A stretch of DNA of 64,000 nucleotides from Antedon mediterranea. Taxonomy: Eukaryota; Animalia; Echinodermata. The stretch spans positions 2,124,422 to 2,188,421 of the forward strand of contig NC_092678.1 of assembly GCF_964355755.1 (NCBI RefSeq), written 5' to 3'. Positions 1-64,000 of this stretch are shown piece by piece. The position numbers and the translations under genes were made by a program. Numbering within the stretch: position 1 is the stretch's first letter; every line of letters begins with the position of its first letter. The notes beneath the pieces were generated by a model that was given only the letters and a program-made list of their open reading frames with translations, was not told the DNA's origin and did no database searches.

Positions 1-348
1 ACAATTTAGAGAACAATAAAATTATGACAACTAATAATGAAGTTTATGAAAATAAATACTCGTCAGAATTTTCCTATAGGCATACAGTTGGAAAGATCTC
101 ATTCTCTATCCTATTAGTTAGAATGCAATTTAAAAACAGACCAATTATATCAATAAACCACTCTTAAAATTATATAGCGAACTCGGTTCTGTTTTCTAAG
201 ATGGAAAATATAAAAGAGCTTGTGAATATTGTACGCCCAGTTAAAAAAAAATATATTAGAGAAAACTTAGTAAAATCCCTTTAAATTTGGATAAATCTAT
301 AATTAAATACATGTGTTGTAAGAAATCAAGAGATAGTATTATCATTAC

Positions 349-511
349 CTTGGTGAAACGTCTGGAATGACTGTTCCCGGGGTAAAGAATGGAAAGACTA
401 TTGGTGGAATAGCCGCCTCACACGTGCACACTGCGCAGTCAACTTGCTGAGAACCTCTATCGGATATCAGTACTTCCTCTCCTTCGTACGTTTTGGCAAA
501 ACAGTCTCCAT
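349..511 (-). CDS. Cys-rich gene exon 8 (type B, 163 nt)
   Basis: Paralog of exon 6 with the same length; donor AG|GTAAT, so the gene continues beyond position 1. Confidence 0.85.
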
Positions 512-3500
512 CTGTATCGACATAGATGTAAGTGAATAATCGTAAATATTATTCGAGTGTTTTAAAGATATTATTCTTTAAAAATTTCGTGATAGAGTTA
601 TTACATTTTCAGACAAAATCTTGTCGAAATCTAAAATAAAAGAAATATCAATTTGTTGGAAAAAAATATTGAAGTGGAAATAGAAAAAAAAGTACCTTCA
701 CAGACTGGACATCCACAGGCACTCTCTTCTGGATGCTGGCATATATTACTAACAAGACAAGGAGCAGGGTCTATACATAAGGTTTGGTCTTCAGACCGGA
801 TGCAGAAACAACCAAATGTGCATTTTGGGATATCATTAATTGTTTCATACACAAGTTCTTCATCAAACCCTTGACAGACACATCGAGAGTAGTCACATGT
901 CGCTTTTCTGTTTTAAAAAAATACAGAAACAATAAGATCATTATTAGACATTAGTATTTGGAATGATCTCTCTTTACAAGAACAGTAAAACTGCCTCAAT
1001 TGTTTTCCTATTAAATATGAATTTTCCAATGTGAATGTCCTCTTTAACAGCTTAGTAAACCTTATTGGTAGTGATCTTCATTTTTATAAGTCTTCTAAAT
1101 TTCTGTCTCCACTATCAAACTAGTTTTACAAAAAAAATTTAATGTGCCCAATTACAAATTTCGTGATATGCCCAAATAGGGTAGTGATATGACATCATCA
1201 TGTCCATATATCGGCACACATCACACTTTTTTGTCACATAAACTTTGATAGTGTAAACAGAGCTTAAGTTGTTTTAAACACTAAATATGGTATATACTGT
1301 AAATAATATGCTAGAGAATCAAGACGTGATATTTAATTATTACCTTGGTGGTACTGCTGGAATTGCTATTCCCGTTATAAAGATTGGTAAGTCTATTGGT
1401 GCAGAAGCCGCCTCGCACGTGCAAACTGCGCAATCAAGTTGCTGAGGACCGTTATCTGATATCAAAACTTCTTCTCCTTCATACGTTTTAGCAAAACAAT
1501 CTCCATCTATATCAAGATAAGTGTAGCATTCTTAGGCACGATCGTATCTAAACCTCAATGTCAAGTTTTGTTTAATTACAACAATAAAAAAAACAATTAT
1601 TATTGGAAATAAAATGTTGAAAAAACTTAAGGCAAAAATACCTTCACAGACTGGACATCCACAGGCACCCTCTTCTGGATGTTGACATATATTACTAACA
1701 AGACAAGGAGCAGGGTCTATACATAAGGTTTGGTCTTCAGACCGGATGCAGAAACAACCAAATGTGCATTCTGGTATATCAGCAATTTTGTCATATATAA
1801 GTGCTTCATCAAATCCGTTACAAGCACACCGCGAGTAATCACACGTCGCTTTTCTGAGAACAAAAATAGAGCACCAATAATTAATTTTATAACAATTTTA
1901 TCTAAATTCATCAGAGAAGAGTCTACATAGACTACTGGTGGTAGTAATTGAAGAATTTAAGCTCCAGTATATCTTCGCATCTGTAATCTTTTAAATTATT
2001 TACTTTCGAAGAATGTAAACACTATACATGTTACCTTTTCGGTAGTGGTGGAAGTAGGTCTAATATGGTTGCTGAAAAAAATGGTAATACTATTGGTTGG
2101 GAAGGTGCGTCGCACGTGCACACTGCGCATCCCACTTGCTGAGGACCGTTATCGGATATTAATACGTCTTTTTCTTCAAATGATTTGGCAAAACAATCTC
2201 CTTCTGTTAGGGTTAAAGAACATAAATTTTAGTTGATCATGATGAACTTTACTGCAATCACTGTTTTTTCTAACCAAAAATTAATTGAAGATTGGTCTTC
2301 AACAATTCAATGTTTCTGTTTCTGTTATTTATGTTTTCTATTAATTGCGGCCTAAGTTTGTTTACGGAAATTGGAAACTTTATCTATATAGGCACTAACC
2401 ATCACAGATGGGACATCCGCATACGTGATGATCTGGTTTGAAACATTTGTTGTCCACTTTACAAACGGCTGGGTCTATACATAACGTGGCACTTTCAGAT
2501 CGAATGCAGAAACAACCTAATGTGCACTGTGGAATATCAGCTACGGTTTCAAACACTTGTTCTGAAGGGTGACCATGGCAGGGGCATTGGGAGTAATCAC
2601 ATGTTGCTTTCCTGTACACAAATACACAATAACTTAACTGTATGAACTTTCCGATTTAGGACTAGTCAACTTTAAAGCCTAGTCTACACTAGCAAACTAT
2701 ATCAAATCTTCGAGTTTGATCCAGTTTTGCAAAGTTAAAAAAAGTAAACTTCTGCAAGCTTGCAGTTTCCCGAACTTTGGTTTACACTAGCAAAATTCTT
2801 CTTGCAAAACTTCGAGCTTGTAAACAAACGTTTTCAGCGTAAACTTCTGCAGATTTGTTTTCTGCAGTTTGTCGAAGTTTAAACGTTGGAAAACTCTTCT
2901 TGCCAAATTAGGACTATGCAAACAAGGCTTAACTTTAGTACTATATTAGTATTAAGACTTTATCAACTTAATCTAAACCAAACCTTCTTTGAGGAGATTC
3001 CTTGAGTAGGCCTAAGAATAATTTGAATCCGCATCCGGGGCACGGCTCTGCTGGCTCTGGTAGATTACAAGTACACACGGCACACCCAACAGCTTCCGCA
3101 GATCCTCCGCGGATTATCACTTCTCTACCGTCAGGATGTTCAGCAGCGCAATCATTTCCTAAATATAGTAAGCAAAAATTTTAAATATTTACCTAAGATA
3201 TTTCTAATAGATCTATAACAAATTTTTTTCTAATGCTTTTTTTTTATCTAAAAAAAATCTATTTTAAATTTTATATGATTGTTAAAACTTGTGTAGGCCT
3301 ACTGATGTATGATGTATATAGGCTAATTGGAATTTATTTGATGTAGGCCTACTTTATTTCGATTTGAATAAAGTGAAAACAATGTTGGAAACATAAAAAA
3401 AAAAGTATGACATAACTTCACTTACGGCCTCCGCAATCAGGACAATCATGACAATTAAATGTCGGATCTGCGCATGTCACAGAAGCCCCATCACAACTTT

Positions 3501-3711
3501 TTTCAACACATATTGTACTGGATGTTCTAACTCGACTTGGTTTATAAGTAAATGTGCCATGGTAGTAGGTGTACCCACCAACGCAAAAACAACCAAACGT
3601 ACAATCTGGAATATCTTCTTCTGCCTCGTAGTCTAATGGTGAACATTTGAGCGCGGCAGTCGCCCTGTCCAGAGGAACTAGAAGAACAACAAACAACAGA
3701 AAGCGATGCAT
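349..3711 (-). CDS. Secreted cysteine-rich protein with tandem VWC-like two-exon modules (3' part outside window); exons 3426-3711, 2984-3158, 2400-2611, 2035-2203, 1642-1853, 1344-1506, 696-907, 349-511
   Basis: ATG at 3711 followed by a signal peptide (MHRFLLFVVLLVPLDRATA). All exons have AG/GT boundaries with alternating phase 1/2 and join into one open frame. Repeated CTxGCFC...LC...C...C..P...CGCPxC and GDCFAK...CAVCTC motifs. The VWC-like (VWC2L/brorin-like) assignment is inferred from cysteine spacing only. Confidence 0.85.
696..907 (-). CDS. Cys-rich gene exon 7 (type A, 212 nt)
   Basis: Paralog of exon 5 with the same length and phases; overlaps ORF 631..852. Confidence 0.88.
1101..1264. 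mobile_element. MITE family A copy (TIR AGCTCTGTCTACACTATCAAAC; PIF/Harbinger-like)
   Basis: Inverted termini and internal GTGATGTGCCCAAATATGGTAGTGATATG shared with other copies in the window. Confidence 0.75.
1344..1506 (-). CDS. Cys-rich gene exon 6 (type B, 163 nt)
   Basis: GDCFAKTYEGEEVLISDNGPQQLDCAVCTCEAASAPIDLPIFITGIAIPAVPP. Confidence 0.85.
1642..1853 (-). CDS. Cys-rich gene exon 5 (type A, 212 nt)
   Basis: KATCDYSRCACNGFDEALIYDKIADIPECTFGCFCIRSEDQTLCIDPAPCLVSNICQHPEEGACGCPVCE. Confidence 0.88.
2035..2203 (-). CDS. Cys-rich gene exon 4 (type B)
   Basis: GDCFAKSFEEKDVLISDNGPQQVGCAVCTCDAPSQPIVLPFFSATILDLLPPLPK. Confidence 0.85.
2400..2611 (-). CDS. Cys-rich gene exon 3 (type A, 212 nt)
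   Basis: KATCDYSQCPCHGHPSEQVFETVADIPQCTLGCFCIRSESATLCIDPAVCKVDNKCFKPDHHVCGCPICD; CAG acceptor, GTTAG donor. Confidence 0.88.
2676..2929. mobile_element. Degenerate Harbinger-like MITE
   Basis: AGCCTAGTCTACACTAG ... GCAAACAAGGCT imperfect TIRs with TAA on both sides. Confidence 0.5.
2984..3158 (-). CDS. Cys-rich gene exon 2 (type B)
   Basis: NDCAAEHPDGREVIIRGGSAEAVGCAVCTCNLPEPAEPCPGCGFKLFLGLLKESPQR; TTTAG acceptor, AG|GT donor. Confidence 0.8.
3426..3711 (-). CDS. Cys-rich gene exon 1 (signal peptide + first Cys module)
   Basis: MHRFLLFVVLLVPLDRATAALKCSPLDYEAEEDIPDCTFGCFC...CHDCPDCGG; donor C|GTAAG, phase 1. Confidence 0.88.
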
Positions 3712-3765
3712 ATTGAAATTGATTTCACTCAAACATCGGTTGCATCAAACTGCTCCTACAACTAC

Positions 3766-3773
3766 TTTATATA
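3766..3773 (-). promoter_or_regulatory. Putative TATA box of the Cys-rich gene
   Basis: TATATAAA on the minus strand about 55 nt upstream of the ATG at 3711; the AT-rich background lowers specificity. Confidence 0.5.
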
Positions 3774-4139
3774 TCTAATATATCTAAGATTAATCTTCTA
3801 AATGATAAAGATTACTAAATAGGAAACTGACAACTATAAACGATTAACTTACTATATCCGTCTCTTCAGATTAAAATGGTTTCAAGGCTATGGAAAGGAC
3901 GATTTGTTTATTTAATAATTAGAGCAGTATTCATACAACATGTAAGAAGAATGGAGTAAACGTACTCAGTACCGGTCTTACTGGCGGTTACGACGATCAT
4001 GCAATTTCTTCGAGCAAAAAGTTTATATTACGTTATTAGAGGCGCATTCCGATTTTAGGCAATTTCTACTTTGCTGAAATACTGCATAAGAAAAATTTCC
4101 CTTGATACCTTTCTCTATGCCTATATTATATAAATATAT

Positions 4140-4290
4140 ATATCAAGCAGAAGGTTTCGGGTTCGAATCTCGGTTGGGCGACGTTTTCTAATTCACACAG
4201 ATTTCCTCATCTTTATCGTTCCAAATTAATTAATTAAATTTCAGTATATCACCGGGCGGTTTAGAGTTTATTCTGTGCCTGTGATGTTTA
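4140..4290 (+). mobile_element. tRNA-derived SINE fragment
   Basis: B-box GGTTCGAATC; related inverted copy at about 17828-17870. Confidence 0.45.
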
Positions 4291-6504
4291 TATATGTTAT
4301 ATATATCTTTCGTAGGCGCGCCTGTTGTCCAGTTCACGTTGAGTTGCGGCTAGTGGCGTTGTGATCCAGATTTACGATTCAACAGGAAAAGATGGAAATC
4401 ATGCTATACGGTACGTCGACGCTTGAAACCGTTGACAATGTTCTTAGTAAAAGCAATTTTACTTAATAGCCAAAAAGCTTTTTAGAGTTGTATGAAAACT
4501 ATAAAATATTTGTTAAATAGAATAAGAATCTACAGAACTACTTATGATACTGTTTTATTTCATCTTCATAATTCTGAAAAGAGAAATTACCAATGGCATA
4601 TTTTCACCAACTTATTATCATACCATTAAAATTCCATTGCACTTGAACGCTGGTGTATTGAAACAACAATCACAAGTACATATCACATTCAAATATGTTA
4701 AAAGCATATTTGATAGGTAATCAATCGTCAAATATATGCAATACATTGTATGTACTAAAATGGTTTGAATATATATATTACATATTTGATGAATTGTTAA
4801 CAGAATTAAAAACGTCGGGAAAACTTTGTAAAATGCTAGGATTCGCCGTTTGTAGACACATTAACACACAGTAATAGCTTAAAATACTGTTATAATTAGC
4901 ATTGAATATTAAATAACATAGTTTGCATAATTCAAGAGGGCATGATTTGTTCACACCTATAAATAATGTATTACCATCACCAAAAGTCTCTCGTTGAAGT
5001 TTCAACCACCTAGTTAAGTCCCTTCAAGTTTCAATAATTTAATATATCTCAAAGATTACCATATTTTAGGCCTATTTCCGAATTATATCACAATATTCCG
5101 AGTTACTTTTCAAATTATCTGCAAATGTTATAACCACCTAAAATTACTTCAAAATTTAAAATCACCCACAAATAATATTGATATCAATTCGTTTGGATAG
5201 ACACACATCATCAACGTCATGCTGGAAAGGACCAACATGAATGGACCTTCTACAAAATTCCATGGATATCAAAAGAGATACGCAAAGCACTTTCCTATTA
5301 TTTTAACCATTTCTTTAAACTCTTGTATAACCTACAGTTGCTACTTTTATAATTTAAGCATTAACAATATCTTGAAATATGAAACAGACTAACTAATGTT
5401 AAGTATACTTTTATATTATGTGTAATGTTAGTATAACATACCATATTGAGTTTAATAAAATAGGCATATATAATTAATTATATCATGATATTGAAATATG
5501 CATGGTATTATTGTTGCATAAAATTGGTGGTGACAAAGGAAAAGAACGCATCATTTTAACAGTTTCCTGATATAATTACATCCTAAGATATTTCTTGTAA
5601 AATCCTCAATAATTAACAGGCTAACATCAAGAAAAGTCAAACCACCAGCAACTAAGTTGCATAACATATACAATTTTGGATGAGGCTATCGGCACGGCCA
5701 CATGCCGATAGCCACTTTCCATTTTGAATTACAAGTTGGATTAAGTCTGTATTATAAAAAAAACCCATCACGATTTGCATAAATGTATTTCATTATGTCT
5801 ATGCAATCGTCATATTTGCCGTTTTTTAGAAGGCAAAATTGTGATAAGTGCAGCGCACGTTGTGATGACATATTAATGATTTGCAACCATTTTGCTGCTG
5901 GTTAGTGATAACATTTTACTAACTAACAAATGTATTTAAGAAGTAAAATAGGTCTAATGGTCGGTGAACACACTGAATATACCAAATACTGTAATTTTAA
6001 TTTGAACATTATTATTAGTTGTTTTTTTTTAAAAATTGGATTAATATAAGACTTTCTTTTTTTGGTAAGAAATGAAATTATGGTAAATTTTTGACATTAA
6101 TATGCGATACAATTAAAACACTTTCTATTAGATACCTAGTGGTGTCCAATAAAACTCATTTGTTGTTCTTTTTTTAAAATTTACTACAGTAATGTAAATC
6201 AAGTCCAGGAAACGTTCTGTCTTATAAAACAGACTATACCTAACATGTCATACTCTATATCAAAACTACTTATTAAAAAAACAAATCAATCAACAATAAA
6301 TAATGATAAAACGGCATTGGAAAAGAAATATTATTTTCATGAAACACAAAATAAAATTAAATTAAAATGTTTTACATAAATCATACGATACGAAGCAAAT
6401 AAGAAATAAAAAAAAACTTGTTATATCTCCTCAAATCCACGCAACAGATCCTCTGACAATTATTATAACATTAATCCTTTTGTATATACACTGCATATTT
6501 TAAA

Positions 6505-6548
<44 letters not shown>

Positions 6549-8561
6549 GCTTTACAAGGTAATATTATATCAATAGAAAAGGCAAAAAGAGTAATAAAAA
6601 GTAAATTTCAAGTAATTCGTATTAGTATTATTTACATTTATTTAATACAGTATTATTATAACGCGATATTTTGATTTTAGCTCTGCATTGCAATCGCAGT
6701 ACCGGCTGCGGTAACATAAAACTCGTTTTTATATAGGTAAACGCAATATATACCCATGCGCATATAGTGTATAATAAGCGAGTCCTCCTCAGCGGTTTTT
6801 GTCGCTTGACTTTGGTTAAGATGCGTCAGAAATGTTACTACTGTCAATTTTTTTGATTTTTTAATTTAGAGTTCATTAACACAGTTAATTTTTACAGTTG
6901 ATAAAACGGTCAATTAATTCATTTCATCTACAAAAACAAGTTTCAGGTTTTGGAAAGTTATGAAAATTCAATACCATATTTTCCAGGGTACTGGAAAATG
7001 TTGTTTGGAAAAGTTTGGGAAATATTTAAAAATGTAAAATTTGTTTTCAATTAAATTTAATTTCTGCAAAATGTTAACATAGTTGGTTTTGGAAAAAAAT
7101 GAACCCGGATCTAACCTAAATAGAAATGTGTTCAAAAATCACCAACACATCATGAAGGGTGAAACTATACCAATAGATCGGTTTGTCCATATAGTCTCTG
7201 AGTTGCGAGACGCTTAAAAAATGTCATTTTTGTTATTTTACCTTGTTTATATCACAAATGTAATTAAATCAACCCGACATACCTAAGTACACAATTAAAA
7301 CTTGTAGAAGGCAAACTTGCTAGTCTCAAAGCACTAGGTCATAACTTCTGACAAAAGTGTCTGCTATGGAGTCTAGTAGGACTAGTGTGTTATAATTATA
7401 ACCTGTCTGGTTAAACTATCTATCAATCAGGGAAGAGTAAAATGTAATTCCAATCTTCCTTGGTAAAAATATAGCAGTCACGTTTTTCCATTTTCTATTA
7501 TTTTTCTTGTTGGTCAAGTAAACCCTCATGGAATGACAAGATATATTGACAACAACAACAACAACAACACAATTGTGCATAAAATTGAACAATATAACAA
7601 TGTGATGTATTAGTGATTGTAGTAATACCAACAAAACATACAAAACCCTGTCAAATATCTGGTCTTACAAACAATTAAATTCAATAAATTGTAGTGGTGA
7701 CAATGGACACAAAAAGAAAACATGAAACTCAACGCTATTTACATATAAATAGATACAGGTGTCAATTATGCAAATATGAGTAGAACTTCAGTTTAAACAT
7801 AAGTTACAACAATAAAAATTTGTTATAAATTATTCAAATTGTAATATGCAAATAAACATTGAATGTATTAATAATTATGAAAAGTAAGAAATTGATGTTT
7901 TGTCTCAAACAACTAAATGAGATCTCAACAATCAATTTTCAAACTAATGTATATACTGTACAACAATATAAAAAAGTGAGTTGTGTGGTATATATATATA
8001 TATATATATATATTAAATTTAGATGTATAATTTCTAATATCATTAAACAGTTTTCTAACTTCTATGATAGTTGGAATATCAAAATGTTCTATTAAAAAAA
8101 CTGGCTAAAATTTTAATTTGTTAAAAAATATTTTCAATCTATTGTGATTGGAGAATACTTTTTGCAGATGAATTTTTATTATTATCATTTTATCACTCAA
8201 TTCATCAATATGCTAGGTACCTCTTTAAAAACAAGATCTTTTGTAAATCAAAAACAAAATAATCATTAAAATAAAACAGTATTTTTAAACTAAGACTAAT
8301 AATAAATCTCAAACAACAGCAGCACGAAAAACTAAAAAAAAAATGTAATACTGTATTTCAGAAAATGATTTAAAAATAATTTAAAATAAAACCAAAAACA
8401 TTTTTTAAACTATTGCAGCTTTTTCCATGTGTCAAATAATTTATTATGAGTGAAAACGGTAATAACAAAATTGTCATAATTTGCTTTCATTGTCAATTCA
8501 GTACAAAAAGTTGTTTCTATTGGTCGACGTCACCCGCAAAAATGTCATTTACTCATTTCTG

Positions 8562-8660
8562 TCACATCAATCGCTGTTGTAACAGGAACGTTGGCACGAC
8601 AAGAAGCATTAACCAAAATGAGGGTGATATAGTTATTCCACCGCTGCAAATATGTTGCTC
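8562..8660 (-). CDS. CACNA2D: alpha-2/delta last coding exon [32 protein letters not shown] (GPI-type signal)
   Basis: TTTAG acceptor, TGA at 8562-8564, small-residue CSGG followed by a hydrophobic tail. Confidence 0.9.
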   Translation of the reverse strand, partial: EQHICSGGITISPSFWLMLLVVPTFLLQQRLM

Positions 8661-11600
8661 CTAAATAAACAAAATAAAAATATTTATCCAAGTCAGATAG
8701 AAATAAGGCTACCGGCATGATCGACCATGCATGCAATTTTATATATGCACAGTCGACCATGCATCAAAGTTAGAACTTTCTATCGACACAATTGGTTATC
8801 GAAGATGTAGTGTTAGTGTTAGTTAATGTTTATAGTGCTAGTGTATAGTGTAGATGATTTAGTTTAAAAGTGCTAGATAGTCAATATGTTGGTCATACAT
8901 CAAATTAGTATTTTCCGATTAGCACGGTCAACCGTGTTCCTTTATTCTGTCAAAAAACTTTAAATGAGACACACGGTCAACTGTGCTGATAGCACATGCA
9001 TGATTGACTGTACTGTGCTAATAATCACTTCCAACTAAGCAACATAAAGACACCATCAAATTCAGAAAGTCAAGCTTTCTTTCAACTGCATGATGAAAAC
9101 ATCGCAAATGGTGTTTGTGTAGTTGTAGGTTAGCATATTACTGTATTTCAATTCTTTTAAAAACCAATTTCTCATAAATTGAATGTGCTAGGTTATACAT
9201 ACCTTGGAATGATTGAAGAAACAATTTTTTGGCCGCCTTCGATATCTCGGATATTTAGCCTCATCTTCAGGTTTCGGACCAGGTGCATAGGAGTTAAGGG
9301 CTAATTATTCAATAATAATATAATAGTAAATATTCACACTTAATAGAGGTCCTCATATAGGACACCCCTATTCTGGGACAAACTTCAAACAGGAAAAATA
9401 AAGTACTAGACTTTTCGTTTCCACAATGCGCCTCACGGCTACGTGCCTATTAAGTAAAAACATCATTCTGCAAACGGTCATATATTTCTGAGCACAGAAT
9501 TATCTTTTTACTCAATAGACATGCACCCGCGAAAGTCGATATCATGGAAGGTAATGTGTATGCTCTTATTTTAAAAACTGTAAATTGGTCTATCACCATC
9601 AAGTTACAACATTATTTAATTGCAATGTAAAGGATATAATCCTGTTGAGGCTCTTGTCGTAAGACTTTTGAGGTGCAGGTAGTAGTAGAGTTATCGGGGG
9701 CGTCCACTATCACTAGTAACATGTTGGTAGCATTAAGATCGTCCGTGTTCAGCCTGGCTGCTTTCCATTGTCTATATAAAAAATAAAACAAGTATTGCAT
9801 CGACTTATTTAATAATTTAAGATGTGATTTTTTTTCTTCAAAGGGTCTTACGGCTACAGAAAATAAACTGTTCCTATAAGATCCCTGCAATATTGAATAA
9901 ATGTGAATGAATATAAATCCAAACGAGAATGGGAAGAAGACAAGGAAGACAAAAAAAGAAAGAGGAAAGAGAGATTCAGTAATGTTACATCCAGTAAATG
10001 GATGACGGAGTACCTGGTTTTCTGAGAGTTATTTGTTTTTTCAAAGTATCTGGTTTTCTGAGTGTTTCTAGTTTTTTACGAGTTTCTAGTTTTCTAAGGG
10101 TTTCTGGTTTTCTGAGAGCTTCTGGTTTTCTCAGAGTTTTTTCAGAGTATCTAGTTTTCAGAGTGTTTCTAAATTTCTGAGAGTGTCTGGTTTTCTAAGA
10201 GTTATTGGTTTTCTGAGAGTTTCTGATTTTCTCAGAGTTTCCAGTGTTCTGAGAGTTTTTGGTTTTTTAATTTCTGGTTTTCTCAGTTTCTGGTTCTGGC
10301 AGATTTGATTATTGAAGTTATTTGGCAAGAGTTAAAATATTACATACCTTATACCTCCTTGTATGCAATCTGATACATTTCCTTCTGCGCTGGCAACACG
10401 TCCAAAATGCCATAACTTCTGAAGTTTAATACAGCTCTCGTTACCAGGTTTACCAGATTCCTCAACAGTTTCTACCATTTCCTCTGTCGTATACAGGTCA
10501 TACGGCAGTTCTGTTGTTTGGCTAAACACTGTTTTACGGAAAATTAAAATGTTACATATTGCTGGGAACTAAGGAAATCGAGAGTAAATGTTTGTAGTGG
10601 AGCTGTAACTTGGTGGTTATAGCATGCTTGCCTTCCAATCCTAAGGTCCAGGGTTCAATCCTGACCTAGTGTAAGGGTTGTTACTCTGATCTGATTAGAA
10701 CACTAAAAACTAAATGCACGTTTTATTTAAGTTGTTACCTGATAAGATGTCCCCGGACAGGATTTGATAGAACAACTGTTTTACAAACGACCTGAAAATT
10801 CAAATACATTTTTATTTCAACAAAATCTTATATTATCAATGTTTATAATATTTTCACATTGCCAAAACAGTGTAACAATCAGATAAAATTAATTTGAATA
10901 TAATATTTAAATGTATTCAGTATCACTGTGAAGTTTAGAACAGTAAGTAAGCCAATTATCCTACATAACAATTACCCAATTTTGCATTACGGTCTTGTTC
11001 TGGGTTACAATATCTGGATTAAATCTCAAATTCGGATGGCAGTGTAAAAGAGAACAGGGGCAGATTCAGGGTTTTTTTAACAGGAGAGCGCTATAATAGT
11101 AATAGTCTGTTTAAAATAGATATAAACAAGAAGTTTATAATTTAGCTTTTGAAAAGGATGATAGTGTTTGCCTATTATAGCACTAACTGCTGGATACGCC
11201 CTGAAGAGACAAAAGAAAAACAATCTTACCACGAGGCAGCGGTGACAACATAGTTGAAGTTGAGGAAGTCTGCTATGGTTGGCTGTAGGCAAATTATTAT
11301 GAACAAAATTATACATAAAATATTATTTTTAATTTATGTTGAAACTTTTGTGAATTTTGGAAACATGATTTCATGTATATGGAGATATGGTAATTATACC
11401 AATGATGATGATGATAATAATGTGACAGATATGACGATGATAATATTAAACTCACCACATAGAAAGACTTGATTCCAAAACTTTCAATAGAATCCACCGA
11501 TTCACATGATGCCTGGAAATCGTACAGCTCCTCTCTAAAATTATACAAATAAAAACAACATAATTTATTAAAAGAGAAGAGTTATGTTTCAGCACTGGTA

Positions 11601-14600
11601 CAGTGGATACCATTAAAAAAAACAATTAAAATTGAGACACCCATGCTCTGTCCACACTATCAACTAGTTTAACAAAAAAAAGTGTGATGTGCTCAAATAT
11701 GGTAGTGATATACCTAAATAATGGTAGTGATATGACATCATCATGTCCATATATGGACACATCACATGTTGTTGTCACAAAAAGTTTGATAGTGTAGACA
11801 TAGTTTTATACAGCATTGCTTCCAATTGTCATAGGACCATAACAAAAATCTTACTTATCATAAACTCCTTTATCAGTTAGCGCACTCATAATATCACCCT
11901 CAAACATTCCAAAGAATCTACCAACCTAAAATAAAGATAAATTAAGATTAAAATTTATATTCTAACAAACCTTTATTAAGAAGATGAAATACAGTATTGT
12001 TTACATGGTGTAAGCAAACTGATTTGGTGGTGGAGTGCTTATAAGATTTAAAAATATAATACACCATATATTTCCAATATGGTAATGAGGTAAAGGTAAG
12101 AATGCTTCGTAGCATAACAATCAAAATAGATTCTGGAGTTTTGGGCCAGCCACAGGTGTCCAACCCCAGGTTTGGGCTAGGCCACAGGTGTCCTAACCCC
12201 AGGTTTGGGCCAGCCCACAGGTGTCCAACCCCAGGTTTGGGCTAGGCCACAGGTGTCCTAACCCCAGGTTTAGGCCAGGCCATAGGTGTCCAACCCCAGG
12301 TTTGGGCCAGCCCACAGGTGGTCAACCCCAGGTTTGGGCCAGGCCATAGGTGTCCAACCCCAGGTTTGGGCCAGCCCACAGGTGTCCAACCCCAGGTTCG
12401 GGCCAGCCCACAGGTGTCCAACCCCAGGTTCGGGCAAGTCGATTAACTTCCAATCCCACAAGCGTTTATATTTTCTTTCTACTTACATCTATTGTAGTAT
12501 CTGCACTAGTGGAGATGAGAAATCCACCATCATCAATGAGGTAACAGATGATGCTCTGTAAAACACGTTTTTGCATAATAACATTTATTTCAAATTTAAT
12601 TTATTAATATATATTTCCTTGTGCACATTAAAAGATAAATTCATTGCAGGAAAAAATTGGTCAATAATAAGTACAAAAAAAAACATTATGTGTGATTCGA
12701 CAAGATACACCCCAGAATAATAATAAACACACATACCGAATTTATACAGGATTCAACCTAAAAAAAAAGAAGTAAATATGCATAGAATAAGAAAGCAAAG
12801 CAATAAATATGACATTTAAAAAAAATTTTATATGGAGACAATTATATATTTAGAGAGCTTTCGATTTGATGGTTTCTATGTCCAGGCAATGACCGATGAC
12901 ACATCAATCAACCTGATCTAACAACAAAACCAACTAACAAAAGCAATTTACAACTAAAGCCTGGTTTCCATAAAATCGCTACAACGTGTCGCCGACTGCT
13001 CTGTCGCCGACAGAGCGTAGCGATTCTATGGAAACGCTAGAATTTATCGGGGATCTAGTACGCGAGCGCTAAATATTCTTTGGTACACGCGTATACGACT
13101 CATCGCCGACAAAATCGGCAAAGTTGAACATGGTTGAACTTTGCCGATTTGTCTGCGACGAATCGGGGAGACCTCCCCGATGCGAGTCGGCGACATCTGC
13201 GCGTGTAGCGATTTCAATGGAAACGGTGTAGCGATTTTATGGAAACCAGGTTTAACAAAACTAAAACAATATATACGGTACATGATATATTTTTTCAAAT
13301 AAACTATGAGTACATACATTATTTGTCCATATTGTGGCAAATTGATCATAGCTCAGGATAACCGACATTACTATGAAACAAAGGAATAAATTAGATAGTA
13401 TACAAATAATGAATGCTTATGAGTGGAATGGTACAAATAATGGCATGAGGCAGTAGAATAATTTTGAGATGGTCCCTTACCTGCTGGTATAACTTCTCGG
13501 ACCCGTATTGCCATGCTTATAGTAACCTCTAAATCATCTCCACTCTCATACCTATGATCATCTACATTAAACAAATAAAATAAATTAATTAGGAAAAATA
13601 TATATTTTCAACTATGTAATGATATTTCAATTACTGTAGTAATTAAAAAAACTATATTTTCAAATATCAAATAACTACAACTATGTTACAATTAAATGTA
13701 ACTATGTTACAATTAAATGTAACTATGTTGCAGTTAAATGTAACTATGTTACAATTAAATGTAACTATGTTGCAACTGCATGTAGCTTTACAACTATAAC
13801 TGTCCAAAAAACTACTAGTGTTTAAAAACCTGTTTTCAGTTGTGTAGCAAACTTTAAAACAACATACCTTTTTTGTAAGGTACAGCAAACACAAAACCAT
13901 CAAAATACAAAGACCGTTGATAGTAGGTCTGTTCCCAAGGGTCTTGTACACTTGCTATGTCATCTTCATCCCTACAATCAATAATAAAAAGCAAGATTTG
14001 TCATACTGTACACAAGCCAGTAAAATTGCCCAAATCAAAACTGTAATACCTACCAGCTTGGATAGATGTGTGTATACCCGCATTTACTTGCTATCATTAA
14101 ATATTTCGGACCATCATCGTCACTGTTAAAAACAAAAACATAATTATGAACCCGAAAACAGAATAACTTAATAATAATTTACAACATATTTAAGCGATTT
14201 AAGCAAAATAAGTGATATGTGCTCAATTATGGTAGTGATATGCCCAAATATAGTAGTGATATGACATCATCATGTCCATATATGGGCACATTACATTTTT
14301 TTGCCACATAAAGTTGATAGTGTAGACAGAGCTTTAAAATACTTACTCAAACAAACAACCAATGTCGTTATCTTTTTCAAACTCTTTGACAACTTTGATA
14401 TCAAACAGAAGACATGGCACCATAATCGGATCACCTGCAAGAAAATAAATGTTATTTACTCAATTCAAATACAGTAGTTCCTAGAGAGTATAAACAAAAT
14501 TATATACTATAAACATGTTTTTATTACAAAATTAAATGATGCAAACATTCGGTAGCTAAAAAGATGAAATTCAGAATTGTATATCATACAATTGGAATGT

Positions 14601-17600
14601 GCATATAAAAGCCATGTAACTTGGATTAAGTGGCGGATTCAGGATTTTGAAATAAAAAAAAAACCAAAAAAATTCTGTATACTGATGTAATCTATTTTAA
14701 ATTCCATTTGAGGATATATTAAATTGAATTGAAAACTGAAAAAATTGACTTTTTCTTACATTTTTTGAATTCCTGTAAGCTATTGCTTTTCATTTCTTCC
14801 AGCTCCTGCTTAATCTCCTGCAACACTTCTTCACTAGTACTTGTGCTGGACAAGCCTGGACATAATTCCCTGTAAAATAATTACAGTCAAATAAGAGAAA
14901 TAGAAAACTTCAATCTGAGTATTGAAGTAAGAAAGAACTTGACCTTTCTGGTTTTACCAAAGTTTCTTACTGGTTTTGCCAAAGTTTCTTTACTGATTTT
15001 GCCAATATTTCTTACTGGTTTTGCCAATGTTTCTTACTGGTTTTGCCAATGTTTCTTACTGGTTTTGCCAAAGTTTCTTTACTGATTTTGCCAATATTTC
15101 TTACTGGTTTTGCCAATGTTTCTTACTGGTTTTGCCAATGTTTCTTACTGGTTTTGCCAATGTTTCTTACTGGTTTTGCCAAAGTTTCTTACTGGTTTTG
15201 CCAAAGTTTCTTTACTGATTTTGCCAATATTTCTTACTGGTTTTGCCAATATTTCTTACTGGTTTTGCCAATGTTTCTTACTGGTTTTGCCAAAGTTTCT
15301 TACTGGTTATAGTTTTGTAAAAGTTTCTTACTGATTTTGCCAATGTTTCTTACTGGTTTTGCCAAAGTTTCTTACTGGTTATAGTTTTGTAAAAGTTTCT
15401 TACTGATTTTGCCAATGTTTCTTACTGGTTTTGCCAATATTTCTTACTGGTTTTGCCAATGTTTCTTACTGGTTTTGCCAAAGTTTCTTACTGGTTTTGC
15501 CAAAGTTTCTTACTGGTTATAGTTTTGTAAAAGTTTCTTACTGGTTTTGCCAAAGTTTCTTACTGGTTATAGTTTTGTAAAAGTTTCTTACTGGTTTTGC
15601 CAATGTTTCTTACTGGTTTTGCCAAAGTTTCTTACTGGTTTTGCCAATGTTTCTTACTGGTTTTGCCAATGTTTCTTACTGGTTTTGCCAAAGTTTCTTA
15701 CTGGTTTTGCCAAAGTTTCTTACTGGTTATAGTTTTGTAAAAGTTTCTTACTGGTTTTGCCAAAGTTTCTTACTGGTTATAGTTTTGTAAAAGTTTCTTA
15801 CTGGTTTTGCCAATGTTTCTTACTGGTTTTGCCAAAGTTTCTTACTGGTTTTGCCAATGTTTCTTACTGGTTTTGCCAATGTTTCTTACTGGTTTTGCCA
15901 AAGTTTCTTACTGGTTTTGCCAAAGTTTCTTACTGGTTATAGTTTTGTAAAAGTTTCTTACTGGTTTTGCCAAAGTTTCTTACTGGTTATAGTTTTGTAA
16001 AAGTTTCTTACTGGTTTTGCTAAAGTTTTTTACTGGTTTTGCCAAAGTTTCTTACTGGTTTTTCCAAAGTTTATTACTGGTTTTGTCAAAGATTTCATAC
16101 TGGTTTTGCCAAAATTTCTCAATGATTTTGCCAAAGTTTCTTTACTGGTTTTGTCAAAGATTTCTTACTGGTTTTTCCAAAGTTTCTTACTGGCTTTGCC
16201 AACGTTTGTTACTGGTTTTGAAAAAGTTTCTTAATAATTTTTCCAAAGGTTCTCACTGGTTTTGCAAAAGTTTCTTACTGGTTTTGCTAAGTTTCTTACT
16301 GGTTTTGCTAAGTTTCTTACTGGTTTTGCCAAAGTTTCTTACTGGTTTTGCCAAAGTTTCTTAATGATTTTGCCAAAGTTTTTTACTGGTTTTACAAGAA
16401 TTGTGACAATAAGTATGGAAGGAATAGTTTAACAAGAACATGTCAGCTTAAAACCAAAATATGTATTTAGAACACTTACCAATTTGCATAAACGTCTGTG
16501 CCAATTCTTTTCTCCTCGTCTTTTCCTCCTACTAATTCAATGTAGGCTGTAATACAGAAATATAAATGACGGCTAGTCAAGTTGAATAGATATGTTAGCA
16601 TGGTATAGTGGAGCTGGTTCAAATCACGTTCTAATTCAAATTAGTTTGGAATATGAATACACTACATTTAAGCTTATAACTAAACATATTAAGCATAAAC
16701 AGGTGCCTATTGATTGATCCTTTCTGCTTAAATTGAAACTGAAAAAAAAATCAGATTACTGAGGTTTTCCTTGGGTCTACAGCGGGTCTACAGCAGCTCT
16801 TGATTAGCTTAGGAGAAGATCCTCTACTCTATGTTTATTAGTGTAACAAGTACACAGGGTAAACAGCAGTTTAAATTTCTTGTTATAATTATAAATATTT
16901 ATACAGCAAGCTAAACACATAGCAACAATTACTACAGTAAAATATCATTAATAATATTGCACCATAATCAGGTGTAACAATATTAACAAAGTTAATTTAA
17001 TATTCCTACAGTACAAAGCACTTCAAGTTTAATGGCTGTATTTTCTTAACTTCTTTAGGCGGATTGAAATACAATCACTGTAATACACTACATTAACATT
17101 ACAAACCTAAATGATGAGTTACTTGGGTAAATATCTAAGCATGAACGTGTTCATTCATAAATATATATTGTAATATATTATAAATTTGGAATGAGTTATT
17201 AAAACTACAAGCAATAAAGAATATGGTAGCTCAATGTACAACTTATTAGTGGCGGATCTAGCACATAGGCCTACAGAAGAATGGGATAATCATGTCATAA
17301 AATGCTATTTTTATTAGAAGCAGGCAGCACAATATTGGTGTAGGTTAAAAGCTCTTTTCGAACGTATTTATGGTGGTTGGAGGCTTCTTGGATAACGACT
17401 TCTATCAGGTGTAGGTTAAAAGCAGCTCTTTTCGAACGTATTATGGTGGTTAGGAGTCTTCTTGGATTCAGCTGCACCCAATCCCAGCATAGCATAGGTT
17501 AAGCATAGATATATTTATAGTGAACATATGGTATAAACTGCAACATGATTATTGCACTAGCAACTACATATAGGCAATATAGTGAAACACTTGTGGCCAT

Positions 17601-20600
17601 ATTAAATGCACATACAGTTTTAGCTATCTTGACTTACTCGCCAGGGAACTAAAGTCATCTATGTTATATTCAAAATCCTGTTGCTTAGATGGTATTACTT
17701 TAAAAAAAAATTATCACACATATTGTTTAAAATCTTATAAAAAGTTATGGTATATTTGGCATAAAAATCTATTAAAAAAACTGTAAAGTTATTAAAATAA
17801 AAGAAAATGAATTAATTAATAAATAAAGATTTGAACCCAGAATGTTCTGCTTGATATGCAGACATCCTAAGTTCATGGTATGGTTCAATTGGATTGGACA
17901 GCGACTAGTTTTAGCCTTTTTAAAAAACAATATAATTAATTATAAAATGAAATTATTAAAATATATGTTTGGTAAACAATCAAGAAATAATTGCTATATC
18001 TAAGAAAACAAATGCATAAATAAACTAGACATGTAACTCGTCACTTTGATGAGTTAGTTATCCGCCCGACAAACGCCACGTGCACGTCATACGTTGGAAT
18101 ATTGCACACAGAAAAAGATTATGGCATTATGACCTGAACTGAAGAATATGATATGTTGTTATTGCTGAATTCTGTTATTTTGTGTCATATAGTATACACA
18201 GTATAATCTGTATACATATCACATACAGTGTAGAATAGGTGAAAATATGGGACCCGCTATTTATTCAAATTTTTAACATGTTGACAGTTTCAAAATGAAA
18301 CTCAAATGTAGCAATTTCGGAAGGAAATTATCTCAGCAACAACATATTAACGTGTTGAAGAAATTTGAATACGTGAAATATTGATGCACTCTCTTTTAAA
18401 TGTAATGAACTATGACGCAAAAGATGAAAATACGACTTTTTTATTTAACTGGCCATATGATGACGTCACAACATCCGATTGGCAAAATGTTAACATGATT
18501 TCATATCTACAATCCAATAGCATCCAATAGCTTCCAGAAAACGTTTTAATCGTGATTATCACATTTTATTTTGACAAGCTATAACAGATTAAAATTTACT
18601 GTAAAGATGAAAATACGTGATAATATGATTTACATTTTTAGACATGATGACGTCATAAAAATTAAAATATTGTTAACTCATGCGAAAGATATTTGATTGA
18701 CCTAGACAATATTAAAATCTCAGAGAAAATGTAAGACGAATAAGTGGAGATGCGCTCCATTGAATGTGATGAGCAAAAACGAAAGAGACAAAAATCCTAT
18801 ATTTTACATTTGTGTGGCCATACGATGACGTCACAATGTCCGGTTAGTCACATTACTGTTTGATATCTACAACTCATCAACTTCCAGAATACAAAATGAA
18901 AATAACTTTCACCGTTTAGTTTAGAAACTACGACTGTTTAAAAAAAGGCATAATTTTGACAAAATTTTGAACTTTTTCATCAAAAAAGCACGCAAATTGT
19001 CCAAATTCAGCGTGCTCGTATGACGTAATTTTAGGTTGAAATTGTTTAAAAGTTGGTAATATTACTAGAAAAGGCTGGAAAAACATAAATCACCCAAAAA
19101 AATATGTTTTTAACGCTACATGCGCTCCACATTCTGCGCGTGCGTGGGAATTTAGAAATTAATTTTGCTCATTTTAAACTTTTAAATGCGCGTGCGCGCG
19201 TAACTTTGTGTAAAACACACAATTAAACGCAAATTAAACTTTTGCAAAGTTTCAAGTTAAAATGTTATTTGGTTTTTGACCTATGTTAAATACGCAACAT
19301 TCATAAAATCGCGCTTAAGTCACGTTGCGCAATTGTAAACATTCTGAAAAGGTTCGCTGCACAACTTCATATGAATGGCGATATGTTGAGAAAGTTACGA
19401 AATGTTATGTTTGCAAGTTTTACAGATACGCGCGACACAAAAAATTACAGAAAGAAAGAAGATAAAGAAAAAAAAGATGTTGATTTCGTACAATCACAAG
19501 GAGTTATCCTGCAACTTTGTTGCGGATAACTAATTTTAGTAAATTATAGTAGAATCTCCTATTAAGGAGTCACCTGGGAGGTAACAAAATGTCCCTTTAT
19601 AGGGGTGTCCTCTAAATAGTATGGATGCTACTCTATAATAATGAAAAGATGAAAATAATGATCATTCAATTGGCATAAAATAAACAGTATTAATATATTT
19701 TCTGTATATAGTAAATATTAATAGAAATTATATAAATAATTAATGATAATATTATTCTGCTCCATTAGCATCATGACCAAATCTAATAAGTGAGTACTAG
19801 GTATGGTAAACGACTTTTGTCCTCTGACCATTGAATATAAGATAGTGCTATGTGATAAGCAGTAATCTACATACTAAAATAATTTTACAGCAGAACTCCT
19901 TTTAAGTGGACACCATTGAAACCTAATCTCTGTGTGTAAAAATAAAATCATGCAGGTGTGAAAGTAAAGACACCCATTGTCAGTAAACAAAATGCATGCA
20001 ATAAATCCCAATTCTGTATCACTGCAGATAAGAAAGCTGTCATGCAGTAAGCACAGATATTTCTAAAAAAAACTTTGATTATTAAGTAGAATTCCAATAT
20101 GCTTTGTGGTGATTACCTTCTGTTGAATTGGCGGTCACTTTACATGTAAAATTACTGTCTATAACTTGGTCTAGAACTGTGAAGAGTTTAAACCAAATTG
20201 TATAAACGTTGACGAAACAGGAAACTAGTATTTATATTATTTATTGCATGACCTCTGGGGTCCTACTATAGTCCAATAATTACTCTACTCTAAAATAATT
20301 TATGAATAGTTCTTTTTACTCTCAATGTGATACAAAAATATATATTCATTATTAATAATTAACTAATAGTAATGTTATACTATCAATATGTAGCATGTTA
20401 CACAATAGAACATGAGGGTTTTGGGTTGAAATCATGGCATAGTCACATCAATATGTAGCATGTTACACAATAGAACATGAGGGTTTTGGGTTGAAATCAT
20501 GGCATAGTCACATCAATATGTAGCATGTTACACAATAGAACATGAGGGTTTTGGGTTGAAATCATGGCATAGTCACATCAATATGTAGCATGTTACACAA

Positions 20601-23600
20601 TAGAACATGAGGGTTTTGGGTTGAAATCATGGCATAGTCACATCAATATGTAGCATGTTACACAATAGAACATGAGGGTTTTGGGTTGAAATCATGGCAT
20701 AGTCACATCAATATGTAGCATGTTACACAATAGAACATGAGGGTTTTGGGTTGAAATCATGGCATAGTCACATCAATATGTAGCATGTTACACAATAGAA
20801 CATGAGGGTTTTGGGTTGAAATCATGGCATAGTCACATCAATATGTAGCATGTTACACAATAGAACATGAGGGTTTTGGGTTGAAATCATGGCATAGTCA
20901 CATCAATATGTAGCATGTTACACAATAGAACATGAGGGTTTTGGGTTGAAATCATGGCATAGTCACATCAATATGTAGCATGTTACACAATAGAACATGA
21001 GGGTTTTGGGTTGAAATCATGGCATAGGCACAGAACCACAATTGCCTCAAGGCCAACAAACTTCCTAAAGTCAAATTTCCACTAGGCAAATTGAAAGCAT
21101 CAGCTTATACACATGCTCATTCATGTTTCAATCTTATAAATCCCTCTCCGAGTGTTTCACTTCAGTGAAATTGGTAGCTGTTCCTACTTTTTGAGAAGCG
21201 AAAAGGTGCACAACCAATCAGAGCACTCATGCAAATCAAAAACCTCAGCAGACACGCGATGAACATAAAAATCAAAGGGCAGTGAGATTTTTTTCTCTGC
21301 GAAATGTTGGATTCGCGCAAACAAATTCACCCAGTGGAAGGTCAGCTTTATTCTAATCAAGAGTTTAGTTAAAGATGTATTGTTCCCCTGAAAAATAATT
21401 TTTTTGTTGAATATGACATTTTAATGTCACATAATAGTTATCCACTGTCACCAAAAAATGCATCTAAACAAAATTTATTTACCTGAAAAAAATGTATTTT
21501 AAAGCATAAAATTGTTCAATTGGCTGCCAGCCAATATATTTTTGGTTGAATTTAACCATGTATTATGTTATTTTGTAAGTGAAAACATTACTTTTTTCCG
21601 TTTTTTTTTTCTACGGAAGTGATTAACTTTATTAAAACTACAAAATAACCTATTCTAGGTCTGATTTAATTATTAATCTTCATTTATCATGTTTTTGGGG
21701 ACAATATACATCTTTAAGGAATCAAGTGTTTTATTTTACGATGATACTGTTGATTGTACGCTGCAATAAACACATTAAAATAAATTCTTACTTGAGGCAA
21801 AGCCGTTATCACTCAGTATCGAATTGGCCACTTGGAATTCATATAAATCAAACTTTGGCTGCACAATTGCCATGCTGCAAAATATACATTTTTACATTAA
21901 CGACATTAATCAATATAAATTAATCATATAAATATTAATGACACCAAATAATATATACATCCTTAAAAGCTTTTATTACGTTATAACTAGTATAATGATA
22001 CAAAGTTTGCGGGACAACATATATGTTGCTCTAAAAAGCACTGTTAAGATTCTTGAGAAATCTGCTCTTAAAAGCTGAAAGGGAAAGTACATTGATTTTC
22101 ACGATCTCCATTTGGCGTTACATCTACAGTATGTTGTTGATTATGTGACTTAAAACGATCGAAAATAAAAATGTCCAGAAATCATGATATGCTGTCCCTC
22201 AAATGATTTGGCCAGATACAACTTAAGGAGTGGAATATTTTAGTATCAATCAAAACAGCTTAGTAAAATTTTGTGATTGTTAAGACGAGTGTCAAGATAT
22301 GCCATGTGAATCCTTTAAAGAAATAATGAATGCCAGGAAAAATTGAATGAATGTTTTATATTAGCTCCAGCAACTATAACCTGGAATCCGCAAACTAACC
22401 TGAAACTTGTTGCATTTATATTTGTATAAGAGTAAGTCATACTGATGTTGTGAACATACCGCTGTAAATAAAAACATAATTGTATATAAATCTTGTAGGT
22501 CTATCGTTATTGTATCATACTATTTGAAAGCTATGGGATTGTTTTCCATTTTACAAATCGAGGGTCTTAAGTGTCATTTGCACCTGTGCCAGCACAAATC
22601 AAATTGAATGTTTCGTTTTCATGATGCTACACATGGCTATGCACCAGTCGACATTTACATTTTACTTAACTACGAAAAATTAAATTTACATTTGCAAAGA
22701 AACAAAAAATGAACCTTACTTCACCCTTTGACATTACTAAGGATATAAAGGTCACATTGTTCGTCATCTCGTCAATCATCGCTTTTCTCAAATTTACCAA
22801 CTTTAAAAAAAAACACAAGAAATGATGAATAATAATATAATTATGTTGTTTTTATATAGCTCTTAGTGCTCAAAGCCTCTAAGCGTTTCACATTTATTAT
22901 ACAACCAGTGGGTACAAAATTGGTGTTGGTAAAATGACTAAACTTTGAATACTCACATCATCACTTCCTTTTGGAATGACCTCAACTTCCAAGAGGTCAA
23001 CGTTAGGAGGATCAGACAAGTATCCAAGCTAAGTCAAGAAAACCAATAAAGAAAATATTAATTCAATGAAACATTTGTATTACTCCACAAAACAATAAAA
23101 AAATAGTTCATATTTAAAAAATCTAATCTTTATATAAAATATACATTTTACTACCATGCTGAATGCTGTTTTTTATATCTTAAACTTTAAATAAAAAATT
23201 GAAAGTATTGTTAAATTAGTTATTGGCTTATAGTTTAAATATTTAATTAGATTTGTTTTAGTAAATTTTAAAAATTTGTTTAACACAATTATTAATAAGA
23301 TTAATTGAAAATGGACAGTTTATTACGATTCACTACACATTTATTTTGTCCAACAAACAATAATTACTGGTAATACAAATATGGTATTAATTATATATAA
23401 ACAATATAACTTGTTATTTTTTTAATTATGGCTACACAGATTATTAACAAAAATGTTATGTAATTTATTCAATCAAATAAATCATTATTGTTTACTATTA
23501 TTATATTATAATAAAAACTTAATTATAAAATTGATTATAATTAGTTATAACAATTAAGAAATCCTCAACTCATTCAAAGATTAATTATGTAAATATAACA

Positions 23601-26600
23601 TTACACACAAATAAAAATAAGGTTTAATTATACAGTATTTAAAAATCAGTGCTGAAACAAAAATATGAATAACACTATAAAATATGAGACCTACTCACTT
23701 TTGAATGTTTTACCACATAGGAAAACACCCAAGTGGTTAGAAAAATGATGTGAAAAAACATTCATCTTTAAAGACCAGACCACCTAAGCTACTGAAGATT
23801 GGCATGCAAATTTGAGGTAAAGTGTCTGGATATTTTCAGTAGAAACAAATTGGAAATATGCACAGGATTAGTTAGTAAACGTTTATTTTTTTTTCCTGGT
23901 TAAAACTGTTCCAGAAGCATGCTTTCACGAAAGTACATGCTTTTTTCCATGCTTTTCCTTGGCCTCACTTTTCCCATTTTCTATTAGAAATATACAAATC
24001 ACACTTTATTTCCCAGTCATACTGTAATAAGTTCAAACAATTCACACTTTCTAAGTAACTTTTCCTTTTTTGTATGGGGACTACTATGTTCAAGCAAAAT
24101 CACACTTTCTTTCCAAGTAAACTTTTCCCATTTTGTAATAGAAATACTAGTTCAAACAATTCACACTTTCTAAGTAACTTTTCCCATTTTTGTATGGGGA
24201 CTACTAGGTATATTAAGCAAAATCACACTTTCTTTCCAAGTAAACTTTTCCGATTTTCTAATAGGAATACTAGTTCAAACAATTCACACTTTTCCTGTCA
24301 CTTCTCTCAAATTGTTCTATTACACCACTTTCTCTATGTTAATAATTCACTTTTGATCACATTTTTCCTATATATATTTTCTCAAACCATATGGTATGAA
24401 CATTTCTCCAAAGAAAAGCTATCAAATGCTTATTATTTTTTTGTTATTGTTATCATGGAGGGTGGTGCAAATTTAGCAAAACAAACACTTAAAATATAGC
24501 TTTCATCCCTGAGTCTTTTAGTCTTATCTCTCACTTCCTATTCTTTGATTTCACAGAACTGCAAATTTTGAGTCCATGTTTGAAATAATAACATTTTGCT
24601 ATAAAAAAAAAGTTTTTCTACTAACAGTACCACAGACTGAAACTGCTCATGAAATCTTCTTCATATAATATAAGACAATTTTTCACTGTTATTTCAAAAC
24701 TATAAGTTCAAACAATTCACATTCTCTTTCTAAGTAACTTTTTCATTTTTTAATGAGAATACTATATTAAGTTCAAACAATACTTTCCCACTAAATGTTT
24801 CACTTTCTCTGTCCAAACACCATATCACACGTTCACAACGTAAGTTTTTTCCTATCTGCTAACTTTCTCCAAACTTTCTTCATAATATTCCCTTGATTTC
24901 ATATATTTTTTAATACTTATCTTCTCAGTTCAGTGGTCGTCAACGACTAATGTTTATGGCAAATAAAAAAAAAACAACAAATTTTGTTCTACTGCAAGGA
25001 GGGTCAGGCAATAAATAATGAGGGGGGAGATTTGTTAGCACCACACAGCAAATAACAACTACAAAATTACAGTCTAGTGGTGTTCTTATTGAATATGATG
25101 CTATGATATGTGCTGAGAAAAGATAAGAGCATTTAGGGGTAAAAATGATTACTTAATACTTTGTCTATATCTGGTATATGAATGGGTGAGCGTTTGTGTA
25201 CAGACATTTTTAATTGACATACAATACTATGATCACAAACGCTAATCAACAGATAAATTACATTTCAAAACATTCTACAAAAAACAGTGCAACATAAATG
25301 CTATTATTACCTGTGGCATTTACAACAGGAAACGATTATTTCACGACATGACAAAACATTAAAACACGACCAAACATGTCACAAAACATTATATTACGTG
25401 AGTGATTATCGGAGCCACAAAATCCAGCCTGGTTTTTACATACTTTCTCAATTTTAAACTCAAATTTCAATCAATATCAAATCAATATTTTACGAATTGT
25501 TTAAAGAACATTATTTAGTAAAAATTGAATACATTGTTTTTGTAAATCATCAAACTCTTAAGAAACCTCCATAATGTCCTTCAAATTTGTTTTTCTCCAT
25601 CGTTCACTTATTTAATGTTTAATAGTTAACGGTTAGGTCTAGAATTTTGTTGCAGTTTTAATTTAAATTAATCATATTATTACATTTTAAATCACATAGA
25701 AAAGCAAGTACAGACATCAGACAAACAGGAAACTTAAAAAAAACAGAGATTATTTTAAAAATTCTTTATAAAATAAATTATACTGTTCACATACATTATT
25801 ATTTTCTCTGAATAAAAGGGTAATTTTCGTATAATTGAAAAAGGTATTGTTGAGTTATTCAACAAAGGTGATTTTAAACAACGAGGGCAGGCTTCAAGAT
25901 TCTACGAACCAACTAAAGGCATAATGAGGCTCCTAGCAGTGTTACAAACAGGCAGTTGCAAAATAATGTGCATTTTATTGTGCAATATAACATCACATGC
26001 TGCGAATATGCTGGGGAAATGGTTGGAGGATTTTTTGAAAAAGTTTTTGCTGAAAATAAAAATAACTGTGCATTGCAAAATGAAAAAAAAATTATGTTGC
26101 TGGTTTTTTTTTTTTGGAAGGATCAGTGCGTTAAATTTTATTGCATAATACTATATTTTTTAATTATATTTTATTTCATTATTTAAGCAAATATAATGTG
26201 TTTAAGTTTTAACAGGCATGCTTTAGTATCTATAAATCTTAGACCATCAATTTTATCAATTTATGTTTTTTAAAACAGTATGCTTAAAAAATAATTTGTA
26301 CGTTTCTGGAATTTTATTAAACATTTGTTTTGGTAGGATAAACAAATTTGGTATCAACATTAGTTACAGGTAGTAAATTTTAGGAATATCAATTTGGCGT
26401 GTTGAATTTCCAATTTTTTAATAATTAAAATATTTATTATTTATGAAAAAAAAAGATGTTATTCAGCAAAATTTAGAATAAATGTTTAATAATGTTATGC
26501 ATGCATATTGATTAGATGCCTTTGAGCGTTTCATTCGAAAAATTACTGTTAGTCGGTTAACAGACCCAAAACTTATAGTAACATCTACGTATTAAATTAG

Positions 26601-29600
26601 TTTTCCATGCTATTAATAATTGTTTTTTTTTTTTCCAGGCAGTACGAGAAAGCTACCAACTTATATAGTCACATGACCTAGCGGCAGACTATACCACTTT
26701 CTTTTTTTATACAGATAATTTTATTTTTCAAATACTAAGCCAAAATAATGTGCTATAGACAGTAAACAGTTCGGGACGCATGCTCCCTAATGCAATTTGA
26801 TCTTTTTCCGAAAATCATGGGGACTCATTTAATGTGTGCTCACTTTGAGACTACAATAATTGAGTTACTAAAACGTATTTCCTATATATCATATACCGGT
26901 AATTTATGCAAATTTTCTTGTTTATTCAGAATTTAATTGTGCAAAAGTGGTGAAAATAAACAGTGCAACTAGGAAATGAAAGCGTGTCTGTTACTGATGA
27001 ACCACACTGAACATTTACAGATGTTATCCTGGTTTAACATAGGTCAAAGTGCAAAGGTAAAATTCAGTCACATGACTATTCTAACTTTGGTATCATTCTC
27101 AGGATTTGAAATGCAGCTCCATTAAATGTTATGTATGAAATGGAACTACAATTTAATGGAACTACTTTTTTTGTATCAAGTTAGCAGCTTTCACAAAAAT
27201 GGATTTTTTTTGTAGTTGTTTTATTTTCCGTGCAAGAGTCTATGCAGAGCTTTCGTTAATGGATGGATGCGTTTTCTGAATTAGCATAACAGTGATACAG
27301 TAGTATTTTCGGCATACATGTTTGTGAAGCATTCAAGTGGTTATGTACCTTCAAAATAGGCTCAATTTCTTCCTGGTATGCCATGAGAAGTTGAATGATC
27401 GTCAAGAAATGATTTGATTAAAATGAAATATTCAACAACCAGTTGGGGTAATAGATTATAGGGATCGGAATGTAATGAAGAAAAAAGAAACAATCATTCT
27501 ATTCTGCATATAACATCATTGTGTATTATTGGGGGCACACCCAAGAGAAAATTTGTTGAAATCCGCAAATTTTTTGTTTTATAAAACAGACAATTTTGAA
27601 TGATTAATATGATAAATAAACGTTCAAAATTGTCTTGTTAATAGTTAGCAATTGTTTGGTCTAGATTAATTTCAGGCAATATTTCATGGAAATACTAAGC
27701 AAAATTTGTGAGAAGCAAAACAAAATATGTGTCCGTGGCCTAAACCATTATGCGTGAGACAAACTGTCCAATCTGAAATTAAGCTACAGTGCATTACAAA
27801 TTGAAGCACACTTTACAAACAATATGGGACAAGAAAATTAAAGAAAATGACAACACGCCAACATTTCATTAAACAATTTACTAAAAAGCAGACTAAATTT
27901 GGCGAATTGTTTTTGTCTGAGTGGATTTAATTTAGAAGACTGTAAACAAATACAAAACCTTCTGCCCTTGAACAATTCAAGGTCAGAGGTCACACAAACG
28001 TGAACGATCACAATCAAGACACTCAAACCACTCAAACAAAATTGCAAATGTTCGTGTTTGTGATATATGTAAATGATTTTTTTTTAATAATTTTGTGTGA
28101 CAAAATGTTTCAGGGCCATTATTATTATTTTGAAACATTTTATTACCATTTTAAGGTTCATAGTGGTAAAAGTTAATCTTTTGTCTTAATATAAAATAAT
28201 TTTAAAAAATATCAAAATTTCTTCATAGCAGCAAAACGACTTGCTTTTTTATAGATAACTGTTACCACAACCCCTGAACACATATATTTGTTATCTTGCA
28301 ACTTAACATTTTATCAGAACCAGAGCCTGAAATTAAGGCTTAAACAATTTGGAAAGGTCAAATGGTAAAGGTCAAATGGTAAAGGTTATCAGAAGTGAAT
28401 ATATTGTTTCTTCTTTCAGTAGAAAATTCTGAAGATAATGCTAATGTTGCCCTGTGATAGGTGGTTGCCACACTCATTTATAATTTGGATGCATGAAAGA
28501 AAAGAAGATAATAATCATTAATGCACCCTTAATTTGTTAAATTATTCATGCTGATGGCCAGTACATCTCATTAGCATAATTGGCTTTAGAATTAACAGGG
28601 TTAAAACATTTCCCAAAAACAGATTGGACAACCTTTTAACCAATAATGAAAACCCGTAGCCCTGGTTAAAAGTGGAAGAATCCAAAAAGAGTATAATATA
28701 ATAATCTGTAAGTGTTGGTCTTTATTGTTAAGGTTGGGTAAATTTTAACATAACGATCATCATTGAAGAACAGAAAAAGGACTTTAAAGCAAGAAACCAT
28801 CACAAAGCAAGTAAAAAGCCAATCCATTTTCTAATGTGCTACGGGGTATTATAAATTTGCAGCAACTTGGGCAGTCTCGGACATTAAAGGAGTTGGCACA
28901 TCCTTATTAGGAAATCTATGGAGCAATGAGGCAAGTTCTCACATATAACATCAGTACATTAAACATCTAACATTACTAAATTTGTCACAATTCTACTTGG
29001 CAATCGTTTTATTCAATTTCTATGAATATTGTTCTAATAGCCTAGTAAAAAGCGTTTTCTAATTTGAAGCTTAGCTAGCATAGCTTAGGAGAAGGAGGAC
29101 CTTATAGATATGAAGGCAGGTAGCTTATAGCATGGGGGATTGACTTGGGAAGGGTGGGTTTCTTTTAAAATCCTCAAAGATTGATTTTCCCTTTAATGGG
29201 ATTTTTGGGATGGAGGTTGGTATAATCTTAATTAGGATGCCCATTCATTTTTAAAAAGTAATGAGGCCCATGTAAAACCTTAAGCTCAGTCTACACTATC
29301 AAACTAGTTTGACAAAAAAAAGTGTGATGTGCCCAAATATGGTATTGATATGACATTATCGTGTCTATATATAAGCACATCATAATCTTTTGTCACATAA
29401 AGTTTGATAGTGTAGACAGAGCTTAAGTGCTGCCTTATGGTTAAACTTTGCGACTGTGATGCCGGGATAATTTATGGCTGTAACAATATCTATAGAAACT
29501 AAAAAGCATTTCAATTTTTGCTTGAATATTTTTCCCAGTTATTCAGTGAGAACAACCCTCAATCATTGTATTACTTTTAAGCACATTTTTTTTTTGGAAA

Positions 29601-32600
29601 GAAATTTCATGCGAAAGACAAAAATCACTCACCTGGCCTTTGAGTCGTGGATGAATGAGAATGTAACCGTTGCTGTTGATTCCGAATGCATACCCTTCAG
29701 GCCCAATCTGGAGGTAAACAAATAACATCAACAAAAATGTTTTTAATAACATGATTCAAAAATACACCTTTAAACGAGAAGTATGATATTTACATTTTAA
29801 AAATCAAGGGTTAAGTTATGAAATTATTAAAATATGAATACGATTGTTGATTTTGTTTTTTTATTTTCATTTCATTATAAATAAAAATTTGTTGATATGT
29901 TTCAAGAGAACAAATTTGCAGGATTTTAACCCAAACTTATGGTAGAAAAACAAAAAGATAACTGCTATGCTGTATGTATTACAAACTGTAAGACGAAACA
30001 TGAATCTCTCTGAAGAGTAGGGTGTCACCTGATGTGCTGGTCATTACAACCAGACTGGCAAAAGAGCAGAGTTTGGTGGCAGATAAGAGAGATGATAAGT
30101 TGTTGTATGTGACATCTCGTCAAATGCGCTTTAAGATGGTCATTACTGAATAAGGTGCATTATAAATAATTATTTATTTAAAAAAAATAATTAGCTTTTT
30201 AACCTGTAGAGTATGCTTGATAGAAGAAAAAAATAATTACCTAAATAATAACTAAATGTGTTTTATGTATTGAAAAAAGTATTGAAAATGTGTACATTAA
30301 TGTAAATATATTGAAAAATGTAAAACAAAGAAATAGTACATTTGATTTACATTAGATTAGAGTAATAGAATAGAAAACTAGATTAGTAATAGAACATACA
30401 CTAAAGAAAACAAATGAAGAAATGTATTCATGATTGTACAGGGAAGGGGGGGGGGGGTACTAATTTCTTACCATTGTGTGTAGTGTGTGAACGCAATAGA
30501 AACTTACCATACTCAAAAGTGAAATACAAATAGATAGATAGATACAATGATAGATAAACATGCAAGTGTGAAAAGGGTTAATTATTATCAAATAATTCAT
30601 AAATTTACATTAGAAAACCTAATAATTAAATTTACGAAGTAATACTATACCTACTAATATTTCTACTGATATAAACTATCTTGTATCTACACCAGTAGTA
30701 AATTGTTCATATTAATTATCTTTTTTAAAAAACCATTTAATTATTATACAAAGATAATGTGTAATTAATTTTATATTACAGTTTAAAATTACATCATTTA
30801 ACATTAAAATACACCATTTACAATACCAATTTGTTAACTTAAAACATATAACATGGGAGTATGGTTTCTATACGGAAATCTAGGTCATATTAATTACAAC
30901 AAAATTAAAATACAAATAAATATAATAATATTATAAACTAATTGGAAAATAGGCAACAAAAAGTACCTAGATTTCTTAATAAAGATACAATTTAATTATT
31001 GTTCCTTTTCTTCAAATAAATAAATAAATATACTACCAATTAAAATAAAATTAAATGTAAATAAAAGAGGTATACAGAACTAACTTTATTGAACAATCTA
31101 AAAGAATAATTCCACTCAAGGAATACTAAACATACAGATATGAGCTTGACAATTTAATAAATTGTTTATCAAATGATTTAGCACGAATAGCCAACACAGA
31201 GAACAAATAGCGAAACAAATATACAGTAAAACACAGAAGCTCTAAATTGTGTAGAAAAAAAAATGTTTTGCACATTAAATAATTATAAATAAAATATGTA
31301 CTTAAAGCATAAAAACTAAACATAGAATGGGATGATCAGCCATTTTGCCATTTTGAGTATCTCTAAACATGTATTAAATAATGGTATTCCTGTCTCTGGG
31401 GATAAGCTTTAAAGTCTCCTGGGGTATTAGGCTATTCCAAAGCTCTGTCTACACTATCAAACTTTTGTCAAACAAATTTGATAGTGTAGACGTCTCAAAG
31501 CTTTAGGGTTAAGTTGTCTGGTATCCCTTTCACACTGCCTAGCCTAACTCCAGAGTTTACACACACCTGGGGAGTCAAAGCTAACATTTTGTGAAAGGGT
31601 TATAGGATAAGAATTGTTCTTTCTTTAGGGGAAACACTAGCACGTATTGCTTGAACAGATCTTGAACCAATGTGTGACCAATGTAGTACGAGATGTTTAG
31701 AATGTTGTTGTTGATGATGCTCTAGGCCACAACATAGGGATTTAATATTAGACAATGTATAGCATTACAAAACTTCCCAAAAAAAAAAAGTTTTACACTA
31801 AAAGCACATCTAAATACATACATCAAAACATATTTAAATTTAAATTATTAAAATATGCTGGTGACAAAATGACAGATGTGAAATTAAGCAACTATTGCTA
31901 AAAAAAATCTGAAACGGAGTTGACAACAAAAATCACCAACTTAAGGTGTTGACAACAAAAATCACTAACTTAAGGATTTTACAACAAAAATCTACTGGAA
32001 GAAAACAAAGTGAAAGTCACAAATTTCACCGACATAAACAATATCACCAACTTGTACAAACGATACTGATTACAAATAATTTGACTAGTTTATCGAGGGC
32101 GCCCTGAATGCGTTTTTTTCCTCGGACTGTTTCAAACTTACGCAACGGTAACTGCTATTAAAAACAGGCTGTAATAAAAGAGATAATAATGCATTTTTTT
32201 AGTCTATTTTCCACAAGAAATGTAAATTTGAAATCTTATGTTAAATTTGATATTTTTATTTTTCAGGGGGACATTATTTAAATGGGAAGTGCATATGGAA
32301 CTATATTGAATATTATATTCCTTATTATTGGATACAAATAAACCAATATTTATATTATTGGCATAAGCAGAAGAATCATTGAGATATGAATGGATGAGTA
32401 TTTAAATAAGTATTCATTCTTATCAGTAGTAATTGTGATAGAAGAATGAGGATCTTACATGAAACATTAGTAAGGTAAGATTTTCAGTACACCAATGATT
32501 AACATCATTTAATATGTTAAGAATAACTTGAAGCTTTGATGGTTGTACCACAAAACTGTATCGAAAATCTTACTTTACTATTAAAGATGTTTATGAAATT

Positions 32601-35600
32601 GCTGTTGTTTGTGGTGATGATAGGATAAAATGATTTAAAATGTTTGTATTTTAAATAAACTTTCTCATCTTTTTAATGTCAAACAAATGAATAATAATTT
32701 ACTGACAATCGTTCATAATCTAAAATAGAATTACTGATAAAAAGAGTAAATAATACTAAACGACAATCTATTTTAATATTTGGAAAATTTACAAAACCTT
32801 ACATAGTGTGTATTAAATTCCAGAATGTGATAATTTAATAAAAAACAATAACTAATAAAAATAAACAAATAAAAAAATTAAATGGTAATTCCCTCTAACA
32901 GGTAAAATGTTCTATGAAAATTGTCAAACGTTAAAGAAGTCATAGAATATCTAAAATAGTCGCTGTTAAGCAGGACGAAAGCAATAGAAACTGCCAAAGG
33001 CTGTATCTTCACCCCTAAAAAAAACAGTTGGCAAGCCTAAAGTAAACACGTAGATCCTAACCAGTGTTGGCGCCTATCAACTTCGTCAGCACCTTATATG
33101 GAAATACTATACTAGTTTTTAAATAGTTTTCTGAATTTACCTAACTTCTATTTTGATATGAAAAAAGCAGCTTAAAAGCAAAAAGATTACCTTACTAAAA
33201 TTTCCAAGCAAGAATAATTTAAAATCTAAATAAGGTTTTGTAAAAAGGGAAGGAGGAAAGATCGTGATTGTTGCGTTAGACTTGTTTTAAAGTATGTTCT
33301 ATTGTAAAAATATTAAAAGCATGCTATATATACGTTACAAGTCATACATTAGATTCCCAAAACTCTAAAGTACTTTACTTTTAGAAGATAAAGTATAAAA
33401 TGTAATTTAACAACAAAAGCTAATATTCCTCTACTATATATACTCTTTGAAATAAAATTAAAGCATAACTATTTTACATTCTCACTATTACTGAATTAAA
33501 AATGTAGAGATATATTTAAAGTATAAATTGTATGCTATTTGGCATTAATTGCCAATGTAATAGAGCATTTCCTAGATATAGAAAACTAATGACATATCGA
33601 ACTCCACAAGTAATACTACAGTATGACGTACATATCAAATATAGCTACTAAAGTATATAGCATTAAAATATGGCAAGCTCCTTCTAGACTGAAGTTAGCA
33701 AAGCATTCTCAGCTATAATATTAAAAAGTTAATTCAGTAATTGCATGCAAGGCAATATCTTTCATCAAACAAATTTAATTTCAAAATCGATAATACAATT
33801 ATGAATCAATCATACAAACTATTAAAAATCTTTGGTTAAAAGTTGAAATAAAAATAACAAATATTGAAAAAATATTAAAACAAAAGTCAAAACATGCGGA
33901 TACTTTACCTAAAAATTATTCTTGAAATTATCTCCGTCGGAGTAATAGTGCATGCATTGTGGGTAGGGGGGCACATTCAATGTTAATGAAATAAGATAAT
34001 GTACAACAGAAACTAACAGAAGAAATCTGACATGATGTTTTCTTATTAATATATACTTGCTTAAATTATAAGTGATAACAGTCATAAACAACGATGATCT
34101 CAGTGATGAGAAATGTTGGTTGTACTATTCCTTCACCGAAAAAGAAATATTCTTCAAAAAGTGGTTGAAGTAGTAACTAGCCTCAATGTTCCATAAACAA
34201 TTTCGCACCCAATTCAAGATTTTAATTAATTTTCAAGAGGAGCTTATCGAAAGCCTATGCATACTGTATGTATTACGGTCACAGGTAAACAACGTGATTT
34301 GGTGTTGCTGTTTATATGAAAACAATATTTTTACACCCATAAAATATATATGATTTGTTTTTGTTTTTTTTAAACTATTTATTTTTTTTAGAAACAAATT
34401 TGTACACACTTATTTTTATTGCTTTGCTGAATCAGATTATAAAAGAAAATATTCCTCTATCATTTAAAATTCCTTCTACTTAGTATTTTGTCTATTGGCT
34501 TCCGATTAGTCTTGTAATTTAAAATAATTTAAGCAAGTATTTAAGAAAATAAAGTATGAAGCTGTTAAAGATAAAGGAAAATGATTTAAGCATGTTATGA
34601 TGATAAAGAAAAGTTAAGAACAAAAAGGACTAGATCAATATCATGTTTTATCTTCTGTGTTATAAAAATATTAAAGAAGATTATTACAAGAAATGTGTCA
34701 GTTTGATGGGTAAATACATTTGGACATGTCAAAATAGTACACTTGGACAGATCAACGTAGTACACTTGGACATGTTAACATGGTACACATGTTATCAATA
34801 TTAAAGATTATAATTAGAAGAATTGTGTCAGTTTGATGTGTTAACATGTCAACAAGATAAACTTGGACATATCAGTATGGTGCCCTGGGACATGTCAACA
34901 TGGTACACTTGGACATGTCAACATGGTACACTTGGACATATCAGTATGGTGCCCTGGGACATGTCAACATGGTACACTTGGACATATCAGTATGGTGCCC
35001 TGGGACATGTCAACATGGTACACTTGGACATGTCAACATGGAAAACGTAAACATGCCAATTTGTACTACAGTATGTGCTGAATCCACTGCAGCCAGATTT
35101 AGTTACAAATTATTTTTAAAATATTTGTGGAAAATTGTGCATTCCAGTACTGCCATATACTGTATAAATTACACTTGTCAATTGGTAATTATAGTAATTG
35201 AGGTATAACCATAGAACACTTCTACACTCATCCCTGACGTCAACGTGTTAAATATAAAAAATGACTTTATAAAATTAAACCAAGACAAATACTATACTTA
35301 ATACTATTGTTTTGAATGATTATAAAGAAATGACTGATAGTAAACAATGTGTTAATTGACTAAAACAATTGATGAAAAACAATATGAATACATAGTTATT
35401 ACAAGTATATAGATTAGCTTAAAAATCTACTTACACGAGCTTTAGGAACCAAGTTTTCCATTCCTTTAATCGTCACATCTGTACCAACTACACCAAGAAG
35501 TTGTTGATTCTAGACACAATATTTAAAATTAAAAAGAAATATTTAATGAAAACGATTCCATAAGAAAATTTCATCAGAAACATAGTTTGGGTTGAACATA

Positions 35601-38600
35601 TGTTTACAGGATTATACATATTATAACTTAACTAAAAAATTGATATATGAAATATTTTCATACAGTATATTGATAACAAAGTTTTCTATTCTTTTCTATT
35701 CTATTCCAATAGTCAAAATTATCGGCACAGGTTCAAGGTATTTGTAAGTGGAGAGGGGAACTATATGTCAACAAATAATTCTTGGTCCTTTCTCCATTAA
35801 ACGGTTGTCATAATAATGCTTTGTATTTCTTTTCTTCTTTATTGTATGTATTTGTTTCTTATGGACAGTTTGTCGGAAATAAAGTTGAATGCTTTTCTTG
35901 ATCATATTTCTGGTGATAAAACATTCTGGGACAAGGACAAGAGATCCAGTGTACACATCTGGCACGTGTGTACTTAAAGAACACAGCGCACTACCCTTGT
36001 TACTATTTTGTCCATTTAAGGAATATTTCCTGGGCCAAATCATCATGAATTCTATTCTTTTAACTGTAGCCTTTTTCAATTAAAATGTAAACGATATTAT
36101 TATATACTTTAACTTTGTGTTTTTAAATTTATATTTTATTATCAACCTGTAATTGGTGCCTTGTACTGTTGGTTGTGAAATAAAGAATAAAGAAAAACAA
36201 AGAATAAAGAATGTCCATTTACTAATGCAACATAATGTTTACTTACCGCTGAACCATCTGGAAGTTTTGTCTTGTTAAATGCTGGCAGTGTTAGTGTGGT
36301 CATCATTCCAAGTCCCTGTAATGGTTTTAAATAATAATAATAATACTAATATTTCTCTTAGCTTCTTTATAATCCCTATGTCACATGTGATCTTAGGTGA
36401 TACTTGGCATGCAACAACTTTTTACCCAACAAAGTGTCCCTAACAAAGTGTCGCTTGCAAAGAATGACCTGAGAAAGGTGTCAGAAGAAAGTCCTACAAC
36501 ATGGTATATATATTTTATACATTTGCTCAATTACAATAAATAAAACATTACATTTAAAAAGATAATGGCTTACCAATGCATCTAGGTAAATGTTAGACCA
36601 CTGATATGTCCGATTTCCTGCTAACACTAGAGGACGACTCAACACAGGAATATAATCCTAGAAGAAATAAGCGATAGATTTAGAGGCTTAATGGTACATT
36701 ACTAGGCAGCCCACCTTTCAATATTATATTGTTCACCAGGTGGAATAACCTTCAATGGACACACAGCTAGGCATCATGCATTCTGTTTTTAAGCTGTATG
36801 TTACATACCAGATTCATTTTAGGGAAGAGTGAAATTACAATATTTAAACCGTAAGTAACCCTAATTTCACTCTTCCCTGATATTATAAAGTAGAAAAATA
36901 AAAAAGGCCAAAGTAAACATTCTACTTACCAATGTTGTTAACCGAACAGCTCCGATTGATGGAATATTGCTAAAGTAACCTATACAAACAATAGGAATAA
37001 AGATTACTTATACAATGTATCCAATGAATGAATGGAACACTTTTTACACCTCTCAGAGGAGAGAGATAAATGAAGGAAAAGTTAAGGTAACAAGCAGACT
37101 AAATTGTTGAATACTAACCATTTGTGAGACAGGCCATTTCTTTTACTCCATCTGAAGATACCATGGCGTTTGGACCTACATTGTACACAAATATTCGTGT
37201 CTAAAAGAAAATGATCAAAAACATTAAGCTCAAATAAGTTGTATCAGTTTTTTGTTTCCAATTCCAGACTAAAGCATATAGCCTAAGGATACAATCAGTA
37301 TGGCAGAGGCAGGCTCGAACCTATGCTAGTCCGACTTCCTTATCATTACACCTAATAACTCTCCAATCTATATCCTAATGCAACTGAGCCAACATTGCTT
37401 AAAAACGAGGATCTGATTGACGAGAACCGGTGATGGACGCATTTCTATTTCTTTATAAGTATGCACATATATTTTTTTCTTCCATTGTAAATGATTATGA
37501 CTTACTCTTTTTTGATCATTGTACTTTTTAATAATTTCTTCGCCAGAATCGGGGCCACCATCTGTGAACATCAGGATGACTGAATTACAGTCCGCTCCTT
37601 TGCCATTATCAGAAGTTGTGGCCTCATCCATTAGCTACAAAACAAAATATCAGGTTATTAAAGGATATAATATTCCATTCCATACTATCTTATATTCTAA
37701 AATTTACACTTTACATTCAACATGCTATGCACTTTTCAGTTTAAACCTTTTTCCAGTCGACATTGAGTTGTGGTTGCTGAGCCAGACAGGCCTGGAAAAG
37801 AATTAATTAGGCCTATCACTGATATATTAACGATTCACAGGAAAAGAGGTAAAAATCAAAACTATAAATCGTTTTGCGACACTTCATGCCTTTTTGTCTC
37901 AGCAATGCTTGAGAGTAACCTTGGTTTAGCAAAACTTCATGTCTTTTTGTCTCAGCAACGCTTGAGAGTAACCTTGGTTTAGCAACACTTCGCATCTACG
38001 TGCCTAAGCAACGCTTGAAGAAACGCTCAAACAAGTCAAATTTTAAACGATCGATAAATTTTGATCTTTTAAAATTTGTGTAAATTATTAGTAAGTTATA
38101 AAACACATTTACTTTATCAAGGGATATAAAGGCAAATTCCAAAGCTCTTGTATAGTTTGCCATCTCCTCTGTCGCATTATTTTCCATATACTCTTTCAGT
38201 TGTTTCTTTAAATGCTAAAAAAAAATAAGATTATTACATAATTTTCACAATTGCGTTTGTGTTTGGATAGCAATAACTTCTTTACTATTTACTGCAGTTA
38301 CTGCAGCTTTTGTCCAACTTTAGTTTGTTTTTAAAAAAATGTTTTAAATATACATGAATGGCAACAGAAAAAAATCGAAAATATGATGGAGGCCTGACTT
38401 CAGATGGGTTATACAATTTGAACATTATTGCACTGCAAACACGGGGTAGCCAGCGATTGAAACAAATGATGGTAAACCTAAATTTGCCCAATTCCAGTAA
38501 AACTCTAAGCCAGAGGACAAAGGTTATGAGGTTCGTTTATGCTAGATTTGACTGAAATTAAAAATAATGATAGATGTTTGATGGGTCAACTTTATGCAAG

Positions 38601-41600
38601 AAGTATAATTATGCCAGAGATTTAGCCATTATGTTTGCTATTTTTTTCAAAAACAAAATAAATGAAGTTGAGAATATCGACATTTTGGTTGGGAAATGGG
38701 AAAGTCTTTTCCATTTTAGAAACTTTGCGCCACAAACTTTACTAATTTGAATATTAAATATTTGCACATTACCTGTTTATTTCTCAAATTAGCTTGAACA
38801 AAAGTTGTCAGTTTAGGATCTAGAAATGTTGTGTTGTCATTGAACTGTATAGAAGACAGAAATATGTTATATATAATTTTCATATAATAGCCATATAGAT
38901 TAACATTCTATTCAGCAAAAAAGCCAATAATACACAAAGAGAAATTACTTGTTGGCCACACTGTACAAAGGTTCAATTCTCTCCACCAATAAATCCGGTA
39001 GAACAAGTCTTCTCAGGTCGTGTGCAACCCAATGCATCTTTTAGAAGAATAGTGGTTAGTATGATGTACTGATGTGCTCATCGTTCATGTTAGGCTGCAC
39101 AGTGAACCCTGTAGAAGGCCTAAATCAAATTGATAATAATATAAAACAAACTCACCATTGCTACATTTACAAAGTCATCATCTCCAAGCGTGTCAATTGC
39201 TTCGGAAACAGAAACTTTTATCAAGTTTGAAGTGATGCCACTGGTACTACCACTCCTAATATGGAAAGGTGTTTTGTTAAATAAGCTCTGTCTACACTAT
39301 CAAACTGGTTTGACAAAAAGTGTGATGTGCCCAAATATGGTAGTGATATGCTTAAATATGGTAGTGATATGACATCATCATTTCCATATATGGCCACATC
39401 ACATTTTTTTGTCACAAGTTTGATAGAGTAGATACAGCTTAAAGATGTATCATCCCTCTAAAAATAATCCTAATAATAAAAAAATAAAAAATGTTCTTAC
39501 ATATCCACAAGTATTAGAACGTCTTTTGGTGAGTTGGCCGCACCGATGTACCTGAGAAAAAAAATCAGATTTATATTTGATTATAAAGAATTTAAATAAA
39601 TTAGTATATTATTTTATATTATATAATAAAGTTAAAGCTGGTATTACTATTCTAAGCATAAGAATCCCACAATACAGTCATGTTTAGTGTTTTGGTTAGT
39701 TGTTTCATATTATATTAGGTAATTGGTTAGACTATTGTCGTAATTCTTTGCAATATTTTGTCGTCAAATTTAAAGATGTATTGTCCCGAAAAAACATGAA
39801 AAATGAAGTTTAATAAAATTTTATAATAATAAAAACTAGGCCATTTCACAGTTTTATTTGTTTATGTTTTAATGAGCGTCGAAACAAATTGAAAAATCGG
39901 CTTCGCTTCATTGCAAAAACACATTTTATTTGTTTATGTTTTAATGAGCGTCGAAACAGATTGAAAAATCGGCTTCACTTCATTGCAATAACACATTTTA
40001 TTCATTTTTATTTAACTATATAAGTACTAACTTTCTGCTAACAATTGCTGATCATCTCTAGATTCACATCAATTGTTCAATTTCAATGTAATTTTAATAG
40101 AACATTAAATGAAGGCTATACATGTTTTTAATTACTGTTCTGCCTGATTGCACATTAACATAGTAATGTCATTTTAATGAACCATTCGACAATGCTGTGG
40201 TTTGATGTATGTATGTTTGATTCAAATGCATGTAAACTATGGGAATTCTACTTGACTGCATACAACATAATATTCTAATGCATTTATTTTTAAGTGCTGG
40301 ATCAATAAAATTGATTTTGATAAGAAAGGTGTTAAAACACTCCTTCAATTAAATCCAAAAAAACAGATTAAGCAAACATAGAAACTAGGTCTTAAACAAT
40401 GCTATTTATAAATATATTTTTTTAATAGCTTTTTAGTATTTTGGAGAGTACTGTATATTGTTTGTAGGGCTATCATGGTGATTATATGTTCTTTGATGGA
40501 GTTGGGTTCACGGCAACAAAGTACGCAATAATTGGATAAACCGGTAAATTGATATCCTAAAAATATTGAATTAAATGATGCAAAAGTTCATATAGGGTTT
40601 TTTATATAAATATGTTTTTTCTGATATCAATTTTCTAAATTTGTTTAAAATATGAAAACAATGTTAGAAATTCCGAATCATCTCCCAAATCCAAAGATAT
40701 TGATAAGCCGATATTTGCATATTGATTTTGCCCGTAAAGACCGAGCGACATTCAATATCCCGCCACTTCACCTGTAAAAATCTGCTTCGTAATTGGCCAG
40801 ATTTATGGTAAGGAGGGCAGTTGATGTGTGACATTGTTAGGAAATGGGATTCCATCGTTTGCACTTTAAGTGCTTGTATTGATGTGTCAGTTTCAAGTAG
40901 AAATTCAGAGTCAAACTAAAGTTATATTATTTATCTGGTATGCAATATTAAGCACATGTTTGAAAGTGAACAGAAAATCTTCAATTGGATTACAAATGAA
41001 TATGGACTATAAAAAACTGCATTCGTGCGTATGTATGTACATGATAACAGGACTGCAGACATAACAAAAGGAAGGTGAGTCCATTTTTTCATAGTAATAT
41101 TATTCTTTACACATGGTAATAAGTACCTAGGAATAAGCAATTTTGTAGTAAAGTTATTGCTTACTTGTCCAATTAATATTTGTAACATATAATATAATGT
41201 ATACTTACCTTAACAAAAAATTATTAAAAATTTGTAATAAAAATCTACATAATGCATCACACTACATATATAACATTAAAACGTGCACATTACAATAACA
41301 CTTAGTTTTTAAAAACTGTTATACTACCAATAAAAATACAAAATAAGAAACCACAACACCATACATGCAACTACTGTACAGGAAGTGCCAAGTAAAAATA
41401 TCAATAATAATAATAATAAACATGGCCGGATCAAACGACTAAGCAATGAACAAAGTGGTTATGTTAACCCATGGCTGTCAAAAGTAAAAAAGAACACTTA
41501 GTTTTGATAATCAACTTAGAAACATAAAACAATTTACAAAACAAAATAATAAATAATAGACAATTCTTTCATGTTAAAGTTAGAGACTGTTCATCTACTT

Positions 41601-44600
41601 CTACAAGAAAATGTATGTGTTTTCCTACTTATTACAATAGTAGGAGTAGTCAGTGTGCAAATTTAAAGCATTGAGAATTATTTACATTCCTCCATGTTTT
41701 AACTAATCTATTAAAGCTCTGTATACAATATCAAACTTAATGTGATGTGCCCATATATAGACATGGTGATGTAATATCACTACCATATTTGAGCACATCA
41801 CACATTTTTTTTCAAACTAGTTTGATAGTGTGGACAGAGCTTTAGACCCAGTTGAAGACTAACTTTTTAACAAGTTTATGTATCTAAAAATTCTGTCTAT
41901 ATCCTGTTTTACTTCAGTTTATGTACCTGCTAATGAGCAACGCAGCTATTATTAATATATAATATTCATTAAAAAGGAATTGTAGCAACACACCTGTCCT
42001 GAGATAATGTTTATAATATTATATTATCTTTTATCCTCAAATAAATAACATGGAATACTAAAAAAACCCAACTAACATACATGTTAATAATGAACAAATA
42101 CAGGTGTACATTTTTTTAGATTAATAAAAACATTCCTTGGGAAATTCGGATGGATATACAAAACAACATTTGAATAATTTATATATCTATAAATTGGGTA
42201 TAATAATTATAAAATACAGCTTGACATCAACTAAACATCTAATTTACCAAACTCACAAACTGGCATAAACACTATATAAATACAAACATAGAGAAAGTGT
42301 ATACAACAACTGTATTGGAACATCTATACATCATAAATATTCATGAGACAGAAGGAGGTGAAACACTGAGGGCAGCAAACTCACCAGCTTCTTCGTCTTA
42401 CATCATATTGATCCATTTGTAACTTTTTGCTGAGTTTCCATTTTTTGCCTGGTTTAATGTTTGCCAGGATTGGAAGAAAAATGACATTGCCATGAATTGA
42501 CTGTATGGATAATTTACATTAAATAATCCAGCCACCAAAATGAAATTGAATAAAAAATATTCAGTTGAAAAAAAGATGCATTCAAATAAGATTCTATTAA
42601 AATAATTTTGCTCACGTTTCAAACATATCTATACTGTAAGATATAGCCTCTGTACTCTAAACACATTTTTGTTATTGCACGCATCCATATGCAAAGGGTA
42701 TTAAAATGACTAAAATTAAAGGTTGAAGGTATTAAATTGACAGTTGTAAACCACTCTGGTTTAGTAAACCGCCAGGGGGAGTTGAATCTTTCCAAGTGAT
42801 ACTATAACAAATGCAATAATTAATGTTGTGTGACCGTGGAGGTAAAAATAAAAAAAAACTTTGGTATTCATTGCTAAATAAACAGTCAAGGGTTTTAAAT
42901 TTACAGTTGAAAACCATTCTGGGGTATTAAATCTTTCCTAATGGATACATAAACTTTAAACATAAATCCTTAATGTTGTGTGAGTTAAAAATCCTTTTTT
43001 TTAATTCATTGCTACATAAACATTTGTTTTTAAAAATAAATGCTATAGAAATGTGTGTATATAGTATATATACACATATTAACAGCTAAACATACATTTA
43101 TCACACCCTTTTAAAATCTTTCTCCTATAATTCAGAAGCTCTACATACTTGCAATCCAAATCGGGTTTTTTTTCTCAAGTAAACATAAACTCAAAAGTTT
43201 ATTAGAATTTCCAAATAATCACCTTTTAAAATTGGAAACCAACAACCTAAAGTAGAACTATTTTAAATTCAGACTGTCTGGCTGCAATCGGCCAACTCTT
43301 GTCTAGAAATTCTATAATATGGCAAGGTTACATCATCAAGTATGTAGCTTAGTTTATATCGGAAATAAGATCAGCTAACATAAATGTTAATATACAAAAT
43401 TTACATCTCAAACTAAAAATCCTAAATGACTTCACCAGAGGCAGGTTAAAAAATGTAGTCAACTACAGGACTCAAACCCACGACATCCAGATCACTAGCC
43501 TGGCGTTCTACATCTAGACAACCGCATATTAACATTGTTTATAATAACTACTAAGAGAAGGATACTACATTATAATTTTCTCATATTCTGACGCTTAGCT
43601 TGTTATTGTTATATGCTCTGATAATTTTAAATGAAGAGGTATATTATAAATGCATGTATGAGATGCATGTAATGAATTACTGTGTTAAAACTAATGTAAT
43701 ACTGATTACCTCCTGCATCATATAGATTATTTCAGAGTTAAAGCCAATCTCTGAGTAATTGATACCAATGCTTGAGCTATGTCATACCATTGTGGTTCAC
43801 TTTAAACACTACTCCCAATTTTTACATAAGGCTGTATAAATTCACCCATCCCAAGGAATGGCCTTACAAGTCAGTATGGTAATGACATGTAAATTAATTT
43901 CAAATTTATAAATATAAACAGCAATTTTACTTTCATTTCAGATTCACATAAAAATAAACCTATTTGTTTTGTATATTAATTTAAAAAGGATAAATATATC
44001 TTATTAAAAATATCATATACTAATTCATATCATACAATACAACAATAGTAAAATTAGATTAAAACTATGTTTATTGTACTTCGTCTATTGAAACCACAAC
44101 TATTTTTAGGCCTAATTTTTATGATTAGAGAGTATAAGAATATTTTGAGTGTAAAATCAATATGTAATTTATGCAATTATCGTATGTAAGGATTATAGCA
44201 ATGCATATAGCAACAATTTTATATTTATTCATATTAATCATATAAGATTAGATTATTAATGGAAATGGCAAAAATACATCCAAACACATCAATATTATTC
44301 AGTGGTATTAAACTGTTGTAAATTGTACGACATAGCATCAAAGCAATATATATTAGCATACGAAAGGTTTTTGCAACATAACTATACAGTAGAACGTGAA
44401 GGTGAAGGTGACACATTCAGTACCCAAAAGTCACCTTAACATGGTTGTTCCCTGAATAGGGATTGACTATAATGTTAAGTAAACCTATTGTAATTTTATG
44501 TTTTAAGATAATATCTATTGAAATCATGGGTTAAATTATGGTCCAATGATATGATACCTTCCTTGCAAATGAAATGTGCAGTTCAATTCATACAAACAAA

Positions 44601-47600
44601 AATGCAATGGATGAAAACCACTACTGTATTACACAGTCATATCCATAGGAAATTTCTCAACAGACTTATCTCTTCTAATTCACAACACAACGTAATTTAT
44701 TGCAGGAGAAAATGGTAAAATGTGATAAAGTCGCTTTAATACAAACATGTCACATTTCAGGCAAATTAAACAGCCTTTTGGGTAGTAGTTAATAAGGTCA
44801 CAGATTGAAACACACGCTTCTAACAAAGCATGGTTAGAATAATAACATAGGATTATCTGAAGAAAACAATGTTCTCTACTCTATAAATATCATACAAGTT
44901 GTATTTTTGTAATTCTCGATAGGTATCTGTCATTTCTGAGCATTTTCTAATGTTAAACTAATGGTTTGGTATGACAATAGCATTGTAGGTAGGGATGTCT
45001 GACTAAATGAATAAAAGTTATGAGGATTCTTGAGGCAATTCTACATAAAACCCAATTATAACAATATATTATTAATACGCAAACATTCTTGTTTTTAATA
45101 ATTCTGTATTAACTATAAGTGCAAATTAAGGCTTCTTAAAAAGCTATATAGCTATCTATACTAATATAATTTTATCATTAAAACACAGCACAGCAAAAAA
45201 AAGACACTTTACCCAATTTTCAACTTTTCCAAAACATTTTTGTTGCCGACTTTGTAAATGGGATAGTAGGGAAGGGGAGTGTGTGTTAATTATTAAATCA
45301 TTTCAGCTTAGGTGGACCTTCTCAAGCAACATTTCCAGAACTGTCAAATATTTAAGTTCTGTTTTTAAAAGGTTTTTATTTTAAATATTTTTTAGTTTTC
45401 ACTGAGTTTTTTTGGTGCAAGTTACTGGTAGTTTTTAGGGCCTAAAGTTTCTGGGGCAATTTTTCTTTGGTATTTTATGGTTTTAAGATTTGGAAAAATT
45501 GACTCAGCTAATTAAAAGAAATAAAGTAAGGAATTAAATCTAAATGGTTGAAAAAAAAAATCACTCTTTCTGAAAACAAGCAAACATTTTACCATCGTCG
45601 AAACGTGACCCTAAACAAATCTAGACCAGTTGGATCTATGGGATTTCTTGTACCTGTCACCAGATAGAAAGAAAATCTATTAGTAAAGAATATGGAAATA
45701 GAATGCATAGTATTGTTTATTATTATTATTTATTTTTCTATATTATTACTTATAAATTAAAAAAAATATAAATGCACGAGATCAACAAACCAAAGTAGCT
45801 TAAAAAAACCTCCATGGATCGAAGTTCTACATGCTTTTAGACTAGAACAGACATTTTCAAGTATCATAGGCACATTCTATAATACAATGTCATATATGTA
45901 TCACATGTGACATCTGTATCATGCTTATAGCCTTAGATAAGGTAAATATGACACTGTATTACATAATTTGCCTATGATACTTGCTTGAAATTATTATACA
46001 GTACTATTGAATAAGAAAAATTATTATACAGTACTATTGAATAAGATATTTATCTTATTCAATAGTATGACTAAAATTTACTTTAGTATTTTACTGCCTG
46101 AAGGTTCAGCTATGTTGTCTTGGCAAAAGTCATTTATATAATTATTATAAAATATTCTTATAGAATGCTAATAAATTGGCGGTCCTGCTAGTCTTTGAAA
46201 AAAATTGCCAATTACAGTTGAAGGACACCGAAGGTAATAGAATGTTATGCATGAATGCCTTGGAAAATGAAACTAAAATCTTTCAACATAAAAATTTCAT
46301 TATGTTACGGAGATCTTTTTATCAAATGGATATTTTTTTTTTCAATGCCAACAATTGTTGCATATATCCATCAGTGAATTTCCTGACATGATATATCATG
46401 TAATTTGCAATTTTCTTATTACATTTCACTTAAATTAGGTTTGTGCTATGAAAAGTGATCTCTTTCAATGAAATGAATTCACAACTTAAAACATAACCTA
46501 CTTTTTCATTTTATATCTACAGTAGCTACGAAATATTAGATTTTCTATTCCAATGTAACCTTAAGCCGGGCGCACACTTTATCTATCGGCTGAGACAACT
46601 GGCACAAATAGCTATACTGTGCGCCAGGCTTTAATCAAACAAATGTTCATACTGTATGTATAAAGCCTTACCCATTTTGTAATCAACATAAAATAGGGAT
46701 TTGATTCAAACAAAGTGTTATTAGCCATCATTTGAGCTGTTAACGTCTACATAAAAAATGCGCAGTAAACTTACTTGTTGAAATATACATAATAGTCTAT
46801 GATAGAGGCATTGCCGTAAGGGAGAACTTTGACAACGTAAAGGAGAAAGATAAGGATTTGTCTCTGTATAGGTCTATGTACAGAAATATATCCCTTTGCT
46901 ATTGTACCTGGAGTATTATTATACAGGATGGTATGTGATTAAAATTAATCAACATCTAAATGATTTCTTTCGAAACGCAGAACCAAATTACACAATTTGT
47001 ATCGGATTATATTAATAAGAAAATGATACAACTAGGAGAAATATGATTCTCAAAAGGAATATCATATTGTATATTAATGATTCAATAAATATGAAATCCA
47101 AAGAATTTAAAATATGAAATATTAATGTCAACTACTAGTTTTCAAAATTATTATACTGTAATATCAAGGAACAAAATGTTTTAAAAAAGAAAATGTTGCA
47201 ATATAAAAGTATCCCAAAATTTAACAAAATAAATAAAGTATTTAAACTCAGTTTTAAATTTAAAAATTCAAAAATATTTATGCTCATGTTACATCATTAA
47301 ATCTTTATTTTTAAATCATTTCATCTATTTAAGTCATTGGCCATTTAATTCATATTTGAATCCAATTTTCTTGGAAAGAAAGAGTAAATTGTTATTCTTA
47401 ATGTTCAATAAAATTACCATGATGCACTAAAATTATAGCGATGACGTCGATGAACACGGAAACGCGTTCGTACCAAGGTAGATATTTTTTTTATGATTAT
47501 TCAATTTTTGGAAGTGTGAATTGGGTATTAATGTGATTCATATTTCAAGACATGACTCACACAAATTAATATTTTTACTTTAAAAATAATTGTTAAATGT

Positions 47601-50600
47601 ACTGTAGGCATGATTTTTTTGAACAATCATTTTGTTTTGAACTATAACTTTTCTAACAGGTCTGCCTCCAAATAGCAACCATTCTTTGTTAGCACAAATA
47701 CAATATATGGCGCTATTTCTTTAAAACAAATCTAGACTTACTTATTATAACTAAATACCTGTACTACAATAAAACATGCTCTCCAAAGATTATTTATTGA
47801 AGATGAACAGAGGAAAGGTAATAGAAAATAAATGTGTCTAAAACTGCAAAATACAGTTAAAAACCCTATTACCCATTGCCAAGTACTTTACCCATGTCAA
47901 AAAAAAGGTTTTTTATAGAAGAAGAAAACAAAGAAAAGTTAAATAAAAATTGTCTAAAATTTACAAAATGTGGTGAAAAAACCTCTAATTACCGATTGTT
48001 TTCTAACTACTTTACCGTGTCAAAAAAAAAGTATGTGGAATTTAAAAATGCGGTTACCATGAACGTGTTCGTCTGTCCAACACGTCAACACCGTGCTTGT
48101 TTGTGTGTTCGTGTGGGGATCCTAATATTGCGGAAATTAAGATCCGATGAACACATTATTGTTTACTTGCGTAACTTTTGGCAGAATAAAATTACTCGGG
48201 TTCCAAAACAACCCAGGAAGAGTGAGATTATATGGCAACATGTCGAACCTCACACTAACAGATTACTAAAACATGCGGTACAACCGCTTGGCACCATTGT
48301 ATCATTAACTAATTGTTTAACGTGATTTTACTCGACCCTGGTAATGTATCACCAACTAACATTTCTTGACTATACTGAAAGTTATAACCATGTTTTTAGA
48401 CGTACTTTATAGTAAAGACTTTAATAAACCAACTCTCTGCTGTTTATGCTTATAATTCCATTATAAGCAGAAAATGTTGAGGAAAAAAAAATTGTTAACC
48501 ATGTCAACTATGATAATGTCAAATGGCTTTAACGGAACATAATAGAAAAATGAGTATTTCACATTACACTTTTCAATATTTCAAATAAAAGACATGAATA
48601 AATCAAGAAATACATCATGAAAATATAATGAAAATATATAACCATATGGAATTATTTAAAGATTTGGAAAGATATTGTTAAAATAAAAAAAATGGATTAA
48701 TCACAACAGAAATAATATCGTTCACCTTGATTAGTTTTACCAGTAATATACCATATACATTTCCTTTTGACCCAATATCATAACCGAACAAACATTACCA
48801 TGATGTTCGTCGTCTGTCCCTATCATCAATACCGTGAGCATTTTTATATTTATGTTCAGATCCTGAATGTGGGAATATCCATAAAAGTTGTGATAGCAGT
48901 GGTATTAAGGGAAATTGTTATGTACATAGTATATGCATAGTATAGGAATATATGGTATGTACCAAACATGATAAGGTACTAGATATAATTATACATTGTT
49001 TGAAATTTATTCAGTGTTATATATATATATATATATATATATAAACACATTAGGCAATGAACATTAATTCGAAACCGTATATATATATACAAATCCATCC
49101 AAAGGCAAATTACTGAAAAAAATGACAATGCTGTGGGTATATATATATATACAGTAATACTATTAGACAGATAATTATGAAGGGGAGGAGCTTGTGCATT
49201 GCTTGTTGGAATAAAACGTTAAAATGTAATGTTTTGTTTTGAGTAATATATGATATTGATGATTTGGACATGGAGGTATAAAATAGAAGGAGAGAGCTCG
49301 AAGGTATTGTAGCGCGTTAACAGGATGTCGCCATGGTATTTTCAAAGCCAAAGCCTTGTGCCGACAGCGCGCTGCGCGGACTTTGTTACCAACGTCAGCC
49401 GCCGCCTCTAGTCAGCCCTCTATCACAGAGGAGGTGAGATCCTAAAAAATACACAAACAAACACATATACTTTTGGCATGCGCAGTGCTATTGTTTGTGT
49501 TATAATTGTTGCACAATCAAATGTTTGCTTCCCGCTTAAAAAATCTCTAAATATTGATACCAAACATGTTTACATATGACATTTTAAGCAAATTTTATCA
49601 GGCTCCCATTATAGTTATTATTGTAATTTACTTGCTGTTTATACAATTATATGTATTTCGATAAAATATTAATAGACGTCGTCAGACAGCTGTAATTTTG
49701 TGTGAAGAACACATGGTTATTACTTTACATTCTTACGTTAGTCGTTGGGCTGCCGATGATTGCCGGCCAAAGATATTGACGAAATACATTAGTAGGCATA
49801 TTTCGCGGGTTTGTTGACAATGGATGGGGGAGGTATTCGATTACGAAACCGTGACTAGGTCTATAGTTTTAGGCTAGGGCCGGAGTAGTCCTTGCATAAT
49901 TATTATAATCTAGACTAAAAATATAATCATTGCTGTAGCAGCCATTTTATCTCCTCTGCATGCAGAGTAAACAAGCATGTGACGTCACGTCGCCGATATC
50001 AGGAGGCATGCGCAGTGACTCGGAACGCGACTAGGAAGCGACAACGCGGAGAGGCACACTGCGCGTAACATTGTGTAACATGCTGAGGCGGCGGACTACG
50101 TAGTACAAAGGCTTGTCTTCGGAGCTCTCTCCTTCTATTTTATACCTCCATGATTTGGATCTGTCAATGTTGGTGGTAATGATGGTGAGATAATGATGAA
50201 TAATTAGGATGTGCAATAAAAAGAATTAAAATGATGATGTAATCATGTTCAAATTATGACATTAATATTATCTAATTAATTGCTAAAAGTCTCTTCCACC
50301 TTTATTAGTATTCATTGCACCAGACAGTGTTTAAATTTTAGGGAGGAATATCAAATAATTATTTCTACAACTTCTTTACCAAGATCGTAGTCTGCGGTCT
50401 AAAACATCTATACCATGTTTGTTTCGATGTTCATGCTCCGATCCTAAAATCATTGAGAACATCTTTTTAAATTGACATCTTTGTTAATATTAGAAATCAT
50501 CAACATTTAATATTAGTGATCATTATTTGTGACCACGTGCTTATTATTCTGCTTTGATTGGACCCTTTTCAGTGCCCACAATGTTTGATGTTTGTGGACA

Positions 50601-53600
50601 GTTTATTTACCATGATTGCTTCCTTCGGTCTAATACATCAACACCATATTTGTTTCTTTTTTCATGACGTGATCCTAAATAATATAATAAAATGTCAATT
50701 TCTTGATAGTTACCAATGATTGTGATGATGGTATGATGATGGTTGTTGAGTTGGTGGTATAGATGATGGTATGATGATGGTTGTTGAGTTGGTGGTATAA
50801 AGATGATGGTATGATGATGGTTGTTACGGTGGTGGTATAGATGATGGTATGATGATGGTATGATGATGGTTGTTGAGTTGGTGGTATAAAGATGATGGTA
50901 TGATGATGGTTGTTGCGGTGGTGGTATAAAGATGATGGTATGATGATGGTTGTTGCGGTGGTGGTATAAAGATGATGGTATGATGATGGTTGTTGAGTTG
51001 GTGGTATAAAGATGATGGTATGATGATGGTTGTTGCGGTGGTATAGATGATGGTATGATGATGGTTGTTGCGTTGGTGGTATAAAGATGATGGTATGATG
51101 ATGATGGTGGTATAAAGATGATGGTATGATGATAGCTGTTGCAGTGGTGGTATAAAGATGATGGTATTATGATGGTTGTTGTGGTGGTGGTATAAAGATG
51201 ATGGTTTGATGATGGTTGTTGCGGTGGTGATTTTAAGATATTATTATTGTAACGTTGATAATGCTTTTTTGTAGTAAGTATATGATGGTGCCAATTTTAT
51301 TGAGTAGTATGTCTATTGCTTGGTGGTAACATGTCTTCCAATTCAAGAGTCCTGTGTTCAAATCCTTCCTCTGTCCATTTTAAACGAAAACAGCAGACCA
51401 ATCCAAGCTGCCATTTTGTTTTTATTTCAACCATGTGGTAAACCACATGGTTTACTTGCGTAAAAATTAGGTTTTTGTATTAAATTGTGATGGGTAACTT
51501 TACCTGGGTATGATCTATAGAAGCCTGTTGAACTCCCCACATATTGCCAAAGGAGATCGGTGTCTTTTTCTCTATTGTTAATAAAGATTTCATCAATTCC
51601 GTCTGTTACTTTGATTGCGTTGAGTATAATAGGATCTACAATACACAAAAATAAATATAGTTATGCAGTTAGTATGCAGGAAGTATACAGTACTTATCAT
51701 TATTGGTAATAAACAAATATAATTCTACTCGCAAAGGAGGGTTAGGCAGAAATGTTTTTTTCTTCTAAAAAAGATTTTTTAGAAGACATTTGTTTTAACT
51801 TTCGAAAAGAAGGGTGGAATGGGGTGGGGTGGTGAGGGGAGGATGGGATGGGAGATAAAAGCTGACATATCTATCAACCAGTATAGCTTCTGTCCCTGTT
51901 TTTAGTTTGTTAAATTGTTGTATTTATTTTTTCCTGACCTTCATTGTATATATCTGTAGGTATCTGTACTGCACTCATGTCAAACGTTACATCTTTTCCA
52001 CCGAATTTGTCGTCTAAAATCGATTCATTGGTTATGTTGTTAGCGTTCAGAAAATCCACGTCAGGAAACTGCCAAAAAATTAATTATTTTAATAATTACT
52101 GAAATATTAAATCAACTTATTATTAATACATGTTGAATAGTAGGAATACATGTTGAATAGTAGGGATACATGTTGAATAGTAGGAATACATGTTGAATAG
52201 TAGGAATACATGTTGAATAGTAGGAATACATGTTGAATAGTAGGAATACATGTTGAATAGTAGGAATACATGTTGAATAGTAGGGATACATGTTGAATAG
52301 TAGGAATACATGTTGAATAGTAGGAATACATGTTGAATAGTAGGGATACATGTTGAATAGTAGGAATACATGTTGAATAGTAGGAATACATGTTGAATAG
52401 TAGGAATACATGTTGAATAGTAGGGATACATGTTGAATAGTAGGAATACATGTTGAATAGTAGGGATACATGTTGAATAGTAGGAATACATGTTGAATAG
52501 TAGGGATACATGTTGAATAGTAGGAATACATGTTGAATAGTAGGGATACATGTTGAATAGTAGGAATACATGTTGAATAGTAGGAATACATGTTGAATAG
52601 TAGGAATACATGTTGAATAGTAGGGATACCTGTTGAATAGTAGGAATACATGTTGAATAGTAGGGATACATGTTGAATAGTAGGAATACATGTTGAATAG
52701 TAGGAATACATGTTGAATAGTAGGGATACATGTTGAATAGTAGGGATACATGTTGAATAGTAGGAATACATGTTGAATAGTAGGGATACATGTTGAATAG
52801 TAGGAATACATGTTGAATAGTAGGAATACATGTTGAATAGTAGGGATACATGTTGAATAGTAGGAATACATGTTGAATAGTAGGGATACATGTTGAATAG
52901 TAGGAATACATGTTGAATAGTAGGAATACATGTTGAATAGTAGGAATACATGTTGAATAGTAGGAATACATGTTGAATAGTAGGAATACATGTTAAATAG
53001 TAGGAATACATGTTGAATAGTAGGGATACATGTTGAATAGTAGGGATACATGTTGAATAGTAGGAATACATGTTGAATAGTAGTAGGGATACATGTTGAA
53101 TAGTAGGAATACATGTTGAATAGTAGGAATACATGTTGAATAGTAGGAATACATGTTGAATAGTAGGAATACATGTTGAATAGTAGGAATACATGTTGAA
53201 TAGTAGGAATACATGTTGAATAGTAGGGATACATGTTGAATAGTAGGAATACATGTTGAATAGTAGGGATACGTGTTGAATAGTAGGAATACATGTTGAA
53301 TAGTAGGGATACATGTTGAATAGTAGGGATACATGTTGAATAGTAGGGATACATGTTGAATAGTAGGAATACATGTTGAATAGTAGGAATACATGTTGAA
53401 TAGTAGTTAGGAATGAATTTAAGACTTTTGAATCTATGGAAATTTTTCAGTTTTCTGAAAGTCTTCCATTATGTCATTAACCATTGAATGCATTAATAAA
53501 TATAAATTAAAAATTAATTACTTCTTCGTAAGTAGCATTTAAAGATGAATTTTCTAAAAATTCAACAATGTTCTGAAAGACAAAAAATGAATAGTTTAGT

Positions 53601-55288
53601 TCAATAGTTATAGCTTATGAAATTGTAAACATACTATAAACAAAAAATATGTCTTACAAAAAACGCCGCTTGACATTTTAAAATTAATCATTGTTCTTTT
53701 GATTAATTTATGAATAATCATTTTAAAAAAATGTCCTTGTATCGCAAAGATACATACAATTTTTTTCACTAGTTAATTGTATACACAGCATTTGAAAGAA
53801 GACATGTGTACCTTTCCAACAATGTATTATTTGCCAACAAATATTAATCTACTAATTAAAAAATGGCACGCTTCAACCAATCAAAGGGCAAGAATTCAAA
53901 ATCGTTCAACTGTGAGTCCTCATAGACTCTCTTTTCCCAGACATTTTTTGGGTCCAGCAGCTGGGACTTATAAATAATAGTCGAGTTTGCAAATTCGCAA
54001 AACTGTCAGCCTTAGATAATAAAGCTACCACTATGAAACAGCTTATTAATGAATATGTCCTCATGGAACATAGCTGGCAAGAGCAGCGGCGCGAAAATGA
54101 CATTTGGGGGTGTAGGTCACCGTCAGGAATTTGGTATATACAGAATTGAAATTTTTTCAGTAATTTGCCTTTGGATTTATAGTATATATAGTTTTAAATT
54201 TAGGCCCAATAAACTGGATTAACTACTAGTTGCTGTAGAATGAATTGTGAGGAGCATTGTGAATTGTGATCATTTTTAGTCACATACACTGTACTAATGA
54301 ACTGTTGTTACCCAAAACACAATTTATCCAAGTCAATTATGAGTATCCATTCATAATATATTATTGACCTTTAGGACAGGTCACAATTCATTTGATATTC
54401 ACATTTCCAAGTTGATCCCAACCTAATGAAGTTGAGTGCATGTTGTGAATTGTAATAATTCGCTTCAATAACCCCTGCTCAGATACACTTCTACAAACCA
54501 ATTTGTGAAGGTCACATACAATTGCTAAATTTCTAATTGAATCTCCCTGGCTACTACAGTAATAACTTTGATTAGGTTTTTGTCAAAGTACTGGATGAAA
54601 AATTAGTTGTTTCTCGGAGAATTTCAATGCACTATGCAATAATAATATATTCAAATTAGTTTTTCCTGCACAGCCCAATGTGTCATATAATACATTCTAC
54701 ATAATACTACACATCACCATACAACTGTAGTACATAATCATTTCAAACATGTCATTATCATATCCAGCATAGACCTTCACATTTTGTTGTTTGATGAAAA
54801 AGAAGTCTCTAGCGGGCTGAGGCCTGTTAGATAGAAGGTGAATATTAGACCATAAGGCAATACACTTTCAATGTCTTTAGTGGATAGGATAAACAGAACC
54901 CCTTTAGAGACATCACTATAGCATGGTTCCCATTAGGATGTAACGCAATGATGTAAATCTAACGCAAGTACTTTGACCATTCAGAAGTGATTATTCAACT
55001 TGCCGCTTGTCAACTCGCTTGTGTTACAGTATGTCCGTGGACACTTTCTCATGATACGATTGAGGGACAATCCCGGGGACAATAGTGTTTTTAAACTACA
55101 GCCAAAACCTCTATACACGGGAAACTTATATATCCCCTTAGGTTCTACATAATACACTACAATACCTTAACAGCTCTTTTCTTTTTTTCTAACAACTCAA
55201 CCCAATTTGTGGCTACTTTGTCCACCAACTTATTTCCATCAACATATGATTCTGTTAAATCTCCCTCCACTACTGCTTGTTCATATAT
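8562..55288 (-). CDS. CACNA2D: Voltage-dependent calcium channel subunit alpha-2/delta (CACNA2D1/2-like), 5' exons not found in window
   Basis: Spliced translation gives hallmark motifs: [55 protein letters not shown] (MIDAS), [75 protein letters not shown] and a CSGG + hydrophobic C-terminus. Intron phases are mutually consistent. Confidence 0.95.
9203..9282 (-). CDS. CACNA2D: alpha-2/delta exon [27 protein letters not shown]
   Basis: Conserved PRYRxxPxxCF. Confidence 0.9.
9283..9637 (-). other. U12-type (minor spliceosome) AT-AC intron
   Basis: 5' end ATATCCTTTAC, branch site CCTTAAC at 9293-9299, 3' end GCAC; splicing restores the frame. Confidence 0.93.
9638..9771 (-). CDS. CACNA2D: alpha-2/delta exon [25 protein letters not shown]...QEPQQD
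   Basis: TNxLxxxV motif; ends at the U12 donor ATATCCTTT. Confidence 0.9.
10010..10300. repeat. Degenerate ~18-bp minisatellite (TTTCTGAGAGTTTCTGGT)
   Basis: Direct inspection. Confidence 0.8.
10348..10528 (-). CDS. CACNA2D: alpha-2/delta exon (start of delta) [10 protein letters not shown]...NESCIKLQ...DCIQGGIR
   Basis: AAACAG acceptor gives phase 1-2; SCI motif of the delta peptide. Confidence 0.85.
10595..10690 (+). mobile_element. tRNA-derived SINE head
   Basis: A-box-like TAACTTGGTGG and B-box GGTTCAATCC; homologous to 62791-62945. Confidence 0.65.
10739..10791 (-). CDS. CACNA2D: alpha-2/delta exon [17 protein letters not shown]
   Basis: Phase 2-1; resembles vertebrate SILQQFLLSL. 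Confidence 0.85.
11230..11282 (-). CDS. CACNA2D: alpha-2/delta exon [18 protein letters not shown]
   Basis: Resembles vertebrate PSIADIL...TAAAW. Confidence 0.9.
11456..11534 (-). CDS. CACNA2D: alpha-2/delta exon [26 protein letters not shown]
   Basis: Conserved YDxQxxC. Confidence 0.92.
11646..11803. mobile_element. MITE family A copy
   Basis: GCTCTGTCCACACTATCAA ... TTTGATAGTGTAGACATAG termini. Confidence 0.75.
11855..11925 (-). CDS. CACNA2D: alpha-2/delta exon [24 protein letters not shown]
   Basis: Conserved GRFFG. Confidence 0.92.
12140..12436. repeat. ~32-33-bp GC-rich minisatellite (CCAGGTTTGGGCCAGCCCACAGGTGTCCAACC)
   Basis: About 9 tandem copies. Confidence 0.9.
12487..12555 (-). 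CDS. CACNA2D: alpha-2/delta exon [23 protein letters not shown]
   Basis: Conserved CxxxDDGGFL. Confidence 0.92.
12737..12757 (-). CDS. CACNA2D: alpha-2/delta microexon VESCINS (21 nt)
   Basis: Long poly-T acceptor, G|GTATG donor; supplies a Cys just before CYLIDDGG. Confidence 0.7.
12958..13252. mobile_element. Harbinger-like MITE with TAA target-site duplication
   Basis: TIR AGCCTGGTTTCCATAAAATCGCTACA / TGTAGCGATTTTATGGAAACCAGGTT; TAA on both sides. Confidence 0.85.
13318..13370 (-). CDS. CACNA2D: alpha-2/delta exon [18 protein letters not shown]
   Basis: Phase 1-0; needed for frame continuity. Confidence 0.78.
13481..13561 (-). CDS. CACNA2D: alpha-2/delta exon [26 protein letters not shown]
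   Basis: Phase 1-1, G|GTAAG donor. Confidence 0.85.
13680..13775. repeat. 21-bp minisatellite (ACTATGTTACAATTAAATGTA)
   Basis: About 4.5 copies. Confidence 0.85.
13868..13971 (-). CDS. CACNA2D: alpha-2/delta exon [34 protein letters not shown]
   Basis: Conserved YxRSL...VFxxP. Confidence 0.9.
14054..14122 (-). CDS. CACNA2D: alpha-2/delta exon [23 protein letters not shown]
   Basis: Phase 2-2; resembles the vertebrate GITRVYP segment. Confidence 0.82.
14210..14333. mobile_element. MITE family A, 5'-truncated copy
   Basis: Internal motif and right TIR TTGATAGTGTAGACAGAGCT. Confidence 0.7.
14347..14434 (-). CDS. CACNA2D: alpha-2/delta exon [29 protein letters not shown]
   Basis: Conserved CDxxxVxxLLFD; phase 1-2. 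Confidence 0.88.
14760..14869 (-). CDS. CACNA2D: alpha-2/delta exon [36 protein letters not shown]
   Basis: Phase 2-1. Confidence 0.85.
14945..16395. repeat. 22-bp minisatellite (TTTCTTACTGGTTTTGCCAAAG) with higher-order variants
   Basis: About 1.45 kb tandem array; explains ORFs 15021-16364. Confidence 0.95.
16480..16546 (-). CDS. CACNA2D: alpha-2/delta exon [22 protein letters not shown]
   Basis: TTACAG acceptor, TG|GTAAG donor, phase 1-2. Confidence 0.8.
17638..17658 (-). CDS. CACNA2D: Candidate 21-nt microexon DFSSLA (phase 1-1)
   Basis: CATAG acceptor, A|GTAAGT donor, frame-preserving. Confidence 0.4.
18022..19533. mobile_element. Non-autonomous Helentron-associated element (HINE/DINE-1-like)
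   Basis: 5' hairpin TAACTCGTCA-ctt-TGATGAGTTA, 12-bp sub-TIR TTAGTTATCCGC (18054-18065) / GCGGATAACTAA (19522-19533), 3' stem-loop, purine-rich microsatellite near the end, no TSD. Confidence 0.65.
20117..20158 (-). CDS. CACNA2D: Candidate cassette exon [13 protein letters not shown] (42 nt, phase 1-1)
   Basis: TTATAG acceptor, G|GTAAT donor, open frame, symmetric phase. Confidence 0.55.
20383..21027. repeat. 65-bp minisatellite, about 10 near-identical copies
   Basis: Unit TCAATATGTAGCATGTTACACAATAGAACATGAGGGTTTTGGGTTGAAATCATGGCATAGTCACA. Confidence 0.95.
21069..21346. mobile_element. Degenerate Harbinger-like MITE
   Basis: Imperfect TIRs AGTCAAATTTCCACTAGGCAAATT / AATTCACCCAGTGGAAGGTCAGCT with TWA flanks. 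Confidence 0.5.
21792..21874 (-). CDS. CACNA2D: alpha-2/delta exon [27 protein letters not shown]
   Basis: TTGCAG acceptor, A|GTAAG donor, phase 2-1. Confidence 0.85.
22400..22461 (-). CDS. CACNA2D: alpha-2/delta exon [21 protein letters not shown]
   Basis: Phase 0-2, conserved YxYxxIxxTxFS. Confidence 0.9.
22720..22800 (-). CDS. CACNA2D: alpha-2/delta exon [27 protein letters not shown]
   Basis: Conserved LRxxMID. Confidence 0.9.
22957..23028 (-). CDS. CACNA2D: alpha-2/delta exon [24 protein letters not shown]
   Basis: Conserved VDLLEVE; phase 0-0. Confidence 0.9.
24000..24300. repeat. Imperfect ~120-bp direct repeats, probably inside a larger non-autonomous element (about 23690-24955)
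   Basis: Recurring AGTTCAAACAATTCACACTTTC and TAAACTTTTCCC blocks; hairpins near both putative ends. Confidence 0.5.
29283..29423. mobile_element. MITE family A copy
   Basis: TTAAGCTCAGTCTACACTATCAAAC ... GTTTGATAGTGTAGACAGAGCTTAA. Confidence 0.85.
29633..29707 (-). CDS. CACNA2D: alpha-2/delta exon [25 protein letters not shown]
   Basis: Conserved GYxFxIxxNGYxLxHP. Confidence 0.93.
31441..31491. mobile_element. Internally deleted MITE family A (TIR-only hairpin)
   Basis: GTCTACACTATCAAA ... TTTGATAGTGTAGAC. Confidence 0.65.
34720..35045. repeat. ~23-bp minisatellite (CATGGTACACTTGGACATGTCAA variants)
   Basis: Direct inspection. Confidence 0.85.
35435..35509 (-). CDS. CACNA2D: alpha-2/delta exon [25 protein letters not shown]
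   Basis: LGVxGxD with the pocket Asp retained. Confidence 0.92.
36247..36315 (-). CDS. CACNA2D: alpha-2/delta exon [23 protein letters not shown]
   Basis: Conserved TLPxFN. Confidence 0.92.
36574..36657 (-). CDS. CACNA2D: alpha-2/delta exon [28 protein letters not shown]
   Basis: Carries the YxD part of the second half of the dCache amino-acid motif. Confidence 0.93.
36930..36979 (-). CDS. CACNA2D: alpha-2/delta exon [17 protein letters not shown]
   Basis: Conserved IPSIGA. Confidence 0.92.
37119..37200 (-). CDS. CACNA2D: alpha-2/delta exon [27 protein letters not shown]
   Basis: Conserved RIFxYxVG...MAC. Confidence 0.92.
37506..37634 (-). CDS. CACNA2D: alpha-2/delta exon LMDEATT...[12 protein letters not shown]...DQKR
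   Basis: Conserved CNxxIxxFTDGG. Confidence 0.92.
38113..38214 (-). CDS. CACNA2D: alpha-2/delta exon [34 protein letters not shown]
   Basis: AG/GT boundaries, phase 0-0. Confidence 0.9.
38773..38844 (-). CDS. CACNA2D: alpha-2/delta exon [24 protein letters not shown]
   Basis: Conserved VQANxRNK; phase 0-0. Confidence 0.92.
39156..39255 (-). CDS. CACNA2D: alpha-2/delta VWA exon [13 protein letters not shown]...[11 protein letters not shown]
   Basis: Completes the DMSGS MIDAS motif. Confidence 0.93.
39284..39439. mobile_element. MITE family A copy
   Basis: TIRs and shared internal motif. Confidence 0.8.
39501..39551 (-). CDS. CACNA2D: alpha-2/delta exon [16 protein letters not shown]
   Basis: Phase 2-2; its first G completes the TG|G Trp codon begun by any pocket exon. 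Confidence 0.93.
41715..41841. mobile_element. MITE family A copy, inverted orientation
   Basis: AGCTCTGTATACAATATCAAAC ... GTTTGATAGTGTGGACAGAGCT. Confidence 0.8.
42385..42448 (-). CDS. CACNA2D: Canonical pocket exon v6: [22 protein letters not shown]
   Basis: 64 nt, CCAG|GC...TG|GTGAGT; matches vertebrate ASPW...DLYDVRRRPW. Confidence 0.92.
45593..45653 (-). CDS. CACNA2D: Alternative pocket exon v5: [21 protein letters not shown]
   Basis: 61 nt, ACAG|GT...TG|GTAAAA, phase 1-2, keeps the DLFxxxxRxW pattern. Confidence 0.68.
48058..48121 (-). CDS. CACNA2D: Alternative pocket exon v4: [22 protein letters not shown]
   Basis: 64 nt, ATTAG|GA...TG|GTAACC, phase 1-2. Confidence 0.78.
48799..48862 (-). 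CDS. CACNA2D: Alternative pocket exon v3: [22 protein letters not shown]
   Basis: 64 nt, TTCAG|GA...TG|GTAATG, phase 1-2. Confidence 0.75.
49269..50152. mobile_element. Non-autonomous DNA transposon with 31-bp perfect TIRs and 7-bp TSD (P-element-like)
   Basis: CATGGAGGTATAAAATAGAAGGAGAGAGCTC at 49269-49299 and its reverse complement at 50122-50152; ATTTGGA duplicated at 49262-49268 and 50153-50159. Confidence 0.88.
50380..50443 (-). CDS. CACNA2D: Alternative pocket exon v2: [22 protein letters not shown]
   Basis: 64 nt, TTTTAG|GA...TG|GTAAAG, phase 1-2. Confidence 0.78.
50611..50674 (-). CDS. CACNA2D: Alternative pocket exon v1: [22 protein letters not shown]
   Basis: 64 nt, TTTAG|GA...TG|GTAAAT, phase 1-2, no stop. 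Confidence 0.75.
50718..51230. repeat. ~39-bp GAT/GGT-rich minisatellite
   Basis: GATGATGGTATGATGATGGTTGTTGCGGTGGTGGTATAAA units. Confidence 0.9.
51504..51635 (-). CDS. CACNA2D: alpha-2/delta exon PIILNAIK...[17 protein letters not shown]
   Basis: Conserved WQYxGSxTG motif; phase 1-1; constitutive exon upstream of the variable array. Confidence 0.93.
51939..52068 (-). CDS. CACNA2D: alpha-2/delta exon [11 protein letters not shown]...[12 protein letters not shown]
   Basis: Conserved AVxIPTDIY motif; phase 0-1. Confidence 0.9.
52126..53406. repeat. 20-bp minisatellite (ATACATGTTGAATAGTAGG[A/G]), about 64 copies
   Basis: Highly homogeneous array; explains the 133-420 aa ORFs here. Confidence 0.97.
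53522..53572 (-). CDS. CACNA2D: alpha-2/delta exon [17 protein letters not shown]
   Basis: TTTCAG acceptor, GTAAT donor, phase 0-0. Confidence 0.75.
55166..55288 (-). CDS. CACNA2D: alpha-2/delta exon [41 protein letters not shown]
   Basis: TAG acceptor, AAG|GTATT donor, phase 0-0; resembles the N-terminal helical region. Confidence 0.85.
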
Positions 55289-55669
55289 CTACAAGATAAA
55301 ACCAAGAAAACAATACAATAATGATTAATTATGACAGAATTGTCACACAAAATTGAGTTTATCAAAAGGAATATGGTATATTAATTAACAAGCATCCCTA
55401 GTTGATTAGTTGATATTACTATCCTCATACATATTGTATACATTCAAAGCAAAATATAAGAGCCATAGGTAAACAATGTGGTTTATTAAAGTTTATAAAC
55501 AGTGTTATTATTCAATATTTAATTACTTTCTCCCAGCGTATACACAGAATAAATTATAAAATGGTCGGCATGAATAATATTAATAAGACCTTTACTACAG
55601 TAATTAATTTAGTATATATACTAAATTAATTAAGTACAGAAAAATCAACTAGTGTTTGTTACAGACGGG

Positions 55670-56057
55670 TTGCAGATACATCCGTGGCAGATATACCAGT
55701 GTGGTGGCAGATACATCCGTGGCAGATATACCAGTGGCATGTACAATACTGGCAGATACACACTACTGGCAAATGCAGCAGTGGCAGATGCACACTAGTG
55801 GCAGATACACATCAGTGGCAGCTACAAGTACTATTGGCAGATAAAACAGTGGCAGATAGAGTTACACACCAGCGGCACACACAAGTAGCAGATATACACA
55901 CCAGATATACATATCAGTGGCAGATGTACACAACTGGCAGATACACACAACTGGCAGATACACACAAGTGGCAGATACATACCAGTGGCAGATACACACC
56001 AGTGGCAGATACACACCAGTGGCAGATACACACCAGTGGCAGATACACACCAGTGGT
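55670..56057. repeat. 17-bp minisatellite (GTGGCAGATACACACCA)
   Basis: Direct inspection. Confidence 0.9.
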
Positions 56058-56675
56058 ATTTAAAGCAGGCCTGAGGGCATATAAAACAACGTCGAATAAT
56101 CAACAAACAAATAAGAAAGTAAAAGCAGTGTACTTGAGTTTCTTGCCCTCGTTATGTCAAATAATGTTAGAGAAATAGGACAAATTAAAGCCGTCTAATA
56201 CCACAGTCCATTTGTAGTACAATATTTGTATTATAATAATTGCATTGTAATTCTGTGGAATTTACCATTATGCCCTATGAGACCAACTTATAATTTGCTT
56301 GGTTTTATCTGGATATTTTCCCAATAAAACTAGAATTTATAAAACGGCATAAAATAATTAGAATTTGCACATGATCGAACATGCTATTATGGCAAATGCC
56401 TTTAATGTATGTTATTCTGTGAAAAGCAGAAAAAATAAAATGTGTAAAAGTTTTGATGAAAGTTTTTATACCAAAATTCACTAGGATTTAAAAGCAATAT
56501 GGCATAATGTTAAGGGATATCAGATTAACATACGAGAGGTATGGGATTCAGAGCTCCCTGCCATATTGATTGTATTCTATAGGGGACACTTTCCTAGCCT
56601 CGTCCTTTGAATGGGATATAATGCCATTGGTCCTAGTGTATATATTGCATGTGCATGATAAACAACCTTTGGGGA

Positions 56676-57076
56676 GATTACTGTACTGTAGGTCTCCTGA
56701 TCATGGTCCGGTACAGATTACTGTACTGTAGGTCTCCTGATCATGGTCCGGTACAGATTACTGTACAGGTAGGTCTCCTGATCATGGTCCGGTACAGATT
56801 ACTGTACTGTAGGTCTCCTGATCATGGTCCGGTACAGATTACTGTACTGTAGGTCTCCTGATCATGGTCCGGTACAGATTACTGTACTGTAGGTCTCCTG
56901 ATCATGGTCCGGTACAGATTACTGTACTGTAGGTCTCCTGATCATGGTCCGGTACAGATTACTGTACTGTAGGTCTCCTGATCATGGTCCGGTACAGATT
57001 ACTGTACTGTAGGTCTCCTGATCATGGTCCGGTACAGATTACTGTACTGTAGGTCTCCTGATCATGGTCCGGTACA
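56676..57076. repeat. 40-bp minisatellite, about 10 copies
   Basis: GATTACTGTACTGTAGGTCTCCTGATCATGGTCCGGTACA. Confidence 0.95.
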
Positions 57077-59176
57077 GTCTTGAACTGAAGACACTGTTTT
57101 TAAAAGTAGTCAACAGTATACATCCACTAATGTACTGAAGGCATTAATTGGTGAATGAGATCATTGACAACATTCAATGCTCCCTAGGGTCACATCATGT
57201 CCAACCCTAGCGCCACTTTCTATCATTTTAACATCAATCAAATTTTGTCTTGGGCATATCAATAAATATTACAAACAAATCGGCATATTTGTACGGTCTA
57301 TAAGTACTGTCTATATTTTCTTCTTATCTATTTTGATTTTGCCCTTTTGAATTAGTCAACGTCATTGGCTGACGTAGTCACTGTTACAATATAGCATCAG
57401 ATATTATTGTCTATCATGAAAACTGGTGAAAAATACACCCACTATGTAAACCATCTGAATAAATCACATCAAATTAATGTGAACAATTTAATACGGAACA
57501 AAATATTATGGCATTTTTAAGGATGCAGTAAGAAGAATTTGTTTTTAGAAGTAAAATTGAGATGTGGTAATTAACTCTGTGGGAATCTTTCAAATAAATA
57601 GTAAATTTACCAATGTAAATTCAATAAACGTTGGCTGTGTGTGATTACCAAAAGAAGAGGTTGCTGATGGTACTGTATAGGTTTGAGTAAGATCCCTAAT
57701 TCTTGTCTTTTTTGCCAATAACACTGCTGATACTGTATATGTACTGTATATTTACTGTAGCAGCTGCAGTAGAATCATTTTGATAATTCCTATCTTTTTT
57801 CTACACTCTTAAGCAAACTTTTATATAATATTTTCGTATTAAATATTCTCAAGGTTGATAGGTAGTTGTTGATGTAATATGTAATCTCCTTTTCTCTGCC
57901 ATTTATCTGCCTGAAGTAGATCACAACAGCAAAGTAGATACTATTGCTTGTTACTCTTTGACATTAAGAACTTCTAGAATACGCTGTTTACAGTTTGTCC
58001 CTAGACGCAAATACCTGATCAGATTGCTTATACATTAACACTAGGAAAGTACATATTTAAACAGGTGATTGTATCCTGAATCCAAAAATCTATTTTATAA
58101 GTATACAATATACACAGTAAAGATATACAAATGAACTGTATAAAATATATAACTAAATATTTCCTATTCAAAGCCTCAATAACAAATGATTATGTGCAAA
58201 GAATGGTGGTGACATTTTGTTTTGATAATTTGCAGTTATTCTATTTGATCAATTGGCTAATCTACAGCATCCTCCCTGCATGCAACACTACCAATGAATA
58301 CAACCTTAATATACCAATGTAATGTTATGACATTTTATGTTACCTGTATATTAGCTCAAATTTGTTTCAAATACAAAAACTAGAAATAGTGTTGGTAATC
58401 TATGAGTGCCTCTTAATACCTGGACCAAGTTAGATCTGCAAGGGGAAACTCAAAAAGTGTGGCCAAAAAGTTAGACCACATGTATTCAGTTTTTGTAATT
58501 GTTGTTGTCTAACATCGCAGCAGGTGATAGGCACAAAATAGGTAACAGTCTTCAAACAATTTTCAATAAATAGCAATGTATAGATTTGAAATATTACAGT
58601 ATAATAACAATAATTAATAATAAATACATGTTTAGGGCCAATTTAACAAAATAATGATTACCTCAATAATAAAAAATAAATTTCACAATTAGTAATATGT
58701 ATAGTACTAAAATGTCATGCAATAATGTATAAAATAAATGAAAATGTTCACTCTAATCTAAAGCAATGAAATTGTACACACATGCAGACAGGTAAAAAAC
58801 AGCAATTTCTTAATTTGATATTAATCCAATCTTAATAACATATCAACGTTAAATTAATTAGTACATGGCAGTAACTAATAACAATATGCTTATACCAAAT
58901 TTAAGAAGCTTAAGAATTAATTCCCAATACTGGCCATCTTAATCTTATTACAAACACAAAAGAAACATTGTATGTTTCGAAAATGGTTGTCGGGCAATAA
59001 CAATTACGATCGTCTTCCGCTTGATCCACATGACAATATTGTAAATATCGATTGGTATCCGTCGATATAAATCATTTAGGTGAATGAGTTACTATGGAAA
59101 GGCAACAGACAATACAAACAATAAGACTACTTGAGTTAATTAATATAGAAATGGAAACATGGAATACAAATAAGAT

Positions 59177-59348
59177 ATTGGCTAAAAGTGCAGTGATAGT
59201 GTTACTACTAAACTATTGGCTAAAAGTGCAGTGATAGTGTTACTACTAAACTATTGGCTAAAAGTGCAGTGATAGTGTTACTACTAAACTATTGGCTAAA
59301 AGTGCAGTGATAGTGTTACTACTAAACTATTGGCTAAAAGTGCAGTGA
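59177..59348. repeat. 38-bp minisatellite, about 4.5 copies
   Basis: TATTGGCTAAAAGTGCAGTGATAGTGTTACTACTAAAC. Confidence 0.9.
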
Positions 59349-61101
59349 CACCTCTATTAAGGAGACACCTCTATTAAGGAGACACCTCTATTAAGGAGAC
59401 ACCTCTATTAAGGAGACACCTCTATTAAGGAGACACCTCTATTAAGGAGACATCTCTATTAAGGAGATACCTCTATTAAGGAGACACCTCTATTAGTGAA
59501 ACACCTCTATTAAGGAGACACCTCTATTAAGGAGACACCTCTATTAAGGAGACACCTCTATTAAGGAGACACCTCTATTAAGGAGACACCTCTATTAAGG
59601 AGACACCTCTATTAAGGAGACACCTCTATTAAGGAGACACCTCTATTAAGGAGACACCTCTATTAAGGAGACACCTCTATTAAGGAGACACCTCTATTAA
59701 GGAGACACCTCTATTAAGGTGACACCTCTATTAAGGAGACACCTCTATTAAGGAGACACCTCTATTAAGGAGACACCTCTATTAAGGTGACACCTCTATT
59801 AAGGAGACACCTCTATTAAGGAGACACCTCTATTAAGGAGACACCTCTATTAAGGAGACACCTCTCTTAAGGAGATACCTCTATTAAGGAGACACCTCTA
59901 TTAAGGAGACACCTCTATTAAGGAGACACCTCTATTAAGGAGACACCTCTATTAAGGAGACACCTCTATTAAGGTGACACCTCTATTAAGGAGACACCTC
60001 TATTAAGGAGACACCTCTATTAAGGAAACACCTCTATTAAGGTGACACCTCTATTAAGGAGACACCTCTATTAAGGAGACACCTCTATTAAGGTGACACC
60101 TCTATTAAGGAGACACCTCTCTTAAGGAGATACCTCTATTAAGGAGACACCTCTATTAGTGAAACACCTCTATTAAGGAGACACCTCTATTAAGGAGACA
60201 CCTCTATTAAGGTGACACCTCTATTAAAGAGACACCTCTATTAAGGAGACACCTCTATTAAGGAGACACCTCTATTAAGGAGACACCTCTATTAAGGAGA
60301 CACCTCTATTAAGGAGACATCTCTATTAAGGAGATACCTCTATTAAGGAGACACCTCTATTAGTGAAACACCTCTATTAAGGAGACACCTCTATTAAGGA
60401 GACACCTCTATTAAGGTGACACCTCTATTAAGGAGACACCTCTATTAAGGAGACACCTCTATTAAGGAGACACCTCTATTAAGGAGACACCTCTATTAAG
60501 GAGACACCTCTATTAAGGAGACACCTCTATTAAGGAGACACCTCTATTAAGGAGACACCTCTATTAAGGTGACACCTCTATTAAGGAGACACCTCTATTA
60601 AGGAGACACCTCTATTAAGGTGACACCTCTATTAAGGAGACACCTCTATTAAGGAGACACCTCTATTAAGGAGACACCTCTATTAAGGAGACACCTCTAT
60701 TAAGGTGACACCTCTATTAAGGAGACACCTCTATTAAGGAGACACCTCTATTAAGGAGACACCTCTATTAAGGAGACACCTCTATTAAGGTGACACCTCT
60801 ATTAAGGAGACACCTCTATTAAGGAGACACCTCTATTAAGGAGACACCTCTATTAAGGAGACACCTCTCTTAAGGAGATACCTCTATTAAGGAGACACCT
60901 CTATTAGTGAAACACCTCTATTAAGGAGACACCTCTATTAAGGAGACACCTCTATTAGTGAAACACCTCTATTAGTGAAACACCTCTACTAAGGAGACAC
61001 CTCTATTAGTGAAACACCTCTATTAAGGAGACACCTCTATTAGTGAAACACCTCTATTAGTGAAACACCTCTATTAGTGAAACACCTCTATTAAGGAGAC
61101 A
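59348..61101. repeat. 17-bp minisatellite (GACACCTCTATTAAGGA), about 100 copies
   Basis: Direct inspection; recurrent variant units. Confidence 0.97.
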
Positions 61102-61249
61102 ATTTTCTGTAAACAATCGAGGAGTTCTATTTTCAACAATACAGCCAACCCTATTCAGAGGACATCCCAATAGCGGACACCTCTATTAAGGAAACAATTT
61201 TCTGTAAACAATCAAAGTAAATATATATATAATTAATAACACTACATCC

Positions 61250-61483
61250 AGCCTCTATTCTGAGGAAGCCTCTATTCTGAGGACACCCCTATTATGAGGA
61301 AGCCTCTATTCTGAGGAAGCCTCTATTATGAGGAAGCCTCTATTATGAGGACACTCCTATTCTGAGGACACCCCTATTATGAGGAAGCCTCTATTCTGAG
61401 GAAGCCTCTATTATGAGGACACCCCTATTATGAGGACACCCCTATTATGAGGACACCCCTATTATGAGGACACCCCTATTAAG
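61250..61483. repeat. 17-bp related minisatellite (CCTATTATGAGGACACC)
   Basis: Same motif family as 59348-61101. Confidence 0.85.
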
Positions 61484-62790
61484 AAGAAACTTTTTTAGGT
61501 GCCTAAGGTGTCCCTCATTAGGGTTCTATATATTTTTATATTTTCACACAATGACCAAATTGCAATTAAAAATATAAATTTTAGGTTGAAAATTACTGCA
61601 TTATTCAGAGTGTATACTGTAGTAATTATATATTCCTAATTTGTAATATGCAGCCAGTTGAATACTTATTCAAAATGAATATTTAATATACAATTATATA
61701 TCTTGTTGTTTATCTAATATATCCTTTCGTTGCAATTAATCAATCGATTAATCAATTTGTATAGCGCTATTCAACAATCTTTACTCATACGGTATATTGA
61801 CATTGCTGACAAAAGATCAGAACAAGCCCCTACTTTCACCTCCTTTATTGTATTTTTTGTGTAAAACTTGTACTAATATTATTAGGAACATTTTAATTTT
61901 TAAATGTAATCTGGGGTCTCTTCTATACAAGCCTTCCTAATTTCCTGAGACTCAATTTCATTATTAAATTTAAACATTGTAGTAAATTATTTTCACATAA
62001 TGATTTGATGATTAAACGTATTCATTACAGGACTTCATTTATGAATATACTGTATTCTTGCAATGTCATCAAGGATAATGATATGAATAATGTATTGAAA
62101 ACAGAATTATATTATTCAATCATACTTTTATTTAAATCATTCAATATATGAATATAATAATTTTCCTATTTGCGAAACATAATGGATTTGGTAATTTACA
62201 ATAATAACCTCTGCTTTTACAGAAAACTGAAGATATTGTATTTATGCGACCAATGCAAAGTAATTATAAATCATAGAGTCTTGCTATTGCAGAAAGCATG
62301 ATTCATAATATGTAAATCTTTATATCATTAAATCTATCTAATAAGAAGTGTCTAACATCAACGAAATACAAGCATGAATAGAGTTATTTTGCCAAATGAC
62401 ATTCTCGCTTTTTTAATCACAGAAATTATAGTCTAATCTAACAGACTCATTATAACAGTGAAGTAGTTTGATTGCTTTGATATTATTCAGAAAAAATAAT
62501 CAATTACTTGTAGCTTGAACACCAGTGTTAAGTTGCTTTAGGTGTGTTAGGGATAATTCCTAAAACTATTTTAAAGACGAAGTGATGATTGTGAAATTAA
62601 ACACTGATTACAACAATCCTTAACAATCACAGAAATTAATGACTGAAAATTATGAAAATAAAAATATGCAAAAATACAAGACTTGACAAAAACATGGTCA
62701 TTAAATTTGAAGAGATACAAAATTTATTTGGTAATTGTACCTTTTCATACCAAGTTACTATAAGGCTCAATACAAATTGTTCATTAAATA

Positions 62791-62945
62791 TAGTGGAGCT
62801 GTAGCTTAGTGGCTTACATGGTTGCCTTTCAATCTTAAAGTCAAAGGTTCGATCCTGAACTAGTGCCAGGGTTATAAACTCATGAACTCTCGCTACTTAA
62901 CTCACACTCCCTATAGCCTCAAATGAGACGAAGGGTTTATGAATC
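62791..62945 (+). mobile_element. tRNA-derived SINE
   Basis: A-box TAGCTTAGTGG, B-box GGTTCGATCC; homologous to 10595-10690. Confidence 0.7.
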
Positions 62946-64000
62946 TTGTAGTTTTCATTTTCTTGACAAATTCTCTTGATCCTTAAGGTCTACTAACATT
63001 CCTCCTGTACTCAGCTGGTACTACACAGGAATGAAACATTAGTTTACGATGTTGACAGCTTTTTTTACGACTTCTATTTTGCATCATATCTACTGTGTTG
63101 CTTTATTGCCAAAGGAAAAGACATTTTTTTACGACAGAAACCAATTTCTATTTATTGAGCAATCAAAGTATCTAAATATTTTGTTTCATGATTTGGCAGA
63201 ATATTACACTAGCGAACTACAAAAATACTGACCGTACAGATTGTCAACAAAATAATAAACTAAGGGTAAATCACTAATAGAAATTACTTTTTAAATATAA
63301 TCTCAAAAAAGGATACATGCATTATACAGTAGCTAGAAATTTATTATAGTAATATTTCATATTTTATTTTATCTGTGGATTGCAACTGACAACACTAAAA
63401 ACAATGTTAAAGGGTAAATCCAGAATAGAAATGACTGTTTAAATAAACTGTAGTGTCAGCAGACATAAACATGTTTACTGTTTAATGCCTTTGTGGACAG
63501 GGTGTGTCTCAACAAAACAGGGAGAATGATAGCAGGGTAATGTTTCAAAAACCCCTTTCACCATCTGCTTAAAACTACAGTAAATCAGTGAACATATTTA
63601 ATCAGTGCATGGAGCAACCTACATAAAATGAGAAATGGAACTATTATGATCAAATCTTGTTCTTCTTGTGTTGGGTTACCACAGTACTGAACAGTAATTA
63701 ACATGACTATAGTAATACCGAAATGTATAAATGTCAGGTTTACATTTTTAATGAATAATAAATACATAACATTTAAATGATTGACCCATTTACATTTAAA
63801 TGACATTCTTTAATCATTAGTAATTATGTTTTGTACAGCTAATGAATAATTCATTTTTAACTGATTAAAGTACAGTATATTGTATGCTACAAACAGTATT
63901 ATACTTTTAAAATGGCACTAAAGTTTCTGAGTTCAAATCCAATTTGAATCCACAGTATTTTCATTTCATTATTAAAACCACTACAAATTAAAATATTTTA

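Follow-up and report, generated by a model that had tools for sequence, protein, structure and literature searches.

Dscam1 clusters consist of tandem homologous exons, dozens of them, from which one is used in each productive transcript. Three mutually exclusive exons are described in alpha2delta of Aplysia, Crassostrea and Octopus (Dunn et al., 2018; PMC5818475, text in part), at a different exon from the one considered here; a preliminary description of the present locus had supposed that exclusive exons were undescribed in this gene, which is incorrect. In vertebrate alpha2delta-1, loss of region C, one of the splice regions A, B and C, lowers gabapentin affinity (PMC9901441, text in part). 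What the natural ligand of the alpha2delta gabapentinoid pocket is, and what the pocket is for, are given as open questions in PMC9901441 and PMC12303104.

Here we describe an array of six homologous exons in an alpha2delta gene of Antedon mediterranea, contained in a stretch of 64,000 nucleotides (the window; NC_092678.1, positions 2,124,422 to 2,188,421). As in the vertebrate gene, splicing takes place inside the Cache domains; as described for vertebrates (PMC9901441), however, variation in regions A, B and C comes from cassette exons or from the use of an alternative acceptor, in loops off the motif, whereas the array swaps motif residues by means of homologous exons. The reading that we favour, with a probability of about 0.6, is that the array arose by tandem duplication and that one exon at a time gives an intact alpha2delta, each exon likely forming a differently shaped amino-acid pocket. 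In titles and abstract openings of papers dealing with alpha2delta splicing, with echinoderms or with exon duplication, no description of the array was found; the echinoderm array is real and, apparently, a previously undescribed form of a splicing design already known.

Layout, identity and conservation of the array

All six exons of the preliminary description were recovered on the minus strand, between two constitutive exons:

51504..51635, minus strand: constitutive upstream exon, Cache1 strands; W188, Y190, Y198 and S200 correspond to human W205, V207, A215 and Y217
50611..50674, minus strand: variant exon E1; His/Leu/Gln at human 223/236/241; in RefSeq isoform X3
50380..50443, minus strand: variant exon E2; His/Leu/Arg at human 223/236/241; in RefSeq isoform X4
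48799..48862, minus strand: variant exon E3; His/Arg/Thr at 223/236/241; intact, with signs of coding constraint; absent from the 10 RefSeq proteins
48058..48121, minus strand: variant exon E4; His/Leu/Arg at 223/236/241; intact, with signs of coding constraint; absent from the 10 RefSeq proteins
45593..45653, minus strand: variant exon E5; Asn/Phe/Arg at human 223/236/241; in RefSeq isoform X5
42385..42448, minus strand: variant exon E6; Trp/Tyr/Arg at 223/236/241; the canonical ancestral type; in 6 of 10 RefSeq proteins
39501..39551, minus strand: constitutive downstream exon; completes the W243 codon with its final base and runs into the VWA domain
36574..36657, minus strand: single exon for the other pocket half; Y443, D445, A446 and L447 correspond to human Y450, D452, A453 and L454

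From E1 to E6 the exons measure 64, 64, 64, 64, 61 and 64 nt, and all are stop-free, of phase 1-2 and bounded as AG/G...TG/GT. E5 also changes D237 and R239, which are otherwise invariant. Scanning the 12-kb interval for stop-free AG/G...TG/GT(A/G) segments of 40-100 nt and 1-mod-3 length returned seven candidates, namely the six array exons and one unrelated segment overlapping E3; outside the interval the same scan gave seven minus-strand and six plus-strand candidates, none of them similar to E1-E6. Neither a DNA profile nor a protein profile detected a seventh array copy. A donor-like site near 47410 was considered as an extra exon and rejected, having neither acceptor nor homology.

The gene had been assigned to alpha2delta, and both domain content and structure bear this out: VWA_N, VWA and VGCC_alpha2 Pfam matches lie above cut-off in all four isoforms scanned, and the predicted model of the E1 isoform matches alpha2delta-1 structures with E 1e-76 and TM 0.72/0.84. 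The protein itself matches Antedon mediterranea RefSeq. In a midpoint-rooted FastTree phylogeny of residues 131-625 minus the variable exon, echinoderms and Ptychodera cluster with amphioxus, vertebrate alpha2delta-1/2 and mollusc sequences, which, as judged from this tree, puts the array gene in the alpha2delta-1/2 lineage.

Pairwise identity among E1-E4 is 36-46 of 64 nt within the exons, against 14-27 of 60 in the 60-nt flanks. All six pairs of these exons give pS of 0.55-1.02 against pN of 0.16-0.39; synonymous sites are almost saturated, yet the encoded residues, the splice sites and the frame have been preserved, and in simulation a single exon stays intact after 20 random substitutions in 4% of trials. 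At the level of sequence, this shows that E3 and E4, although unannotated, are evolving under coding constraint. Adjacency, homology, equal phase, similar length and coding constraint are the features by which mutually exclusive exons of tandem-duplication origin are recognised, and the array has them all.

Relatives carry such variants as well, which the preliminary description had proposed to look for. Of 13 further echinoderm species or clusters compared at the protein level, nine have alternative versions of the segment and four show just one version; the alternatives span four echinoderm classes, and their peptides are conserved between genera. To judge from these proteins, the array is no crinoid peculiarity. 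Three Logan proteins (1083-1103 aa, from contigs of 4.6-6.0 kb) bear a sea-cucumber alternative segment, which implies that these contigs would reflect spliced RNA. For vertebrates the preliminary description had given a single constitutive exon, in agreement with the canonical type alone among 109 fish and 75 other vertebrate matches (protein level).

It could be argued that E1-E5 are for the most part duplicates that are unproductive or in decay, or else poison exons by which expression is reduced, and that E6 alone matters as protein. In favour of this, 5-6 of 9 donor positions agree with the consensus in E1-E5 and 7 of 9 in E6, whose donor is the strongest of the six; the annotations of Antedon, Patiria, Lytechinus and Apostichopus also include isoforms shortened at the N terminus. 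We regard this as very improbable given the near-saturated synonymous sites, the 4% survival in simulation and the sharing of alternative peptides across genera.

Reading frame and the choice of one exon

That only the inclusion of one exon preserves the frame proved correct: the zero-exon form, 15 of 15 pairs and 15 of 15 four-exon sets all hit a stop. Exactly one variant is present in nine of the ten RefSeq proteins, the tenth beginning downstream of the array; isoforms X1, X3, X4 and X5 have one apiece and between them represent E1, E2, E5 and E6, so the expectation of one variant per product is sustained for annotated isoforms (RefSeq XP predictions). The leader of a Lytechinus isoform can be reconciled only with out-of-frame readings of alternative segments from sea urchins (4 of 144 tested), an indication of putative double inclusion. 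Four sequencing runs over 38700-50700 cover the introns, as DNA would, with no splice joints among 15 of the 501 joints; among 40 of their 96 letter differences none falls in a variant exon, a sample too partial to weigh.

The preliminary description had called the array 'Dscam-style'. This stands for the layout, tandem homologous exons with a single one used per productive transcript, but not for a docking-selector stem, which does not rise above controls: with 150-nt flanks in one genome, the best mean docking duplexes (-14.8 and -14.6 kcal/mol) fall within the spread of values from random flanks, with 12 controls for each. The array also differs from Dscam1 in having six exons rather than dozens. 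A seed scan found no recurring stem. Steric exclusion was rejected as a mechanism, the introns between variants being 167-3144 nt long. We infer that E6 is the default exon and that exclusivity is probably leaky, with the reading frame rather than a docking stem policing the choice; zero- and two-exon transcripts would be removed by decay or truncation.

Residues exchanged in the pocket

The variant exon corresponds to human A220-W243 and, as the preliminary description had it, to the YxxxxRxW half of the dCache_1 motif; W223, Y236, R241 and W243 all fall within it in the alignment to human. By this alignment and the published leucine pocket (bioRxiv 10.1101/2022.10.03.510667), 4 of 12 pocket residues map to the exon, together with all three carboxylate ligands. 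The E6 isoform has the YxxxxRxW and Y...D motifs complete (Y217, R222, W224, Y443 and D481, equivalent to human Y236, R241, W243, Y450 and D491). Isoforms with E1-E5 depart from the YxxxxRxW motif, the Tyr being replaced by Leu (E1, E2, E4), Arg (E3) or, conservatively, Phe (E5), and the motif Arg by Gln in E1 and Thr in E3.

Earlier stress had been laid on the binding arginine. The exon does contain R241, but four of the six exons keep it, and the recurrent change is the loss of W223, which is missing from 17 of 17 tabulated alternative segments (residue 223 being placed in alternative exons by distance from the exon start) and retained in 111 of 115 background proteins. Loss of R241 need not imply a new ligand, since Gln (17) and Thr (3) occur naturally at 241 among 115 single-segment alpha2delta proteins, and UNC-36 likewise has a natural Gln or Thr there. 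The aromatic at 236 is also lost in five Antedon and sea-cucumber segment types. These losses, and the harm that R241A does to channel enhancement in vertebrates, would fit alternative exons that disable the pocket or free it from dependence on a ligand, so that folding and trafficking ignore amino-acid levels. We think this unlikely, because R241 is retained in 15 of the 17 segments and W243 is fixed, and because four to five distinct constrained versions would be superfluous for a single switch.

If, as we prefer, the exons reshape the pocket, then E2, E4 and E5 would retain the R241/W243 carboxylate clamp and exchange the side-chain lid, such that another amino acid fits, and E1 and E3 would rewire or weaken carboxylate binding. 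Which small molecule an isoform holds, if it holds one at all, likely varies between isoforms. Trafficking of vertebrate alpha2delta is linked to whether its pocket is occupied; a cell's choice of exon would therefore adjust the manner in which calcium channels get to the surface, or the signal to which their delivery responds. The physiological role of the pocket is itself unsettled, because Trp and Phe alone left alpha2delta-1 surface expression unchanged. As modelled by AlphaFold, the E1 and E6 isoforms are alike in mean pLDDT (83.1) and in secondary structure across the exon, with 67 against 77 for residues 211-220, a likeness that says little about the pocket because the alignment consists mostly of canonical segments.

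Most differences between segments sit in a surface loop, the segments vary in net charge between -3 and +6, and Cache1 faces the repeat III pore loop. The variation might therefore serve the exposed loop in pairing with different Cav alpha1 or synaptic partners, pocket changes being a by-product. We give this little credence: D171 and E174, the Cache1 contacts named in PMC5655503, are encoded upstream of the array and make a modest contribution, and the repeated loss of a pocket-lining Trp, like the mollusc exons on the other pocket half, implicates the pocket.

The preliminary label of a gabapentinoid-binding pocket does not carry over well. All full-length isoforms have the constitutive Tyr198, rather than a small residue, in the place of human A215, where Phe in alpha2delta-3/4 is reported to block gabapentinoids (PMC9901441, text in part). 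Ser200 in place of human Y217 might offset Tyr198, but gabapentinoid binding by the array isoforms is doubtful.

The other half of the pocket and known systems

The counterpart of the Antedon 36574..36657 segment has alternative versions in molluscs and annelids. By alignment, the mollusc alternative exon encodes Y450/D452/A453/L454, the opposite half of the same pocket, and Y450 is replaced in 8 of 9 tabulated lophotrochozoan alternative segments. The available text of PMC5818475 does not mention a pocket link for these exons, the pocket itself having been defined in 2022. Both systems place alternative homologous exons at one position in the same gene lineage; the mollusc set, however, is located after the VWA domain and the echinoderm array before it, and being a different exon on the other side of that domain it represents a separate duplication. 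Several mollusc gene models also differ in having two or three versions in frame together.

Because two animal lineages varied opposite halves by exon duplication, the comparison argues that pocket chemistry is under selection rather than a mere folding relic. Natural isoforms that are identical save for some 20 pocket-lining residues, in animals well equipped with tools (sea urchin, sea star, Aplysia), make the array a natural means of probing what the alpha2delta pocket does, and allow direct tests of what the ligand is and how occupancy is linked to trafficking. More tentatively, invertebrate alpha2delta could be a splice-diversified small-molecule sensor, its echinoderm and lophotrochozoan arrays having evolved separately on the two pocket halves and coupling calcium-channel abundance in different neurons or muscles to different amino acids, amines or transmitters. 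Echinoderms vary the N-terminal carboxylate/side-chain half and lophotrochozoans the C-terminal amino-group half.

The best functional analogy is FGFR IIIb/IIIc (PMC8373072, text in part), where a duplicated exon exchanges half of a ligand-binding site and alters specificity, although that system has two exons and a protein ligand; CACNA2D is absent from the text and one supplement of this paper on tandem exon substitution. The sensor reading likens the arrays to bacterial dCache chemoreceptor paralogues. Pseudomonas PctA, PctB and PctC are dCache_1AA chemoreceptors with the same pocket motif as the array gene (PMC6974571, PMC8915833, both in part), and these paralogues vary the loop that immediately precedes the motif Tyr and contacts ligand side chains; stretch 109-118 of PctA/PctB, the equivalent of the exon segment, touches those side chains and varies with specificity (PMC6974571). 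Pct diversity arose by bacterial gene duplication and its ligands have been measured, whereas that of the array would come from exon duplication.

Gene identity and layout of the variable exons

Pfam, PDB sequence and fold searches confirmed that the gene encodes an alpha2delta (CACNA2D) calcium-channel subunit, and in a tree it falls within the alpha2delta-1/2 lineage. The upstream constitutive exon is 100% identical to a RefSeq alpha2delta from Antedon mediterranea, a feather star, and the full RefSeq protein maps onto the window exon by exon from 55288 to 8565, which makes this species the very likely source of the window. The preliminary description placed six tandem homologous variant exons (E1-E6) between two constitutive exons, and its coordinates are correct; the exons lie on the minus strand with lengths of 64/64/64/64/61/64 nt, each flanked as AG/G...TG/GT and free of stop codons.

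51504-51635, minus strand: upstream constitutive exon
50611-50674, minus strand: E1, first of the six in transcript order
42385-42448, minus strand: E6, last of the six in transcript order
39501-39551, minus strand: downstream constitutive exon

A pattern scan of the 12-kb interval returned seven exon-like candidates (E1-E6 and one unrelated segment overlapping E3), and neither a DNA profile nor a protein profile found a further copy. The zero-exon form, 15/15 pairs and 15/15 four-exon sets all reach a stop no more than ~80 codons from the start of the upstream exon. The ten RefSeq proteins, all predicted models, include E6 in six cases and E1, E2 and E5 in one each; the tenth starts at Met241, 3' of the array, and E3 and E4 are used by none. 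These two nevertheless look like coding exons rather than debris, because in all six pairs among E1-E4 pS is 0.55-1.02 and pN 0.16-0.39, intron identity beside these exons is at background level, and a simulated exon given 20 random substitutions kept its frame, its splice sites and the split Trp codon in 4% of trials.

Several other features were observed. An imperfect 40-nt tandem repeat (~13 copies, 50724-51229) ends 50 nt 5' of the E1 acceptor. Between E2 and E3 lies an 884-nt element (49269-50152) with perfect 31-nt terminal inverted repeats; read depth over it is raised, and it is likely a non-autonomous DNA transposon. Pairing of its ends in the pre-mRNA (-61.7 kcal/mol) could make the intron between E2 and E3 effectively shorter. 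The same gene carries an alternative pair of 60-nt exons on the minus strand, 20117-20176 (used by RefSeq isoform X1) and 17638-17697 (X2), both missing from X9, and short cassette exons of 9 and 8 residues (~32139-32171 and 27380-27417), absent from X6-X8 and located close to where vertebrate regions A/B lie. A downstream minus-strand gene (631-3744) probably encodes a signal peptide, and its cysteine-rich exons are repeated, 631-912 and 1532-1897 being almost identical; two exons scanned matched no Pfam family at E 0.01.

Pocket residues encoded by the array

The variable exon aligns to A220-W243 of human alpha2delta-1. Among the 12 pocket residues given for a leucine-bound alpha2delta structure (bioRxiv 10.1101/2022.10.03.510667), four (W223, Y236, R241 and W243 in human numbering) align within it, and the last three of these are described as holding the carboxylate (bioRxiv 10.1101/2022.10.03.510667; PMC8915833). 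W243 is fixed because its codon is split across the donor. In a background set of 115 parsable segments, out of 145 representatives examined, W223 occurs in 111, Tyr or Phe at 236 in 114 and R241 in 90, while D237 and R239 are both present in all 115.

Residues at positions 223/236/241 of the six variants
E1: H/L/Q
E2: H/L/R
E3: H/R/T
E4: H/L/R
E5: N/F/R
E6: W/Y/R

Across 17 tabulated alternative segments (five from Antedon and 12 from relatives, two of the 12 identical), W223 is absent from all, R241 is retained in 15 and an aromatic residue at 236 in nine. Thr at 241 is reported in UNC-36 (bioRxiv 10.64898/2026.09.15.751774). The corresponding stretch of the bacterial receptor PctA (residues 109-118) is described as touching ligand side chains, and that of PctB as selecting glutamine (PMC6974571). 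A carboxylate clamp mostly retained beneath a swapped lid is what a retuned side-chain preference would look like, and we lean towards altered ligand preference as the purpose of the array. E1 and E6 fit predicted structure models equally, but these models carry little information on side chains.

The gabapentinoid pocket originally proposed is doubtful, as constitutive Tyr198 occupies the position of human A215, where Phe is reported to keep gabapentinoids out of alpha2delta-3/4 (PMC9901441); bulky residues are common here in the background set. Evidence on what the pocket does in vertebrates is mixed: mutating its Arg reportedly impairs trafficking (PMC12303104) yet Trp or Phe added alone is described as without effect (PMC9901441). 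Cache1 also faces the repeat III loop of the channel, and the Cache1 contacts named in PMC5655503 lie upstream of the array-encoded segment.

Alternative segments in relatives and the choice of exon

Protein comparison revealed alternative versions of exactly the same segment in 9/13 other echinoderm species or clusters.

Versions of the variable segment per species or cluster
Lytechinus variegatus: 5
Strongylocentrotus purpuratus, L. pictus: 3 each
Acanthaster, Patiria, Asterias rubens, A. amurensis, Apostichopus, Holothuria cluster: 2 each
Diadema antillarum, D. setosum, Amphiura, Anneissia: 1 each

The alternative peptides are conserved across genera within a class; Antedon E1-E4 are nearest to one another, which suggests a crinoid-lineage expansion. 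The sea-cucumber alternative occurs in three Logan proteins of 1083-1103 aa from contigs of 4.6-6.0 kb, which would imply spliced RNA. L. variegatus isoform X11 begins with a 7-residue leader; of 144 segments tested it fits, one frame shifted, only four, each of them a sea-urchin alternative. This indicates that an alternative exon lies 5' of the canonical (E6-type) one, as in Antedon, and that double inclusion occurs as leakage. The one model from Ptychodera flava has a non-canonical pocket segment lacking W223 (Saccoglossus and Glandiceps are canonical), a hint only that hemichordates may share the array. All vertebrate matches, 109/109 from fish and 75/75 from others, are canonical.

The exon array is real, selected and phylum-wide, and we put the probability that it is productively spliced one exon at a time at about 0.93. 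Steric exclusion, for which a limiting intron length is generally understood, was rejected since the inter-variant introns (167-3144 nt) are too long, and no docking-selector pairing above controls was found in the 150-nt flanks of the variants in this genome. All six donors are GT-type, E6 being the best consensus match. Regulated choice of exon, with leaky exclusivity mopped up by premature stops, would fit both the frame rule and the truncated isoforms annotated in four species.

A second exon set on the other half of the pocket

Y450, D452, A453 and L454 are encoded in the window by a single exon (36574-36657), and this segment is canonical in all echinoderm isoforms parsed (17 entries unparsed). 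Two to three alternative versions occur in Saccostrea, Haliotis, Elysia, Lymnaea, Physella, Biomphalaria, Lottia and Nucella, and non-canonical versions in Octopus, Ylistrum, Potamilus, Lineus and Owenia; Y450 is substituted in 8/9 alternatives tabulated. The gastropod alpha2delta-1/2 sequences listed all carry Gln in place of motif Arg241, so that pocket chemistry there differs constitutively too. In a Branchiostoma lanceolatum model, a short segment where the VWA domain ends is present in two homologous copies (residues ~300-365), which may represent a third exon duplication in alpha2delta, this one in amphioxus.

Searches of the literature on alpha2delta splicing, echinoderms and exon duplication found no description of the echinoderm array, or of two arrays on complementary halves of one pocket. 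The broader claim that mutually exclusive exons were undescribed in alpha2delta genes gives way to a molluscan precedent: three such exons, lying between VWA and Cache, are listed for Aplysia, oyster and octopus (Dunn et al., PMC5818475), in an account whose passages on these exons leave the pocket unmentioned.

Follow-up and report, generated by a model that had tools for sequence, protein, structure and literature searches.

A cassette-exon switch that most likely retunes predicted pocket specificity in an α2δ gene of the crinoid Antedon mediterranea

The α2δ calcium-channel subunit gene of the crinoid Antedon mediterranea carries six versions of one cassette exon in a single intron and in the same phase, which, judged from the sequences, most likely form a splicing switch that retunes the predicted specificity of the ligand pocket. 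The region was analysed as a window of 64,000 nucleotides, and feature positions within it are listed in Table 1. We consider it probable that four of the six versions, termed v1 to v4, are selected exon copies, likely spliced singly, that swap one half of the pocket, each resulting isoform likely binding different ligands and tuning channel trafficking.

Table 1. Exons and neighbouring features of the Antedon cassette region. Residues are given at the positions W225, Y238 and R243 (in this order) unless stated otherwise.
Feature	Positions	Strand	Remarks
Constitutive upstream exon, 132 nt	51504..51635	-	Last base is first base of a Gly codon; W207; V209 is Tyr; A217 is Tyr; Y219 is Ser
Cassette v1, 64 nt	50611..50674	-	His, Leu, Gln; RefSeq isoform X3
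Cassette v2, 64 nt	50380..50443	-	His, Leu, Arg; HxHxxxH; RefSeq isoform X4
MITE-like insertion, high-copy	49269..50152		31-nt perfect terminal inverted repeats; between v2 and v3; outside the switch
Cassette v3, 64 nt	48799..48862	-	His, Arg, Thr; in 0 of 10 RefSeq isoforms; least constrained copy
Cassette v4, 64 nt	48058..48121	-	His, Leu, Arg; HxHxxxH; in 0 of 10 RefSeq isoforms; strongly constrained vs v1 and v2
Cassette v5, 61 nt	45593..45653	-	Separate non-His variant; Asn, Phe, Arg; RefSeq isoform X5
Canonical cassette, 64 nt	42385..42448	-	Trp, Tyr, Arg; in 6 of 10 RefSeq isoforms
Constitutive downstream exon	39501..39551	-	First base finishes the motif Trp codon (W245)

The encoded protein (P0001) matches PF08399, PF00092 and PF08473 in Pfam, the VWA_N, VWA and VGCC_alpha2 domains of α2δ (CACNA2D), whose human counterpart is the target of gabapentin. 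The structure predicted for the v2 isoform has the α2δ fold (mean pLDDT 78.5); its top structure match is 8fd7_D (E 7e-76), and α2δ-1 chains fill ranks 1 to 11. The residues of the α2δ pocket and their roles have been described by cryo-EM, and those of α2δ-1 that are changed in the cassettes are W225, Y238 and R243 (rabbit numbering). To the dCache_1 amino-acid pocket, the cassette contributes the loop Trp and the half that carries YxxxxRxW. The full N-terminal YxxxxRxW motif of dCache_1AA is found in the canonical exon alone, while the variant exons deviate, with L-R-W in v2 and v4, L-Q-W in v1, R-T-W in v3 and F-R-W in v5 at the Tyr, Arg and Trp positions. The amino-binding half of the pocket (Y452, D454, D493) is constitutive and is the same whichever cassette is used; the C-terminal motif Y...D (Y452, D493) is intact in all isoforms aligned.

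The six cassettes are homologous tandem exons of 64 or 61 nt with AG..GT boundaries. When the window was scanned with a motif on both strands, all of them were recovered in the intron; the other matches were one on the minus strand, within a coding exon, and two weak ones on the plus strand that overlap each other. The copies v1 to v4 lie within positions 48058 to 50674, all with AG/GT ends and without a stop. Their preliminary description was accurate in its details. Both v1 and v4 encode GVDVLDRR with precisely the five synonymous codon pairs that it had named, the pocket Trp is replaced by His in all four copies, the motif Tyr is replaced by Leu in v1, v2 and v4 and by Arg in v3, the motif Arg is retained in v2 and v4 and becomes Gln in v1 and Thr in v3, and an HxHxxxH cluster is present in v2 and v4. 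The flanking introns had been described as dissimilar, and indeed all 30 pairwise 100-nt alignments (six cassettes, both sides) have z values of at most 2.6 against shuffles. An assembly artefact is ruled out, as the cassettes are spanned by independent contigs. Two further candidate exons were rejected. The first, near 47419-47482, might have been a decayed seventh copy; it matches the v3 donor end at 14 of 15 bases, but has only 6-13 of 64 ungapped matches, contains stops and gave no nhmmer match. The second, a GATCT..TTG|gtaa stretch at about 49390-49441 within the MITE, is interrupted by a stop.

In the RefSeq isoforms, which are annotation models, v1, v2, v5 or the canonical exon is each used singly, and the cassette slot is the sole difference of X3, X4 and X5 from X1. 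At least v1 and v2 thus occur in annotated isoforms; v3 and v4 are absent from all 10. As every cassette length is 1 mod 3, transcripts with zero or two cassettes would be out of frame, and nonsense-mediated decay would leave those with one. It is likely that v1 to v4 are spliced one at a time. A Dscam-type docking or selector pairing common to the variants was not found in 24 duplex scans near the flanking exons in this one species, covering 250-300 nt of each flanking intron end; one duplex had a z of -4.0 (canonical 3′ flank), and none was shared.

Purifying selection on v1 to v4 had been proposed, and both a pairwise check and a codon model give values below 1 for these copies, which are paralogues and not orthologues. 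In all six pairs pN/pS is 0.17-0.65 (Fisher P<0.05 in five; P=0.17 for v3-v4), and in all six the amino-acid identity exceeds that expected from random placement of an equal number of changes (P 0 to 0.026). The codon model for the four exons yields an omega of about 0.05, rejects omega=1 (P=2e-10) and reaches a likelihood two units below the maximum at an omega of about 0.13, with all of these tests resting on 20 codons whose synonymous sites are near saturation. We regard it as very improbable that certain copies, v3 in the first place and v4 perhaps, were once functional and are now silent and decaying, with v1, v2, v5 and the canonical exon alone in use. Decay would be consistent with the lack of v3 and v4 in RefSeq isoforms and with v3, whose pN/pS values (0.39-0.65) are the highest and whose branch is the longest. 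However, both copies retain AG, GT, length and frame, for which a neutral copy has a probability of 0.05-0.24 (at 0.25-0.5 substitutions per site, no indels), no difference is listed for either of them in contigs of a second sample, and v4 is the most constrained copy when compared to v1 and v2 (pN/pS 0.17-0.19).

The same slot is variable in other echinoderms. For sea urchins, starfish and Apostichopus, 11 of 11 RefSeq isoform pairs differ in the cassette slot alone, and a twelfth pair from a Holothuria cluster differs in the slot plus allelic or other splice sites. A swap of the same segment is therefore seen in three classes beyond the crinoids (sea urchins, starfish and sea cucumbers), compared by isoform sequences, while the genomic tandem layout is known from Antedon alone. 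The variant repertoire comprises up to five versions in Antedon and four in Lytechinus. Patiria and Acanthaster share one variant peptide without any difference; between the two sea-cucumber clusters, 11 of 15 positions of the variant peptide are identical. An acorn-worm model holds a non-canonical version of the segment; no variant was found among 9 proteins from Diadema, 1 from Amphiura, 1 from Glandiceps and 2 segment-bearing ones from Saccoglossus, and 103 of 103 further representatives (mostly vertebrate, counted by representative sequence) are of the canonical type.

Trp before the last residue occurs in none of the 20 variant segments versus all 16 canonical segments, while the motif Arg is retained in 18 of the 20; these variants are not independent and fall into about ten groups by eye. 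As a background, Trp is found in 136 and the motif Arg in 119 of 148 segments of the α2δ family. The loop N-terminal to the motif has 14-21 residues and is free in length and sequence between lineages, a pattern that would also fit a simple loss of the lid. A less probable alternative to changed specificity is that the variants are ligand-blind α2δ versions, with the pocket switched off or the surface loop changed, in which the β2-α3 loop meets another partner (a loop of the α1 subunit or a synaptic partner) and the conserved peptide serves this contact. All 20 variants lack the Trp that helps to hold the carboxylate, loop length varies, Cache1 touches repeat III loops of α1, and variant loops are conserved within lineages, all of which such a reading would explain. 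It does not explain why the motif Arg is kept as often as in the family as a whole; moreover, in the literature passages available to us the contact residues (D171/E174) are located upstream of the cassette, and cassette residues at the α1 interface were not found there.

The His-rich type was found in Antedon alone. His occupies the Trp position in 0 of the other 146 α2δ segments, and the variants of other echinoderms have no His. An orthologue of the His-rich exons was not found, the one other crinoid protein (Anneissia) being canonical, and a region search with the v1 isoform gave four proteins, with no His-type relative among them. We propose that the His-rich exons arose by expansion, within this lineage, of an older class of alternative exons that lack the Trp. 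A metal ion or protons had been suggested as ligands, and in crinoids His206, His208 and His212 might, with nearby Glu/Asp, bind Zn/Cu or sense pH and thereby gate either the pocket or the channel complex. The uniqueness of His at the Trp position would agree with this, as would the first His in all four copies, the third in three of four, and the cluster in v2 and v4. Nevertheless, we consider a metal or pH site improbable: v1 has a single His and v3 two, the His-free variants of other echinoderms provide no parallel, and conservation has no crinoid orthologue to rest on. In the model of the v2 isoform, His206 is the sole cluster His that maps to a pocket residue, and His212 lies within residues 210-216, where pLDDT is under 50.

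The preliminary description had further read the variants as possibly gabapentinoid-insensitive or specific for another class of ligand. This interpretation stands in so far as the copies are under purifying selection, at least v1 and v2 are annotated and three of the changed positions belong to the pocket, but insensitivity does not distinguish them. Two papers attribute the insensitivity of α2δ-3/-4 to positions V209 and A217; both are Tyr in the constitutive exon and hence in all isoforms, so that the canonical isoform is predicted to share this insensitivity. An acidic ligand is unlikely, as the amino-binding half is intact in every isoform. Loss of the motif Arg has parallels, Gln being present in 20 of 148 α2δ segments (v1 included) and Thr having been reported for C. 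elegans UNC-36.

According to the mechanism that we favour, retuned specificity, cassette choice would exchange the half of the pocket that binds the carboxylate, together with the loop Trp, and each isoform would bind its own set of small ligands. Where Arg is retained (v2, v4, v5) the amino-acid spectrum would be changed; where Tyr and Arg are both gone (v1, v3) the pocket would accept amines, as in bacterial amine sensors, or no ligand. As the amino-binding side is constant and the carboxylate side changes, the ligands should still bear an amino group. Pocket occupancy, which has been proposed to govern α2δ-driven channel surface delivery in mammals, would determine how efficiently Cav1/Cav2 channels reach the surface with the help of α2δ. 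More tentatively, the α2δ pocket of echinoderms, perhaps of all Ambulacraria, may be a splice-programmed chemosensor, with a canonical amino-acid isoform and a lineage-specific repertoire for other extracellular small molecules; the His-rich set of the crinoid would then respond to amines, metal or pH.

According to reviews, the natural ligand role of α2δ and the reason for its bacterial-type amino-acid pocket are still open. That an exon for the pocket was duplicated, persisted as an alternative and is conserved among echinoderm classes argues for selection on pocket chemistry. With the Antedon cassettes, a set of naturally occurring pocket variants is available on a scaffold that is otherwise the same. 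If a splice-programmed chemosensor exists, it would provide direct evidence from evolution that the gabapentinoid pocket functions as a sensor rather than being a relic. In the literature searched, no description of an echinoderm α2δ pocket-exon swap was found.

With Dscam1, FGFR IIIb/IIIc and the CACNA1 pairs, the Antedon cassettes share tandem homologous exons of the same phase, in Antedon likely one per transcript and predicted to alter a binding surface; the FGFR IIIb/IIIc swap is known to change ligand affinity. They differ from these mutually exclusive clusters in having six copies of 61-64 nt, in a channel auxiliary subunit and at a small-molecule pocket; a docking site of the Dscam type was not found in our scans of the flanking intron ends. 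A catalogue of 236 human mutually exclusive events makes no mention of 'CACNA2D' in its main text.

Bacterial dCache_1AM amine sensors derive from dCache_1AA and have lost the motif Tyr and Arg while keeping the Asp and the aromatic residue at the motif Trp position; PacA has Gln at the Arg position. Likewise, v1 and v3 lose Tyr and Arg and keep the aromatic residue at the motif Trp position and the Asp, and v1 has Gln as in PacA, a likeness that rests on residue losses and does not make them members of dCache_1AM. In the bacteria, separate genes differ in this way, and an insertion and additional residues accompany the change; in Antedon, the difference lies among splice products of a single animal gene. 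Vertebrate α2δ-1 to -4 (CACNA2D1-4) share the fold, the pocket positions and the constitutive Y...D with the Antedon protein, whose canonical exon has the full YxxxxRxW, and the described splice regions A, B and C of α2δ-1 lie away from the cassette slot. However, the pocket of the vertebrate proteins varies between genes, while Antedon varies it within one gene.

Most of an α2δ (CACNA2D) calcium-channel subunit gene lies in the window on the minus strand, and the exons of RefSeq isoform X1 map across it. The upstream constitutive exon matches residues 178-220 of human α2δ-1 chains and is 100% identical to a RefSeq protein from Antedon mediterranea, a feather star. Six cassettes sharing one phase lie between this exon and the next constitutive exon: the His-rich copies v1-v4, the non-His variant v5 and the canonical Trp/Tyr/Arg cassette. 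A profile of v1-v4 detected no fifth His-type copy, the next match (E 0.016) being on the opposite strand.

Cassettes and adjoining constitutive exons of the Antedon α2δ gene (window positions)
Feature	Position	Strand	Characteristics
Upstream constitutive exon	51504-51635	-	α2δ-1 match, RefSeq identity
Cassette v1	50611-50674	-	64 nt, open, AG..GT
Cassette v2	50380-50443	-	64 nt, open, AG..GT
Cassette v3	48799-48862	-	64 nt, open, AG..GT
Cassette v4	48058-48121	-	64 nt, open, AG..GT
Cassette v5	45593-45653	-	61 nt, open, AG..GT
Canonical cassette	42385-42448	-	open, AG..GT
Next constitutive exon after cassettes	39501-39551	-	

The inter-cassette introns (167-3144 nt), judged by the intron-length threshold for steric exclusion of neighbouring exons, are too long for that mechanism. 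As every cassette length is 1 mod 3, inclusion of zero or two cassettes shifts the frame, and nonsense-mediated decay would then enforce exclusion. In three species, short models begin with a Met shortly past the slot, the segment encoded by the chosen cassette (P0008, which is Antedon X10 and begins downstream of the cassettes; P0351 from Apostichopus; P0344 and P0348 from the Holothuria cluster), the pattern that would result from transcripts lacking a cassette or carrying one out of frame.

Several other features were noted. Tandem repeat arrays flank the upstream exon (50710-51280, ~40-nt units, beginning ~35 nt before the v1 acceptor; 52110-53450, ~24-nt units), and a MITE-like high-copy element (49269-50152), whose terminal inverted repeats are perfect over 31 nt, separates v2 from v3. 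A duplex is predicted between the intron start (51250-51503) and the canonical exon 3′ flank (42235-42384) at -24.5 kcal/mol, with z -4.0 against 12 shuffled controls (one of 24 tests). Elsewhere in the gene, X1 and X2 differ by alternative exons in the second dCache domain region (~20115-20177 and ~17640-17700, minus strand; X9 has neither), and micro-exons of 9 and 8 codons (~32140-32170 and ~27350-27372, minus strand) are left out of some isoforms; one sea-cucumber protein pair shows comparable optional segments. Another gene downstream (345-3744, minus strand) has repeated Cys-rich exons in tandem blocks, with motifs CTFGCFC and CGCPVC, VWC-like by eye.

NCBI RefSeq isoforms of this kind rest on transcript alignments. 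The canonical cassette occurs in six of the ten, v1 in X3, v2 in X4 and v5 in X5; v3 and v4 are absent from all ten, and v3 is also the least constrained copy; that the two are decaying is an unlikely reading. Both are unchanged in a second sample's contigs, where the intron around v4 carries six substitutions and one insertion, too few to weigh constraint. The preliminary description had read purifying selection and unrelated flanks from v1-v4, and all its sequence claims hold. pN/pS is 0.17-0.65 over six pairs, the flanks share no similarity, and a codon model gives omega ~0.05, rejecting omega = 1 (2ΔlnL 40.6, P = 2e-10). The v1-v4 copies are real and under selection.

The rabbit α2δ-1 pocket resolved by cryo-EM comprises W207, V209, Y219, W225, Y238, R243, W245, Y452, D454, A455, L456, T463 and D493. 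Y238, R243 and W245 hold the carboxylate with help from W225, which lies on a β2-α3 loop absent from bacterial domains; the amino group is bound by Y452 and D493. In an alignment with the rabbit protein, the cassette takes in W225, Y238, R243 and the first two bases of W245; Y452, D454 and D493 lie in constitutive sequence and are unchanged in Antedon. The switch thus swaps only the loop and the carboxylate side; the amino-binding half would stay constant, with the carboxylate half and lid variable. The segment could be read in 148 of 161 proteins; of these, Trp is found in 136 (His solely in two Antedon isoforms), Tyr/Phe at the motif Tyr in 143, and Arg, Gln and Thr at the motif Arg in 119, 20 and 3. 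Trp-to-His and Tyr-to-Leu are therefore unusual, Arg-to-Gln is not. The loop Trp is also missing in a few other α2δ representatives (P0071 from Hydractinia, P0110, P0131, P0132, P0058).

A less likely reading is that the His residues form a metal or pH site. His-rich segments occur only in Antedon among the proteins compared. Modelled from an alignment, the v2 isoform matches α2δ-1 (mean pLDDT 78.5), with residues 210-216, including His212, below 50. Gabapentinoid insensitivity, proposed earlier as a mark of these isoforms, does not separate them, since V209Y and A217Y, changes of the kind blamed for insensitivity of α2δ-3/-4, sit in the constitutive exon.

For other species, isoform clusters were opened and the same slot cut from each protein. 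Besides the canonical segment, two variants occur in protein isoforms of Strongylocentrotus purpuratus, at least four in Lytechinus variegatus (among 15 of 17 cluster members listed; two recur in fragmentary proteins from another Lytechinus annotation), and one each in Patiria, Acanthaster, Asterias (two assemblies), Apostichopus (two annotations) and the cluster with Holothuria (three Logan proteins). The Patiria and Acanthaster variants are identical, their canonical segments differing at three positions. The slot was the sole difference in 11 of 11 RefSeq pairs tested; for species other than Antedon, protein isoforms suggest a tandem genomic layout. The single Ptychodera model has a non-canonical segment and is 74-76% identical outside the slot to the Glandiceps and Saccoglossus proteins, which are canonical. 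No variant was found in Diadema (9 proteins), Amphiura (1) or Anneissia (1), single models being weak evidence of absence, in Branchiostoma (16 of 17 readable, among the matches listed, 15 of 20 of the cluster), Lineus (8), Saccostrea (3), Acropora (6 of 7 readable) or Eptatretus (2), or among 103 further representatives.

The 20 variant segments (14-21 aa), about ten related groups and hence not independent, never have Trp before the last residue; the motif Arg persists in 18 and Tyr/Phe in 11. The most likely reading is that splicing retunes the pocket; less probably, the variants switch it off or exchange a partner loop. Bacterial amine sensors arose from the same fold by loss of the same Tyr and Arg, so that for v1 and v3 amines are a concrete guess, by analogy. 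Full channel trafficking in mammals requires the motif Arg, which has been interpreted as a requirement for bound amino acid; by this precedent trafficking is the likely output of the retuning switch. Against this, surface level did not respond to Trp or Phe added alone.

The literature base comprises parts of PMC8915833, PMC9901441 (main text), bioRxiv 10.1101/2022.12.05.519047, 10.1101/2022.10.03.510667, PMC5655503, PMC10761187, 10.64898/2026.09.15.751774, PMC8373072, PMC5703972, 10.1101/2023.04.06.535858 and PMC12303104. No paper describing the switch was found among the open-access papers searched. Material relevant to novelty and to where the loop lies may be present in Dataset S3 of PMC8915833, in the exon tables of PMC8373072 and PMC5703972, and in Fig. 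S4 of the gabapentin preprint. What is new is the pattern, the isoform sequences being already public RefSeq predictions. Mutually exclusive exon clusters are of a known kind; the Antedon α2δ case is a probable one at an unexpected place, with a predicted function.
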